This document shows positions 1 to 64,000 of a DNA stretch of 64,000 nucleotides, piece after piece. The notes beneath the pieces were generated by a model. The model did no database searches. It was not told where the DNA came from and saw nothing but the letters and a program-made list of their open reading frames with translations. Positions within the stretch are counted from its first letter, which is position 1; every line of letters starts with the position of its first letter. Location of the stretch: positions 28,925,861 through 28,989,860 of the forward strand of contig NC_057746.1 of NCBI RefSeq assembly GCF_004010195.1, written 5' to 3'. The position numbers and the translations under genes are program-made. Source of the DNA: Chiloscyllium plagiosum (Eukaryota).

Positions 1-124
1 CTACCTTTACCCCCACCCTTTCCCCTTCAATTTTGCCACTTCTCTAATTTGTCTCTTTCTCACCACCTTCTCCCTTTCCTTCCATTTCTCTCCCTTTCCT
101 CCTGTCCTCTGTCTCTCGATACAG

Positions 125-244
125 ATTCCTTCTTCCCCGGTGTTTCCGGATGGCTGACAGCGTTCTGGATCCTGTTTGCTCTGACTGTTGCAGTAGTCAC
201 TCTCACAGTGTGGTACCATCGGAGATTACAGAATAAGATTCAAG
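125..244 (+). CDS. Gene 1 transmembrane exon (DSFFPGVSGWLTAFWILFALTVAVVTLTVWYHRRLQNKIQ)
   Basis: Pyrimidine tract then acag|, 120 nt, donor |gtgaca; hydrophobic helix; closely matches 31010-31129. Confidence 0.9.
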
Positions 245-1983
245 GTGACAAACTGAGCTCAAACTCTGAGAACTTTTTGCAAAAACTAATCATGAACTGA
301 ATCTAATAATTTGTTAAAAGAAAGTAAAACAGTGCTAGAAATACTCCACAGATCAAGCAGAAGCTGTGGAGAGAGAGGTGGGCACGGAGAACAATGTTAA
401 TATTTCGGGGAATAAGATTTCATTTTTAGTGAGGTGTGCAATGAACAGTGTAATGAGGAGCCTGTTCATTGCAGTCTGACTCTGATGGCATCTCCCGAGG
501 TCATGGTGCCCATTAGATTCATTAATTTATTTGATTTTCTTTTCCAGGCCTCAGGAAATCTGAAGGTAAATGATGTTTCTTCAGCCTGTGGGACATGTGC
601 TGATGTTACACTGACTCTAGCTGTTGAGGAATTTCACACACTCACCCTGACCTTTACTGTTTCTGTCCTGAGAGCAGTCAGACCCCTTCCTGTATGTTGC
701 TGATCTTACCAGTCACCTGGAGGGTCCATCGGTCTGTTCCTGTTGGTCCTTTCTGTGAGTATACCCTTTCCTTCACACACACCCTCCTGACCAGATTCTC
801 TATCCCATTCTGACGTTTCCTGTTGTGACAGTGCTGTACCTTTAAGAGAGAGATGTTCTGCACCTGTTTCCTGTTGCAGAGGCATTTCGTCAGAGTGGTC
901 ACATAATGCCTCCTTCAGATGGGAAGTTGGTAAACTGTGTTTAATTTCTCTCTGGGTATTTGTTTTGAAGAATAATAAGGGAGTGGTGAGATGGCTCACA
1001 CAGACCCAGAAGGGCAATTTTATTTAATGAGATGGTTTCAACAGGTTGCTGAGCTAAAGGCTTGAGTTCTTGGCTGCTAGAGTGAAGTCTTACACAATGA
1101 GTGTTCCTGCTAGACATCAAAAGAGGCAGTTTATTTCTTTGGTCTGGACTGGAAAGAGACTCTCCATAAGAATCAAAACTGTTTTGCTGAATTGATGTCA
1201 AAGAGTGTGCTTTGTGTCTATGTTGGATCATTTGATTAGTGCTTAAATATTGCAATATCTTGTTAAGTATTTCAATAGAGTTAAAGTTATTCCAATTCCT
1301 TTTTAGTTGTATTTTAACTGTGTTATAAGAATAAAGTGTGTTTTGATTAAAGTCCAGTAGTGGGCCAATTGAATCACATCTGTAATACAGTGCCTTGCAC
1401 TAGCTGTAAAATCATTATAAATGTTAGTGTCTCTTTACAATACTTTATGTGGGGTTGAGGTGTACGGTATAGTCCATAGCATTCTCTCCCAACTCTCTCA
1501 ACTTCCTCCCCTGTTTCTTTCCACTCTCCCGTGCTCTCTCCCACTTCTCTCCCTTCCATCTATGCTCTTTCTCCCCCAACTCCCTACTTTTTCTCATGTG
1601 AGTCTCTTCACCTCTCTCATCTTCACACAATGCCCTCTCTCACTCTCTCCCCCTCTTCTCCATGCAACTTTCTTTCAATTTCAATTGTACAGGTCCTCTC
1701 CTCCTTTCTCATCCTCTTGCTCCTTCTCCTCTCCCTCCTCCTTCCTTCTCACCTTCACCTTTCCTCTCTCCCAAACACCCACTCTTCTTCAGTTCCTCCT
1801 CCTTTCTTCCTGTCCTCCTCCTCTTCCCCTCTCTAAACCTTTACCTTTTCAGATTCCTTTTAGAGTCAGGGAGAGTGGATGATGTGATTTGGGTGACACA
1901 CGCTGCTCTGGGGATGGGACAGTGTTCAGTGTGAGGGGAAAAGAGATGCTGCTAATTTAATGTTTTCTTTTGACCAGTTACAG

Positions 1984-2004
1984 AACATCAAAGGTTGCTG
2001 GATG
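1984..2004 (+). CDS. Gene 1 21-nt micro-exon (EHQRLLD)
   Basis: ttacag|aacatcaaaggttgctggatg|gtgagt; flanks align to the gene 2 exon 33078-33104. Confidence 0.85.
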
Positions 2005-2139
2005 GTGAGTAATCCTTAGTTACCAAAAACCAGATGTAATTGGATTGGGAAATTCAATGATGTGGACATGTATCAGAGAAAAGTTTGTGAACCTGTAATC
2101 CCGAGGCTAGTGATATAATGGATAATAAAGTGATTGTCT

Positions 2140-2835
2140 GAGTCATACAGTCATAGAGCCATAGCGATGTACAGCATAGGAACAGACCCTTTGGTCCAAG
2201 CTGACTAGATATCCTGAACTAATCTAATTCCATTTGCTAGCACATGGCCCATATCCCTCAAAATCCTTCCTATTCATATACCCATCCAGATGTTTTTTAA
2301 ATGCTGTAATTGTATCAGCCTCCACCACTTCCTCTGGCAGTTCATTCCATACACACACCACCCTCTATGCAAAAACATTGCACCTCAGGTCCCTTTTATA
2401 TCTTTCCCCTCTCACCCTAAAGCTGTGCCCTCTAGTTCTGGACTCCTTGTCTATTTACCCTATCCATGCCCCTCATGATTTTATAAACCTCTATAAGGTC
2501 ACCCCTCAGCCTTTGACGCTCCAGGGAAAACAGACGCAGCCTGTTCAACCTCTCCCTGTAGCTCAAATCCTCTACCCCGGCAGCATCCTCGTAAATCTTT
2601 TTTTGAACCCTTTAAGTTTCACAATATCCTTCCGATAGGAAGGAGAGCAGAATTGTATGCAATATTCCAAAAGTGGCCGAACCAATGTCCTGTACAACCA
2701 CAACATGACCTCCCAACTCCTGTATTCAATACTCTGACCAATAAAGGAAAGCATACCAAACATGGCCTTCACTATCCTATCTACTTGTGACTCTACTTTC
2801 AAGGAGCAATGAACCTGCACTCCAAGGTCCCTTTG
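2140..2835 (-). mobile_element. CR1-clade LINE 3' fragment
   Basis: LYRTLVRPLLEYC...RFTRMLPG reverse-transcriptase C-terminus plus the typical 3' tail. Confidence 0.85.
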
Positions 2836-4750
2836 TCATGGAATCATGCTTTGTTCCATCTCATCATTGCTGACCAATTTTCCCAAACTTATCAGACCGA
2901 TTTGCCTGCATTTAGCCCATTTCCCTCCAACCCTTTCCTATTCATGTAATTACTCCAAGGCATCACAAAGAGTTGAGAGCAATGCTAGAAACGATTTCCT
3001 CTTAGTGGATTTTTTTACACCGTTATCGAAAGGGTCCAAAAATGTTCTTTGAAAAGAAATTAAATAATTATTTGCTAAAGAAGAATATCAGTGGATAGGT
3101 TGAAGGTTTTCATGTGTTAACAATAAGAAAGATTCGCATTTCTATAGTTGGCATGAGCTGTCAGTCTGATCACGACGGATTTACTTCCCTGCACTATCCC
3201 ACCTGAAGGCTCGAATATTTATTCTATATTTTGGATTGATAAAGTGAAGAATTCAGAAGATTTACAATCTGTTGAGTGAGGAACTTTCTCCCCATCAGAG
3301 TTGTGAATGGAAAAGATGGGTTTCAGAACAGCCAGTGAGTTGGGATTGAGAATCTGAAGTAGTAGGAGACTGTCAATACAGTGTGTAAATTGGAATAGTC
3401 AGTTTCTCTCCAGATAATCTTCAGATTAACATACACTCCTCCTCCTCCCTGTAACTGAGTGAAACACGCAACTTCTTTTTTATTGGGACAAGTGTTTGTG
3501 AACAAATTGCTTTCACAGTCAATACTCTTCACAATTCTACAAATAGTCAAATAATATAACGTTTGCCATATTTCCGTATCTTCTGATTATTTCTAACCTT
3601 CTGACATTCTGTTGTGGGGAATTACAACCTCACTGGAGCAGAGGAATAATGTGTTCCTTACAGCACAGTTTTCTCTAATTCAACACTCTCTGACTGGGGT
3701 CCCACATTCTAACCTGTAAACTTGAGGCCACCTGACCCTCTGCTGCCTGTGTCTTCACTCATCCCAAGTCCCACTCTCCTGCTTGCTGACCTACATTGGC
3801 TCCCAGTTAAACAATGTCTCATTTCTTAATTTCTCACCCAGTTCTCCAATCCTTTCATGTCCTTACCTTTGCTGCTCTGAAACTCCTCTAGTCCTTCAAC
3901 CCTGCAAGATATCAGTGCTTCTCTAATTCTGTCCTCTAGCAGACCCCAATTATGTTTGCTCCTTCATTTGGAGATGCAGTGTCAGGTGACTCAATTCCAA
4001 CCCATACTCCCCCACCCCAATCTCACTTTCTCCCTTAAAGACATTCCTTAAAAACCTACCTCTTTGAAAAGATTTTGATCACCTGACCTAACATCTCACT
4101 GTATAGCTCTGTCATATTTTAATCCTATGTGTATGAATAATTTTGATATTTTTAACAGAAAAACAGGCATTCTATAAATATAAGTTGCTGATGTATAATG
4201 TAGATGTAGTATATTATCTGACAGGTGAGCAATACCACATTAGATTAGTAAGGACATAACAATGCAGGAAATAGGAGCAGATAGGCCATCTAGCCACTTG
4301 AGAGAATAAGACCATGGCTGATCTTTTTCATAGACTCAGCTCCACTTACTTGCCCATTCATCATAACCTTTAATTCATTTACTGTTCAAAATCTATCTAT
4401 CTTTGCTTTATAAACATTCACTAAGATAGCCTCAACTGCTTTACTGTGGAGGGAATTCCACAAACTCACAATCCTTTGGGTAAAGAAGTTCATTCTCAAC
4501 TCACTCCTAAATCCACTCCTCTTTATTATGAGATTATGCCTCCTAGTTTGTATTTCACTTGTCTATTCCCTTCATAATGGATGTTTTTTTTTAAAACAAA
4601 TTATTTTGTAAAGTATATTCACCTTCAAAAAAAATCTCCAATCAAGTAATGTTTAGTTTTTCAGTGATATTTCTGGTGTAATTAATGTTAGATTTGAATT
4701 ACCTTGCTCCACATATGACAAATTTCGCTCTCATCTGTTTTTCTCTTCAG

Positions 4751-4777
4751 AAATTGAGAAACTTCAGCAGAAGTTAG
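4751..4777 (+). CDS. Gene 1 27-nt micro-exon (EIEKLQQKL)
   Basis: ctcttcag|...|gtaaga; flanks align to 37190-37216. Confidence 0.85.
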   Translation, partial: KLRNFSRS

Positions 4778-4948
4778 GTAAGAGATGATTCCCAAAAGTT
4801 CCACATTCGGGGATTTGAGTTTCACCTCATATTCAGCACCAGTATCTTCATTTTAGAAAACTCTGGCATGAAATTAAAATTTGTTAATGAAGTGAAGTCT
4901 GTTGAGTGGGATTTATTCAGACTATTCAAATTCTCTGTTTCCTTTTAG

Positions 4949-4975
4949 AGCAATGGAGGCCTCTGGTCCAGTCAG
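4949..4975 (+). CDS. Gene 1 27-nt micro-exon (EQWRPLVQS)
   Basis: ccttttag|...|gtatgt; same peptide as 41720-41746. Confidence 0.9.
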
Positions 4976-5304
4976 GTATGTTCTGTCTGTGGACATATAA
5001 TGAAAGGAACTTCACCGATCAGTATGTGTATTTTTGATGTTTGCCCATGATAATGTTGGGCCAAATAGAACAGGAAGATATGAAGATTAATGATGATATG
5101 TTAATCTCTACCTTTACTCAATCCAAAGGGTGTGTGTGTGTGTGTCTTTCTTTGCACATTGTCAAGCGATAGCCAGTCACTCCCCACTGTGCAAACCCTC
5201 CAGGTCCTTATTTAACTGTAAATCATGATGTACTTTGACCGTTGCCCTGTTTGAGAGTGTTGCAGATGATTAATCTTCTTCCTCCTTTTATGTTGTCTTT
5301 GCAG

Positions 5305-5331
5305 AGTGGAACAGGATACGGAGCTATGCAG
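5305..5331 (+). CDS. Gene 1 27-nt pre-B30.2 micro-exon (EWNRIRSYA)
   Basis: tttgcag|...|gtaaaa; identical to 42990-43016. Confidence 0.9.
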
Positions 5332-5754
5332 GTAAAACGCTGGGTGCAGCAGACTCTGTGTTTTTGTATTGTGTAGTACCGCATGGGCAGGCTGTCTATC
5401 TTCATCACCCTGTTCTGGCAGACCAAGAACCTCTCCCACCCCTACCGCCTGCCATTGGCTTATCAGAAGGATTTACAAGATGGCTGATCAATCTGTTTGG
5501 CCATGTTATGACAGAAACTCCACAGATACGAGTTGTGAAGTGGAACTTGAACCTGAAGTTTCTGGCCCAGAGGCAGTGAGGTTGCTCACTGTACCACATG
5601 ACCTTCTCAGGGTTTAAGACAATTTGACAGTCTCCAGTCACTTTTGCTGACATCACATCTTTATTCCACTAATTTTCTTTCCAACTATTTCTCCAATTCT
5701 CAAACTGCACTGGTGGAATTGGAATTCACCTTCTCTGGGCTTTGGTTCAGCGAC

Positions 5755-6090
5755 ATGGAGAGGCAGTGCCCAGACAATTAATCTAGAGAACCAAGTAATG
5801 ATCTAGGGACCAGGGTTCAAATCCTACCATGGCGGATGGTTGCATTTGGATTCAATTAAAAGTCTGGAACTGAGAGTCTAATGATGACCAAGAAACTGAT
5901 GCCAATTGTCATGAAAAAGCCATCTGGTTCACTGATGCCCTTGAATGAAGGAAACTACAATTTTTACCCTGTGTGTGGCCTACATGTGACTCCAGACTCT
6001 CAGCAATGCTGCTGACTCTTAACTGCCCTCTGGGCAATGAGGGACAGGCAATAAATGCTTGATGGGCCAGTGACACCCTCACCCTGTGAA
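5755..6090 (+). mobile_element. SINE-like element; related sequence at about 8520-8840 and 48890-49260 (-)
   Basis: B-box-like GGTTCAAATCC head; shared body and ggcaataaatgc tail. Confidence 0.55.
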
Positions 6091-7019
6091 TATAAAATGA
6101 ATCACTGCAGACTGGTAAAAAGAGACCCCATTTTATAAAGCACGAGAGGAAGTTGCTAATTGGTTCGGCTATCTTTGATGTGGAGATGCAGCAAGAGCTT
6201 TCAATTCTTTATTCTCAGACCAGATCCTGGTTGGCCTGGGAAATACAATGAAAATGCAGCAGGGAATATTTACACCCTTCATTCTTTCTTTTATAATTCA
6301 TTTGTGGGACTTGGGCATCACTGGATGGCCAGAATTGATAGCCCATCCCTATTTGTCCTTGAAAAGGTGGTAGTGAGTTGCGATTTGGAGATGTTGGTGT
6401 TGGACTGGGGTGTACAAAGTTAAAATCACACAATTCCATGTTATAGTCCAACAAGTTTAATTGGAAGCAATAGCTTTCAGAGTGCTGCACCTTCATTGGG
6501 TGGTTGTAGATTGTAAGACACAGAATTTATAGCAGAAGTTTACAGTGTGATGTAACTGAAATTATCCATTGAAAAATACCTTGATTTTTTTGTTCAGTCT
6601 CTCATCTGTTAAAATTACCCTGTTAGTTTCACTTCTTTCATACGTAAATCACAAAACTTTTTTTAAAAGTTACATTCTCAAGTGGACTTTATCTTGGCTG
6701 GTACCAACTATTAATGTATTGAAGGTGCGAGCTCTCCTGTGTGACTGTTTGTGCCTCAATGGTTAGACTGATTCTATTCTAAAAAATACATTTACAGAAT
6801 CTTACGTGGATTCATGCAGTTTTTGAGCAAAGAAAAATGTAATTCTCCAAGTACAAATTCACCCCACAAAATTATGTGTATGTGTGTGTGTGTGTGTGTG
6901 GGGGGAGGGGGGGGGGGGTGTTTATGTATGTCTGTGAGAGTGGGTGCATGTGTGTGAGTGTCAAGGGGTATAAGTCTGTGAGAGGGTACATGTGTGAGTG
7001 TATGTGTATGCAATATCAA

Positions 7020-8420
7020 GTGCCTCCAGCCGTTCCTTGATATCATGTGGAATGAATCAAATTGCCTGGAGATTGGTAGCTGGGGACCACTGGAGGAGCA
7101 CGAGATGGATCATCCACTCAGCACCTCTGACTGAAGATTTTTGTGAATGCATCAGCCTTATCGTTTGCACTGATATTTTGGCCTCCTCTATCATTGAAGC
7201 CTCCTCCTCCTCCAGTGAGTTGTTTCATTATCCACCACCATTCATGACTGGATGTGGAAGCATTGCAGACCTTATACCTGAACCATTGGTTGTGGGATTA
7301 ATTAGCTCTACCGATCACTTTCTGTGTATGCCATTTGGCATGCAAATAGTCCTGTATGGTAGCTTCACCAGGTTGACATTCATTTTTAGGTATGTCTGAT
7401 GCTGTTCTTGGCATGCCCTCTGCACAATCCATTGAACAAGATTTGATGCCCTGGCTTGATGTTAATGGTTGAGTGGGGGGATATGCCGGGCCATGAGGTT
7501 GCAGAGTGTGCTGGAGTACAGTTCTGCAGTACAGATCTGCTGTTGTTGATGGCCTGCAGCGCCTGACGCATGCCCAGTCTTGAGCTGCTAAATCAGTTAA
7601 ATCTGTCTCATTTAACACAGTGATAGTGCCACACAACATGATGGAGGTTATTCTCAATGTGAAGGCGAGGCTTCTTCTCCACAAGTACAGTGTGGTGGTC
7701 ACTTTTACTTATACTGTCATGGACTGATGTTTCTGCAGCCGGCAGATTAGTAAGGATGAGGTCAAGTAGCATCTGAGGAAATACTGATTTTCCTGCTCTC
7801 CGGATGCTGCCTGACCTGCTGTGCTTTTCCAGCACCACTCTGATCTCCAGCATCTGCAGTCTTCAGTTTTGCCTAGGATGAGATCAAGTATATTTCCTTC
7901 ACTATCTGCCGCAGACCCAATTTTGCAGTTATATCCTTTAGGACCCAACCAGCTTGATCAGTAATACTGCTGCCAAATCACTCTTGGTAGTGGACATTGA
8001 AATCCCCACACAGAGTACATTTTGCACTTTTGCACCCTCAAGTTTCTCCAAGTGTTGTTCAACATTGAGGAGTACTGATTCGTCAGTCAAAGGAAGGTGG
8101 TACATAGTAACAAGGAAGACGTTTCCTTGCCCATGTTTAACCTGAAGCCATGAGACTTCATGGGGTCCAGAGTCGCTGTCAAGGACTCCCAGGGCAACTC
8201 CCTCTGGACTGTATACCACTGTGCCACCACCTCTGCTGGATCTGTCCTGCCAGTGGTACAGTCCATATCCACAGATGGTAGTGGTGGTGTCTGGGTGTTA
8301 TCTGTAAGGTATGATTCCGTAAGAATGACTATGTCATGCTGTTGTTTGACTAGTCTGTGAGACAGTTCTCCAAATTTCAGCACTAGCCCCCAGATGTTGG
8401 TAAGGAGGACTTTGCATGGT
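7020..8420 (-). mobile_element. Decayed LINE endonuclease region
   Basis: DIVILTESYL and SDHHTV motifs of an APE-type endonuclease in broken frames. Confidence 0.7.
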
Positions 8421-9442
8421 CGACAGGGCTGTTTGTATTTTCGCTGTTGTCTTTTCCAGTTTCAAAGTTGAGGCCAGGTGGTCTGTCCAGTTTCATTTCT
8501 TTGTTGTGACTTTCTAGCAATTGATAAAACTGAGTGCCTTGCTAAGCTATTCCACAGGGCAGTTGAGAGTCAACCACAGTACTGTGGTTCTGGAGTCATA
8601 TGTTGGTCGTACCAGCTAAGGATGGCAGATTTCCTTCCCTAAAGGGAAATCAGTGAACCAGATGGGTTTTTCAGACAATTGCTAATGGTTTCATGGTCAT
8701 CAGTTAACTCTTAATTCCAGATTTTTTTTATTGAATTCATAGTCCACCATCTGCCATGGCAGGATTTGAACCCAGGTCCCCAGGACATTATTCTGGGTTG
8801 CTGGATTAATAATCGGGTGATAATACCACTAGGATACTGCCTCCTCCTGCACTCCTTCCTATTTGAAGTACTCAACCTCCCCAACCCACTTTTTCTGATA
8901 CTCCTCACACTTCCCTCTCCCTCCCCTTCCTGATCTCCTACCTCACTTCCCCCTCTTGTCCCTTTCCTCTCCCTCCCTGTTTTCCTTGAATTGAGTAACC
9001 AGCTTTACTGTATACTCAAATGAGTACATCGAAAAGTTTGAAGTAACATTTCGGATAGAGTGAATTCTGAGGAAGGGTCTCTCCACCCGAAATGTTAACG
9101 CTGATTTCCCTTCACAGATGCTGCCAGACCTGCTGAGCTTTTCCAGCGATCCCTGTTTTGACACTGAAACGTTTATAATTTGCAGTTTACAACACCACCT
9201 TAGGTACATTCCCAAATTACAGAATAGAGAAAAGTTCCATTACAGCGATACACAAGAAGCAAACATCAGAGTCCCCCTCCAAAGTCTTTCCTGCAGCAGA
9301 CCACGGAAGGGGGAACCTTCTCATGGTCTGACCATTGGCTGTCCCCGCTCCCAGACCGGGCCACTCCCGCCACGGTCTGCATTGGGCCGCTGCTCCTCAG
9401 AGACCCCGCCTCCTTCACCCTCCTCTCTCTCCCTCCCTCTCC

Positions 9443-10239
9443 CTGACGGTGTTATTTGATCTCTCCCCCAGCTCCAGCCTCTCTGACTCTGGATCCGAAC
9501 ACAGCGCATCCCCGGCTCATCCTGTCTGAGGACCGGACCAGTGTGAGACTCGGAGACACAGAGCAGCTGCTCCCTGACTCCCCGGAGAGATTTGATTCCT
9601 GTCACTGTGTCCTGGGATCAGAGGGATTCACATCAGGGAGACATTACTGGGAGGTGGAGGTTGGGGAGAAGACGGAGTGGGGTCTGGGAGTGGCCCGAGA
9701 GTCTGTGGAGAGGAAAGTGAGGACCTTCCCGAGACCGGATTCTGGATTGTGTGGCTGGTACCCGGATGTGGTTATTTAGCCGCCACCTCCCCCTCACGGA
9801 CCCCCCTCTCCCCGAGTGTGAATCCCCGGAAGATCGGGGTTTTCCTGGACTATGAGGGTGGACAGGTGTCATTTTACAATGCGGACACCATGTCCCATCT
9901 CCACACTTTCACCCACACTTTCACTGAGAGGATCTTTCCCATCTTCAATCCGGGAGGGAATGACGGCGGGAAAAACTCCGCCCCGCTGACAATCTGCGGG
10001 ATTAAAGGGCACTGACAGATCCATCCCATAATTTCACCCCGTCCCCCTGCCTCCTGCCAGCTGTAGACTGATGGGGGTCGGTCTCAATCTGGAGGAAAGA
10101 AGGAGGGGGAGAGAAGAAACAAAGAGAAGCTCAATTGTAGAGAGGGACTGACTGGGTAGAGTGAGCTGTGAGCTGCAGGAACCCGGGGACCTTCCTGCCT
10201 GTAATGTTGCTCCACAGGCGGGAGGTGGCGTTACATGAC
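9443..10239 (+). repeat. ~0.8-kb duplicated block (acceptor, B30.2 exon, 3' flank); inverted copy at 50949-51733
   Basis: Direct by-eye alignment from ctgacggtg to tacatgac. Confidence 0.9.
9472..10015 (+). pseudogene. TRIM-type B30.2 (PRY/SPRY) terminal exon with internal frameshift
   Basis: ORF 9456-9779 gives [21 protein letters not shown]...[26 protein letters not shown] 9677-10015 gives PETGFW...[32 protein letters not shown]. Together they make one B30.2 domain split across two frames. Acceptor ctctcccccag| at 9471. Confidence 0.9.
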
Positions 10240-10294
10240 GGTGTTGGGGATGTATCAGTCAGTGGTTCTAAGACTTGGGCTCAGGGGAGTCGTT

Positions 10295-10430
10295 CGAGGG
10301 GGGACACCAAATCATTTCACTGCAGGGTCAGAGGAGTCTTTCCTGGGGGAGACCAAATCATATGCCTGCAGGGTCAGTGGGATCTTTCCGGGGGGGGGGG
10401 GGGAGAGACCAAATCATTTCATCGCAAGGC
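10295..10430 (+). repeat. ~45-bp tandem repeat, about 3 copies (ggggagaccaaatcat...gcagggtcag)
   Basis: accaaatcat recurs three times. Confidence 0.7.
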
Positions 10431-11929
10431 GCAGAGAGAATAATGTGTGGAGAAACGATCGTCCTGTTTACTTTAAATTTGCAGAAGTGAGAGTTATTCC
10501 TGCAGGGGCAGCAGTCCCACAAATCTCCCGAATTCTCATTTTCATGGTGCCGGGCTGAGATTTACTTTCGGGAGGAGGGGAGGGGAGCTGGGAGGTGAAC
10601 TGCTGTGATAATCGACTCTTCAATTTGGATCAGGCAGGGAGCTCGTCTCGTTCTTACGCTGTCTTGACCATTGAGTGTTGCATCTTGTTTTTGTTAATTG
10701 GATTTCTTTCTTGTAATCATAATAAAAATGTCAGAGATTTTATTCAAACTTTCACCATATCCCATACATGATTTAATAATAGGGAGAAAATTAACTAAGT
10801 TTGCTCAGGTCTGTAAATATTGTCCAGGAAAATAAAACAAAATTGGAGGGAAGGAAACTCCTATGATTATGGGAGCTTGTTTTACATTAGAATGGGAAGC
10901 TGCCTTGAGACTATTTGTGTATCCACATGGAGTGAGATTGCTGTAACTACTGATTTGCAAACGTTTAGATGGTGGGTGAGCTGGCCGCTTGTGGATATCA
11001 TAGTCATATAATACTTAACCATTTCATAAACAGTTCAGTTGGTGCACACGCATGTGGGTGGAGCCACCGTTATTATTTATTCCTCATTTCTTGCTCTTTC
11101 ATCGTTCTGTACATAGTGAAATGATCCTTAAATCACCATAATGTAAATGCCTGTTTTAATAAAAGCATTACTCAAATAATCTCTGTATTTAACCTGTTCA
11201 GATTGCGTCTGTCCATGTACAATTAAAATTTGCAATGGTGTGCAGGATAATACTTGAAAGTAGTTTCTTCAATCAAAAAATCTAAGTTTCACTGGAACAC
11301 AAACAAAATTTCTTAAAAATAAATAAATGCAAGAAACAGTAAATAAACCTGCTGTTTGTTTTACTTGCAAATTTCTCCAGAATTTGTGTCTTTGCATCTG
11401 CTATTCCCAACTCACCTGGATTATTTTGAGTCTCCAGGTGAAGGCCGTGGAGTGATAGTTGCCTGGAAAGTTTCCTCAGTCATTGCCATGTCGAGATGGT
11501 CATGAGGTGGGCAGTGGGAACGTCCACCTGCTTCAACCTTTGAGGCTGTAGGCACACTTCAATAAGACTGTTCAGCTGTTCCCCATCCAGTGTCTGCATC
11601 CATGCAGCCCTGCATTTATTTAAAGATTCTATTCAAGTGTTCATTCAAATCAGGTTAAAAGTTAGGTGTCTGAATGTTGTAAAATTATAATTGTTTCAAC
11701 TTGTTCAAAACTAAAGTGTAAACACAAAATAAGCAGCAACAGCCCAGTGACACCAACTTCCATGATGGGAACTTTTAAAAATAATCTTGGACGCAGTTAG
11801 ACAAGTATAGTTTAATTGAGGAAAGCCAGCAGGGGTTTGTTAAAAGCAAATCATGTTTAATTGTATTAATTAAGCTTTTTCATGAAGACATGGTTCTGAT
11901 CGAGATGGGAATGTATTTCTGGACTTAGA

Positions 11930-12410
11930 GTCAAAGAGTCATAGAGATGTACAGCATGGAAATAGACCCTTCGATCCAACCCATCCATGCCAACCAGATA
12001 TCCCAACCCAATCTAGTCCCACATGCCAGCACCCGGCCCATATCCCTCCAACCCCTTCCTATTCATATATCCATCCAAATGCCTCTTAAATGTTGCAATT
12101 GTACCAGCCTCCACCACATCCTCTGGCAGCTCATTCCATACACGTACCACCCTCTGCATGAAAAAGTTGCCCCTTAGGTCTCTTTTACATCTTTCCCCTC
12201 TCACCCTAAACCTATGCCCTCTAGTTCTGGACTCCCTGACCCCAGGGAAAAGACTTTGTCTATTTATCCTATCCATGCCCTTCATAATTTTGTAAACCTC
12301 TATAAGGTCACCCCCTCAGCCTCCGACGCTCCAGGGAAAACAGCCCCAGCCTGTTTAGCCTCTCCCTGTAGCTCAAATCCTCCAACCCTGGCAACATCCT
12401 TGTAAATCTG
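11930..12410 (-). mobile_element. CR1-clade LINE 3' end
   Basis: TRGHRFRV..RGNFFMQRVVRVWNELP..FKRHLD motif. Confidence 0.85.
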
Positions 12411-15359
12411 GAAAAGGTATTTGAGAAATTGTCACTTAAAATTTTAATTTTTCACTGGGGCCTAGGAGGTTGAGGTGTGACCTTATAGAGATTTATAAAA
12501 TCATAAGGGATATAAATAGTGTGAGGCAATTTTCTGTTACAGAGAGGGCTTAGAATGTGAAAGTAGTGAATGTGAATACAGTTGCAACATTTAAAAGACA
12601 TTTAGATAAGTACATGCACAAGAAATGCTTGGAGGGATATGGGCCAAGTAAAGGAAAGTGGTTACCAGTTTAGTTTCAGATTATCGTCATCCTAGACTGG
12701 TTGGAAGGAAAAGTCTATTCCATGCTGTATGACTCAAAAATAATTCAAAGTTAAAGCCCATTGAATAAAATGACAGTGACACTATGAAAATGAATGCTTC
12801 ATTGTTTTAAAAAAGGGTCACTGGACTGAAAACGTTAACTCAGTTACTCACCTCGTAAATGCTGCCAGACCTGCTGAGCCTTTTCCAGCAATTTCTGTTT
12901 TTGTTTCATGAAGAGTTGTTTGTGCTTTATTTTCCGAAAATGAATTCATCTGGGTGACAGTGAATGGGTATTTTGCAGATGGGACAAGTTTTACAGTGAT
13001 GTTTCTTCTGTATCAGTTCCTGGAGCACTGATTTTCTGGTATATGTCAATGACTTGAGTGCGAGCCTGTGGACTGAGTTGGGACTAATATAGATGTCATC
13101 AAAGTCAGCATTATTTAAACAGCAAATAGATCAATGATAGACATCTGGAGGACAGAGACATATCAATGGAATAAACTGACATCTTGAAGCTGTAATTTAT
13201 GTGAAGTGGTACCTTTTGATTTTAAGCTCTTGATCACAGTGTCACATCATCAATCATTTGTGCACATATTCATCAAAGCCTGCTTGTTCCTCCACTTGCT
13301 TTAGAATTTACCCTTTTGTTTATATGGTCCTTCTCTTTGAATCAAATATCTGTACAAAATGAACAAAATTATGAAGAAATTCTACAAAACATTGTTTGAC
13401 CTCTACAGGTGAGCTTTATCGAATTCTGGACATGGCACTTTGCAAAGATATGAATACATTGACCATAGTTTTGGGAAAGAAGACATCAGTTTGCAAAATA
13501 GATCTGAGAGGTGGGTTATTCTCCTGAGGGTAGAGAAAATTCTGAGCAGGTTTACAAGATTTAATAAAAATTATCAGGTGCCTGAACAAAATAGTGAAAG
13601 CATGAGAATCTGTTTGTTTTGACAGAAGTGTCCCTAACAAGAGCTGATGGACTTCTAGTGATTGGCAAATTAATCAAAAGCAACTGCAGGAAAAAGGTTT
13701 CAATGAAACTGTGAGACGTCAGGAACTGGAATCCATTGCCTGAGAATCAGGTGGCGGGTGATCCAATCAGGGCTGTCTATCTAATGAGAAAGTCACAGTA
13801 AAATGAAATGAAAGTATTAATGATAATGTTAATATGACATTAGTCAGAGACATGCTGTCAAGAATCAACAAAGAGGGCACTGGAAGAATATTAATAAAGA
13901 GCTATAATTAATATTCAACATATCAGAATGTTAATAAAAGTTTATAGGTTTTACTGAGAGACGCTAGTCATTGGTCTTTGAGAAGGTAAAGACAGAAATG
14001 TATCAGACTCAAAGCAGGAACAGTTGAGCTCAGTTACAGCCGCCCGTAAAATGCAATGTAGACACCCAGATCCCAGAGCCCATTGGAGACAGAGTCCATG
14101 AGAGTAGAGCAATAGACTTGGCCAGATCAGCAAAAATCAAAATGTTTTTCCAGGCAAAAGTCAGGGCAATAAGTATGGGTGAATTGCACCTCGAATGGAT
14201 CAACGCAGACACAATGGGCCAAATGGCCTTTTTCTCTGTTGACCATTCTACATTTTAATGATTTTGTGATCAGTTTTGCGATATCCACCATATCTAAGGA
14301 AGAATGCACTGGCCTTAGAGGCTGTCCAGAGGACTTTTACAATAATGATCCCAGGGATGAAGGGATTGTCATATGAGGAGTGGTTGAGAATGCTGAGCCT
14401 GTACTGATGGACCTCCATCCATCCCTTGTGTTCAGGAGCAGCAGTGTGTCTTTAAAATGTACTGCAATAACTCTCCCAGCTCTGAAATCTTGGTCACTGC
14501 TCATTCTTAATGTGTTTTTGCTAGGTTTGTTTTTCAGAGAAGCTTCAGAATAATGTTAATGAGTTTCTAATTCAGTCTTTTTGTTATCCGTTGAGGAGAC
14601 TTCCAACAACATCACTGAGGTGGACATTTTTTGTTGGTTTCTCTCATTTTAATTGGGATTACTAGAGTCTGATCCTAAGCCCAGGAATAACCTGTGTTTC
14701 AATGGACAGTAACTGTGTGGGCCCCATAGCTGATGAGTAAAGACATCCTGCTTATCTAAAGGTCAAACAGAGCTCTGCATCAGATACTAGGCCAGGTCAA
14801 GGCAGAGCCCAGTTCCAGTTTCTGGGCAAAGTCCAGCCAGAGGCGTAACACACACCCTGGACTAGGATCAGGCATCTGGGGATCCTGTGGGCAGCCAGTT
14901 GCAGGGTGGGACACAAATCATTAGGGGCTTGGAAAGAATTGGTTTCTTTTAACACTATCATTCATTAGCTGGGAGATGCTTGACATCCAGTCAGAAATTG
15001 AATGATCTGCTCACTCGCTTGTTGGCTGGGGACAGGTGGTTATCATGAGGATGGATGTTCTAAATGACCAGTGATGAGAGAGAGTGGTTGGGAAAGGGCA
15101 GGTGGGGTAATTACAGATCAGAGAATATGGAGTGAAAGCTCCAGCAATGCATTGAAGCAAAGTCACCAATGCCCATGTCTTTGGAGTGGTCAGAGAGGAT
15201 GGTTAGTCAGCTCAGTTGGTTGGGTAGCTGGTTTGCAATTAGGGATGATCCTGAAATGCTTTTGTTTTTATTGGTACGCCCAATGCTATCAGGGAGGGAG
15301 TTCCATGATATCACCGTAATGACACTGAAGGAGCTGCATTACAGTTTGAAATCAGGACG

Positions 15360-15720
15360 GACAATAGACAATAAACAATAGACAATAGGTGCAGGAGTAG
15401 GCCATTCTTCCCTTCGAGCCTGCACCACCATTCAATATGATCATGGCTGATCATCCTTAATCAGTATCCTGTTCCTGCCTTATCTCCATAACCCTTGATT
15501 CCACTATCCTTGAGAGCTCTATCCAACTCTTTCTTAAACGACTCCAGAGACTGGGCCTCCACTGCCCCCTGAGGCAGAGCATTCCACACAGCCACCACTC
15601 TCTGGGTGAAGAAGTTTCTCCTCAACTCTGTCCTAAATGGTCTACCCTGTATTTTTAAGCTGTGTCCTCTGGTTCGGCACTCACCCATCAGCGGAAACAT
15701 ATTTCCTGCCTCCAGAGTGT
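15360..15720 (-). mobile_element. CR1/L2-type LINE 3' end with short tandem tail
   Basis: TRGHSLK..RRNFFTQRVVAVWNALP..FKKELD. Confidence 0.8.
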
Positions 15721-16959
15721 CACGGCGAGTGACTTGGAGGGGAACTTGCAGGTGGTGGTGTTCCCATGTTTCTGGATGATAGCAAAATGACAGAGTAGGT
15801 TCAGAAATGTGACATGCAGCGATCTTATAAGCACAAAGAGAGAATGAAGAGATTTGGAAAGACTGGACAGGACTGTCTTAGCTAAATGAGGACTGATATC
15901 GGGTTCTGAGTGACTGGATAGGGTGGAAACCCAAAGGTTGTTTACTCTTGTGGTGGAGAAGTCTGCCTTTAATGACAGAGAGACAAATAATGTATCTCTC
16001 AGAGGGTCAATGAAGTATGGTAATCTCTTCTCAACTATGTACATGAGGCTGGTCTTTAAATTTATTCAAAATTACGTTCAATAGATTTTTCACAGACAGG
16101 GGAGTGAAAGGTTAAGGTATACGTACAGGAAAGTGGAGGTTAGAATTCATTGAATGTCAGACAGCATGATAGAACAAGTGATCTACTCCTGCTCTTATGT
16201 CCTTTGTTCCTGTGTATGGTCTATTTCATCATTCACCAAAAAGTGAGAAACAAAAATAGTGACGAGTTTTAGGATGAAAGTACATAAAATTCAAATTATT
16301 CTCTCCATGCTCTGATTGTTCCTGCACTGACAGGCAGTGAGATGGAGAGTCAAACAGAGATGGACAGAGACAGAAACAGAATGAGCATACTGCTTACTCT
16401 AATTCTTCCCTCTCCACCCTCCCAGTTTAAACCTTCCGCTCTCAGGATATTAACAGGAAAAGAGAGGGTAAGTAGAAATAAACTACTTCCAAAATAGTGG
16501 CGTAGTCTGAGACTTAGGGCCAGACCATTCAGCAGAAATGTTCAGCAGCACTTCTATGCACAAAGGGTGGTGAATATTTGGAATGCTCTTCCACAAATGG
16601 CAGTGAATGCAAGATCAGTTGTCAACAAAAGCTTAGTTACCTAAGATTTAAATTTAAGAAAGTGTATTAAGGGGTAAGGTTGAAAGAGAGGTATATGAAG
16701 TTAGGCCACAAATCAATCACTGAAGTTTGAAACTGGTTAGAGAGCTTGAATGGCCTACCTCTGTTCATTGGTCTACCTCTTCACGTTAATATAGCGTATG
16801 ACAATGCTGCTTCTTTAACAAGGTTATGCTTTTTTCCTCTAAGAAGTCATAAAAGCAGCAATTCTGAACAGTCTAATTTTGAATAGTTTTAGGGCCAATT
16901 TGATTATAGTTAACAGATACTGTCTAGACAAAAGGCTTTCACGTTTAAAAAAACTTAAC

Positions 16960-19740
16960 CTTAGAGACATAGCAATGTATAGCATGCCAAACTCATCCAT
17001 GCTGACCAGATATCCCAACCCAATCTAGTTCCACCTGCCAGCACTTCCCTATATCCCTCCAAACCCTTCCCAATAATATACCCATCCAAATGCCTTTTAA
17101 ATGTTGCAATTGTACCAGCCTTGACCACTTCCTCTGGCAGCTCATTCCATACATGTACCATGTATGAAAAAGTTGTCTGTTAGGTCTCTCTTATATCTTT
17201 TCCCACTCACCCTAAACATATGCCCTCTAGTTCTGGACTCCCCCACTCCAGGGAAAAGACTTTATCTAGATATCTTATCCATGCCTCTCATGATTTTATA
17301 AACCTCTAAAATGTCACCCCTCAGCTTCCAACGCTCCAAGTAAACAGTCCCAGCCTATTCAACTTCTCCATATAGCTCAAATCCTCCAACCCTGGCAACA
17401 TCCTTGTAAACCTTTTCTGAACCCTTTCAAGTTTCACAACATCTTTCCGATTGGAAGGAGACCAGAATTGCACGCAATATTCCAAAAGTGGCAGAACCAA
17501 TGTCTTGTACAGCTGCAACATGACCTCCCTACTCCTGTACTCAACACTCTGACCAATAAAAGAAAGCATACTAAACACCTTCTTCACTATCCTAGCTACC
17601 TGCTACTCTACTTTCAAGGAGCTATGAACCTGCACTCCAAGATCTCTTTGTTCAGCAACACTCCCTAGGATTTTACCATTACCTCTAAGATTTGTTTTCC
17701 CAAAATGCAGCACCTCGCATTTATCTGAATTAAACTCCATCTGCCATCTCTCTGGCCATTGGCCCATCTGGTCAAGATTCTGTTATAATCTGAGGTAACC
17801 CTGTTCGCTGTCCACTACACCTCCAATTTTGGTGTTATCTGCAAACTTACTAATTGTACCTCTTATGCTCACATCCAAATAATTTATGTAAATGGCAAAA
17901 AGTAGGGGACCCAGCACCGATCCTTGTGGCACACCACTAGTCACAGGCCTCCAGTCTGAAAAACAACCCTCCACCACCACCCTCTGTCTTCTACCTTTGA
18001 GCCAGTTTTGTATCCGAATGGCTAGTTTTCCCTGTATTCTGAGATCTAGCCTTGCTAATCAGTCTCCCATGGGGAACCTTGTTGAACACCTTATTGAAGT
18101 CCATATATATAACATCTACTGCTCTGCTTCATCAATCCTCTTTGTTACTTCTTCAAAAAACTCAATCAACTTTGTGAGATATGATTTCCCATGCACAAAG
18201 CAATGCTGACTATCCTTAATCAGTCCTTGCATTTCCAAATACATGTACATCCTGTCTCTCAGGATTCCCTCCAAAAACATGCCCATCACCGACGTCAGGC
18301 TCACTGGCCTATAGTTCCCTGGCTAGTCCTTACCACCCTCCTTAAACAGTGGCACCATGTTAGCCAACCTCCAGTCTTCCAGCACCTCATCTGCGACTAT
18401 CAATGATACAAATATCTCAGCAAGAGGCCCAGCATCACTCCTCTAGCTTCCCACAGAGTTCTCGGGCACACCTGATCAGGTTCTGAGGATTTATCCACCT
18501 TTATGCATTTCAAGACATCCAGCACTTCTCCTCTGTAATTTGGACATTTTTGCAAGGTGTCACCATCTATTTCCCTACAGTCTATATCTTCCATATCCTT
18601 TTCCACAGTAAATACAGATGCAAACTACTCATTTAGTATTTCCCCATTTTCTGTGGCTCCACACAAAGGCCACCTTGCTGATCTTTGAGGGGCCCTATTT
18701 TCTCCCTTGTTACCCTTTTGTCCTTAAGGTATTTGTAAAAATACTATCATTGGACTCTCGTTATCTCATTTTTTATGTTTTCCCATTTTCCAGCCATCCC
18801 TTTCCCTGTGAACATCTGCCCCCAATCAGCTTTCGAAAGTTCTTGCCTAATACCATCAAAATTGGCCTTTCTCCAATTTAGAACTTCAACTTTTAGATCT
18901 GGTCTATCCTTTTTCATCACTATTTTAAAACAAATAGAATTATGGTCACTGGCCCCAAAATGCTCCCCTACTGACACCTCAGTCACCTGCCCTGCCTTAT
19001 TTCCCAAGAGTAGGTCAAGTTTTGCAACTTCTCTCAAAGGTACATCCACATACTAAATCAGAAAAGGTTCTTGTACATACTTAACAAATTCTTCTCCGTC
19101 TAAACTCTTAAAACTATGGCAGTCCCAGTCTATGTTTGGAAAGTTAAAATCCTCTCCCAAAATCACTGCTACTCCAAAAGATTAGATTATCTACAGTGTG
19201 GAAACAGGCCCTTTGGCCCAACCAGTCCACACCCATTTCCCTCTAACTAATGCACCTAACACTACAGGCAATTTCACATGGCCAATCCACCTGACCTGCA
19301 CCTCATTGGACTGTGGGAGGAAACCGGAGCACCTGGAGGAAACCCACGAAGACACGGGGAGAATGTGCAAACTCTGCACAGACAGTCGCCTGAGGCTGGA
19401 ATCGAACCTAGGACCCTGGTACTGTGAGGCATCAGTGCTAACCACTGTGCCACTTGGAAGAGAGTCCAATGATCCACAAACGTGAATCCTTCTCCCATAC
19501 ACCAGCTCCTCAGCAATGTATTCATCTGCTCAATCCTCCTATTACTGCCCTCACTAGCTCATAGCACCGGGAGTAATCCACATATTACCACTCTTGACGA
19601 TCTCAATTTTAAATTCCTGCCTAACACTCTGTAATCACCCTTCAGAATCTCACCCTTTTCCCTTCCTATGTCATTGGTTCCAATGTGGACAATGACCTCT
19701 TGATGGCCCCTCTCTCCCATGAGTACATTTCTTTCATCAT
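16960..19740 (-). mobile_element. Long decayed CR1 LINE (ORF1 esterase-like fragment, endonuclease end, RT), interrupted by a SINE
   Basis: VHIGTNDIG (ORF1), LDLLL..SDHNSI (endonuclease), GVPQGSVLGPLLF..FADNTK (RT). Confidence 0.9.
19181..19452 (-). mobile_element. V-domain tRNA-derived SINE (HE1-like)
   Basis: gtggttagcact/ggttcgattcc A and B boxes, V central domain, CR1-like tail. Confidence 0.85.
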
Positions 19741-20877
19741 CTAGCATTCCCTCCACCCACCAGCTTGTCCTTTCACCCTCACAGGAATGTACTGTGTCTA
19801 GACTCTCATTATCTCATTTCTGAAGGCTTCCCATTTTCCAGCTGTCCCTTTACCTGAGAACATCTGCCTTGTACAATAAAAGTGTGGTGGCCAATTCTCC
19901 CAGCCAACTTTTGGTTTGCTTTGCTTTGTTTTTTTTTAGCAGACTGACTGTTCACTGAAAGCAGGCAGCCAGATAGTGAGGCTGCAGGTCTAAGAAACAG
20001 CTACATGGAAGAAGGTGTTCCATACTGAATATTTCTGCCATCATTCTCTCTCCTGTAAGACCCTATGTTTGATTTTACATTTTGTGCCAAAGAGTGTTTA
20101 TGGGTATTGGTGCAAGTAGTTAGAACAGCATCATTAAGTTGGGATAGTTGGGTTTTCAGATAGGTTGTTATTCTGTATTCTGTTCTCTTTTGTTTGTGTT
20201 TCATCATAATAGAACATAGAACAGTACAGCACCATACAGGCCCTCTGGCCCTCGATGTGTTGTTGGCCTTTTATCCTACTCTAAGATCGACAAACCTACA
20301 TACCCCTCATGTTACTAACTTCCACGTGCTTATCAAGAATTGCTTAAACGCCCCTAATGTATCTGACTGTACTATCACTGCTGGCAGTGCATTCCATGCA
20401 CTCACCGCTTTCTGAAATCTCCCCTAAACCTTCCTCCAATTCCCATAAAATTATGTCCCCTCATGATCGACATTTCCTCCATGGGTAAGAAAGTCTCTGT
20501 CTATCCACTCTATCTATGTCTCTCAACATCCTGTACACCTCTATCAAATCACCTCTCATCCTCTTTGCTCCAATGAGAAGAACCATAGCTTCCTCAAGTT
20601 TTCTTCATAAAACATGCCCTCCAGTCTAGGCAGCATCCTGGTACATATCCTCTTCACCCTCTCTAAGGCTTCCTCATCTTTCTTATAATGAAATATTGAA
20701 AATGAATTTCCTCTTGTTTAAAACTAAGTGGTTGAGCCAGCTGCATCACTCCTGAAATATCCACTCAACACCTGCTAGCAAAGTTAGGGTCTGGTCTATT
20801 TTTTTGAAATGTTCTGAGGGGGTCTGGCCTGGTTCATTTTAGTGATCACTGCACTCTACAGTCTCTAGAGAGCTTTA

Positions 20878-21037
20878 CAGAGGAAGCTTGATTATCTGAA
20901 GGACATGGATGGGGAATATTTTGTTCGGATAATCGAATGCTGGATAATCGAATGCCAGATAACACAGTTTAGCCAACCATCGGGACCTTGCGATCTCTTT
21001 TGGATTATCCGAAATTCGGATAATCAAGGTTCCTCTG
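20878..21037. mobile_element. Tc1/mariner-pogo-like MITE
   Basis: 23-bp terminal inverted repeats, cagaggaagcttgattatctgaa and ttcggataatcaaggttcctctg (2 mismatches); TA on the left flank. Confidence 0.75.
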
Positions 21038-21769
21038 ATAATTATCCTGCTTTTACTCTCTGGGCTATGGCAAATAAAGGTTCCCTTATTTAGAGAAATG
21101 AACAGGCAGGAGAAAGAGGGATATGGATTAGTAGAAGCAAAACGTTTTCTATTTGGAAAGGCATCCGGTGCCAACGCAGGTTTGGTGGGCCAAAGGGCCT
21201 GTTCCTTGCTGTCCTGGCCTTTGTTCATTGTTTATTACCATAACCCCTTTACTGACCTGCTCCAGGAAAGGTGTGATCACACCAATGAGGTTACAGAGCA
21301 GATTTAAAACGTGTTGTCGGACTGGAGACTTTAGCAACAGGATAGGCTGTTTTCTTTTTGTAACTGAGGAGATGTTAACTGTGGAGTAGAAATAGAGAGG
21401 CCGAGGTAAACAGTTTAGACAGATCCCATAACAGAGAGGGCCAGGGATGTAAAGTAATGGAAGGATATTAGACCCAGAGACTGGGAATTCGGATCTGGAT
21501 CTCCCTGTCTGAAAGAGGAATAGCGAAGAAACTGTTTTTTTGAAAAGTGGTTTGTGTACAGATAACGTTTTGGAAGGTGGGGTTAGACTCGACGGGCCGA
21601 TTGGTCTCCCTTTCTGTGCCCTGAACCTCATGTGAGAGTGCACGTGTGTGCAAGACATACAATGTATGTATAAATAAACGAACATTGGGGAGAATCGGGG
21701 GGGAAAGAGTGCGTGTGGGGGAGCAGGGAGTGATCTTCCTCTCCTGAAACAGCGAATGGTGGAAATTAA

Positions 21770-22390
21770 TCCGAGCGGGATTCCCGATGGGACAGGAAGT
21801 TGAACAAACATTTCAATGTTATAGAGGCTGCAGATAACCTGGCGAAGGCTCAGCTCAAGATTCTCCAGATTAAACTCTGAAGCACAGCCGCCCTTCCACA
21901 GTTTATAATGTTAACGCCCTCAAAATTCTCGTTGAAAATCTTACAAAAGGGAAGCGGAGGTGACATCAAATAGAAACTGAAAGGCGCTATCACTGCTCCT
22001 TGGTGTCGCCCTTCCCGAATTTTGGATTTTTCTTTCTGGGTGAGTTTGGGGGTAATTTCAGCTCCTGCCAGTTTCGGTGTAATTGACTCCGGTCTCCCTG
22101 AGGGTGGGGAGCCCCTGGATCACACACTCAGCCCCGGAACCGAACAGAGGCCCGGCCCGGGGACTGGGAGGGCCTGGGCTGTGGGAGAACAGAGCCTGAG
22201 TGAAGGGGAGAGCGGGATGCCGGAGACAGGGTGGGTAAATATTAACCCGTCTGTTCCCGTGTGGGAAAGTGAAACACGGGTATTCCCAGCTCCAAACGGA
22301 TTCCCGCTCCATGTCTGGGATGGTCCCAGGTTTCGCTGAACTGGAGTCCTCACTTTACAGCAGTGAGGGAAATGGAAATAGAAGTCAGAC
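21770..22390 (+). promoter_or_regulatory. Putative interferon/NF-kB-responsive promoter and non-coding first exon of gene 2
   Basis: CpG-enriched unique sequence. kB-like GGGATTCCC at 21777-21785; ETS ACAGGAAGT at 21792-21800; CRE-like TGACATCA at 21961-21968; ISREs GAAACTGAAAG at 21973-21983 and GGAAAGTGAAAC at 22264-22275. Donor g|gtgagt after 22039, with a matching acceptor at 26318. Confidence 0.6.
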
Positions 22391-22434
22391 TCGTGAGTGA
22401 ATCTGCCCTGCCCCCCCCAAAGGAGCGGGTTCTC

Positions 22435-22610
22435 GGGAATATTTAACAGGTTTGGCAAGGCTGGTAACTGGTCCAGTGTCAGCTTGAGTCAAGTGTTGTG
22501 ACTCCTGCCTTTACATCAGGACGTTGTGGGTTCAAGTCCCCCTCCAGGACTTGACCGTAAAAACCCAGAGAGACAGTCCAGTGCAGTACTGAGGGACTGC
22601 GCTCTGAGCA
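22435..22610 (+). mobile_element. 5' part of a Deu-domain-type SINE; locally duplicated with its flank at about 25010-25200
   Basis: gggttcaagtccc..ccagtgcagtactgaggga; a more complete copy lies at about 33700-33990. Confidence 0.6.
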
Positions 22611-23489
22611 AGGAGACCTTTTATCCAAAAGTTGATCTTTTGGCGGTGTGCTGGTAGATCTAAACGATCCCGAGGCTCCTACTTAATTTCCTGATGAAAG
22701 GCTTTTGCCCGAAACGTCGACTCTCCTGCTCCTCGGATGTTACCTGGCCTGACCTGCTGTGCTTTTACAGCACCACACTCTTGGCAGGGGATTTGTTTTC
22801 ACTGTACAGAAGTACTGCGTTAGCTTTGGGACGTCGATGTAAAGTACTATGTAAATGCGAGGCTTTCCACCAGTCAACGTTATTCAGGAGCTTGCAAGGG
22901 TCGGTGTTGCAGGATCTGGATGTGCGTGGCTATGGACATCCTTGGGCTGGTGACTAGCGCTTTTGAATGGAAGATAGTCATTAATAAATCCAACTGATAA
23001 ACCTGCCGCAACTTCCTCAACCAGAAAGAGGGAGTGGTTGATGTGGGTGCTCTTTCTCCCCCACTCTCTCCGTCTCTGTTTCAGGATGTTGAATCTCACA
23101 TTTCCTGTGCAGTGCCCCAGGCGAACTAGAGAAAACTTTCAGAAACTGGCCATTCAGCCCCACGTGTCTGTGTGGGCAGAATATATCCGTGCAATCCTAA
23201 ACATTCTCTTTCCACCTTCCAGCTCCTGGTCCATAGCCATGCACATCCAGATCCAGTAACTTTTTAAATGAGTTGAGCATTTTCACGTTTAGTATCAAAT
23301 TGGGCAGAGAATTCCAGATGCTGACCACCCCGAGTGGAAGGGACACTGCTCATGTCCCCTATCATCCTTTATCCATCACCTTCAATTTCTGCCCCCTGGG
23401 AATTGATTGCACTTGGGGGAGGGGGGGACCATGTCTTTCCTGTCCATTCTATCCCAGAGCCTCATATTCGGTACACCTCAATTTAGCCA

Positions 23490-24320
23490 CAGGTCCACAC
23501 CCCCCAACAAACCACCCTCCCGTCCTGGCACCCTCCCCTGCCCCTGCAGGAATTGCAAAACCTGCGCCCACACCTCCTCCCTCACCACCATCCAAGGCCC
23601 AAAGGAGCCTTCCACATATATCAACATTTCACCTGCATATCCACCAAAGTCCTTTATTGTATCCGTTACTCCCGATGTGGTCTCCTCTACACTGGACGCC
23701 TCCCCGCAGAGCGCTTCAGAGAACATCTCCAGGACACCCGCACCATGCAATCCCACTGCCCTGTGGCCCAACATTTCAAATCCCCCTCCCACTCTGCCGA
23801 GGTCATGCAGGACCTGGGCTGCCTCCACCTCTGCTCCCTCATCACCCGACGCCTGGAGGAAGAACATCTTCCGAATTCTTCCGAATTCAACCCCAGGGCA
23901 TCAATGTGGACTTCACCAGTTTCCTCACTTCCCCTTCCCCACCTTATCTCAGTTCTAACCTTCCAGCTCAGCACTGTCCTCATGACCTGTCCTGCCTGCC
24001 TATCTTCCTTCCCACCTATCCGTTACACTTTCCTGTCTGACCTATCACCTAAATCCCCACCCCATTCACCTATTGTACTCTTTGCTACCTTCTCCCACCC
24101 TCCCCTCTGACCTATCACCTCCATCCCCTCCCCCATTCATCTATTGTATCCTTTGCTACCTTCTCCCCAGCATTCCCCCCGCCCCCACACACTTTTATAT
24201 CTCCACCCTGGAGGCTTCCTGTCTCTATTCCTGATGAAGGGCTTTTGCCCGAAACATTGATTTTCCTTGAATGCTGCCTGACCTGCTGTGCTTTTCCAGC
24301 ACCACTCTGATCTAAACTCA
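23490..24320 (+). mobile_element. Penelope-like element 3' part (GIY-YIG endonuclease, degenerate)
   Basis: PCPCRNCKTC..FTC..VLYCIRYSRCGLLYTG..ERFREHL; hammerhead-like motif at about 24227-24260. Confidence 0.85.
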
Positions 24321-26362
24321 ATTCAGTCACCCCCTCAGCCTCTTCAGGAAAACAAGTCTAGCCTACTCGATCATTCCTCATTACTGCAATCTCCAAGCAC
24401 TGTCAACATTGTTGTAAATCTTCTGAATAATGCCTAGAACCATTGTGTCCTTCCTGTAATGAGCTGACCAGAACTATACACGAAACTCCAATCACTAGAC
24501 AGAGTCGTTATATAGCACCAGCAATTATTTTCTGTTTTGTATTCAAGTCTCACCCGATGAAGGAAAGCATCATATATGCCTTCTTTACCTCCTAACCTAC
24601 CTCTCCGGCTGTCCTCAGAGACTGTGGACATGCACTTTAAGATCCTTACTTTTGTGCCCCTCAGTTCTCTCCTGTTTAGTGTGCATTCCTTGGCTTTGCC
24701 CTTCCCAGTTCCCTCATTGAAGGGAATTGCATTTGCCCTCTCAGCCATATCATTGATATCATTTTGCAGTCAACGGCCATTCTGTTCCCTAATAATTACA
24801 TGCTCTGTTTTTAACATGTGGAAATATCCCAATTGTGCTTCCGACATTCACATCTAAATTGTTAATATGTACCATTATCAGATAGGGACCCAACATAGAG
24901 CCCTGTGAAACACCACAAGAAGACGCCTCCCAGTCACAAAAACACCCATTGACTATTACCGTTTGTTTCCTGTCGCTGAGCCAGTTTTGAATCCAATTCA
25001 CCAGGTTACTGGAAATATTGAATAGATTTGACAAGGCTGGCAGCTTACCCAGTGTCAGCTTGAATCAGGTGTTGTGACTCCTTTCTTTTCATCAGGAGTT
25101 TGTCGGCTCAAGTCCCACTCCAGGACTTGACCATAACACCCAGGCTGACACCCCAGTGCAGTACTGAGGGAGTGCTGCAGTATTGGGGGTGTGCTCTGAT
25201 CAATGAGATTTTATTGAAAATCTTACTTGGTCTCTTGGTTTACCCACGTTCAGAGATGTCAGTCCCTCCAGTACTTTTCTTCTCATTATGGTTATCCTTA
25301 TGCACCCACTGCTCCGTAGCAATTAAGTTTTGAAAATAAATATGGTGCATTGGTATGAATAAAGATTCTGCATTTATCATTATAGAATTATTTTATATTG
25401 GGGGAATAATCTGATGCAGATTGTAATTTCATGTCAATCTACACTTCTTTTTATAAAATGTGTACCCAGTGATGCACAATTGATTGTTTAATAAATCTCA
25501 CATGATGTGATCCTGCACCATTCACTTAGATGAGCTTAATCGCTATCTGCACAAGCAATAATAATTGTGATAGAGTGAGGTGTATTAAATTGTTATTTGA
25601 AACTGAAGTATTCAAGGTCTATAGGAGAGTAAAAGGTACCTTGGCCCATTGAGTTGGTATTGGTCTGAAACAGCCACCAGTTTTAATCCCACTTTCCAGT
25701 ACATGGCCTTATATGCCTTGACATTGCAAGTGCACATCTAAATACTTCTTAAAAGTTATGAGGATTTCTGCCTTTACCATGCATTTCAGATTCCTACCAC
25801 CCTCTGGGTAAAAAGGATTTTCCTTACACCCATCTAAACATCCTGCCCTTTACCTTAAACCACTGATCACTTAAACCACTGGTGGAGTTATTGATCACTC
25901 CACCAAGGCGATAAGTTTCTTCCTGTTTACCCTGTTTATGTTCCTCATCATTGTTACATCTCAATCATGTGTCTGCTGAATCTCCTCTGCTCCAAGGAAA
26001 GCAATTTCAGTCTCTCTAATCTCTACTATTTTCCAGTTTTGGAAGAGTCACATAGATGAATAATTTGTGAAAAATTATTAAGAGAGAGGAGAAAATTATG
26101 AAAGTTGGGAAGGCTACTTGGGAATGGACCTATGTGGAAGCCGGTATGTGTTTGTTAGTGAATGTATGTTTCAGTACTGGGTGTATATGTCAGCACATGT
26201 TGATGTAGATACCCAAATGTTGCTGTTCTAGTTGATTGCCCAGTGTGCCCTTAAATTGCTCTGACGCTGACTCTCCCCAGTGTTATTGATGTAAACTGTC
26301 TGGTAATATTTTTAACAGGTACAACACATTATTCTTGCGTCTCCTGACACTGGATTTCTGGA

Positions 26363-26402
26363 ATGTTTCTTCTGCTCTGGATTCTCGTTTGGATCTTTCA
26401 TG
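26363..26402 (+). CDS. Gene 2 signal-peptide exon (MFLLLWILVWIFH; exon probably starts 26319)
   Basis: ATG plus hydrophobic stretch, donor catg|gtaggg; joins in frame to VVTAEA of the IgV exon. Confidence 0.8.
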
Positions 26403-29400
26403 GTAGGGAAATACATCTGCAAGATACAAAAACCCGTTTGCTCTTTTGTATTTTGCTGTTGGGATCACTTGACAAGTCATTGAACCCTGAGCTAGAATTT
26501 CTTCTGTTTCTCACTCTTCATGTTTATCTATTCCTCACTTTGTTTTTGTCTCTTTGTCTCCAATCTCTGCCTCTATCCCTCACTGTCCCTCTGTCTGTCC
26601 TTTTCCACCACTCTATTTCTCCCTCTCTGTTCCTCCCTCTCTGCCTCGCCCTCTTACTCTGTTACAAATGTTAATATACAGCTGTGATCTAAGCGATGAC
26701 CAGTTGATCTGACTCTCTCTCCAGTGGTTACTGCAGAAGCGGTGACAGATTTTGCAGTGACAGGACCACCTAACGCTATCATAGGGGTTGTCAAGGGAAA
26801 CGTGGTCCTGGATTGTCAGTTGGTGCCAGCCAAAGCCCCAAAGAATATGGAAGTCCGCTGGATCAATACAGTCAATGGCTACAACTCACCTGTCCACATG
26901 TACAAGGAGGGAGCAGATGATTTGACATTCCAGCCTTTGGCCTACAGAGGCCGGACTGAACTGTTTCTCAATGAAGTGGCGCAAGGGAATCTCTCCCTCA
27001 GGCTCAAGGATGTCCAAGTCTCTGACGGGGGACAGTACAAGTGCTTTGTGGCATCTGATGAAAAACACCATGAGGTCAAACTCACGCTGAATGTGGCAGG
27101 TCAGTGACCATTTTGGAAACACCCTGTTTGACCTCCTCAGTGAAGGGTTTATTAAGGTGAAGGATTAAAATTCCTCTAAACCCTGATAGAGCAAAAATAG
27201 TTTGAGACCCTGACAGGATCAACACTGAGAGTCTATTTGAGGAATGTAGAACACAGGGACGCAAACTCAGAATAAGGGGACCATCACTTGGCACAGAGAC
27301 GAGAGGTTAATGTGGAGGCCAAGTAGTTGAGTGTATTTAAGATAGAGGTTTATAGGTTTTTGATTGGCAAAGGGATCAAGTGTTATGGGGAGAAGTCAGG
27401 AAAATGGGTCTGAGAAACATATCAGTCATGATTGAATGGTGGAACATAAGCGATTGACCAAATGGCCAAAGTTTGCTGATATATCATATGTTCCAACACC
27501 TGGCCCGTAGACCTGTATGCTTCAGTACTGTAAAAGCACATCTAAATAATTCTAAAGGCGTGAGTTGTGGATTCCCACCACCCTCTGAATGAAAACATTT
27601 TTCCTGACATCCTCTTGAACCCTCCTGCCCTTCACCTTAAATCTCTATCACCAGGTCATTGAACCCTCCACCAAGGGAATAAGTTTCTTTCTGTCTACCT
27701 TAATCTCTGCTCTTCATAATTTTATGTATCTTCTAATCATGTTTTCCCCCCACCACCCCTCCCCATCTGTCAAATTTGGGGCGGCACAGTGGTTAGCACT
27801 GCTGCCTCACAGCACCAGGGTCCCAGGTTCGGTTCCAGCCTCGGGCGACTGTCTGTGTGGAGTTTGCACATTCTCCCTGTGTCTGCGTGGGCACGCTCTG
27901 GTTCTCTGGTTTCCTTCCACAGTCCAAAAATATGCAGGTTAGGTGAATTGGCCATGCTAAATTGCCTGTAGTGTTAGGTGAAGGGGTAAATGTAGGGGAA
28001 TGGTACTGGGTGGGTTGGTCTTCGGAGGGTCAGTGTGGACTTGTTGGGCCGAAGGGCCTGTTTCCATACTGTGAGTAATCTAATCTAATCTCAGTTGCCT
28101 CTGGTCAACAGAAACAACTCCAATCTGTTTAAACCTGAAACAATTTTTAAAAAAAACGGACTGGAGAAAACCTGGAAATCTGACAGCATCTGCACAGGGA
28201 GAGAAACCAAGTTAGTAAGACTTTTTAAAGAGGGAAAAATTCAGAGGATTCCATCCATTCTTCCCATCTGGGATTGTGATTTTGCTTCTTTGAAACCATG
28301 GTCGAGAGTTTTGGTCTTGACATAATTGTCAGGGCAGCATTAACTTACTGTTAAATAAATTATGTCTTTGGTCTGACTTGAGTTCCATAAGTTTCCAGGA
28401 AAACCCATTTGCAAGTTGTTAATACTAAATAGTTCATAGGCACCTGCAAATGTGTTTAGTCACTGAAATTTTGAACAGAGACGAGTCCACCTTGTGAGGT
28501 TGTACACTTTTTGTGCGGAGACTATTTTCTTAACAGAGAAAGGTTTCAGAAATCTGAAGTGCAAAGGGACTTGGGAGTCCAAGTTCCTGATTCGGTTAAG
28601 GTTAACGTGCAAGTTCAGTTGGTAGTTTGGAAGGCAAATGTACTGTTGGCATTCGTTTCAAGATGGGTAGAATACAAGAGTAGGGATTTATTGCGGAGGC
28701 TGTATAAGGCTCTGGTTAGGCCTCATTTCAAAATTTGTAGGGTGGTTTGGGCCTCTTTTCTCAGGAAAAATGTACTGATGTTGGATGCAGGTCCAGAGGA
28801 AACTTATAATGACTATCCTGGGGATGAAGAGCTTTTCACATAGGAGAAGTTGAGGACCCTGGGCTTGTACTGGATGGAGTTTAGCAGGATGGGAGGGGTC
28901 TTCAGATTGAAATTTACAGAATACTGAGAGGCCTAGATAGATTTGTCGTGGAAGAGTTGTTTCCACTAGTAAAGGAGACAGGACCCAAGGGCAAGCCTAA
29001 GAGAGAAAGTATAACCTTTTAGAACTGAGATGAGGAGGAATGTGATAATCATTGTTACATATGGTTGCGGAGACTAAATCATTGAATGTATTTAACATAT
29101 AGATGGATGGGCTCATAAGGGGATGAAGGGTTACAGGGAGAAGATGAGAGAATGGGGTTGAGAAACATATGAGCCATGATTGAATGCAGTGCAGACTCGA
29201 TGGGCTGAATGGCCTAATTCTGCTACTATGTGCTATGGAGCACTCTGGATTCAAATCGGGTTAAAGTAACTTTAGAACAATGCCAGAGAACCATGTTCTG
29301 ATCCATGCAAGTCAGTGAATTTATAGTGAATTAAAAATTTCTGCGATGTTTATGCAATTTAAAAAGTTGTACTTGACTATTTTTTAAAAAAACTTCATCC

Positions 29401-32400
29401 TGTGGCCTCTTTGAAGGCCCAGAAACAAGGGTTATTTGTAAAAACTTTGCCCTGGTGTCTAATTTGTTCCCTGGGTAATTCCTGTCTGGACTGTTCCTCT
29501 CTCATCTCTCTGAGTGTGGTTTCTTCCTCCCTCCTTGCCCTGACAGATTGTGATCGAACCCTGGTTACCCTGTGTGGAGGGGATTATGAAAGCACAGGTC
29601 AGCTGCAATCTGACCGAGTGGTGTAGGGAGGCCATGACAGACTTTGCGGCCTACTCCCCTTCCTGATGTCTCTGTGATTGCAGGTACAGGCCGCCAGCCC
29701 AGGATCGAGCTGGAGGGCCAAACGGGCGCTGGCATCAGACTGGGCTGCAGATCCGAAGGGTGGTACCCACAGCCGCCCGTCCTGTGGGTAGATGGAGGTG
29801 GTGTGAACGTGACGGCCCAGCAGCAAACCACGTACCAGCCGGACCCTCAGGGGCTGTTCACTGTCAGCAACTCCATCAAGATCTCCAAGCACTCCCCCAA
29901 CAAGTACACTTGTGTCATTAACAATGTGATCCTGAAGGAGACACAGGAGGGTCACATCCAGATCGCAGGTCAGTCATGGTGGGAGAAGACTTTCCCAGAT
30001 ACTCAGCGGGCTGGGGGAAAGGACTTGAATCAAATTATTGAGAAATATAAAAGCCCGAGGAAATGCTGTGATTGAAATAGGCTCCTCATTGCCACTTGTC
30101 TCTGACCAGGGCCAAGGTCAGCCTCTCACGGCTACAGCTTGCCCGTCGTGGCAACAAAAAAGGCATTTTACCAGGAGAGAGGGAGTGATGGAGATTTGAG
30201 AGAGAGTGAGAGACTGCAACAGAAAGCGAAGGAGAGGGTGTGATGGAGAGAGAAGGAGAGGGTGTGATGCAGACTGGGGGAAGGAGAGGGTATGACAGAA
30301 GTGGGGAGGGAGAGGGTTGAATTGAGTTTGCGAAAAGAGAGAGAGGTGATGGACAGAGAGTGGTTGTTGGAGGGAGAGGGAAATAATGGAATGGTGGGTT
30401 CAGGAGAGGGAGATGAGTAAAGGAGGAGGGAGGGATGGAGAGGGGAGGGGTGATATAAACTGGAAATGGGGTGTGCCAATGGCTTTGTGTTAACTCAAGC
30501 AACTGGTTCATTTTCTCAAAGTCTCCCTTTTTCTGTTTTCCCCCATCCCCATCTCTCCCTTAATATCTTCCATTCTCCCTCTGCCTTTCTCTTTCCCCCT
30601 CTCACCCTTACTCTTTCTCCCTTCTCTCCTGTCCCACTTCCACACCTCCATCTCGCACCCCTTTCTTTCTCCATCTCTCATTCTCATCTCTTTCTTTTTC
30701 TGTATTTTTTTCCTTCTATCTCCCCATGTCCTCCACCTTTATGCCCATTCNNNNNNNNNNNNNNNNNNNNNNNNNNGGTGATGAAATGAGCAATATCTCT
30801 TTTTCTCTCTCTTTTTCTTTTTCTCTTTCTCCCTCATACACTGTCTCTTCCCTCCTCTCTTTCCTTCTCTCTCTTTCCTTTTCTATCTTTCTCCTATGCT
30901 CTCCATCACCCTCCCATCGTCCTCCCCCTCTGTCTCTTACTCCCATTCTCTCACTATCTCTGTCTCACTCTGACTGTCTCTGTCTCTCCTCATCTTTCTC
31001 TCGATACAGATTCCTTCTTCCCCGGTGTTTCCAGATGGCTGACAGCGTTCTGGATCCTGTTTGCTCTGATTGTTGTAGCAGTTGCTCTCGCAGTGTGGTA
31101 CCATTGGAAATTACAGAATAAGATTCAAGGTGACAAACTCTGCTCAAGCTCTTAGAACGTTTTTCAAGAATATTCGTAAACAGAATCTAATAAGTCATTA
31201 ACAGAAAATAAAACAGACAGTGCTTGTAACACTGCATAGATTAGGCAGAATCTGTGGAGAGAGAGAGACAGCGTTAGTGTTTCGGGGAAATAGGAGTATA
31301 TTTTTAGTGAAGTCTGTAATGAACAGTGTAATGAGGACCCTTTTCATTACGGTCCGACTCTGACTGTATCTCCCAAGGATATGGTGCCCATTGGATTCAT
31401 TAATTTATTTGGTTTTCTTTGCCAGGCCTCAAGATGTCTGATGGTTTTCTTGGTAAGTGATGTTTCTTCAATCTATGGGACATGTGCTGATGTTACACTG
31501 GCTCTTACTGTTGAGGACTTTCACACTCCCACTGTGACCTTTACTGTTTCTGTCCTGAGAGGGCTCCGACCCCTCCTGTATGTAACTGATCTCACCAGTC
31601 TCCGGGAGGTTCCCTCGGTCAGTTTCTGATCCAACCCTCAATTATCCAGCTGGGGCATTCTAGCATATAAACACTGCCTTGGTACCCGCACCCCCATCCC
31701 AAGACACTCCCTATCCCTTTCTGTTTCTTCCTCTCACCTAATTGTCTCTCTGCACTCCCCAACTCTCTACCCTGCTACTCTCTGCCCTCCCCCGCTACTC
31801 TTTTCCCCTCCCCAACGCACTCGCTTTCCTCTCCCCACCCCCACGCTCTCTCCCCCCACCGCGCNNNNNNNNNNNNNNNNNNNNNNNNNNNNNNNNNNNN
31901 NNNNNNNNNNNNNNNNNNNNNNNNNNNNNNNNNNNNNNNNNNNNNNNNNNNNNNNNNNNNNNNNNNNNNNNNNNNACATGTTCTCTTTCCCCCCCCATAC
32001 CGTCTCCTTCCCCTATCTTCCCCATTCCCTCCACACTCTCACCCCTCTCTGTCTTTACCTTATCTCTTCTCCCCAGTCTCTGCCTTTCCACCTCTCACTT
32101 TTCCCTCCTCCACGTTGTTCTCTTCCCGTTCTAATTGTACAGGGATTTGGTGAGATTGGAGCATTGAGTACAGCTTGTCTGCTTACCAGACTAAAGGTGT
32201 TCTGGTTGTGGACGTAGCACAATGTCGGCTTATCAGACTGTTGTGTGGGATAACAAGACTTGATCAATTAGATCTCTGAAGGGAGACTAGTTCACTTAGA
32301 ATTAATTTTTGGAGGTTCAAAGAATGAAGCTGAATCTCTCTACCCCTCTCTGTCTCTTTGCCCCTTTCCACCTGCACTCCTCATTCCATCAACTCCCATC

Positions 32401-35400
32401 CCATCCCCCCTACCCTGTCCCTCTATTTTCCCCACTCTACACCCTTCTCTCTACTCCTCTTTCTCTCTCTCATGCTCCTCCTCCCCCAACTTCTCCCTCA
32501 CTCTCTCCTTTCTCCTCCCCCTCTCTTCCTTCCTCACACTGCCTTTCTCTCTCTCTCGCTCTTTCCACATAGTTCTGCAATTACTTCTTGTCCTTTTTAA
32601 CTATTTCAGTGATTCCCTTCAGAAGGTTCCTGTTGAAAATCATGGGAAAAGAAAACCTTCTGGTACCTCTCTCATGTTTCTGTTTCCATTGTTTTGAGTC
32701 CATATCCTCTGTCAGTGACCCTCTCCCCAGTTTCTCTCCAGTTCATTCACTCTGATAACCAGACATTGGGTTCTTCTTCTTCTTCTCCTTCTTCTTCTTC
32801 TNNNNNNNNNNNNNNNNNNNNNNNNNNTCTCTCCCCCCCCTTCCTCCTCTCTTTCCCCCCCTTCCTCCTCCTCTCGCGCCTCCTTCCTGTGTGCTTCTCC
32901 CTCCTCCTCTTTTCCATTTCCTCCTCTCCCTCCCTTATATCTTTTAAGACTTTTTACAGTCGGGGAGAGTGGGTGATGTGATTTGGGTGGCGCACGTTGC
33001 CCTGGGATTGGGAAAGGGATAAGTGTGAGTTGCAAAGTGCTGCCACTGATTTAATGTTTTCCTTTGACTCATTACAGAACATGAAAGGCTGCTGGGTGAC
33101 ATGGGTGAGTTGCTGTTTGAAACATAAATGTGAAGGGAATGGGAAACCCAATGATGTGGAAATATAGTCACAGCATTTGAGAGAAGAACTCTAATCCTAG
33201 GCCTGGTGATGTAACGGTTAACAAATAGTTTGGGTTTGAAGGTCTTCATGGCATGAATAGTAAGAAATATTTGCTTTTCTGTAACACCTGTCACATTCTG
33301 AGAATATCTCAACGCATTTTATCGAAAATGATGTGCAGAACAAAATGAGAAGCCAGAGCAGGAGTCAGCTGGAGCAGGTTGAGCTGTTCCACTGTACAGC
33401 CTGATCTTGGCGGATTGACTTCTCTGCAATATCTCACGTAAAGAGCCTACATTTTTATTTTCCTGCATTTTTGATTGATGAGGCAAAGAATTCAGAAGAT
33501 TCACAGCCCATAGATTGAGGAGATTTCTCCTCATCGCAGACCTGAACGGGAAGAAAGGTTTTCAGAACTGTGGGTGGGTTGGCATTGAGAAGCGAAAGGA
33601 GGACGAGACTGTCGATATGTTCTGCAAGATGGAATAGTCAGGTTTTCTCCATTACAAAGATGAGTTTTATGTCTTGAATTAATTGTGGTTCTATGATGAA
33701 GTTTTGGCTTAAAGTTCCTATCCAGGGTTTGGGGACTAAACTCCAGGTTGACACTCCAGCACAGAGCTGAGGGAATGCTGCATTGTCAGAGGAGCTGCCT
33801 TTTAGATTAGGCTTCAATATGTGGTCTTTGAATGAATGGAAGCACATGCTGTGTCTCTAAGAAGAACAGATGAGGGCTCCCCAGTGTCCTGGCCAATATT
33901 TATCATGCGATTAACATCGGAGGAATGAAATGATCTGGTCATTGTCCTGGTTACTGTTTGTGGGATCTTGCTGTTCACAGGTTGGCTATGTAGAAGAATA
34001 CAGTGCAGAAGAGGCTTTTCAGCCCATCAGTCTATACTATAATGCTTCCTTTGTGATGAGATGTGCCTTTGAGAGGGATTTGTTCTGTCCTGGTTCTTGA
34101 AGAGAGGAATTGTAAACCTGGAGCCGAGGTGTCTGCTGCATGGACAGCAGAGTAAATAGCTTCTTCTTTAAAAAATTAAGCTGAAGAAGCCCGAGCACAT
34201 GGAGTCAGGCTCACAACGACCCAGCGTTTTAGTTTTGCTTTCAGTTGTTGAAGTTGGGGTTTTGGAGTGAAGCTACGAGATACAGCTCTCTCTTAGTTGC
34301 TACTAAAAGCTTACATTCCCTCTCTCTTTGCTGCTGGATTCATTCTGTTGGTTCCCCTTCTTCTGGACTGGAGGAGGTAGCAAGTGTGGAAAAACTGTTC
34401 TGCTGAATTTGCCTTCGCCAAGAGTGGGTTCATGGGATGCTGCAATATTGGAACAGTTGGTGTGTAGTAGTTAACTAGTATTTTATTAGGTCTTCAAGAG
34501 AGATAAAGTTGTGCCAATTCTTTGTTTTGAGTTTGCATTTTATTGTGGTGTCGGAATAGTGTTTTTCTCAAAGCCTGTTGGTTTGACCAATCAAGTCACA
34601 TTTACAAAGAAGGGCCTTACACTTGCCTCTAAATAAAAGTTCAGCTCTACGTTATCTTTTTATATGTTTGAGGAGGCTTGGTCTGGTCCATAACACATTA
34701 AATAGACAGTTCTGTTTCTATAAAACACTGGAGGACATATGGTCACTGTTAATTAAATCTAAATGAATCCTCTGTATTTTTCACCATTTCTTACATGGAT
34801 TATTTTTAAACTTTCAGAGCAAGAGAAGAGAAAGGTGAATGAAGGTTAGTAATCAGAAACCTGGGGATGCTGGGGACGGTTTCATTCAGACCCTGATTGT
34901 GTTTCTGTGCAGTTTCAAGACTGGAGTCAATTTCAAACCGAGATATTGCAAGGTCACTTTATTGTCATCTCATTGAGGTGTTTTCACGTTTTTTTTTAAC
35001 AGAGTATCAAAGACTGCACCAGGAGATAGGTAAGAACATGAAATCAATTGGATAGAAGGGAGTTGTGGGTGGATTATCCCCAGAGCAAGACAGTGGGAGA
35101 GTGATGGGAAAGCGGGATGGTAACTCTGACTGGGACCAGATTCTAGTGGGACAGAAACAGTCTTGGAACAACGTAGAACTCATTGCAAATCCCCTGATGG
35201 GTCTGCCATAAAGCAGGTGCTGAGTGAAGGAGTGGGTTTGGGCCTCTGCCTTTCTGGGAGCAAGAGGAGGACAGACTTTGACCTGGTTACTGTCGACTCA
35301 GGATCACATCGTTGTTTGTTTATTCCATTTCAGAGAACGCGAAGCAAGCAGGGAAAAAAGGTGAGTTATGTGAACACACGTTGTTTGGATTGTAATGTTT

Positions 35401-38400
35401 CATTTCAGCATCAGCCCGTCTGAAGACAAGTTAACAGGTTTGTAAATAACTGTTAATGGCCATATCACCCAAACTGTTCCATCAAAATGAACATTAAATT
35501 GTAAATGAACATTAAATGATGTGAAGTGGATGAGTTAATTCAGTCACTTCTTCACTGTGAGCTAGTTATGTTCATTGATCTCAGAACTGGGATCCTTGAG
35601 AAGCAGACTTTCCAGGAATTTCTTGAGTTGATGCGAACAAATCCCGGAGCTGGGAATCTGTGGATATCTAGAAATACACTCCTCTTTAAATCACTATTTA
35701 TTAATATTGCAGCAAGTCTGGTGTGTTCACTACTTTCCAAAATGCTCACTGATCGAAACTGCCAGCAAATGCTAGGACAGACTTAGCATCAGTTTTAAGA
35801 GGCACTGGATTTATGAGGATAGAGTCTAATCAGAGAGTGAACGGCAAAATTACTCTGCAGAGGGTGGCACGGTGGCCCAGTGGATAGCACTGCTGCCTCA
35901 CAGCGCTAGGGACCTGTGTTTGATTCCAGCCTCGGGCAACTGTCTGTGTGTACTTTACACATTCTCCCTGTGTCTGTGTGGGTTACCTCCCACAATCCAA
36001 AGATGTACAGGTTAGGTGAATTGGCTGTACTAAATTGCCCATAGTGTTCAGGGATGTGTCAGTTAGGTGCATTAGTCAAGGGTAATTGGTCTGGGTGGGT
36101 TACTCTTCAGATTGTCGGTGTAGATTTGGTGGGCTGAAGGGCCAGTTCCCACACTGTAGGAAAGAAAAGATTCCTATGATTTTGTTGTCTTTGCAACTTT
36201 GATAAAAAGGCTCATAAAACCTGAGCAGGATGCCTGGAGTTAATCACAGGCTTCTATTCAGAAGGAAGATTTAATCTTCCCATGAACACACACTCCTCCT
36301 GCTCCCTGAGATTGAGTGAGTTACACATTTTTTTATCAGGACATGTGTTTGTGAATCAGTCATTGATTTCATAATCGATTCTCTTCACAATTCTACAAAT
36401 AGTCAAATAACGTCTCCCATATTTCATTATTTTCTAGTCATTTCTAGTCTTTGACATTCTGATGTGAGGAAAAATGCATTCCTGACAACACAGTTTCATC
36501 TCATTCAACACCCTCTGACTGGGCTTTCACAGTCTAGCCTGTAAATTTGTGGCCATCCAGCACTCTATGTTTTCACTAACCCCTGTTCCACACCCATGTT
36601 TGTAGACCTACATTGGCTCCTAGTTGAAAAATGTCTCCATTCTTAATTTCCCACTCAATCCCCTCATGTCCTTGCCTTCTCTGCTCTGTAACTCTGACAT
36701 TCCTGTGCTCCTTTAATTCTAGCCTCTCGCATACCAAAAATTATAATTGTTCCTTCATTGGAGAGAACGGTTTCAGTTGCTTCAGTTCCAAACACTACAC
36801 CCCTACCCAAATCTCAATTTCCTTCTTTAAACACGGTCCCATGAAAACCTCCCTCATTGATAAAGCCTTTAGTCATCTGACCTAATACCTCACTGTGTAG
36901 CTGATATTTTTAAATGTAATATTTGAAGCATTTTGAGATGTAGTTGAAGAAAAACAGACTCTCTAAATGTATACGCAGTGTATTATCTGATAGGTGAGCA
37001 ATGCTATGCAAGAATTACTCATATAATAATTATTTTTAAAAAGTTTTTTTTGTCTAAACTTAAAAATATCTCTGAGAAATGATTTCAGGGATTTTTTTCA
37101 GTGACATTTCTGCTACAACCAATGATCTGATTTTACATTGCTTTGTTCTGCATATGACAAATTTTGCTCTTGTCTGTTTTTCTCTTCAGAATGTGAAGAA
37201 CTCCAGCAGTTGTACGGTAAGAGATCATTTCCAAAGCATTTTCTCTCTGGGTTTGGGTTCGCAGCTCATGTTCAGCACAGCTTTCTTCACCAGCATCGCA
37301 TTGGTCATGAGAAACTAAAGGCAATGTGGCGAAATACCCCAAGTTTATTCCTGGTGCTTTCAGCTTAATGGGTTTAGTTTTACTGGATATACCAAAGTGT
37401 TTGATGCCAACAGTCAGAGGTAGCTTTGTGCTATATCTAGTCCGTATCTGCATTTCCTGAGAGTATTTGATGGAACAGTAAAGAACAAGAAGATTTACAT
37501 TGTTCCTAACTATGCTGTACCTCCTGGGAATTTTTGATGGGGGTGGTATAGACAGACCTTCAATCTGATTCTAACCCTGTATTTTCCCTGACCCAGGAGT
37601 GTTTGATAGGATGGTTTTGAGGGAGCTTCACTTGATATCTAATTGTGTTATGCTGGAAGTATTTAATGGGACAGGGTAGAAGGATAGTTTTTATCCTGTA
37701 CCTAACCTGGTGGACTGGGTAATCTCATCACTGACCTGTGCAGGGCGAGGGTAGACCTGGATAATGTTCACCACATTCATTCCAGAAGCCTTGCAAGTGG
37801 TGGCATCTTCTAGAAGGTTCTATGCTTTAACATCTCTTTCTTTTCCTTTTTTACAGAAAAGAAAATGGCCATCATTATTGCAGGTAAGCAGGGAGCTGAG
37901 GAATTTCTGCTGGAGGAGAGGGACAGCAGATGTGTTATCAACTCTGGTTTGATGCACTTCTGGAGGTTTGGTCACATGACTTTGGTTGTGAGGAATTGGA
38001 GGAACAATCAAACAGGCCTTCCCCATCCCTCACTTTTTTTTCCCTCCAAACACCTTAATTATACCCCCTTGTGATAGCCATTTCTGTCCTAAAAAATCTC
38101 TGACTATTCACTCTGTCTCTGCCTGTCATCATCTTGTGCACCTCTATCAAATCGCCTCTCACCCTTCCTCGCTCCCATGAGAAAACCCTTAGCTTCCTCA
38201 ACATTTCTTCAAAAGACATGCCCTCCAGTTGAGGCAGCCTCCTGGTAAATCTCCTCTGCGCCTTCTCTAAATCTTCCACATGCTTCCTACAATGAGGTGA
38301 CCAAAACCGAACACAATATTCCAAGTGTGGTCTAACCAGGGCTCTGTAGAGCTGCAGCATAACCTTGCAGCCCTTAAACTAAATCCCCCAGCTAATGAGA

Positions 38401-41400
38401 GCCAACACACCATACGCCTTCTTAACAACCCTATCAACTTATTTTCTAAATTCAAAGACATTTAAATAATCCACACATTGTGTAATTCTGAGAGTTCCCA
38501 TTCCTGGGCAGTGGTCACTTTGACCAAGATATTGACCATTCCTTCCTGGAGAGTTGTTTCCCCGTGTTACTGAACATCTGTTCGTGTTCCAGCTGCTTCA
38601 TGTCTTCTGGGTTTTGTCTCTACTCTGAGGGAAAAGGCATAGAGTGAGAGAGATGTACAGCATGGAAACAGACCCTTCAATCCAACTCGTCCATGCTAAC
38701 CAGATATCCTAAAATAATCAAGTTCCATTTGCCAGCATTTAGCCCATATCCCTCTAAAGCTTTCCTATTCATATACCCATCCAGATTTGTTTTAAATATT
38801 GTAATTGTACCAGCCCCACCATGTCCTCTGATGGCTCATTCCATACACTCACCACCCTCTGCGTGAAAACATTTCCCCTTGGGTGCCTTTTAAATCTTAA
38901 GGTTTAAATGATCTTGTCTATTTATCCTCTTCATGCCCCACATGATTTTATAAACCTCCAGGGAAAACAGACCCAGCCTATTCAGCCTCTCCCTATAGCT
39001 CAAATCCTCAAACCTTGGTAACATCCCTGTAAATCTTTTCTCAACCCTTTCAGATTTCACAACATCTTTCCAATAGCATGAACTCTTCACTCCCCAGATG
39101 ATGCCAATGTTGGCCTGACCCAATGCTTGCCGTGGTATTCAGGTCGATGATTCCTGCTGTAGCTGGGGGTTTGCTGTGTGGGTACAGATGATACTGAGAA
39201 CCGTCGATTGGATTGGTGTTGCACTATCCACTGCTCCAGTTTGTGGTGGTAGATGCTTCCATGGGCTACTGCTGGTTCCTCCCAGACCGAGTGAGTCTGG
39301 CTAATGGAGACTGAGCTCAGAGCACAGAGGTCAATCTAGAGCACAGAGGACAACAAAAGATAGCAGAAAAAGAAGGTTGAGACATTGTGAAATTCAAATT
39401 TGTGATTAATGCCTCTCCCTTATCTATTACAGAACATGAACAATTTAAGAAACAAGTTGGTAAGTAATTTAATCAGAATTTTTATTTCTGTCGATGGCCA
39501 ATTCAAACCAAAGGCAGACTTACTGCAGCTCTTCCACAGTTCGTGCTCAGACTGGGGCCTGTTTCTCCATGTGTACTCAGTCTGGGGGCTGTTTCTCAGT
39601 CTCTGCTCAGGCTGGGGGCCTCTATCTGTGCTTGGGCTGAAGTCTGTTTCTCACTCTGTGCTCGAGCTGGTACCTGTTTCTCAGTCTGCGCTCAGCCTGG
39701 GGCCCGTTTTTCAGGCTGTGCTCAGGCTGGGGACCTGTTTCTCCGTCTGCGCTCGGGCTGGGGGCCTGTTTCTCAGTCTGCGCTCAGGGCTTAGGGGCCT
39801 GTTTCTCAGTTTGCGCTCGGGCTGGGGGCCTGTTTCTCAGTCTGTGCTCAGTCTGGGGGCCTGTTTCTCAGTCTGTGTTGGGGCTCAGTTACGTTACCAG
39901 TGTCGAGGAGCACACATTTTAGCCTTGATTTTCCATTTTATTAATATTGTATAATATCTCACTCGGGTCATTGTTCCATGCTATTGCTAAGTTCTTGATT
40001 CTGTCTTACAGATGAAGAGAGGGAGTCGGAGAAAGCAGGTATGTAACTGTGTGTGGGCCTGAAGAAGTGAAGTTCACCTCGACACTGGAGCAGGGAGGGA
40101 ACTGGGATGGTGCATGCTCTGACAGGGAACAGATTGAAAACCCAGAAGCAGACAGCAAATGCTTCTCTCTCTGCTAATTTTCATTCTCAGTCTCTCTGCC
40201 TCACTCGCATTTCATATTTTCTCTCGCTTTCCTCTCCCATTCTCATCTTCTGCTCCTCAGAATCTCTCTATCTGTCTCTCTCTCTGACACCCACACCCCA
40301 AATGCTCCCCAGGTTCTTTCTTTCTTTCCCTTTTTCATTCATTCTCTTCTGCTCTCCTTCCTCACCTTCGCCTTCTCTTCTGCTAATGTCTCTGCATCTC
40401 TGTCTCTCTTTTCCTCCTTGTGTCTCCCCATCCCTCTCCTCTTCCTGCTTGTTTTCTCCCCAGTTCTCCATCTCTCCCCTGCCCCCCCACCCCCAATCTC
40501 TACATCTATCTCTCCTTCTTTTCACAAAATGATTGGTTAGTGATCTAAAACAAAGAAACTCAGCAGTCCAGGGAACATCAGTTGAAAGAGGAAAAACTAA
40601 GTTAATGTTTCAAACCTATTTCATTGTTTTTGTACCATCTCCTTGTAAATCACTTGGTGCCCAAAGGCAGTATATGAACACAGGTCGGTTCATTTTTTGT
40701 TTGAAATCAGCTTTGGGAAATAACTACTGATAATAAAATTTGTATGTGTTGGTAAGTGTATAGTCAATTGTTTATTTGAAGATGTCAGCTCTTTGCTTTA
40801 ACCATTTCTGATCATTCCTTATTCACAGAATATCAGAAGCTACGCACTGAATTTGGTGAGTTAGCTGTCAGTAAAAATGTGCCTTCATCTTCAGCTCAGC
40901 TGCAGTTAGTAATTGAGCATAAAAAAAAAACAGGTTCAAGTCTGCACCATGCTTTCCCTCAGTTGGGTGTAATAATCTGGGATTGACTAGTCTCCCTCCT
41001 GGTGTTACAAATAACTTGTTTACTGAAACAGATTTCTAGACAGAGCTGCAGGCACTCATGAGAGATTGAACATCTAGAGATCATCATGTCTGTAAACGGC
41101 AACTTTGTAGAAAGTGATCTGGGCCTCCTCATTTTTAACTAAAATTATAGAGTCTGGATTCACTTTGAATTGATCACGTCCCAGTTAATAAACATGGATT
41201 GGGTATTTACTTTGCAGCAGGAAGACAAAGCTAGCTTTTATAAGGTGTTGCTGGGCAATGGGTCCAATTTTCGTCCCTTCAAATTTCGTTCAAGATGGAA
41301 ACTCAGGCAGTTCTATTGCAGGAGGCTAATCCTCCAGTGCTTCTCAGAAAATATACCCTTGCGTGTTCTTTACCAAATATGAAAATATTGGTGGGAGTTG

Positions 41401-44400
41401 AGCAGGGAGCTTCAGTTAACTTGCTCTGTAGTGCCACTAGATGGCCAGATGTTGCAATCACAGTCTGACTGTTGATGTAGAAAAATAGAATGGGAACTGC
41501 TAGCGCAGGTATTTGTTGATCAGAAATGCTGGCAATAGATCAGGACTTCACATCCTGGCTAGATTTTCTTAATAATACGTTAGTTATTGCTGCCATACTT
41601 AAAATGGATTTGGCTTTATTCTTTAAGAAAACCCTGGCGTGAAAGCAAAATTTGTTGATAGCGTTAAGTGTATTGAGTGGGTTTTATTCACACATTTTCT
41701 CTTCACTGTTTCATTTCAGAGCAATGGAGACCTCTGGTCCAGTCAGGTATGATACCTGTGTGAATGCACAATGAAAAGAATCTTCAGTTGTCATTTGTAC
41801 AAATGATTTGGATATGAATACAGGAGATATAGTCAGTATGTTTACAGATAACACCAAAATTGGTTGTCTTGTGGACAGCGAAGAACATTACCTCAGAATA
41901 CAATAGAACTGGGATTAGATGGGCTATTATACTGAGGAGTGACAATGGTTCTTGAGTTTAATTTCGATAAATGGGAGGTGCCAAATTTTGGAAAGTCAAA
42001 TTAGGGCAGAACATATACACTGAACGGTCCCGGGGAGTGTTGCTGAACAGAGACCTTATGTTGCAGGTTTGTAGTTCCTTGAAAGTGGAATCGCAGATAG
42101 ATAGGATAGTGAAAAAAGCATTTGGTATGCTTTTCTTTTTTTTTGTCACTGCATTGAGTATTGGGGTTGGGAGGTCAAGTTGCGGCTGTACAGGACATTG
42201 GTTAGGCTACTTTTGGAATATTGTGTGCAATTTTGATCTCCCTCCTATCGGAAGGATGTTGTGAAACCTGAAAGAGTTCAGAAAAGATTTACAAGGATGT
42301 TGCCAGGGTTGGAGGGACTGAGCCATAGGGAGAAGCTGAATAGGCTGGGGCTGTTTTCTCAGGCACATCAGGAGCTGAGGGGTGACATTAGAGGTTTATA
42401 AAATCATGAAGGGCGGGGATAGCCAAGGTCTTTTCCCCAGGGTGGGGGATTTCAAAACTAGAAGGCATAACTTTAAAGTGAGATTTAAAAGGGACCTAAG
42501 GGGCAACATTTTCATTGCAGAGGGCGGTGTGTGTATGGAATGAGTTACTAGGGGAAATGATGGAGACTGGTACAGTTACAGCATTTAAAAGAAACCTGGG
42601 TGGATATATGAATAGGAAGGGTTTAGAGGGATTTATGCCAAATGCTGGCAAATGGGAAGAGGTTAATTTAGGATTTCTGGTCAGTATGGATGAGTTGGAT
42701 TGAAGGGTTTGTTCTGTGCTGTACACCTCTATGACTCCAAGAATCTATCAACGTTTGTATATTTTTTTGATGTTAGCCCAGTGTTAATTGCGTGTGTGTG
42801 CGTGCATGTGCGCCTTTGCCTTTGGCTACCCACTGTGGGTCAATGTCTTTGCCTTTCGCTACCCACTGTGGGTCAATGTCAGATCCTTGGTGTACTGAAA
42901 GCCACAATGTACTTTGAATGTTGTCGTGTTTTGAGAGTACTACAGTTTATTAGTTATCTTCAGTTACTATTTCTGTGTTACTTTTGCAGAGTGGAACAGG
43001 ATACGGAGCTATGCAGGTAAGATTGTCAATGTAGGTAAGACCTCACACGATACTGCCCTAACCACCATCTTTTGGATCATCAGAAGGATTTACAAGATTA
43101 CTTATCAATTTCCTAGGTCGTGTTATAGTGCAAATTCAACAGATACAAGTTGTGAAGTGACCCATTGTACCATAAGACCTCCTCAGGAGTTTAAGACAGT
43201 TTGACAGCTCTATTGGCATTTTGTCTGACATCACATTTTTATTCCTCAATTTTTTTTTCAAACTAACCCAGAAGGATATGATCTCACCTTTGCTGGACTT
43301 TGGGTGCAGCAACAGAATCACGACAGGCGTTTTATACAGGAAGATGCAAATTGGTTGGGTCATCTTTGGTGTAGAGGTGAGGCTGGTGGATTCTGATTGG
43401 TCAGGGAGTTGCCTGGAAATACAGCAGAGGATTGGTTGCCTCTGTGAACCTGGATTTATGACCAAAAGTGAAATATATGCACAAATTCTTGTTACTGACA
43501 TGCAATAGGATCTTGTGTATTTATATGTGTAACTTCCAGCATGTTTAAATGCATCTGGTTGTATGTGCCCAGCTGATGATCTTAAATTGGTCTCTGGTAT
43601 AACTTGTAGCACCATCTGAATTATTTACCAAATTATTTCCAATAGCAGAATCACACCCTTTGATGGATATATTTTTCTGAGGCTTGCAAATACAGGGTGG
43701 TAAATAAGCTGGCAATGGTGAAAGAGCTCTCAATGGAAATGCTTTCAATACGTGGCTTTTATAATTCTTTGTGATGGTGAAAACGTCCTTCACAATGGAT
43801 GTGGAAAACTTATTTTGAACTGTTTGCAACAGGCCTAGCAATCTTTTGACCAATTCGTGTTGTGCAAAATCAGTCAGTGATAAAATGGGATATATTTGCA
43901 GAACATTCTTCACACCCTTGGGAAAATTCTTCATGACCAAAGACCTAAATGTTGGCAGTATTGTTGAAAATGTGATTGAAGTTTGAGCTGGTAACCTTTA
44001 GACTTCAGAAGAATGAGAAGGAACCTCTTTGAAATATATATATTTCTGAGAAGGCTTGGCAGAGTAAACACTGTGAAGCTGGTTCCCTGGCTAGTGAGTC
44101 TAATCCTTACACTATGGAAAAAGCCAATTCTGCTCAGAGCCTGCAGTGACCCTTCAAAGAGCATCCCATCTGGATCTGGCCCATTGCCCTATCCCGGTAA
44201 CCCCTCATTTACCATGGCTAATGTCATCCTTAAAGCCTGTCCATAAAGTTACAAGTCAGGAGTGGGGTAGAATACTCTGCCCTTGCCCTGGATGGGTGCA
44301 ACTCCAACAATACTCAAGAAACTTGACACTATCCAGGACACAGCAGCCCTGCTGCACTGGCACTACACCCACAATCATCTACTTTCTCTACCTCCGTACC

Positions 44401-47400
44401 AGCAGTGTGTACTATCTTACAAGGTGCACTGCAGAAATTCACCAAAAAATCCTAAGATAGCACCTTCTAAGCCTACAACTATCTAGAAGGACAAGGTAGC
44501 AGATCCATGGGTGCAACACAACAATCCAAGCTCCCCTCTGAGCCACTCTCTATCCTGACTTGGAAATATACAGTAGTCCCCTCGTAACCGGGAGGGATCC
44601 ATTCCAGGATTTATTGCAGAAGGCTGAAACCGCGGGTAGAAATGGAGCCATTCATTTAAAAGGGAAATGTATCTTCCTGGCAGACTCCTTGTCCCTCGTT
44701 GTGGAAGGTTCCCTTTTATATGTTCGGGCTGCGTGAAACCATGGTAACCAGACCCATGGATATGGGGTCGCCCTGTATTGCCATTGTCGCTTGGTCGAAA
44801 TCCCAGAATGTCCTCCATAATGGCATTGTGGATCTACTTACAGCAGGTGGACTGCAGAAGTTCAAGAAGGCTTTACACCTTCACACATTTAGGGGCAACT
44901 TGGGATGGGTAATAAATGTTTGTCAGCCAGCAGTGCTCACATCCTACAAATACATTTTTTTAAACTCCACCTAGCCTGCATATCCCTAGACATAATAGAG
45001 CAGGTTTCTGGATGTCGATTTGTTCACTGAGCTAGAAGGTTCATTTTTCAGATGTTTCATCACCATATTAGGTAACATCATCAGTGAGCCTCTGGATGAA
45101 GCACTGGTGGTGAAGCCCACTTTCTCTTTGTGTTTGGGTTTCCTAGGTTTGGTGATTTCATTACCTGTGGTGATGTAATTTCCTTTTCTTTTTATCAGGG
45201 GGTTGGTAAATGGGATCCATGTCAATGTGTTTGTTGATAGAGATCCGGTTGGAATGCCATGCTTCTAGGAATTCTTGTGCATGTCTCTATCTGGTTTATT
45301 CTAGGATGGATGTGTTATGCCAATTGAAGTGGCGTCCTTCCTCATCTGTATGTAAGGACACTACGTGAGAGTGGGTCACATCCTTTTGTGGCTAGTTAAT
45401 GATCATGTATCCTGCTGGCTAGTTTTCTGCCTTTTTGTCCAATGTAGTGTTTGTTACAGTTCTTGCAAGGTATTTTGTAAATGATATTGGTTTTGCTTAT
45501 TGTCTGTTTAGGGTCTTTCAAGTTCATTAGTTGCTGTTTTAGTGTGCTGGTGGGTTTGTGGGCTACCATGATGCCAAGGGGTCTGAATAGTCTGCCAGTC
45601 ATTTCCAAGATGTCTTTGATGTAGGGGAGAGTGGCTCGGGTTTCTGGCCGTGTTTTGACTGCTTCTTTGGGTTTGTAGCTGAAAAATCAGCAGACTGTGT
45701 TCATTGAATACAGGATACATGAACATCAAATAACCACAAAAAGACATGACCCGCTCTCACTAGCATCCTTACATACAGATGAGGAAAGACACCACTTTGA
45801 CTGGGATAATACATCCATCCATGACAAGCCAGACGAGAATTATGAGAAGCATGGCATTCTAACTGGAACTCTATCAACAAGCACATTGACTTGGATCCCA
45901 TTTAGCATCCCCTGAGAAAAAGAACAGAAAATGGCGACATCATAGGAAATGATGTCACCAAACCAAGGAAACCCAAAAACATAAGTAGAAAGTGGGCTAC
46001 ACCAGCAGTGTTTCATCTGGAGGCTCACTGACGATGTTACGTAGTGCAGTGACAAAATGTCTGAAAATGAACCTTCCAGCTCAGTGAGCAAACCTACTTC
46101 CAGAACCTTAACCTGAGCTACAAATCTTCTCAAAACTTGAGAGCAAGTTTTAGCTAATCCACCTAACCTGCACAACTTTGGACTGTGAGAGGAAATTGGT
46201 GCACTCAGTGGAAACCCACATAGATATAGAAAGAACATGCAAACTCCACACAGACAGCCATCCAAGGTGGAATCGAGCCTGGGTCTTGGTGCTGAGTCCG
46301 CAGTGCTAGCCGCTGCCTGACTTGAAAAGGTAGGTGGGGTCAGATATTTTGGATTGAGATGAGGAGAAATGTTTTTACTCTGAGATTTATTAATGCTCAG
46401 AACTCTGTAGCCTAAAGATCAGGAGATGCCCAATCATTGAATACATTCAAGGGTGCAATTGATAGAGCTTTTGTCAGGATATTGCTGACATGGGAGGTGG
46501 GCCTTGCTGTTGAAGCTGGCATTTGGTGTCCATGCCTAATTTCTCTTGAGCTGATTGACTGACTGATCTCTAGGCTATTTCAGAGACAAGGGGATTGAGA
46601 TTTGGTGGATAGTGAAGTAACTTGGGAGACAGATCAGTGATGTGTGGCATTTGTGTGTTCTTCCCACGGCTGCTTGGGTTTCCTATTGGGTGCTCCAGTT
46701 TCCTGTGACAGTCCAGAGATGTGCAGGCTGGGTGGATTGGTCATGCTGTATGCAGAATTATGCAGATGGGATCAAGGTCTGTTTATGGATGGGATGCTTT
46801 TGAGAGGATCAGTAGTAACATGATGGGTCAAATGGCCTCTTTCCATACTATGGGGGTGCTATGATCGTACTGATCAATGGAGCAAACTCAAGGGGCTGTG
46901 CAGTCTGTTCTTGCTTCTATTTCTCACCTTCTTGTGTTCTTTCCTAGCCCATGTAAAGATGGACCCTGAAACAGCCAACACATGTCTGATGGTGTCTCCA
47001 GACAGGCTGAGTGTGCAAGCCGGAGATGCACAGGATGTCCCCAACAACCCGGAGCGGTTTGACTCTGTCCCTTATGTGCTGGGCGCAGATGGTTTCACGG
47101 AAGGGGCCCACTACTGGGAGGTGAAGGTGGCTGACAAGTCCTACTGGGATGTAGGTGTCACCAAAAGCTCAGTGCAGCGCAAGGGCATGCCTGACCTGTG
47201 CGCCGATGCTGGGTTCTGGACGATTGGGAAGGATGGTGAGCCATATGGAATAAGTGATGCGCAACGCTCCAAAGTCACGGTAACGACCAGTCCTGGAACG
47301 ATCGGGGTGTTCCTGGAGGTGGAGGCAGGAAGGGTGTCTTTTTTCAATGCCGATGACATGTTCCATCTTTACACATTTCAAGTCAACTTCTCAGAAAAGG

Positions 47401-47465
47401 TCTACCCATTCTTTTGGCCTGGCTGGGACAAGTCACCCTTAACTGTCTGTCCAGTCAAGAACTAG
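26363..47465 (+). CDS. Gene 2: complete butyrophilin-like type I membrane protein (SP-IgV-IgC-TM-long helical linker-B30.2), 544 aa, 16 coding exons
   Basis: Exons 26363-26402, 26725-27099, 29684-29968, 31010-31129, eleven 27-nt exons and 46948-47465 sum to 1635 nt. All junctions are GT-AG phase 1 with no internal stop. The domain order is diagnostic of the BTN family. Confidence 0.92.
26725..27099 (+). CDS. Gene 2 IgV exon (B7/BTN-type)
   Basis: FAVTGP...VVLDCQL..MEVRW...YRGRTELF...GNLSLRLKDVQVSDGGQYKCFV; acceptor ctctctccag|, donor |gtcagt. Confidence 0.97.
27779..28090 (+). mobile_element. V-domain SINE (HE1-like); further copies at about 35864-36160, 46150-46318 (-), 55460-55790 and 62767-63090
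   Basis: tRNA-like head, V domain, gggccgaagggcctgtttcc tail and (taatc)n end. Confidence 0.88.
28490..29240 (+). mobile_element. CR1-clade LINE 3' fragment
   Basis: QRDLGV..LYKALVRPH motifs. Confidence 0.8.
29684..29968 (+). CDS. Gene 2 IgC exon (BTN-type)
   Basis: GTGRQPRIELEG...IRLGCRSEGWYPQPPVLW...GLFTVSNSI...YTCVINN; acceptor ttgcag|, donor |gtcagt. Confidence 0.97.
30751..30776. other. Assembly gap (others at 31865-31975 and 32802-32827), all in pyrimidine-rich intron tracts
   Basis: N runs. Confidence 1.
31010..31129 (+). CDS. Gene 2 transmembrane exon (DSFFPGVSRWLTAFWILFALIVVAVALAVWYHWKLQNKIQ)
   Basis: 120-nt phase 1-1 exon with hydrophobic helix. Confidence 0.93.
33078..33104 (+). 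CDS. Gene 2 micro-exon 1 (EHERLLGDM)
   Basis: attacag| 27 nt |gtgagt. Confidence 0.85.
34052..34696 (+). mobile_element. Probable solo LTR; related pieces at about 980-1460 and 19880-20840
   Basis: TG...CA ends, internal AATAAA, similarity among the three loci; no TSD confirmed. Confidence 0.45.
34818..34844 (+). CDS. Gene 2 micro-exon 2 (EQEKRKVNE)
   Basis: ctttcag| 27 nt |gttagt. Confidence 0.8.
35003..35029 (+). CDS. Gene 2 micro-exon 3 (EYQRLHQEI)
   Basis: tttttaacag| 27 nt |gtaaga. Confidence 0.85.
   Translation, partial: SIKDCTRR
35334..35360 (+). CDS. Gene 2 micro-exon 4 (ENAKQAGKK)
   Basis: ccatttcag| 27 nt |gtgagt. Confidence 0.85.
37190..37216 (+). CDS. Gene 2 micro-exon 5 (ECEELQQLY)
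   Basis: ctcttcag| 27 nt |gtaaga. Confidence 0.85.
37400..37710 (+). repeat. Degenerate ~60-65-bp tandem repeat (gggagctttactctgtatctaac...ggagtgtttgat)
   Basis: About 4-5 recurring units. Confidence 0.65.
37857..37883 (+). CDS. Gene 2 micro-exon 6 (EKKMAIIIA)
   Basis: ttttttacag| 27 nt |gtaagc. Confidence 0.85.
38040..39080 (-). mobile_element. Two CR1-clade LINE 3' fragments
   Basis: LYRALVRPHLEYC..RFTR; 3' tail at about 38640. Confidence 0.8.
39433..39459 (+). CDS. Gene 2 micro-exon 7 (EHEQFKKQV)
   Basis: tattacag| 27 nt |gtaagt. Confidence 0.85.
39540..39890 (+). repeat. ~31-bp minisatellite (ctcagtctgtgctcaggctgggggcctgttt), about 11 units
   Basis: Directly visible tandem units; explains ORFs 39409-39954 and 39543-39794. 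Confidence 0.9.
40012..40038 (+). CDS. Gene 2 micro-exon 8 (DEERESEKA)
   Basis: tcttacag| 27 nt |gtatgt. Confidence 0.85.
40829..40855 (+). CDS. Gene 2 micro-exon 9 (EYQKLRTEF)
   Basis: attcacag| 27 nt |gtgagt. Confidence 0.85.
41720..41746 (+). CDS. Gene 2 micro-exon 10 (EQWRPLVQS)
   Basis: catttcag| 27 nt |gtatga. Confidence 0.9.
41790..42740 (+). mobile_element. CR1-clade LINE 3' fragment
   Basis: RT C-terminus and VWNELL..FKRNLG motif. Confidence 0.85.
42990..43016 (+). CDS. Gene 2 micro-exon 11 (EWNRIRSYA)
   Basis: ttttgcag| 27 nt |gtaaga. Confidence 0.9.
45005..46130. mobile_element. Penelope-like element with inverted terminal-repeat arrangement
   Basis: GIY-YIG NIIYKIPCKNCNKHYIGQ..RIHDH on -; about 45010-45410 is an inverted copy of about 45713-46100. 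Confidence 0.85.
46948..47465 (+). CDS. Gene 2 B30.2 (PRY/SPRY) terminal exon, intact
   Basis: ttcctag| AHVKMDPETANTCLMVSPD...NNPERFDSVPYVLGADGFTEGAHYWEV...IGVFLEVEAGRVSFFNA...FSEKVYPFFWP..LTVCPVKN*. Confidence 0.95.
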
Positions 47466-50400
47466 TGAACTGCTGTCTCATTAAACATTAACATGGTTAA
47501 GACCGGCACATTAATTTTACCAGTGTCACTTGCTAACAAGTGCTCTGGAAGGGTCTATGCTTTTAAAGTACCTTTCAAATGGTCTATAATCATGAAGTTG
47601 ATGGGAAAGCAATGACCAAGGTCAGGCTGCATATTGACCAGGAATCTAATATGGCCAGGTTCTAAGGGCAAAGGCTTGGTCAAATTCTTTGATGTTTGGA
47701 CATTAGACCCCCAATTTTTGAAGTGAAGCCATCCACAAAGAGCTCATTCTCTGAGGATTTTCTGAGTTGCCTTGAGGAAAATTGATGCAGAAAGAACCAT
47801 CACGCCGGTCGCAAGCCAAGGAATTCTCATTGAAAGACAAGAAATCTTGCATGCTGCAATCTAAATTAGTCAGGAAGGAGGCTGGAAGAAGTCAAGTTTT
47901 TGGGTGTAACCCTTGTAATCTGCCCTCTGTGCTCTGCCCTCTATGCTCTGCTCTCATTTGACAACATTGTCATGCTGTTCCAAGACATGGGCAAAGATGG
48001 GTTTTGCGGAGATGCGATGAAACTGTACGACAGCTGTTCCACTAAATACTGCCGATACTTTCTTTTTGCCAAGGAACTTGTGGATAAAATTATTTCTGAA
48101 AAACAAAATAATAATCATAAGGCTCTTCTCCAAGGAAAATAATGAACAAATGAACTAGGATAAAAAAGGCCAAGCAAGACAGGCTGACCTTCAGATAATG
48201 AAGTACGATGGTAATGGATGCGAGAACCCTTGATTGAATATAATGACCTGGTGCTGTCTGATTCGCGACTGATTCTGAAGCGAGGTGTGTGACAGGAGCT
48301 TAAGCAGTTAATTTACCAAGTGCAGCAAATTCAAATGTTGTGTTGGAAAGATACTACAAATAGGAGGGAAACTATGGACGCCAATGAAGGTTGTTGCTCG
48401 GACATTTCATCAGTTCAGTTAGCAAGGCCCCACAAACCTTTGGGGCTCCCCTTCTCACAGTTTTCAGTCTGTGGCCCCCTTTAAATGTGGGCCTAAGGAG
48501 GCCACATGGCTCCTGTTGAGAACGGCTGAACTAAATGTTAAGTTCTGTGAAAGAAGAGAAAAAAATTGTAATGTTACTCAGCTCAACAAGGACGCATTGT
48601 CCCTGAATATGAACTGAATACCATCTAGTCCATTCAGGAACAATGAGGCTGTTCTATGTAAATCCTGTTGTGCCATACACTCTGCACTCACAGGATTTAA
48701 AAGATGACTACTCTTTCTATGTAATGCATTGAATTTTGTAATGTTTTTATTTACAATGCACTATTCATAATATCTATTCATGACTTGAATGACAAAGCTG
48801 AATGAATCGCAACTATTTGCAAATGGGATCACATCAAGTGGGAGGGCATGTGTTGAGTACCTGGGAAGGAAGCTTGGATTAAAATTGTCTCTTATTCATT
48901 CATGGGAAGTGGGCATCACTAGCTATACCAGCATTTATTGTCCATCCCTGTTTGTCTAGAGGACAATTAAAAATCAACCAAATCGCTGGGGAAACTGAGT
49001 CAAATATAGGGCAGTCCAGGTAAGGACAGCAGTCTCCTTCCCAAAGTTTGGAGGTGCCTGTGTTGGACTGGGATGGATAAGGTCAGAAGTCATATTACAG
49101 CAGATTATAGTCCAATAGGTTTATTTGAAATCACAAGTGCTGCTCCTTCATCAGGTGAAGTTTTCTGACAATTGTTAATGATTTTTGTGGTCATCATTAG
49201 ACCCTTAATTCCTAATTTTCAGACTTCACCATCTGACATGGTGCCCCTATATTAGAGCCAGAATGTCTGGGTTCAAAGCCCTCTGGCTCTAGAGTTATGT
49301 CACAGCATGTCTGAACGGACTAATTACAAATAACTACAATATTATGAGTATTGATAACTCAATATTTCAAAGTAGAGACTAAAAACATTGACCACATCTG
49401 AATGAATGTGCAAAGGGAATTTTTAAAGGTCTTGTGTTCTCAAATATTTAATCAATCAAGCAATCTGAGTATCACTGGCAAGGCCAGCATTTATTTCATA
49501 TCCCTGACTGCCCTCAAGATGATAACTTTTCAAATTTATCTATAATAACATTTCTATTAAATTATGTGCTATCTTCAGTGCTGATCTTTTTTTTTTAGGA
49601 GAGATATTGCCTGAGTAGTAACTGCAAACTTTGATTCAGTTGTGCTGAGTCAGAAACTTAATAAAATATGTGTAGGGTATACCTGTCAATATCAATCTTG
49701 AGGCTTTCAAGTGACTGGCTCCCCACAAAGGATCGTGGATAGTGAGTTCCAAATTTCCACTAGCCTTTGTCATTAGAAATTGCTTCTTGATTTTATCCCC
49801 AAATGTTGGCCTGATGTCCAAGACAAAAGTACAGAAAGTGACAAAGATTCAGTCTCGCAAAGTGTGAGGACATGTGTGTGGGGAAGGTGGGAACACACAA
49901 CAAATGAACATTACAGTGGAAACATGTGCATAGGTCTCTGCAGATAGCAGGGCTGGCAAATAGTACCGCTCTCTCATGAGAGAGGGACACCTGGTGGTGA
50001 GTTAATCTGACGGCCACCATGCTTTAGGAAAGGGGAAAGGTTGAGAAGGGAAGTCCTTCACAGTTACTTCAACCAACTAAAATGTCGCATCAGTTTGTAA
50101 GGCAAGCCAGCCATCCTACCAATTGTGCAAAGTGGCTATTGTCTTGGTTGCAGCCAGTAAAGGAATGTAAATTATTACTGATTAACTGTTAGTGAGATTT
50201 CAGAGTGCTCTCTCGGGAATCTTGACTAATTACAGCAAGCGTGTGATCACATCAGCAAGGGTGCAGAGGAGATTTAAAACAGTGTTATGGAACTGGAGAA
50301 TTTTAATTATGGGAGAGGCTTGTTTGAAATAGAGTAGGCGGAAGAGATGGATGATATGCGGTGTATAAAATTGTGAGGCCCAGATAAAGAGTATAGACAG

Positions 50401-51172
50401 AGGGCAAATACTAGGGGCCAGAGATGTAAAGTAATGGAAGGAGAATAATGGACAGGGTTTGCACCCGGCGGCTGAGGACCAGGACCTCACTGCCAGAAAA
50501 AGAGGTTTTTGAGCTTGTTCTCTCTCCATGGATACTGCCTGATCCGCTGTAAGGTCCAGTATTTGTTGCTTTCACCACAATAGATTCAGAAACCCTTTAA
50601 CTTTAAAAAAGTTTTTTTTTTAAATCACACAACACCAGGTGAAAGTCTGACAGGTTTATTTGGAAGTGCAAGATTTGGGAGATCTGCTGCGTCGTCAGGG
50701 AGCTGGTGGTGCAGGATCATGGGACACAGAATTTAGAGCAAAAGGTCTAGTCCAACACCGGCATCTCCGCATCATACTTTAAAAGGATAAATTGTTTAAA
50801 GAACTCAGGATAACGGTGTTAAGTGCTTCGAGTTTTTAGCCGTGAGGCCCCTGCGATGAAGTTATACCTCAAATCTATTTTTAGTTTAAAAATAGCTTTA
50901 TTTGTGCAATTTACTGAGAACAGGACAGCCGCGGCCCTGCCAAGATATGTCATGTAGCGCCACCTCCCGCCTGTGGAGCAACATTACAGGCAGGAAGGTC
51001 CCCGGGTTCCTGCAGCTCACAGCTCACTCTACCCAGTCAGTCCCTCTCTACAATTGAGCTTCTATTTGTTTCTTCTCTCCCCCTCCTTCTTTCCCCCAGA
51101 CTGAGACTGACCCCCATCAGTTTACAGCTGGCAGGAAGCAGTAGGACGGGATGAAATTATGGGATGGATCTG

Positions 51173-51705
51173 TCAGTGCCCTTTAATCCCGCAGATTGTC
51201 GGGGGGGGGGGGGGGGGAGTTTTTCCCGCTGTCATTCCATTCCGAATGGAACAAGGGGAAGACCCTCTCAGTGAAAGTGTGGAGATGGGACATGGTGTCC
51301 GCATTGTAAAATGACACCTGTCCACTCTCATAGTCCAGGAAAACCCCGATCTTCCGGGGATTCACACTCAGGGAGAGGGGATTCCATGTGGGGGCAACAT
51401 AACTATCTCCAGGAATCAGCTCCACATTCCAGAATCCTATCCCCTCCTGGAAGACTCTCAGACCACTCCCACTCTCCACGCCGTCTTCCCTCCCACCTCC
51501 ACCTCCACCTCCCAGTAATGTCTCTCTGATGTGAATCTCTCTGATGTGAATCCCTCTGATCCCAGGACACAGAGCCAGGAATTAAATCTCTCCGGAGAGT
51601 CAGGGAGCGGCTGCTCTGTGTCTCCGAGTCTCACACTGGTCCGGTCCTCAGACAGGATGAGCAGGGGATGCGCTGTGTTTGGATCCAGAGTCAGAGAGGC
51701 TGGAG
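51173..51705 (-). pseudogene. Orphan decayed TRIM-type B30.2 exon (inverted paralog of 9472-10015)
   Basis: Same [13 protein letters not shown] start and CGIKGH* end. It has an in-frame TGA at 51458-51460, a frameshift, a 15-nt duplication ([10 protein letters not shown]), a 6-nt duplication (EVEVEV), a 12-nt deletion and a poly-C expansion. Confidence 0.92.
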
Positions 51706-54700
51706 CTGGGGAGAGATCAAATATCACCGTCAGAGATCCAGCTTCTTGCTTTCCTTGTGACTTTCCTTGTTAAGGAACCCACACGGTTCGAACTGTATTC
51801 GGCAAATTTATCACGAGGGAAGGAGGCATAGAAGTGTGAAAGACAGAAAGGAGGAGCGGGGTCTGTGGGCACTGGGTTGGTGGAGGGGAGAAAGGTGAGC
51901 AGCCTGAGAAAGTAATTATCCAAATACTTATTCAGTGCCTTGATGGTGTTTCCTGTACCATTCTTTTGAGCAGTGAGTTCCAGATACTCGCACTGACATC
52001 TGAGTCATTTTCCCCTTCAAATCCCCTCTAAAATTTCTGCTCCTTACCTTAAATCTGTGCCAACCCCCCGAGTTTGGGACTCCTCGAGTAGGGGGTCTCT
52101 TTGTAGCTAACCTATTCATGCCCCTCTTTACTGTGTGCACTTCAATCAGGTCCCTCCTCAGCCTTCACTGCTGTGAAGAAAACAACCCCAGTCTGTTTAG
52201 TCTGTCTTCACAGCTGTACATCTCCATTTCTCCTCCTTCCTACAGTGTGGCACCAGCGCTGAAACACTACTCTCGCTGTGGTTTAAAGAACATTACATAC
52301 AGCTCCATCTCTTTGCTCTTCTAATCAATGCCTTGACAAATGAAGGCAAGTATACCATATCCCTTGCTATCTTACTGCCTTTCAGGATCTATGGACATGC
52401 GCACCAAGGTCCCTCTGACCTTCTGCTTCCTCCGGTCTGACCAGTCATCGTGTTGGCTTTTGTTTTGTTCATGTTCCCAAAATGCATCATTTAGGTTTGG
52501 ATTTCAAGTTCCTGATGAAGGGCTTTTTGCCGTTTTCCTGCTCCTCGGATGCTGCCTGACCTGCTGTGCTTTTCCAGCATCACTCTAATCCTGATTCTAA
52601 TTGCCACTGTTTAGTCATCTAACCAGCTAGTCCATATCATCCCGTAGTCTTGGGCTTTCCTCTTCGCTATTTAACACAGCACTGATTTTTTTTACATTTG
52701 ATTTTTGCGAATTTCCGGGCTGTACATTCATGTCTAGATCTTTAAGGGACACATCAAAGGAAGAGGGCAGTGAGAAGTGGGGCAGAAAAATGTCAAGCGA
52801 AGGAGGGTGAGGGGAATAGGCAGAGGAAAGGGAGGGGAAAAGGAGCTGGGATAGGAACAGACAGCGAGAGATGGGAGGGGGAAATCAGCGAATTGAAGGG
52901 GGAAGCGGTATGGGGTGAAGGGCAACCAGTTTTGGGGAGGAGAATGGGAAGCCATGGAGAAAGGCATTGGGGGAATGGGGAGAAGGGTGAGGAGGAGAGG
53001 AGAAAGCCGCAGAGGGAGAGGAGTGAATGGGTAGAAACTGGCCTGGGGTGTGACGGAGACAAAAGTGTGGGATAGTGTGTAGAAAATGTCAAATGTTGGA
53101 CAGCGTGAGTGGGGAGAGACAGCAGCAGGCGGTGGAGTCAGGGTGGAGAGAGGGACCGTGGGGAAATGGAAAGGGGAAGAGCAGAGAGGAGGGGAGAGAG
53201 GGACAGGGATGTAAATAAGGCAGACACAGCACGAGAGGGGGAGACAGAGTAGAGGAAGGGGCAGGGACGGACGGGGTGTGTGCACCTTTGGGGATGGGCA
53301 GAGAGAGGGAGAGCGGGGAATGGAGAAGGCAACGTCCTTTAGGGAGGAAAGGGGAGACAGAGGAGGAGAGAAATCCGAAGGAAGGGAGAGATGAAACCTG
53401 TGGCATGCATTATTGCAGTGAGATACTTCAGACTGGACTGGGGCCTTTGGTCAAAATCCCGGAAGAACAGCGGATTCCCTCGCTCCCTGCCTGCTCGATC
53501 AATGGGACTGCTGAAATAATTCGGCTGATCTCAATTCTCACTCACACCGCTGTCAGTTTGCTGAGTTCCCTATTTTAATGTAGATTCTCTGAGGCTGTGA
53601 AACCTCTGCTTGATTACCTCCTGTGCTGCTTGAGCCGAGAATACTCCAAAAAGGACACGACACGGCCTTCATTATCCAGAGGAGACTTGCGTTTTCTGCC
53701 GTCACCCCTCTTGACTGAGGAGCCTGGATCCACTGAGCTGGTTAGTTGCCTGTTCACACACGGTCCCCAAAGTCTGTGTGTCCTCCCGCGAACACACTGA
53801 TCAAAATCCTGCTCAGGTGTCCAACAGCCGGGACAAACTCGTGTTCACATCCTGAGATCCGTGCTCCCTTCCTGGGTTTATCCAGACCCCTTCACTGTTA
53901 ATAAACACAGTGCTGGGTACTTCAGTCACTTACTCAGAGGAACCCACAGAAACAAAATGTGAAAAGGCGTTAACAGCCGGCAACGCGAGTATTTAATACG
54001 AGGCCTTAGATCCCCTTAGTCTTTTCAGAACAGGATTTATCAGCAGAATTATTACCAGAGCTTTACCGGAATTATTAACATCTATCATTGCTCTCCTCTG
54101 TGTAAGTGACTTTAAACTTTCTGACAGGGCGCTATCAGCTACTGAGATCATTGTCACTCAGTCTGTAATTATTGAATAGTCGATGTCACCAATTTGACTT
54201 CGCTGGAATACTTAAGAATTGATTTCAGTGTCCAGTAGCCCATGTCCGTTCAAACGTTTCGTATTCGTGAACTTATACAAATGTCTTTTAACACGGGAGT
54301 GTTATAAAACAAAACCCGGCAGCCAGGCCCGTTTGGAGCTAGAAGGTCGTGTGAACAAAAGCCTGGCCAAAGAGGGATGTTTGAAGGGAGAAGGGTGAAA
54401 GCGAAGTCGAGATACCGAGGGGTCAGGGGGAAGGAGGGCAACCCAGAGAATCGGGCCCAGGCAACTGGAAGATAGAGCTATCAGTGAGCGACTCAAATCA
54501 AGGGTCCTCCCAGAGGACAGCGATACAGGAGTGCAGATATCTCAGAGGGGTTTGCACTGGAGCTGATCTGGTAAATATAGAGACAGCAGAGAGGTTGTGG
54601 ATTTCAAAGTAAGGTGGAGAATAATAAAACCCAGATTTCCTTTCACCAGGAGTCCAGGGGTGGGGGCTTGGTGCTGTGTGTACAGGAAACGTGAGAGTTT

Positions 54701-56489
54701 GACAGTAGGGGGTGGGATGTGGAGATCTGTCCGGAATGGGATGGAACTATCTCCATTGGGTTTTTTTTAAAATAAAAGACATGTTCTGCAGGGGGCTGGT
54801 TTTGATTTCGTTGCGTCTCTGACTCAATATTCTAAGAGAAAACTAAACTTGGGGATCCCGGAAAGAATGACAATCCAAGTGTAAAACTCACGAGAATTTA
54901 TTCCCGGTACGATACCGGTATTTCTGGGATTTCACAAACAGTGGGCGAGTGCGGGAATTCGATGAAAATAAAACCTAATGCACAAAACCGCTTAGTTTTG
55001 TCCATGCTTTTCAGTAAAAGTACAGCCATAGAATTCACTCTGAGAGTCCTCACCTGGTAGGGCTCTTAACCATCAAAGGCATTCCTCACTTTTTCTGGGT
55101 CTGATGAAGGTCACCGAAACGTTAACTCTGATTTCTCTGCACATATCCTGCCAGATCTGCTGAGCTTTTCCATCAATTCCTGTCTTCACCTTTCCTGCTC
55201 TTTTCACGAACGTTTTTTTCCTGCAGTTCTGAGGGTCTGTCAGGAGGAGGCAGCCGTGTATCTTGTATCAAAGAGAGACCAGCACCTCACCCCATCCCAG
55301 AAACAAGGTACACCCACAGTGAATTCGGGAAATGGAGCAGCCAATATAGACAAAGTACGACCCTGAGAAGTACAAACAGAAAATAAAATAATTCGTCGGT
55401 TAATGTCTCATGGAAGGTTCTGGTTGTCTGAAAAACGCTGGTCTCGTCACGGGGAGGATACTGCCGCCTCACAGCGCCAGACACCGGGTTCGATTCCAAC
55501 TTCAGGCGACTGTCTGTGTGGATTTTGCACATTCTCCACCCCCCCCCCCCCGTGTCTGCCAGGGTTTCCTCCGGGTGTTCCGGTTTCTTCCCACAGTCCA
55601 AAAATGCGCAGGTCAGGTGAATTGGCCATACTTAAATTGCCCATGGTGTTAGGTGCATTAGTCAGAGGTAAATGTAGGTAATAGGGTAGGGAAAATGGGT
55701 CCGGGCGGGTTTCCTCTTGGAAATGTCGGTGTGGACTTGTTGAGCCAAATGGCCTGTTTCCACACTGGACGGAACCTAATATAATCTAAAACAAGACTCA
55801 CCTGCTCCTGTGTCCGGTGCGATCTGAAACCACGGCCCCTTCGGCCCATCGAGCCTGCACTGACCTATCTACATTCATTTCACATTTTAGCATTTGACCC
55901 ATAGCCGTGAATGTTACGACAGTTCAAGAGCTCATCCAAGGACTTTTTAAAAAGGGTTTCCGCCTTAAACCATCGCAAACAATGCACTCCAGACTCGCAT
56001 CGCCCTAAACGAAAAACATTTTCCCTAAATCCCACATAAATCTCCCATTCCTCTTAACATTGTCCCCCCGCCCCCCCGATGTTGACGCTTCGAATAATGG
56101 CAACAGCTTCTCTCTCTCTCCATCCTGCCCATACCCCTTTTCATCGTGTACGCTTTAATCAGATCCAGTCTCATTCTTGTCTGCTTTAAAGAAGACGTGA
56201 CGTGGAGGTGCCGGTGTTGGGCTGGGGTGGCCATGGTCAGAAGTCACATGACAACAGGTTATAGTCCAACAGGTTTGGTTAAAATCACAAGCTTTCGGGC
56301 CGCTGCTGCACTCCATGTCACGAAGGAGCAGGGCTTCGAAAGCTTGTGATTTCAAAAAAACCTGATGTTCTGTGACTTTCTGACCTAAAGATCGCTACCC
56401 GAGCCTATCCAGCACCTCTTCATAACTGAACTGCTCCATCCTGTGAATCTGGACTGCGCCACTTCCTAAGCGACAGTGACCTTACACTG

Positions 56490-57300
56490 AACAATGTTGA
56501 AACTTTATTGCTGGAACAGCACAGCAGGTCAGGCAGCATCCAGGGAACAGGAGATTCGACGTTTCGGGCACAGGCCCTTCTTCAGGAATGAGCAGAGAGT
56601 GTTCAGCAGGAGAAGATAAACGGTAGGGAGGAGGGACTTGGAGGAGGGGCGTTGGAAATGTGATAGGTGGAAAGAGGTCAAGGTGAGGGTGATAGGTCGG
56701 AGTAGGATGGAGGCGGAGAGGTCAAGAAGAAGACTGCAGGTCAGGAAGGCAGTGCCGGGCTGGAGGGATTCGGCTGAGACAAGTTGGGGGGAGGGGGGAT
56801 GAAGAAACTGGTGAAGTTCAAGTTCATCCCCTGTGGTTGGAGGGTTCCCAGTTGGAAGATAAGACGCTCCTCCTCCGACCGTCGGGTTGTTGTGGTTTGG
56901 CGGTGGATGAGTCCAATGACCTGCATATCCTCGGTGGAGTGGGAGGGGGAGTTGAAATGCTGTGCTACAGGTTGGTTGGGTTGGTTCGTCCGGGTGGCCC
57001 AGAGGTGCTCTCTGAATCGCTCCGCAAGTAGGCTGCCTGTCTCCCCAATATAGAGGAGGCCACACCGGCTGCAGCGGATGCAGTAGATGATGTGGGTGGA
57101 GGTGCAGGTGAATCTGTGGCGGATATGGAAGTTTCCTTTGGGGCCTTGGAGAGAAGTGTGGGGGGAGGTGTGGGCGCAAGTGTTGCACCTCCTGCGGTTG
57201 CAAGGGAAGGTGCCGGGAGTGGAGGTTGGGTCGGTGGGGGGTGTGGATCTGACAAGGGAGTCGCGGAGGGAGTGGTCTCTACGGAAAGCTGATAGGGGAG
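56490..57300 (-). mobile_element. Penelope-like element 3' part with open GIY-YIG endonuclease frame
   Basis: GTFPCNRRRCNTC..FTCTSTHIIYCIRCSRCGLLYIGET..ERFREH..VAQHFN..LGTLQPQGMN in ORF 56741-57424. Confidence 0.92.
56554..56589 (-). ncRNA. Minimal type I hammerhead ribozyme motif in the Penelope 3' repeat
   Basis: AUUC-CUGAAGA-a-GGGC cugu GCCC-GAAA-CGUC-GAAU: both core boxes, stem II, stem I (AUUC/GAAU) and a GUC cleavage triplet. Confidence 0.75.
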
Positions 57301-58269
57301 GGGATTGTTTGCGATGGGCGTTTTCCACTCTAATTATTCTCATTCTTGGAAGGCGCAATAAAAATATGAGTTTTAAGAAGCTACTTTGTTTGATACTTTT
57401 TAACTTCATAGTTAAATTCATCAATTTGTTACATAATTTAAAATCCGAAAGAACTGTTAATCAGAAACAAATACAGAAGTTGCTGGAAAAGCTCAGCTGG
57501 TCTGGCATCATCTATGGAGAGAAAGCAAAATTGACGTTTTGGGGCCAGTGACACTTCTTCGGAAAGTCTTTTTTGTTTGCTGGTCCTGATTGTTGTGTGA
57601 AGAATGCTGATCAGAAACAGGGGGACCTTCCCTGCATCTCCTCACACTGGGAACTGAAGCCTTCTCTTCAGACAGAGGCAGATTTGCTTTCACATCTACA
57701 GGAACAAGATTGGGCCCTCTGGGCTGGAAATCTCTGCTGCCATTTCATTGGATTGTGGAGAATCTCAAATCGTTTCACCCGTTTTTGCTTCACATTCCCT
57801 GATCTTGCCTGTAAATTCATCATGTCTCAGGGGAAAATAAAAATCTACATTGTCTTTAACATCTGTTTGTGATAAAGCAAACATCAGAATCTCACTCCTG
57901 AATCATTCAGTTTTACATATAGTGATGATGATTCCTCCCCTTCCCAATATCTCCTTCTTCCTCCCTTCTTCTCAGGCTGACCATTGGAGAAAAGAGTTTC
58001 CAAAATTGAACAAAGATATGTCCCCAGGGGCGGATTGCTGAAGGGTTCTGAGGAAGGATCATCGGACCGGAAACATTCAATCTGATTCTCTCCACAGATG
58101 CTGCCAGACCTGTTGAGCTTTTCCAGCAATTTCTGATTTGGGTTCTGATTTCCAGCATCTGCAGTTCTTTCAGGGTTCCCCAGAGGGCTGACATTGACTC
58201 GATGTGTGAATTCTGTTTCTCTCTCCAGAGATGCTGCCAGACCTATTCAGTTTTTCCAACATTCTGACA

Positions 58270-59470
58270 AAAGGCAGAGAGTTAGGATAAAAGGTTCTTT
58301 TTTGTAATGGCAGCTGGTGACAAGTGGGGCCGCAGCTGTTCACTTTATATATTAATGATCTGGATGAAGGGACTGGGGGCATTCTGGCAAAGTTCGCTGA
58401 TGATACTAAGTTAGGCAGACAGGCAGGTAGTACTGAGGAGGTGAGAAGGCTGCAGAAAGATTTACACAGTTTCGGAGAGTGGTCCAGGAAATAGCTGATG
58501 AAATTCAACGCGAGCAAGCATGAAGTCTTGCACTTTGGAAAAAAGAATACAGACATGGACAATTTTTTAAATAGTGAGAAAATTCATAAAGCCAAAGTAC
58601 AAAGGGATCTGGGAGTACTGGTTCTGGATTCTCTCAAGGTTGAATTGCAGGTTGAGTCTGTGATTAAGAAAGCAAATGTAATGTTGTCATTTTTTTCAAG
58701 AGGGTTGGAATATAAAAGCAGCGATGTGCTTCTGAGACTGTACAGAGCTCTGGTTAGGCCCTATTTAGAATGGAATACCTGATGAAGGGCTTATTCCTGA
58801 TGAAGGGCTTTTGCCCGAAACGTCAATTTTACTGCTCCTCGAATGCTGCCTGAACTGCAATGCTCTTCCAGCACCACTAATCCAGAATCTGGTTTCCAGC
58901 ATCTGCAGTCATTGTTTTTACCCCATTTAGAATACTGTGTCCAATTTTGGGCTCCGCACCTCAGGAAGAACATACCGACACTGGAGGGTGTCCAGCAGAG
59001 ATCCACCTGAATGCTCCCTGGAATGGTAGGCCTAACATATGATGAACAGCTGAGGAGCCTGGAATTGTACTCAGTAGAGTTTAGAAGGTTGTGGGGAGAT
59101 CTAATAGAAACTTACAAGATTATGTATGGCGTAGAAAGGGTGGACCCTGGGAAGTTGTTTCCGTTATGCGGGAGACTAGGATTTGTAGGCACAATCTTAA
59201 AATTAGAGGGAGTCAACTTAGAACGGAATGAGGAAACCCTTCTTCAGCCAGAGAGTGGTGAGCCTGTGGAATTCATTGCCGCAGAGCACAGTGGAGGCCA
59301 GGACATTGAGTGTCTTCAATGCAGAGATTGATAAATTCTTGATCTCGCAAGGAATTAGGGGCTACGTTAAGTGGAATTGAAATGCCTATCAGCCATGATG
59401 AAATGGCAGAGTGGACATGATGGGCCTAATGGCCTTGCTTCCACTCCTATGTCTTATGGTCTTATGGTCT
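58270..59470 (+). mobile_element. CR1-clade LINE RT 3' part with a nested 149-bp insertion (58772-58920)
   Basis: YINDLD..KFADDTKL, QRDLGV, LYRALVRP. Confidence 0.88.
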
Positions 59471-59999
59471 AACATTCTTTGTGTTTCTTTTCCGTTTCAT
59501 TCCTCCTCTCAAATCTCCTCAGAAATCCGCCTCCTACTGTCTGAATGACAGAGGTTTCAATCAATCGATTCACTTACCCCCACATATCCCGCCTCATAAA
59601 CACTGAGTGACAGCTGTCCTTTTCAATCCACTGCCCCATGTCTGATTTCTCCCTGCCCTTTCTCTGATTGATATGCCTCTGGTCCAAATCGCAAAGTGAT
59701 AGTGGACAGGATTCCAGGTCTCTGGATGTGAAGATCAACTTTCTGTTAGGGGATTAAGTTCTGTTTCATTCTTTCATTTCAATTCTCTTTGATATTTAAA
59801 TCTCTTTTTACACCATTTAGTACATGCCTTGCTCTATTTTATTCTTGGAAGACCTGATTGTGGCCAATATTAGAATTAATTTGCCACTGTCTTGTCCACT
59901 GAATGAACGTAGCAATGCCACTCTGTAATGTGTTGCGTCTCTGACAATGGCAGCTATTGTTGTACCACTGGGAATATTTAGATATAATACCGTGCGATC

Positions 60000-61430
60000 A
60001 TAAGATATTCAAGCAGAACTTAGGCCATTCGCCCATCAAGTCATGGCTGATAGGTTTTCAAACCGATTTCCACCTTTCTCCCCATAATATTGATGCCTTG
60101 GCAATCAATAATTTATCTACCTCTGTTTTAAATATACTCAATGATCTGGCCTCCACAGCCTTTTTCTGTGGCAATGAATTCCACAGATTCACCACTCTCT
60201 GATGAGTTTCTCCTTATCTCCGTTCTAAGGGTCTTGTCTTTCCTCTAAGGCTGTGCCCTCAGCCTCCTCTCCTGCCAATGGAAACATCTTCCCAATCTCC
60301 ACTCTGTCTAGACTGTTCAATATCCTAAAAATTTCAATTAGATCTCTCCTCATCCTTCTAAATTCCACCAAATATAATTCCTAGAGTCTTCAAACCTTCC
60401 TCATACGTAAAGACTTCCATTCCTGGGACTAGACTCGTGAATCTCCTCTGATCCACTCCCAGGCCCAGTACATCTTTCCTGAGGTATGGGGCCCAAAATT
60501 GCTCATACTACTCTAAATGTGATCGGACTAGAGCTTTATAAAGGCTCAGCATTAGATCCTGCTTTTTTATTCTAGTCCTCTCGAGGTGAATGACAACATT
60601 GTATTTGCCTTCCGAGCTACCGACTCTCCTGTATGTTTATCTTCAAAGAAGCCTGGACTAGGGCTCCCAAGTCCTTTTGCAAATCAAACTCCTGAATTTT
60701 CTCCCCATTTCAAAAATAGTCCAGGCCTCTTTTCTTCCTACCAAAGTGCATGACCTCACACTTCCCCACTTTGTATTTCAAATGCCACTTCCTTGCCCAC
60801 TCTCCTGACTTGTCTAAATCTTTCTCCAACCTTCTTGTCTTCTTAATGTTACCTGTCCTCTACCTAACTTTGTATTATCTGCAAACTTAGCCAGAATGCC
60901 CTCAGTTCCTTCATCCAAATCATTAATGTATAAAGAGAAAAGTTTTGTTCCCAACACCAACTCTTGTGGAACACCACTAGTCGCTTCCATCCTGAGAAGG
61001 ACCATTTTATCCCCACTCTCTGCCTTTTACCAAACAGGCAAGCTTCTATCCATGTGAGGACCTGGCCTTACACATCATGGGCCCTTATCTTGTTCAGCAG
61101 CATCCCGTGCAGCACCTTATCAAAGGCCTTCTTGAGTCCAGGTAAGTAACATCCATTGACTCTCCTTGGTCTAACCTGCTCATTACATGCTCGAAGAATT
61201 CTTTCAGATTTGTTAAGCATGACCTTGGCTTGATGAAACCATGCTGACTTTGTCCTCTTTTACCACGCACTTCTAAATATTCAGAAATCTCATCCTTCGC
61301 ATTGGACTGCAAAATCTTACCAATGACGCAGGTCAGGCCTGTAATTTCCCATCTTTTGCATTGCTCCCTTCGTAAACAGGGGTGTTAGATTAGCGATTTT
61401 CCAATCCTCTGGGACCCTCCTTGATCCAGT
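60000..61430 (-). mobile_element. Decayed CR1-clade LINE RT
   Basis: PEDWKIAN, SQHGF..SCLTNL, GVPQ..YINDLD..FADNTK. Confidence 0.85.
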
Positions 61431-63099
61431 TATACCTGAAAAATCACTACTATTGATAGTCTGGATGGAGAAATGGCAGATGGAATTTAATCCAGGCAAA
61501 TGTCAAGAGATACATTTTGGAAGGTCTCATGCAGGAGAGAAGAATACAGTAAATGGCAGTATTCTTAGAAGTATGTGAAGATGGCATAAAGTTCCACCGT
61601 TCCCTGAAAGTGGCAACACAAGTGATATAGCAAGTAGATGCCACACTTGCCTTTAGCAGTCGAGAGACAGAGTATTACAAATTGGCAAGTCATGTTGCAG
61701 CTGTACAGAACTTTACTAAGGCCACATGGAATTCTGGTCACCACATTACCCAAAGAATGTTGTACCAGAATATTGAGTGGTCCTGGAAGGTGCTTTATAA
61801 ATGCAAGCCTTTCTTCTCTTTCCTGTTAAATCTCTCCTACATTGAGACACTTTTTAAACCTTCCTCCTTATTGCAAACACTAATCATCATTCTTTGGTGG
61901 CAATTGTTCGATAATTGCTCCTGCAAAGCAACAATCTTAAAGATGCTATATAAAGGCAATTTGAGATCATCCAACAAGGTGTCAGACATCAGTTTAGTTT
62001 TATCCTCCGACAGCCTGATGTGAGGAAGCGAAGAATGTCTTTGAAACAATAACAGGAATTGCTTGAAAATCTCAGTGGAGCTGGCAGCATCTGTGGAGAG
62101 AAATCAGATTTAACACTTCTGGCCAGTGATCTTTCCTCAGAACTCAAATTTTTGAAGTTCAGTCTTTTAAAGAGTAAAGGTAGTGTGACAAGAGGCCATG
62201 TCTCAGGGCTGAAAATAGTTAACAAGGTGGGGGGTGGGGGGAGGATGGTCCATTTCAATAACTGGGTTTCGTGTTTGCTACATTGTCTCATTATATCATC
62301 CTTGAAAAGGCACTTCATTGGCAATGAGGTTAGTCTAATCTCAGTGGTGGGCATGACTTGGAGGTGCTGGTGTTGGACTGGGATGGACAAAGTTAAAGAA
62401 TCCTGCTGAAGAATGTATGCCCGAAACATCGATTCTCCTGCTCCTCGGATGCTGCTGGGCTGCTGTGCTTTTCCAGCACCACACTCGTGACTCTAATCTC
62501 CAGCATCTGCAGTCCTCCCTTTCTCAAAGTTATAAATCACACAACACCAGGTTATAGTCCAACAGGTTTATTTGGAAGCACCAGCTTTCAGAGTGCTGCT
62601 TCTTCACCTGATGAAGGAACAGTGCTCTGAAAGCTAGTACTCCCAAATAAATCTGTTGGACTGTAACCTGGAGTTGTTTGATTTTTAACTCATTGGTGGG
62701 GAATTGATTAGAAGCAATTCTGAGAGATCGAATTAACCTGCACTCTGTGAGGTAGCCATTAATCAAGGGTGACATGGTGGGTCAGTGGTTAGCACTGCTG
62801 CCTCACTGCACCAGGGACCTGGGGTCAATTCCAGCCTTGGACAACTGTGTGTGTGGAGGTGCACATTCTCTCTGTGTCTGTGTATGTTTCCTCTGGATGC
62901 TCTGGATTCCTCCCACAACCCAAACCTGTGCATGATGGGTGAATTGGCCATGCTAAATTGCCCATCGTGTTCAGGGCTGTGTAGGCTAGGTGCATTAGTC
63001 AGGGGTAAATAGAGAGTAGGGGAATAGGTCTGGCTGGGTTACTCCTGGGGGGGTCAGTGTGGATTTGTTGGGCAGAGGGCCTATTCCTAATTCTTAATA

Positions 63100-63800
63100 A
63101 CAGTCAGCATGGTTTTGTCAAGGGGAGGGTCATGCCTGACCAACTTGATTGGACTTTCTGAAGTGACAATCAGTTGTATAGATGAGGACAATGCTTTGCA
63201 GCTAGTCAACTTGGATTTCAGCAAGGATTTTGAAAAGGTCCCATATGGGAGACTGAGAACGAAAGTAAGAGCCTGTGGTTCCATGAAATTCTGCTAATTG
63301 GATCCATAGTTGATACAATTACAACATTTAAAGGCATTTGAATGGGAAGGGTTTAGAGGAATATGGGCCAAGTGTTGGCAAATGGGCCTAGATTTATTTA
63401 GGATATCTGTTCAGTGTGGACAAGTTGGACAGAAGGGTCTGATTCCATGCTGTACATCTGTATGACTCCACGACTTTGGGAAGCTCCAAGGACCAGAAAG
63501 ATGTTGGTATGCATATCCATCAGTGCCTTAAGGAAACAGGACAGGTGAATAAAGTAGGAAAGAAGGCATATTTGTGCTTGCATTGATTAGTTGAGGCATT
63601 GAGTTTAAGAGCAAGGGTGTTATGCTGGAACTGTATAAAGCACTGGTTAGACCACAGCTGGAGTGTTGTGTTTGGTTCTGGAAACCACATTATAGTTAGG
63701 AAGTGATTGTACAGGAGAAGGTGCAGAGGAGATTTACCAGGATGTTGCCTGGACTGGAGAGTTCAGTTGTGAAGAGACATTGGAGGTGTTTTCATTGGAG
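63100..63800 (+). mobile_element. CR1-clade LINE fragments
   Basis: SCLTNL..LDFSKDFEKVP; VQRRFTRMLPG. Confidence 0.75.
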
Positions 63801-64000
63801 CACTGAGGGAGAACATTACGGGAACTTGAACAGGTGCAGGAAATCCATGGGATCTGGGAGGGGGTTGGGGTTGAGGGAAACTTGAACTCACTGCTTGTTT
63901 TAAAAAAATTCTCAAGGTCAGGTTCGTAGGAGAGTAGTCTGACACAGAACAAACGACCAAGAGGCGAGTCTGCTAGAATATGGGCATTTTATTCCCCGCA

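Follow-up and report, generated by a model that had tools for sequence, protein, structure and literature searches.

A stretch of 64,000 nucleotides of the Chiloscyllium plagiosum genome, referred to here as the window, contains two butyrophilin genes, gene 1 and gene 2. Gene 1 is probably a broken copy belonging to a carpet-shark butyrophilin lineage in which seven tail exons have been lost and the original B30.2 exon has given way to one of TRIM type; its intact relatives are likely to be membrane receptors with a variable TRIM-like cytoplasmic domain. Gene 2 is of the long-tail type with a conserved butyrophilin B30.2 exon. The 5′ end of gene 1 lies ∼10 kb upstream of the window start. With 140 kb upstream and 60 kb downstream added to the window, a third close paralog, gene 0, was found ∼34 kb before gene 1. 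It has a 27-nt e0, a deleted e1, a frameshift in the IgV exon and a stop in the IgC exon.

Gene 2 spans positions 26363-47465, and its features are listed with those of gene 1 in the table. It scores above the cut-off for both PF07686 and PF22705 and has the IgV plus IgC ectodomain of a butyrophilin; its transmembrane exon, helical micro-exons and B30.2 exon share one open frame (model P0144). The IgV domain is 94% identical to bamboo-shark and epaulette-shark models, and between species the gene 2-type B30.2 is conserved at 95-96%. Two database models that bear the name Chiloscyllium plagiosum, P0079 and P0144, match the tails of gene 1 and gene 2 residue for residue. A 638-nt contig (run X23 record 16), which aligns at window positions 122-245, displays six listed differences that all fit the gene 2 transmembrane exon. 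Gene 2 is probably transcribed; that X23 represents RNA is a guess only.

Features of the butyrophilin genes; positions are those of the window except for genes 0 and 3, which are given on the contig
Feature	Position	Strand	Remark
Gene 0	G000:C37:28885830-28898983 (L008-L009)		short-tail chimera with an open TRIM-type B30.2
Gene 1 transmembrane exon	125..244	+	IgV at ∼-9770 and IgC at ∼-925, both upstream of the window
Gene 1 micro-exon e0	548..565	+	18 nt; 3′ end 9 nt shorter than in genes 0 and 2
Gene 1 micro-exon e1	1978..2004	+	27 nt from gained acceptor 1978; 21 nt from old acceptor 1984
Deletion breakpoint 1	3412..3415	+	3412/33651 to 3415/36272 (gene 1/gene 2); e2-e4 gone
Gene 1 micro-exon e5	4751..4777	+	27 nt
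Deletion breakpoint 2	4850..4851	+	4850/37289 to 4851/41622 (gene 1/gene 2); e6-e9 gone
Gene 1 micro-exon e10	4949..4975	+	27 nt
Gene 1 micro-exon e11	5305..5331	+	27 nt
Tract common to TRIM-family last exons	9409..10395	+	from 40-60 nt before the acceptor through the 3′ UTR
Gene 1 B30.2 exon	9472..10015	+	TRIM type
Gene 2 signal-peptide exon, coding part	26363..26402	+	agrees with the start of P0144
Gene 2 IgV exon	26725..27099	+	
Gene 2 IgC exon	29684..29968	+	butyrophilin-type C2-set
Gene 2 transmembrane exon	31010..31129	+	
Gene 2 micro-exons e0-e11	31426..43016	+	twelve, 27 nt, phase 1; 108 aa, alternating two-exon repeat
Gene 2 micro-exon starts	31426, 33078, 34818, 35003, 35334, 37190, 37857, 39433, 40012, 40829, 41720, 42990		
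Gene 2 B30.2 exon	46948..47465	+	conserved butyrophilin type
Gene 3	G000:C37:28995354 onward (L020-L023)		butyrophilin; candidate tail exons of 27, 24, 24 and 27 nt

Other butyrophilins are found in the neighborhood. An intact B30.2 exon was not found in gene 3, but 61 nt resembling the start of the gene 2 last exon are present downstream of it, and the database model P0144 merges gene 2 with gene 3. Two older butyrophilins (G000:C37:28829100-28873750, L011-L015) each have candidate tail exons of 27, 27, 21, 21, 27 and 27 nt. Of twelve other butyrophilin-like stretches of the genome that were scanned, three contain a B30.2 within the DNA fetched, and none of these is of the gene 1 type.

By its assembly sequence, gene 1 is a pseudogene in this genome. 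About 7 nt are missing from its B30.2 exon near 9716-9730, which results in a frameshift and a stop at 9777-9779, and a SINE of ∼330 nt lies within the IgV exon, with an in-frame stop at the SINE start. Intact IgV and B30.2 frames are therefore absent, as judged from lesions seen in the assembly only. The model of gene 1, P0079, is flagged as low quality and is without an IgV domain. The sister species C. punctatum has an intact gene model of 498 aa, P0142, and e0 encodes the identical six residues in P0079 and P0142.

An earlier note on this DNA had proposed that intron sequence of gene 1 jumps at two places relative to gene 2, with loss of seven micro-exons. Both jumps were located by BLAST of gene 1 against gene 2 where the note had put them, and with 60-nt flanks, 5 of the 12 gene 2 micro-exons are matched in the gene 1 interval and the other seven, all 27 nt long, are not. 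No trace of e2-e4 or e6-e9 is found in the intervals of either gene 1 or gene 0, and gene 0 additionally lacks e1. Tail lengths had been given as 34 and 99 aa; the tails are 40 or 42 and 108 aa, because the first micro-exon (548-565 in gene 1 and 31426-31452 in gene 2) had been overlooked in both genes.

With 101,977 contigs the assembly is fragmented, and gene 2 is interrupted by small N gaps in three places, which might suggest that the missing exons are an artifact of assembly collapse, a possibility the note itself had raised. The probability of this is negligible. Gene 1 contains no N gap. Breakpoint 1 is spanned by contigs of two other organisms (X11 record 4 and X18 record 12) that are ∼95-96% identical, and breakpoint 2 by one contig (X11 record 5); gene 0 has breakpoint 2 in common with gene 1. 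In addition, the same seven exons are absent from full-length gene models of three other species: P0010 of Stegostoma, P0140 of Hemiscyllium and P0142 of C. punctatum.

The direction of change can be read from relatives, as the note had suggested. A twelve-exon tail is found in models from Heterodontus, Cetorhinus, Mustelus, Hemiscyllium and C. punctatum. As twelve exons are present outside the carpet sharks, the short tail is the derived state and arose by deletion. Because the long tail is internally repetitive, it could be supposed that the short tail is ancestral and that gene 2 gained exons. This is very improbable, as four further shark genera, including three that are not carpet sharks, have the same twelve exons, and the short forms are nested within carpet sharks in the ectodomain tree. 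In the C-terminal part of P0003 (Narcine) the tail measures 90 aa and is thus shorter than that of gene 2 by one pair of exons; besides the doubtful P0001, no other even-number change was seen in the long lineage. Pairwise exon loss in model P0001 was dropped as evidence, since P0143 of the same species has all twelve exons.

The tail of gene 1 also differs from that of gene 2 in the length of individual exons. Micro-exon e1 had been described as 21 nt in gene 1 and 27 nt in gene 2. The underlying loss of 6 nt at the 3′ end, before the donor, is real (relative to gene 2 33078-33104), but a second acceptor had escaped attention: gene 1 has a new in-frame CAG acceptor 6 nt upstream of the old one, and both database models of gene 1 (P0079 and P0142) take acceptor 1978 and with it a 27-nt exon, 1978-2004. 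The two acceptors have nearly equal scores, 8.6 for 1978 and 7.6 for 1984 (intron-only matrix, 35 cluster acceptors), and a second AG within 12 nt upstream is found in 0 of 35 other acceptors. Splicing thus probably gives gene 1 an e1 of 27 nt whose content is shifted, acceptor 1978 being favored, and because of this the interconversion of 21-nt and 27-nt exons put forward in the note is unsupported. The second residue of e1 is lysine in P0142 and threonine in gene 1, a difference that would change the old acceptor from CAG to AAG. As deduced from the protein only, the lysine is consistent with use of the upstream acceptor. The two small deletions of gene 1 (in 548-565 and 1984-2004) are both multiples of three, and both remove the last bases before the donor.

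The tail exons display a helical periodicity. All five long tails tested have their peak over e1-e9 at 99-101 degrees per residue. The odd-numbered exons form one sequence class and the even-numbered exons another, the true alternation being the most extreme of 126 labelings. Together these point to an ancestral tail unit that, as read from the sequences, is a two-exon, 18-residue, five-turn repeat, of which the loss of three exons flips the hydrophobic stripe. The register arithmetic of the earlier note stands in this respect: loss of e2-e4 inverts the stripe, and the 6-nt loss brings e1 and e5 back into phase. Where e1 encodes 9 aa, the phase gap between e1 and e5 is 156 degrees in P0010 and 169 degrees in P0011; after the 6-nt loss, as in gene 1, it is 25-36 degrees whichever acceptor is used, and the hydrophobic moment of the joined e1-e5 pair rises from 0.15-0.18 to 0.54-0.59. 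A compensation of the register shift by the upstream acceptor was considered and rejected, as this acceptor adds residues before e1 and the e1-e5 phase is almost the same.

The note had gone further and proposed selection for the 6-nt loss, as a repair of the stripe broken by the three-exon loss. The changes in phase gap and moment are in keeping with this. The 6-nt loss is also present in the intact-frame model P0142, and gap counts reveal no 6-nt insertion across e1 in contigs of organisms B and C, so that the loss is common to them. On the basis of its presence in organisms B and C and in the intact P0142, the loss probably arose in a working gene, and late tuning of the register is conceivable. 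Gene 0, which lost e1 entirely, likewise arrives at an even count, and an alignment-based fold of P0010 breaks the helix at residues 281-287 (e1), with pLDDT under 50. Selection on register is nevertheless unlikely. The order of events does not speak for compensation, as the 6-nt loss is a single event that came long after the exon deletion. At 100 degrees per residue, two of eight trims of 1-8 residues would bring the stripe to within 45 degrees; heptad spacing places 29 residues 103 degrees off; and gene 0 is a pseudogene from which e1 disappeared together with more sequence, in a deletion that is undated. The note had also reasoned that register-breaking exon counts occurring at random in other paralogs would speak against the proposal. 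Such counts are found in part, in that the intact models P0010 and P0140, from two genera, keep the out-of-phase 9-aa exon 1, and P0140 is also without e10, a second odd loss. As the short tail tolerates both in-phase and out-of-phase exon sets, register is likely to be only loosely constrained in the short-tail lineage. As regards a possible coiled-coil dimer through the juxtamembrane tail, the periodicity of the tail is amphipathic; the tail models are of monomers only, and the single-sequence fold of P0142 has a pLDDT of 41.

Similarity between gene 1 and gene 2 ends at position 5687, and beyond an 82-nt patch the B30.2 exons cannot be aligned as DNA. The two genes are 87% identical in IgC and 80% in the transmembrane domain; their B30.2 domains are 46% identical, versus 93% between gene 1 and the best of 47 TRIM proteins. 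The last exon of gene 1 belongs to a family with at least 49 matches in the genome (40 of 210 candidates scored), which are 83-95% identical over long matches and are located mostly at 27.7-29.6 Mb on the same contig as the window. Among the 120 protein matches listed for the gene 0 exon, those of at least 78% identity carry a RING or B-box, with the exception of three Ig-bearing models of the short-tail lineage. TRIM 5′ exons are situated upstream in six of nine other copies examined; none was present in the fetched DNA of the remaining three. A tblastn search with the N-terminal part of P0068 detected no RING, B-box or coiled-coil exon between e11 and B30.2 of gene 0 or gene 1. Genes 0 and 1 are thus without the RING-B-box-coiled coil set of TRIM proteins but have a B30.2 that falls within the TRIM clade.

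Trees of the two ends of the protein are discordant. In the B30.2 tree (55 rows), the five short-tail domains are inside the carpet-shark TRIM clade (100/94), scattered among TRIMs. The AU test, which was run after inspection of the tree, the B30.2 split itself having been noted earlier, rejected short and long butyrophilin B30.2 as one clade (p-AU 0.0057) and did not reject the five short-tail B30.2 as one clade (p-AU 0.11). In the ectodomain tree, constructed without genes A and B, P0006, P0016-P0020 and the first half of P0003, the five short-tail genes are together (92/92, not starred) and are joined to the carpet-shark gene 2 lineage (98/99). The B30.2 of the short-tail lineage does not share the line of descent of its ectodomain.

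It might be argued that the TRIM-type exon is an orphan beside a truncated butyrophilin, the two being joined only by gene-prediction programs. Orphan B30.2 copies are present in the region (50949-51736), automatic models can merge neighbors, as P0144 does with genes 2 and 3, and an RNA junction between e11 and the TRIM-type exon was not seen; the sole X23 contig at the start of a TRIM-type exon fits another copy (L027) better. On the other hand, e11 has a normal donor and no stop, an in-phase acceptor follows 1.6 kb downstream in gene 0 and 4.1 kb downstream in gene 1, and in three species the models show an open frame across the join. The full domain set of a butyrophilin is contained in one protein in P0010, P0140 and P0142, all gene models, and the junction of e11 with a TRIM-type exon recurs in these full-length models from three other species. 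An orphan exon is accordingly quite improbable, and replacement of the butyrophilin B30.2 by a TRIM-type exon remains the preferred reading.

The tract shared with TRIM copies begins only 40-60 nt before the acceptor. We infer replacement of the whole exon through recombination in the last intron, before the Stegostoma-bamboo shark split. Identity of the gene 1 exon is 95.6-96.1% to two array copies versus 93.9% to gene 0, and the tract that it shares with array copies runs ∼140 nt further; for the two closest array copies, the fetched DNA contained no TRIM 5′ exons. The identity differences suggest that exchange of the borrowed exon with TRIM copies may be continuing, but they are small, and a single origin of the five short-tail domains was not rejected.

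Several related observations concern other B30.2 exons. The copy at window positions 50949-51736 (minus strand) consists of a broken TRIM-type B30.2 exon and 3′ UTR, 84% identical to those of gene 1; no TRIM 5′ exons for it were found within the window. In a second butyrophilin lineage (P0018 and P0019), the B30.2 is placed beside another TRIM family (P0033, 100/100), and two loci near 30.03 Mb and 30.61 Mb of the contig (G000:C37; L056-L059 and L081-L083) have B30.2 sequences 52-57% like that of this lineage. The P0018/P0019 lineage possibly represents an older, independent B30.2 capture. Gene 1 and P0142, which are presumed orthologs, are 76.5% identical in IgV and 94.7% in IgC; the C. punctatum paralogs P0142 and P0143 are 95.8% identical in IgC. 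This patchwork of identity points to either conversion in IgC or rapid evolution of IgV.

The following history is proposed. The ancestral gene would have had twelve micro-exons and been of the gene 2 type. Exons e2-e4 and e6-e9 may then have been deleted from a duplicate, whose last exon may have been exchanged with that of a flanking TRIM array gene through recombination in the last intron, a swap that would work because both last exons start in phase 1. A further duplication would have formed gene 0 and gene 1, after which gene 1 would have lost 9 nt of e0 and 6 nt of e1 and gained the acceptor 6 nt upstream; both genes would have decayed in this genome. The intact short-tail protein is predicted to be a butyrophilin of the type I membrane class, with a tail of 36-45 residues and a TRIM-type B30.2 with copy-variable loops. 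By analogy with mammalian butyrophilins, the swap would be expected to have changed what the receptor senses. A bolder and rather doubtful extension is that a functional butyrophilin persists in carpet sharks, its B30.2 undergoing continual re-templating from a large, variable TRIM array, and that it provides a surface receptor for the cytoplasmic targets of TRIM ligases that may relay to gamma-delta T cells, with capture perhaps having occurred at least twice in sharks and the tail later tuned into register in one branch.

The lineage with a TRIM-type B30.2 sensor represents a natural swap experiment. Matched pairs, a long tail with the conserved B30.2 and a short tail with the TRIM B30.2, are present in several species and offer a probe of sensing by non-mammalian butyrophilins. 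As natural in-phase and out-of-phase tails coexist, the question of register is directly testable. Whole-protein trees of shark butyrophilins blend two histories.

Butyrophilins (BTN/BTNL) of cartilaginous fishes are listed in passages of a 2026 survey, together with a variable number of repeats after the membrane (PMC12841164); the portions of this survey that were examined do not treat B30.2 origins. Sections of PMC10665462 describe mammalian butyrophilins in which the B30.2 senses a cytoplasmic ligand inside the cell and the tail governs chain pairing, and, for human BTN3A, a juxtamembrane coiled coil that controls the choice of dimer. The shark genes are like BTN/BTNL in having IgV, IgC, a transmembrane segment, short helical exons and B30.2. 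They differ in the tail repeat, which is 18 residues in two 27-nt exons compared with a heptad per exon in BTN/BTNL, and the short-tail lineage differs further in that its B30.2 derives from a TRIM expansion. In chicken BG genes, as described in parts of PMC4046983, PMC5938342 and PMC8813856, the number of tail exons varies and hybrids of 5′ and 3′ ends form via recombination. The shark genes similarly have many small tail exons in paralog-variable number, but in chicken BG most of these exons have 21 nt, 18 or 24 being occasional, and there is one Ig domain and no B30.2; with two Ig domains, 27-nt exons and a B30.2, the shark genes do not belong to this family.

A portion of PMC11788884 names butyrophilins among the domain shuffles of jawed vertebrates, and the available part of PMC7348870 adds no shark content. 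No description of a TRIM-to-butyrophilin B30.2 swap was found in the literature searched, for the most part papers outside subscription journals. A related system is the shark TRIM expansion with the database label 'zinc-binding protein A33-like', whose B30.2 exon, acceptor and 3′ UTR share 83-95% nucleotide identity with gene 1; unlike these TRIMs, gene 1 is without RING, B-box and TRIM coiled-coil exons. At the squamate harbiTRIM locus, TRIMs, butyrophilins and orphan PRY-SPRY exons adjoin and PRY-SPRY recombination takes place, according to passages of a preprint (PMC12262214) that do not describe a butyrophilin with a TRIM-replaced domain. In zebrafish, a single-exon B30.2 has been shuffled between finTRIM and NLR genes, as reported in sections of PMC2657112. 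The shark case resembles this system in that a B30.2 exon moved between an expanded TRIM family and another immune family, with discordance of trees. It differs in the recipient, a membrane butyrophilin that replaced its existing B30.2.

Follow-up and report, generated by a model that had tools for sequence, protein, structure and literature searches.

A TRIM-derived B30.2 exon on a disabled carpet-shark butyrophilin gene: an old fusion, probably refreshed by gene conversion

Introduction

A founding join of Ig domains with a TRIM-like B30.2 domain is assumed for the butyrophilins (BTNs), an event too old to watch. Butyrophilins are described as founded by shuffling of Ig and SPRY domains in gnathostomes (PMC11788884), zebrafish show exon shuffling of B30.2 between finTRIMs and NLRs as well as gene conversion of NLR-B30.2 (PMC2657112; bioRxiv 10.1101/027151), and the human BTNL8*3 is a chimeric butyrophilin-like protein produced by a deletion between clustered genes (PMC3729544).

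Here we analyzed a locus of the carpet shark Chiloscyllium plagiosum in a window of 64,000 nucleotides (assembly GCF_004010195.1, contig NC_057746.1, positions 28,925,861 to 28,989,860), in which a butyrophilin gene, gene 1, ends in a B30.2 exon of TRIM type. The locus resembles the zebrafish system in that a single-exon B30.2 moves between immune families, would be homogenized by conversion between otherwise distinct groups and is variable in its exposed loops. In the shark, by contrast, the exon was received by a butyrophilin, a type I membrane protein, in place of the B30.2 it had lost; few copies are present (two, both broken), the animal is a cartilaginous fish, and conversion would cross two families, from TRIM to BTN. 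BTNL8*3, a polymorphism in humans, unites two BTNL genes, whereas the shark fusion links a BTN with a TRIM and is common to three genera. The ancient founding event involved the same domain pair, but the shark case is a later repeat in which an existing B30.2 was replaced. We found no earlier description in the literature searched of a butyrophilin B30.2 replaced by that of a TRIM.

Results

Structure of gene 1 and the fusion junction

The leader, IgV and IgC exons of gene 1 precede the window by 0.6-11.3 kb, and all of its exons within the window are on the forward strand. The transmembrane exon (125..244) is 92% identical in nucleotides to that of gene 2; both the IgC and transmembrane exons are open, at 92-93% nucleotide identity to gene 2. 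Short phase-1 heptad exons of 18 and 27 nt with AG/GT borders follow: a cytoplasmic mini-exon of 18 nt (548..565), recognized in the sequence and in agreement with database model P0074, and mini-exons of 27 nt at 1978..2004 (also in P0074, with a gene 2 homolog near 33077), 4751..4777 and 4949..4975. A GT..AG joint in a single contig from run X4, which derives from either gene 1 or gene 0, the tandem paralog upstream, connects the last two (4777 to 4949).

The last BTN mini-exon (5305..5331), which encodes EWNRIRSYA, is identical to 42991-43017 of gene 2, and the intron match to gene 2 then stops, as the first-pass annotation had noticed; we place the end at about 5687 (43265 in gene 2), so that the fusion intron is of BTN origin in its 5' portion (5332..5687). 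The breakpoint zone (5688..9408) consists of dispersed repeats and is common to gene 0 up to 6285 and from about 8890. It is followed by a TRIM-derived pyrimidine tract and phase-1 acceptor (9409..9471), where likeness to the TRIM copies starts at 9409-9444, by the TRIM-derived B30.2 (PRY/SPRY) terminal exon (9472..10015) and by a TRIM-derived 3'UTR (10016..11173), in which similarity is unbroken to about 10395, continues in patches to 11173 and includes AATAAA at 10721 and 11158. Entry into the 9472 exon through a phase-1 AG and its TRIM derivation agree with the earlier reading. Since the BTN and TRIM introns are both in phase 1, the join preserves the reading frame.

Origin of the 9472 exon

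Exons of the 9472 type occur at 40 scored places in the genome, with 84-95% nucleotide identity. At 5 of the 40, a RING and B-box are found 8-20 kb upstream, and 2 further places have a penultimate TRIM exon. The B30.2 coding sequence of gene 1 is 96.1% identical to copy L014 and 95.6% to L013 (both classed as TRIM solely by introns common to L012), its UTR is 97% identical to L013 and L011, and the exon is only about 44% like the B30.2 of gene 2. We built a quick tree of 67 B30.2s and a more careful LG+G4 tree of 33 rows; many inner branches are weakly supported, and the 9472 exon falls among TRIMs while 46948, the gene 2 exon, falls in a separate BTN clade, which is the arrangement expected in the first-pass annotation. 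Matches to human PDB entries do not sort the B30.2 types, that of gene 0 scoring 177 bits against TRIM21 and 170 bits against BTN3A1. Judged from sequence, the 9472 exon is of the kind that encodes the terminal B30.2 in the local cluster of RING-B-box TRIMs.

Other origins were considered for this exon. No RING or B-box was found in the window or in the 60 kb upstream of it, nor a penultimate TRIM exon within the window, and the end of an overlapping TRIM gene was discarded on these grounds. The segment 9260-9410 was discarded as the promoter of an independent TRIM gene, being a dispersed repeat present on many contigs. An expanded BTN family was likewise rejected as the source of the roughly 40 exon copies, as there are only four BTN IgV and three TM copies. 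Among the neighbors of gene 1, an orphan, broken TRIM terminal exon with its UTR lies on the reverse strand (50949..51736, exon 51705 to 51173), with 84% identity over 828 bp to the 9472 exon region; in its vicinity there is neither a RING or B-box nor a penultimate TRIM exon. Another BTN, gene 3, lacks a B30.2.

Gene 2 and the direction of replacement

Gene 2 (26363..47465, forward strand; supported by the N-terminal part of model P0141) is an intact canonical shark butyrophilin with a B30.2 exon of ancestral type at 46948-47465. No second copy of this B30.2 exists in the genome: of the 148 matches listed, the best after it reaches about 50% amino acid identity; a renewed search found no copy behind gene 1, in line with the earlier report. 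The same type was recovered in the BTNs of all five named non-orectolobiform elasmobranchs, and the split between it and the B30.2s of TRIMs plus chimeras is supported 100/100 in the 33-row LG+G4 tree. On this sequence evidence, the ancestral butyrophilin B30.2 is replaced by a TRIM terminal exon, in that direction.

Conservation of the junction in other carpet sharks

Gene 0 shares the fusion intron with gene 1 (85.9% and 72.8% identity) and is broken as well, yet its B30.2 exon is still open. The same junction is found in predicted intact genes of Chiloscyllium punctatum, Hemiscyllium (two genes) and Stegostoma: the automated gene models P0139, P0011, P0013/P0137 and P0012 join EWNRI(R/Q)S(Y/F)A to APASLTL. 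Pfam scans of P0139, P0012 and P0137 returned V-set, C2-set_3, PRY and SPRY hits, and these models predict IgV, IgC, TM, heptads and B30.2 in one frame. P0139 is collinear with human BTN2A1, BTN3A1 and BTN3A3 over residues 19-483 (E ~1e-90), a likeness of sequence that extends over the IgV-IgC-TM-heptads-B30.2 order. In a quick tree of ectodomains, the four chimeric ones form one clade (SH-aLRT 95). The fusion is almost certainly real, and we hold with considerable confidence that it originated once. The domain swap first noticed at this locus exists in the DNA; it is old and common to relatives rather than specific to the locus.

Lesions of gene 1

Gene 1 carries three lesions: its start codon is lost, its IgV exon contains a SINE, and 7 bp are deleted from its SPRY. 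Its leader has ATA in place of ATG, and a TGA follows the in-frame ATG that lies upstream; the IgV exon, upstream of the window, is interrupted by the 335-bp SINE, which carries stops; and the 9472 exon lacks 7 nt near 9730 in the assembly sequence relative to all intact paralogs. The deletion results in a TAG at 9777-9779, and the rest of the SPRY continues in another frame to the TGA at 10013-10015. The first-pass annotation did not notice these lesions, nor that the frame of the exon is closed by the stop at 9777. Gene 1 is very probably non-coding, and it is a disabled copy, unable itself to make the proposed sensor; of the exon-shuffling proposal, the TRIM exon on a BTN body stands and the role of this gene as a sensor falls.

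The join or the lesions could be assembly errors, since the assembly has 101,977 contigs with N gaps within the cluster, the 7-nt deletion site is known from the assembly alone and model P0074 handles the frameshift as correctable. There is, however, no N between gene 0 and the end of gene 1; DNA contigs of run X1, possibly the assembly's own source, match, with 0-1 differences, the stretches of the intron that they cover; and errors do not typically combine a SINE with a lost start and a 7-nt deletion. A mis-join is dismissed because the junction recurs in the predicted intact models of three other species, besides the paralog, and an artefact of either kind is barely credible.

RNA evidence

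At the gene 1 locus, the one covered by this analysis, no spliced joint from 5331 to 9472 or 9478 was present among the 15 joints listed of 1534, and there was no coverage of 4600-5768 in X24, a raw single-cell RNA run of which about 2% was read; as no spliced 5331-9472 read was seen, the fusion mRNA is deduced from the gene structure. Run X4 contains an exact unspliced contig at 5302-6044 with depth 58, falling to zero at 6103-6269. An AATAAA lies at 6050. These data suggest that gene 1 RNA can end inside the fusion intron. Together with an open read-through of 91 codons, they would also fit a BTN without B30.2, ending by read-through and intronic polyadenylation, that merely lies before an orphan TRIM exon and was joined to it by annotation pipelines; the true orphan at 51705 and gene 3 provide precedents for both parts. 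Such a juxtaposition is quite improbable, given that four predicted genes of three other species retain the join in frame and with an intact B30.2, and that the gene 0 exon remains open, against the decayed orphan at 51705.

Probable gene conversion after the fusion

The B30.2s of the chimeras are scattered among TRIMs, requiring six changes on the tree for six sequences, and their monophyly is rejected at p-AU 0.038 (protein, LG+G4), in a test that over-rejects slightly according to the tool. The DNA tree of B30.2 exons was built without L028, L035 and L043; at the nucleotide level, monophyly of the gene 0 and gene 1 B30.2s is not rejected (p-AU 0.26). At four-fold sites, gene 0 and gene 1 differ at 12/81 on the BTN side, and gene 1 and L013, the closest of 18 copies, at 2/92 in the B30.2 (Fisher p=0.004); gene 0 and gene 1 differ at 6/88 in the B30.2, which is not significant against the BTN side (p=0.13). 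Several TRIM copies are nearer to gene 1 than gene 0 is. The single ectodomain clade together with the scatter of the B30.2s indicates that the genes fused once, long ago, and that gene conversion probably renewed the exon afterwards; ongoing conversion from TRIM neighbors is fairly probable.

A single capture with no later exchange would require that purifying selection and slow shark substitution kept the exons similar and that the scatter is noise of hypervariable loops. The failure to reject monophyly of gene 0 and gene 1 at the nucleotide level and the weak inner branches of the trees are compatible with it. We regard it as unlikely, because the non-coding UTR of gene 1 differs at 7/230 sites from two TRIM-cluster copies and at 18/230 from its sister gene 0, the copies of the fusion intron in the two genes have diverged by 14-27%, and gene 0 is not the closest relative of the gene 1 exon.

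Discussion

We consider it likely that gene 1 is a broken carpet-shark BTN whose TRIM exon was captured through one old recombination and later probably overwritten by conversion. The recombination would have taken place between the last introns of a BTN and a TRIM gene before the Hemiscylliidae-Stegostoma split; it may have been an unequal crossover, or a deletion, that brought together a BTN duplicate and a TRIM on the same strand. Later conversion would have reached no further than the exon with its UTR and about 60 nt of preceding sequence.

In species with intact genes, the product may be a membrane BTN whose cytoplasmic domain would bind TRIM-type protein targets through its variable loops, with the coiled-coil stalk relaying the signal to the Ig ectodomain in the manner of mammalian BTN3A1 and phosphoantigens. 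By this analogy, a sensor function of the chimera in relatives is conceivable, though we propose it only tentatively. With still lower confidence, we speculate that carpet sharks may have a functional BTN sensor fed repeatedly by a TRIM conversion pool, reporting cytosolic TRIM targets (e.g. viral proteins) inside-out to T cells, and that vertebrate BTN B30.2s may have been repeatedly re-recruited from local TRIMs instead of forming one lineage.

The carpet-shark case repeats the founding join of butyrophilins recently enough that the donor family, the intron join and the direction are visible, with exchange probably continuing. Shark BTN names and whole-protein BTN trees should be used with caution, since they mix two B30.2 lineages. 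Additionally, the canonical gene 2 and the chimera coexist in one animal, a natural and testable comparison for the question of what butyrophilins outside mammals sense.

The butyrophilin genes of the locus

The window corresponds to G000:C37:28925861-28989860. BTN IgV copies number four genome-wide (4/4 candidates), all in tandem at this locus. In window coordinates, gene 0 spans about -41.7 to -26.6 kb, gene 1 runs from -11.3 kb to 10.0 kb, gene 2 occupies 26.4-47.5 kb and gene 3 lies at about 68.3-95 kb (from L007:5470 onward in the downstream DNA). Gene 3 is BTN-like, with IgV, IgC, TM and a short tail and without B30.2 in the database model P0141, which wrongly joins it to gene 2; it groups as sister of Stegostoma P0007. 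The C. plagiosum model P0074, labelled 'LOW QUALITY PROTEIN', matches gene 1 starting at the IgC. Genes 0, 1 and 2 have IgC exons (-35500, -920 and 29685) of 92-93% mutual identity, above that of the IgV 3' halves (84-91%), possibly through conversion or constraint on IgC. A gene 2 intron contains a degenerate tandem repeat (~30-nt unit, 39529-39885), and promoter-like GC-rich stretches occur upstream of gene 2 (21700-22300) and in the orphan-exon region (53400-53950).

TRIM origin of the gene 1 terminal exon

As the first-pass annotation had described, genes 1 (5305-5331) and 2 have identical last BTN mini-exons, and the similarity between both genes ends in the following intron, fading at about 5687. 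The gene 2 B30.2 exon (46948-47465) is single-copy, the next best among the 148 matches listed being ~50% identical. The terminal exon of gene 1 (9472..10015) has matches at 40 scored places (of 210 candidates), with nucleotide identities of 84-95% and the majority on C37 at 27.7-29.7 Mb, and the similarity of these cluster copies to gene 1 begins only at 9409-9444 and extends through the 3'UTR. Five copies have a RING and B-box exon 8-20 kb upstream of them, a penultimate TRIM exon is present at two further copies, and most other copies have introns in common with these TRIM-linked copies; no TRIM 5' part was found in the window or the preceding 60 kb. On this sequence evidence, the final exon of gene 1 is a TRIM terminal exon sitting downstream of a BTN body.

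An inverted, decayed orphan TRIM terminal exon plus UTR was also observed at 50949-51736 (minus strand). Its similarity begins about 30 nt before the acceptor, the same point as in the chimeras, which suggests that the exon is copyable as a cassette. A very large B30.2 expansion occupies C37 at 27.5-34.4 Mb and 9.1-9.5 Mb, and this contig contains the majority of the 148 matches listed.

Lesions and expression

The annotation had proposed a TRIM sensor domain on a BTN scaffold; the exon replacement is real, but the gene 1 copy is disabled in its start, IgV and SPRY, lesions which that annotation had not noted. The leader ATG is ATA, and the preceding in-frame ATG is followed by TGA. The IgV is broken by a 335-bp SINE-like repeat, classed as a putative SINE on its 6 dispersed copies in the window. 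In this assembly the terminal exon lacks 7 nt, near 9730, that intact paralogs have; its reading frame terminates at 9777-9779, and the SPRY domain is divided between two frames. Gene 1 in the window is a pseudogene. Gene 0 is built in the same way and its TRIM-type B30.2 is open, but its IgV carries frameshifts and its IgC a stop; since both genes are disrupted, the assembly holds no intact chimera.

Reads from four runs were aligned to 4600-9600. In run X24 (raw single-cell RNA, about 2% read) the BTN exons had zero depth. In X4, a run of a kind not on record that behaves like RNA, one GT..AG joint links exon 4751 to exon 4949, with gene 1 or gene 0 as source, and a contig at depth 58 matches 5302-6044 exactly; depth is zero at 6103-6269, and a repeat-borne AATAAA is found at 6050. 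The 5331-9472 splice joint was not found among 15 listed joints of 1534. Gene 1 is probably transcribed, and its transcript perhaps ends within the intron. Read-through past the last mini-exon (5305-5580) keeps the frame open for 91 codons, to a point within the intron, and the exact X4 contig covers this stretch; a B30.2-less isoform is possible.

Age and spread of the fusion

The intron between the mini-exon and the 9472 exon is common to genes 0 and 1 (85.9% over 971 columns and 72.8% over 592), indicating that the BTN-TRIM join is older than their duplication. Protein database searches (13 and 15 hits, word-limited) recovered full-length models that contain this junction from C. punctatum (P0139), Hemiscyllium ocellatum (P0011 and P0013/P0137) and Stegostoma tigrinum (P0012). 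The B30.2-bearing BTNs of 5/5 named non-carpet-shark species recovered (Scyliorhinus canicula, Heterodontus, Cetorhinus, Mustelus and the ray Hemitrygon) have B30.2s of the gene 2 type, at 56-74% to gene 2 and 41-44% to gene 0; as the searches were word-limited, chimera absence outside carpet sharks is weak evidence. In the B30.2 trees the gene 2 type stands apart as a clade (100/100) and each of the 6 chimeric domains groups among TRIMs, as the annotation had expected for the 46948 and 9472 exons. In a quick ectodomain tree the 4 chimeric bodies formed one clade (SH-aLRT 95), with support of 87 in an IgV-only quick tree including genes 0 and 1. These placements give the direction as TRIM to BTN, and we infer that the replacement happened, most simply once, in a carpet-shark ancestor. 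The replacement common to three carpet-shark genera is real. The B30.2 of a sturgeon BTN model, P0114, on a long branch, is 50% identical to the shark TRIM type and 37% to the canonical BTN type, a weak hint of recurrence in other lineages.

Probable exchange with the TRIM cluster

The six chimeric B30.2s are scattered on the tree (6 changes; monophyly p-AU 0.038, LG+G4). The gene 1 exon is nearer to the cluster copies L014 (96.1%) and L013 (95.6%) than to its sister in gene 0 (92.6%), and comparison of its UTR gives 7/230 differing sites with both L013 and L011, against 18/230 with gene 0. Of four-fold sites, 12/81 differ between genes 0 and 1 on the BTN side; gene 1 versus L013 gives 2/92 (p=0.004, uncorrected, L013 being the closest of 18 copies). 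Against exchange, DNA-level monophyly of the gene 0 and gene 1 B30.2s was not rejected (p-AU 0.26), and their four-fold difference (6/88) is not significantly below that of the BTN side (p=0.13). Exchange between the chimeric exon and the TRIM cluster probably continues. Across 11 intact cluster copies pN (mean 0.094) is above pS (0.083), with variation concentrated in short hypervariable patches, and this informal comparison suggests diversifying selection. Among Hemiscylliidae, chimeric B30.2s are 85-90% alike and canonical ones 94-96%.

Proposed mechanism and implications

Genes of the TRIM and BTN families, interleaved on the same strand, both finish with one phase-1 B30.2 exon. A deletion or unequal crossover may have joined the last intron of a BTN duplicate to the final ~60 nt of a TRIM intron, in a breakpoint zone now occupied by repeats; conversion would then have retained the exon within the TRIM pool.

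Close precedents are finTRIM/NLR B30.2 shuffling (PMC2657112) and conversion of B30.2 among groups of NLRs (10.1101/027151); domain shuffling is listed as a BTN origin (PMC11788884), and BTNL8*3 (PMC3729544) is an example of BTN-BTN fusion. In the text consulted, PMC12841164 places shark BTNs, including those of Hemiscyllium, on the MHC chromosome, and a B30.2 swap does not come up there. No published report of a TRIM-to-BTN swap was found in a literature search that covered few subscription journals; the chimeric proteins are already in databases, named simply as BTN.

The predicted BTN scaffold is collinear with human BTN2A1/3A3, and species with intact copies would have a normal BTN scaffold with a binding surface of TRIM type. 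Such a chimera could report cytosolic ligands to T cells, in analogy to the inside-out signalling described for BTN3A1 (PMC12841164).

What the first reader, a model, noticed from the sequence alone, without database searches (positions are those of the whole stretch)
33078..43016. Butyrophilin tail built from eleven 27-nt micro-exons in A/B alternation, giving an 18-residue helical repeat
Seen: eleven consecutive exons of exactly 27 nt, all phase 1, encode EHERLLGDM-EQEKRKVNE-EYQRLHQEI-ENAKQAGKK-ECEELQQLY-EKKMAIIIA-EHEQFKKQV-DEERESEKA-EYQKLRTEF-EQWRPLVQS-EWNRIRSYA (99 aa). Odd exons share bulky or hydrophobic residues at positions 2, 5 and 9; even exons are mostly polar. Known: mammalian BTN and chicken BG tails are built mainly from 21-nt heptad exons, and this juxtamembrane coil controls BTN pairing and inside-out signalling to gamma-delta T cells. 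Inference: the duplicated unit is an exon pair (18 aa, 5 turns at 3.6 residues/turn). That would form a long, nearly unsupercoiled rod holding B30.2 far from the membrane, adjustable in frame by exon skipping.
Basis: partly seen in the sequence, partly recalled or inferred. Interest (0 to 1): 0.85.

Follow-up and report, generated by a model that had tools for sequence, protein, structure and literature searches.

The report
Shark butyrophilin's paired micro-exon helical rod
An immune-receptor (butyrophilin) gene of sharks, rays and chimaeras writes its inner tail in twelve 27-base mini-exons of two alternating kinds, which spell an 18-residue repeat predicted to form a long, nearly straight helical rod that likely pairs with a second copy and has changed length in evolution mostly by whole exon pairs.

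Summary
Real, and slightly larger than reported. Twelve (not eleven) 27-nt phase-1 exons lie between the transmembrane and B30.2 exons of an intact IgV-IgC-TM-B30.2 butyrophilin. Contig lengths in two transcriptome-sized runs imply exactly 324 nt there, so all twelve are included; no skipping joint was seen in a truncated output. A/B alternation is the best of 126 partitions. The hydrophobic period is 3.59-3.61 (power 10.0 at 3.60, 0.6 at 3.50). AlphaFold2 gives one 97-residue helix after a hinge at exon 1. The 108-residue tail is kept without indels from chimaera to skates and sharks; stingray/devil-ray and electric-ray models each lack one, different, A/B pair. One 9-residue exon turns a helix 180 degrees, so pairing is a geometric need. 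Limits: 27 nt is the usual small-exon size in this shark's butyrophilins; derived carpet-shark paralogs lost odd numbers of exons; dimerisation was not modelled; teleosts were not sampled; regulated skipping is unsupported. Earlier scan notes report giant 27/36-nt B30.2 arrays elsewhere in this genome (unchecked). Verdict: new variant of a known kind.

The parts
26363..26402 (+). coding part of the signal-peptide exon (ATG to phase-1 donor)
   Evidence: matches N-terminus of P0012; GT follows at 26403
26725..27099 (+). IgV exon
   Evidence: Pfam V-set E 3e-09; borders
29684..29968 (+). IgC exon (butyrophilin-type C2-set)
   Evidence: PF22705 E 5.4e-23; borders
31010..31129 (+). transmembrane exon, 120 nt
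   Evidence: covered by contigs in X15 and X17
   Evidence: joint 31451-33078 in X1 and X15; non-helical, pLDDT below 50 in the model of the Hemiscyllium ortholog
33078..33104 (+). micro-exon 2, A type
34818..34844 (+). micro-exon 3, B type (weaker GTTAGT donor; a competing GT 17 nt in would shift the frame)
   Evidence: 324-nt total fits the 27-nt form
35003..35029 (+). micro-exon 4, A type
35334..35360 (+). micro-exon 5, B type
37190..37216 (+). micro-exon 6, A type
   Evidence: joint 37214-37856 in X1
37857..37883 (+). micro-exon 7, B type
39433..39459 (+). micro-exon 8, A type
40012..40038 (+). micro-exon 9, B type
40829..40855 (+). micro-exon 10, A type
41720..41746 (+). micro-exon 11, B register; conserved penultimate exon shared with paralogs
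42990..43016 (+). micro-exon 12, A register; conserved last exon before B30.2
46948..47465 (+). B30.2 (PRY-SPRY) exon, coding part to the stop; a 3' UTR runs on to at least 48400
   Evidence: PF13765 E 2.8e-16, PF00622 E 3.1e-21; contigs 46946-48400 in three runs

Best explanation
The twelve 27-nt exons encode the 108-residue cytoplasmic stalk of a conserved cartilaginous-fish butyrophilin, in which alternating A and B exons spell an 18-residue, five-turn repeat predicted to form one long helix that likely zips with a second chain into a weakly supercoiled parallel coiled coil. SHOWN: exon anatomy, A/B alternation, the 3.6 hydrophobic period with stable phase, and a 324-nt insert in two runs (read from contig lengths, assuming 30-nt contig overlaps). 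PREDICTED: exon 1 is a hinge and exons 2-12 a 97-residue helix (about 145 A at 1.5 A per residue), about 58 residues (about 85 A) longer than the IgC-to-B30.2 distance of human BTN2A1. INFERRED: the register is a heptad plus a hendecad (7+11 = 18/5). A2, A5 and A9 form the hydrophobic core, B3/B4 a polar E/K layer, B6/B7 a small-residue layer, and A8-to-B4 and A1-to-A6 (i to i+5) charge pairs bridge the chains. The rod would alternate firmly zipped and loosely zipped segments. It would set partner choice and hold the B30.2 pair at a fixed distance and rotation from the membrane, passing B30.2 occupancy to the ectodomain as the juxtamembrane coil does in BTN3A. Nine residues are 2.5 turns, so gain or loss of one exon turns everything downstream by 180 degrees; only pairs keep the core. 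Length is therefore tuned in evolution in 18-residue steps, while splicing is likely constitutive. The ligand is likely not a BTN3A1-type phosphoantigen.
For: Exons and null. Same-type versus different-type similarity ranks first of 126 partitions for exons 2-10, at protein and at DNA level. Clade-weighted profile peak 3.59-3.61 on three scales; 0 of 1000 shuffles reach it (Fauchere-Pliska, exons 2-12); phase at 3.6 stays within 54-76 degrees along the tail while at 3.5 it drifts by about 185 degrees; 9 of 9 sequences peak at 3.57-3.61 over exons 2-12; Callorhinchus 3.62, Narcine 3.61, four rays 3.59-3.60. AF2 helix 282-378, block pLDDT mostly 72-85. A8-to-B4: 31 attractive, 1 repulsive of 45; A1-to-A6: 18 and 4 of 45. 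Tail = 108 aa in 10 species of shark, skate and chimaera, and 90 aa in 4 myliobatiform rays (best missing pair 8+9, next 7+8) and Narcine (4+5 or 5+6). In silico, dropping one central exon cuts the 3.6 power from 10.8 to 0.6-2.2 (exons 5-9); dropping any adjacent pair leaves 7.9-10.1. Contigs: X15 352 nt = 324+28; X17 311+43-30 = 324. 18/5 as delocalised stutter: PMC4786415 (passages). Juxtamembrane coils control BTN3A pairing: PMC10665462 (passages).
Against: A derived carpet-shark paralog lineage with a TRIM-like B30.2 breaks the pair rule: Stegostoma keeps exons 1,2,6,11,12 (45 aa), Hemiscyllium 1,2,6,12 (36 aa), and window paralog D lost exons 3-5 and 7-10 by genomic deletion. Narcine is a single fused gene model, and an older C. 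punctatum model (P0001) lacks exons 4-5 and 9-10 that its RefSeq model has, so annotation alone can drop pairs. Exon borders in other species are inferred from the 9-residue register, not read from their DNA. Only 3 of 5 core positions are strongly hydrophobic, and the tail is 42% E/K/R with i+3/i+4 opposite-charge pairs above shuffles in 5 of 9 sequences at p below 0.05, so a single alpha-helix is not excluded. E at positions A1/B1 is partly forced by the G|A splice junction. Over exons 2-10 alone Mustelus peaks at 3.20 on two scales. The AF2 model is a monomer, has an 8-sequence alignment and pTM 0.39. The runs are contigs, RNA only by size and spliced joints.
Confidence: 0.7

Rival explanations
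1. The tail is a charged single alpha-helix (SAH-like) spacer; the hydrophobic stripe binds another protein or a different butyrophilin chain rather than a second copy of itself.
For: 42% E/K/R; excess i+3/i+4 salt-bridge pairs in this species (25 versus 16.9, 13 of 1000 shuffles); polar E/K at a core layer; mammalian BTN3A prefers heteromers (PMC10665462).
Against: A continuous, phase-stable hydrophobic stripe conserved from chimaera to sharks; i-to-i+5 charge complementarity within one sequence (31 versus 1 of 45), a spacing that is not intrahelical; neighbouring butyrophilins have tails of only about 14-50 residues, too short to partner the whole rod.
Confidence: 0.15
2. The array is a splicing rheostat: cells skip exon pairs in frame to make rods of several lengths.
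For: All exons are symmetric phase 1 and in frame; any adjacent pair can be dropped without losing the period; model P0001 lacks exactly two pairs; macaque BTN3A transcripts skip single short exons (PMC6790196, passages).
Against: X15 and X17 contigs give exactly 324 nt and X1 carries two expected joints at the depth (13.7) of its 3773-nt contig; no skip joint among those shown. The six Logan-only skate proteins of this gene that were listed (of 21 cluster members, 15 listed) all have the full tail. Contigs drop rare variants and most joints were hidden, so minor isoforms are not excluded.
Confidence: 0.1
3. [quoted passage not shown]
For: Nine-residue repeats build such fibres in bacteria and phages (PMC4786415, passages).
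Against: No [aliphatic]-A-T-K motif in 9 of 9 tails; neighbouring exons are dissimilar (lag-1 score -4.1, lag-2 +5.3); power at period 3.0 is 4.2 against 10.1 at 3.6; continuous helix predicted.
Confidence: 0.02
4. The alternation records no pair duplication: single 27-nt exons were duplicated and then diverged under selection for one helical face.
For: Flanking introns show no visible similarity by eye; DNA similarity of same-type exons (13.3 versus 9.6 of 27) could follow from protein constraint.
Against: An odd intermediate would have flipped the register; both losses among orthologs are adjacent pairs; paralog G shows the same A/B-like succession and paralogs A and B carry their 27-nt exons in twos (27,27,21,21,27,27). 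This concerns history only and is compatible with the same structure.
Confidence: 0.25

Closest known systems
Mammalian butyrophilins BTN2A1, BTN3A1/3A3 (PDB 8zk1, 8za9, 8zhr)
   Same: IgV-IgC-TM-small exons-B30.2 layout; best sequence and fold matches (E 2e-89; Foldseek E 1e-42); a juxtamembrane helix before B30.2.
   Different: BTN3A3 has four small exons (PMC5829056) described as heptads (PMC6790196); here twelve 9-residue exons with period 3.6 and about 58 more residues between IgC and B30.2 than BTN2A1 (150 versus 92). One of six phosphoantigen-pocket residues is kept (residue list recalled; alignment). That mammalian genes end in one or two 27-nt exons is recalled, not confirmed in a paper read.
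Chicken BG genes
   Same: Long cytoplasmic tail built from an array of micro-exons that expands and contracts (PMC4046983, passages).
   Different: BG: 13-36 exons of 21 (sometimes 24) nt, heptad coil, one Ig domain. Here IgV+IgC, 27-nt pairs, a B30.2, and a length fixed across most of the lineage.
18/5 coiled coils (a stutter delocalised over two heptads)
   Same: Period 3.6, slightly left-handed and close to the 3.63 of a straight helix (PMC4786415).
   Different: Described there as a local discontinuity; here it is a regular repeat over 5.5 units whose half-unit is an exon.
Other chondrichthyan butyrophilins in the same genome (genes A, B, G, H and others)
   Same: 27-nt phase-1 small exons; the same two terminal exons.
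   Different: At most six small exons found, mixing 21, 27 and 33 nt; none has a 12-exon array among 20 intervals surveyed.

Membership tests
Butyrophilin (BTN/BTNL) | B7-like IgV plus IgC ectodomain | tested here: met
   V-set and PF22705 above cut-off
Butyrophilin (BTN/BTNL) | signal peptide and single TM helix | tested here: met
   hydrophobic leader and 120-nt TM exon; helices in model
Butyrophilin (BTN/BTNL) | short exons between TM and a one-exon B30.2 | tested here: met
   12 x 27 nt, then PRY+SPRY in one exon
Butyrophilin (BTN/BTNL) | juxtamembrane region in heptad (3.5) register | tested here: not met
   power 0.6 at 3.50, 10.0 at 3.60; a typical trait, not a requirement for family membership
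Butyrophilin (BTN/BTNL) | dimerisation through the juxtamembrane coil | not tested
Butyrophilin (BTN/BTNL) | linkage to the MHC region | tested here: inconclusive
   at least 18 IgC hits on contig C37; MHC II beta search gave nothing (uninformative); PMC7677710 reports MHC genes on chromosome 37 of C. plagiosum, correspondence to C37 not tested
BTN3A1-type phosphoantigen sensor | basic B30.2 pocket (six residues incl. His351) | tested here: not met
   aligned positions read V, D, D, G, R, W: 1 of 6 kept (residue list recalled, six-residue set and His351 named in PMC5829056)
BTN3A1-type phosphoantigen sensor | engagement of a gamma-delta TCR | not testable with these tools
   no data
Chicken BG | single IgV and 21-nt exon array | tested here: not met
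   IgV+IgC, 27-nt exons and B30.2 present
Nonad alpha/beta coiled coil | 9-residue repeat with [aliphatic]-A-T-K beta-layer motif | tested here: not met
   motif absent in 9 of 9; repeat is 18

The most novel reading that the evidence does not exclude
An ancient butyrophilin lineage, older than the split of chimaeras from sharks and rays, uses a half-repeat exon code: each 27-nt exon is a 180-degree helical switch, so the gene can lengthen or shorten its 18/5 rod only in pairs, and rare single-exon skipping would make an in-frame, register-flipped dominant-negative or off-state receptor. Shark butyrophilin tails as a whole are assembled from integer-turn modules of 7, 11 and 9+9 residues (21, 33 and 27+27 nt).
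Probability: 0.3. Interest if true: 0.8.

Novelty: new variant of a known kind. Interest (0 to 1): 0.58.

Why it matters
Butyrophilin tails are described as heptad coils, and one recent jawed-vertebrate survey treats tail differences as a number of heptads unlikely to matter (PMC12841164, part 1 of 4 read). This lineage shows a different, long-conserved geometry, with exon size tied to helical register: 7, 11 or 9+9 residues. It gives a direct experiment on how juxtamembrane rotation and length couple B30.2 to the ectodomain: deleting one exon (180-degree flip) versus two (27 A shorter, same register). It also marks one conserved, apparently orthologous butyrophilin in the oldest lineage with gamma-delta T cells as a candidate for functional study. 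It does not show a new pathway or ligand.

Tried and rejected
Complex prediction of the tail homodimer: tool not available, no verdict. Raw-read run X21: 0 reads laid, no test. The look-up of sequencing runs: no holder on record as RNA; the three contig runs are treated as transcript-like only because of size and spliced joints. Read laying showed 15 joints (repeat-derived) and hid 166, so absence of skip joints is weak. MHC II beta search in G000 gave nothing and is uninformative. Literature: searches found no paper describing 27-nt arrays or an 18/5 tail in fish butyrophilins; subscription papers are mostly not held (PMC6834341 not held) and no supplements or figures were read, where exon sizes of mammalian BTN may be given. 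The B30.2 tree is mostly unresolved (1 of 9 branches starred); independence of the two pair losses rests on their different positions, not on the tree. Survey of 146 IgC-TM-B30.2 units among 240 proteins (redundant, some gene models plainly wrong): of 34 units with 130 or more linker residues, 22 are this ortholog group (peaks 3.57-3.65) and 12 are others (ten at 3.45-3.55, one 4.0, one 3.6 with negligible power); named bony fish were sturgeon, gar and bowfin only, so the teleost norm is untested. Look-alike search of earlier findings in relatives returned nothing. Rejected: chance splice signals, nonad beta-layers, plain heptads, BTN3A1-type phosphoantigen pocket.
Full report
Observation. I located the exons without using the reported peptides, by scanning the window file for acceptor and donor signals. 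Between the transmembrane exon (31010-31129) and the B30.2 exon (from 46948) there are twelve AG/27 nt/GT exons, all phase 1 and stop-free: the eleven reported and one more at 31426-31452. At stringent scores 12 of 15 candidates of 9-60 nt in that interval are 27 nt; the antisense strand gives one candidate and 27.3 kb of flanking DNA eight, none of 27 nt. The gene is an intact butyrophilin: leader 26363-26402, IgV, IgC (PF22705), TM, micro-exons, PRY-SPRY. Spliced in memory, TM to stop is identical to part of RefSeq model XP_043534312.1 of Chiloscyllium plagiosum (P0012), so the exons are already in public annotation; that model is fused to the next butyrophilin downstream.

Transcript evidence. 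Four runs were laid on 30980-48400. The raw-read run gave no reads. In X15 a 1271-nt contig runs 352 nt beyond the TM exon, and the next contig starts 2 nt before the B30.2 exon; with a 30-nt overlap between neighbouring contigs (assumed from 31-letter words) this leaves 324 nt = 12 x 27. In X17, 311 + 43 - 30 = 324. X1 shows joints 31451-33078 and 37214-37856 at the same depth as its 3773-nt contig. No skipping joint was among those displayed, but 166 joints were hidden and contigs lose rare forms. Six Logan-only skate proteins of this gene all have the full tail. Full inclusion is the main form; minor isoforms are open.

Repeat structure. Numbering the twelve exons, even ones are A type and odd ones B type. 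For exons 2-10 the A/B split is the best of 126 possible splits at protein level (nine sequences) and at DNA level (this gene): same type 13.3, different type 9.6 identical bases of 27. The hydrophobic period of the clade-weighted profile is 3.59-3.61 on three scales, with power 10.0 at 3.60 and 0.6 at 3.50, and 0 of 1000 shuffles as high; ideal heptad and 18/5 controls of the same length are cleanly resolved. A2, A5, A9 are 58, 91, 93% hydrophobic; B3-B4 is mostly E-K; B6-B7 is small or aliphatic. The core spacing 3-4-3-4-4 is a heptad plus a hendecad, the 18/5 periodicity that PMC4786415 (passages) describes as a delocalised stutter, just below the 3.63 of a straight helix. A8-to-B4 pairs are attractive in 31 and repulsive in 1 of 45 cells, A1-to-A6 in 18 and 4, as expected for g-to-e' bridges of a parallel homodimer (textbook rule, recalled). 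AlphaFold2 on the Hemiscyllium ortholog (8-row alignment, pTM 0.39) predicts a break at exon 1 and one helix from 282 to 378. The dimer itself could not be modelled.

Conservation. The tail is exactly 108 residues, without indels, in models from two Chiloscyllium species, Hemiscyllium, Cetorhinus, Carcharodon, Heterodontus, Mustelus, Scyliorhinus torazame, Leucoraja, Amblyraja and the chimaera Callorhinchus (the S. canicula model P0006 is fused and lacks TM to exon 5, and was left out). It is 90 residues in Hemitrygon, Hypanus and two Mobula species (best missing pair 8+9, next 7+8) and in Narcine (4+5 or 5+6), with the 3.6 period kept. These are two apparently independent losses of one adjacent A/B pair. 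Geometry explains it: nine residues are 2.5 turns, so one exon rotates the downstream helix by 180 degrees. Removing one of exons 5-9 in silico drops the 3.6 power from 10.8 to 0.6-2.2; removing any adjacent pair leaves 7.9-10.1. Against this: exon borders in other species are inferred; Narcine is one model; an older C. punctatum model drops two pairs that RefSeq keeps; and a derived carpet-shark paralog lineage with a swapped B30.2 has lost odd numbers of exons.

Is 27 nt special? In 20 IgC-anchored intervals of the own genome (405 kb, of 34 IgC hits) the in-frame small-exon candidates were 43 of 27 nt (12 in this gene), 6 of 33, 6 of 21 and 3 of 24, among 72 in all; the antisense control gave 3, none of 27 nt. 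What is unusual is the twelve-exon array. The recurring sizes are suggestive: genes A and B read 27,27,21,21,27,27; several others start with a 33-nt exon; 21, 33 and 27+27 nt are 2, 3 and 5 helical turns (inference; some lists are incomplete because of assembly gaps and the 30-kb limit). Long tails of named mammalian and bird butyrophilins peak at 3.48-3.54 (Dromiciops, Corvus, Erinaceus, Chinchilla). Teleosts were not represented among named hits.

Mechanism. Most likely (0.7) the tail is a long, weakly supercoiled parallel coiled coil that fixes partner choice and the distance and rotation of the B30.2 pair, by analogy with BTN3A, where the juxtamembrane coil controls pairing and signalling (PMC10665462, passages). 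The IgC-to-B30.2 distance is 150 residues against 92 in BTN2A1. Alternating hydrophobic and polar layers would make a rod of moderate stability able to transmit rotation (inference). The B30.2 keeps one of six BTN3A1 pocket residues (list recalled), so phosphoantigen sensing of the BTN3A1 type is unlikely; ligand and any gamma-delta link are unknown.

Comparison and novelty. It is a member of the butyrophilin family by domain and exon layout, and differs from mammalian BTN and chicken BG (13-36 exons of 21 or 24 nt; PMC4046983, passages) in unit and period. Seven searches of the held library found no description; most subscription papers, figures and supplements were not seen. Earlier scan notes report giant 27/36-nt and 21-nt micro-exon B30.2 genes elsewhere in this genome; I did not check them, and they suggest that such arrays are a wider shark habit. 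Verdict: confirmed observation, partly supported interpretation, new variant of a known kind, interest 0.58.

Noticed in passing
window 1-10016 (paralog D) and G000:C37:28885900-28899000 (paralog C): Two upstream duplicates of this gene look broken (D: inserted repeat in IgV, frameshifted B30.2; C: IgV frameshift, stop in IgC). Both share clean genomic deletions relative to this gene (D at 33651/36272, removing exons 3-5; both at 37289/41620, removing exons 7-10). D exon 1 is 18 nt and exon 2 can be 21 or 27 nt.
   Followed up: partly
window 9473-10016; P0028, P0031, P0089: The C/D lineage ends in a different B30.2 that is closer to a shark TRIM (59-65% identity to P0008) than to this gene's (40-43%); intact-looking models exist in Stegostoma, Hemiscyllium and C. 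punctatum, suggesting B30.2 exon shuffling from a TRIM onto a butyrophilin.
   Followed up: partly
window about 51170-51760, minus strand: Another broken, free-standing copy of the same TRIM-type B30.2 exon with its flanks.
   Followed up: no
window 41731-41746 plus 42990-43016; run X17: The X17 contig holding this gene's B30.2 starts exactly 43 nt upstream of that exon, where paralog D's and this gene's exons 11-12 become identical, and a TM contig with D's 8 differences is present. Either an allele at 41730 or read-through splicing of D's tail onto this gene's B30.2 exon 41 kb downstream; unverified.
   Followed up: partly
G000:C37:28832000-28874000, 30029000-30043000, 33500000-33850000: Neighbouring butyrophilins use 27,27,21,21,27,27 or 33,27,27 small-exon patterns, i.e. 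modules of 2, 3 and 5 helical turns.
   Followed up: partly
G000:C37:28995000-29026000 (gene F): Downstream butyrophilin without B30.2 in 29 kb, with a very basic tail from 27, 24, 24, 27-nt exons (two near-identical 24-nt exons); RefSeq model P0012 fuses it to this gene.
   Followed up: no
window 34818-34844: Exon 3 has a non-consensus GTTAGT donor and a slightly higher-scoring GT 17 nt in that would shift the frame; contig lengths fit the 27-nt form.
   Followed up: partly
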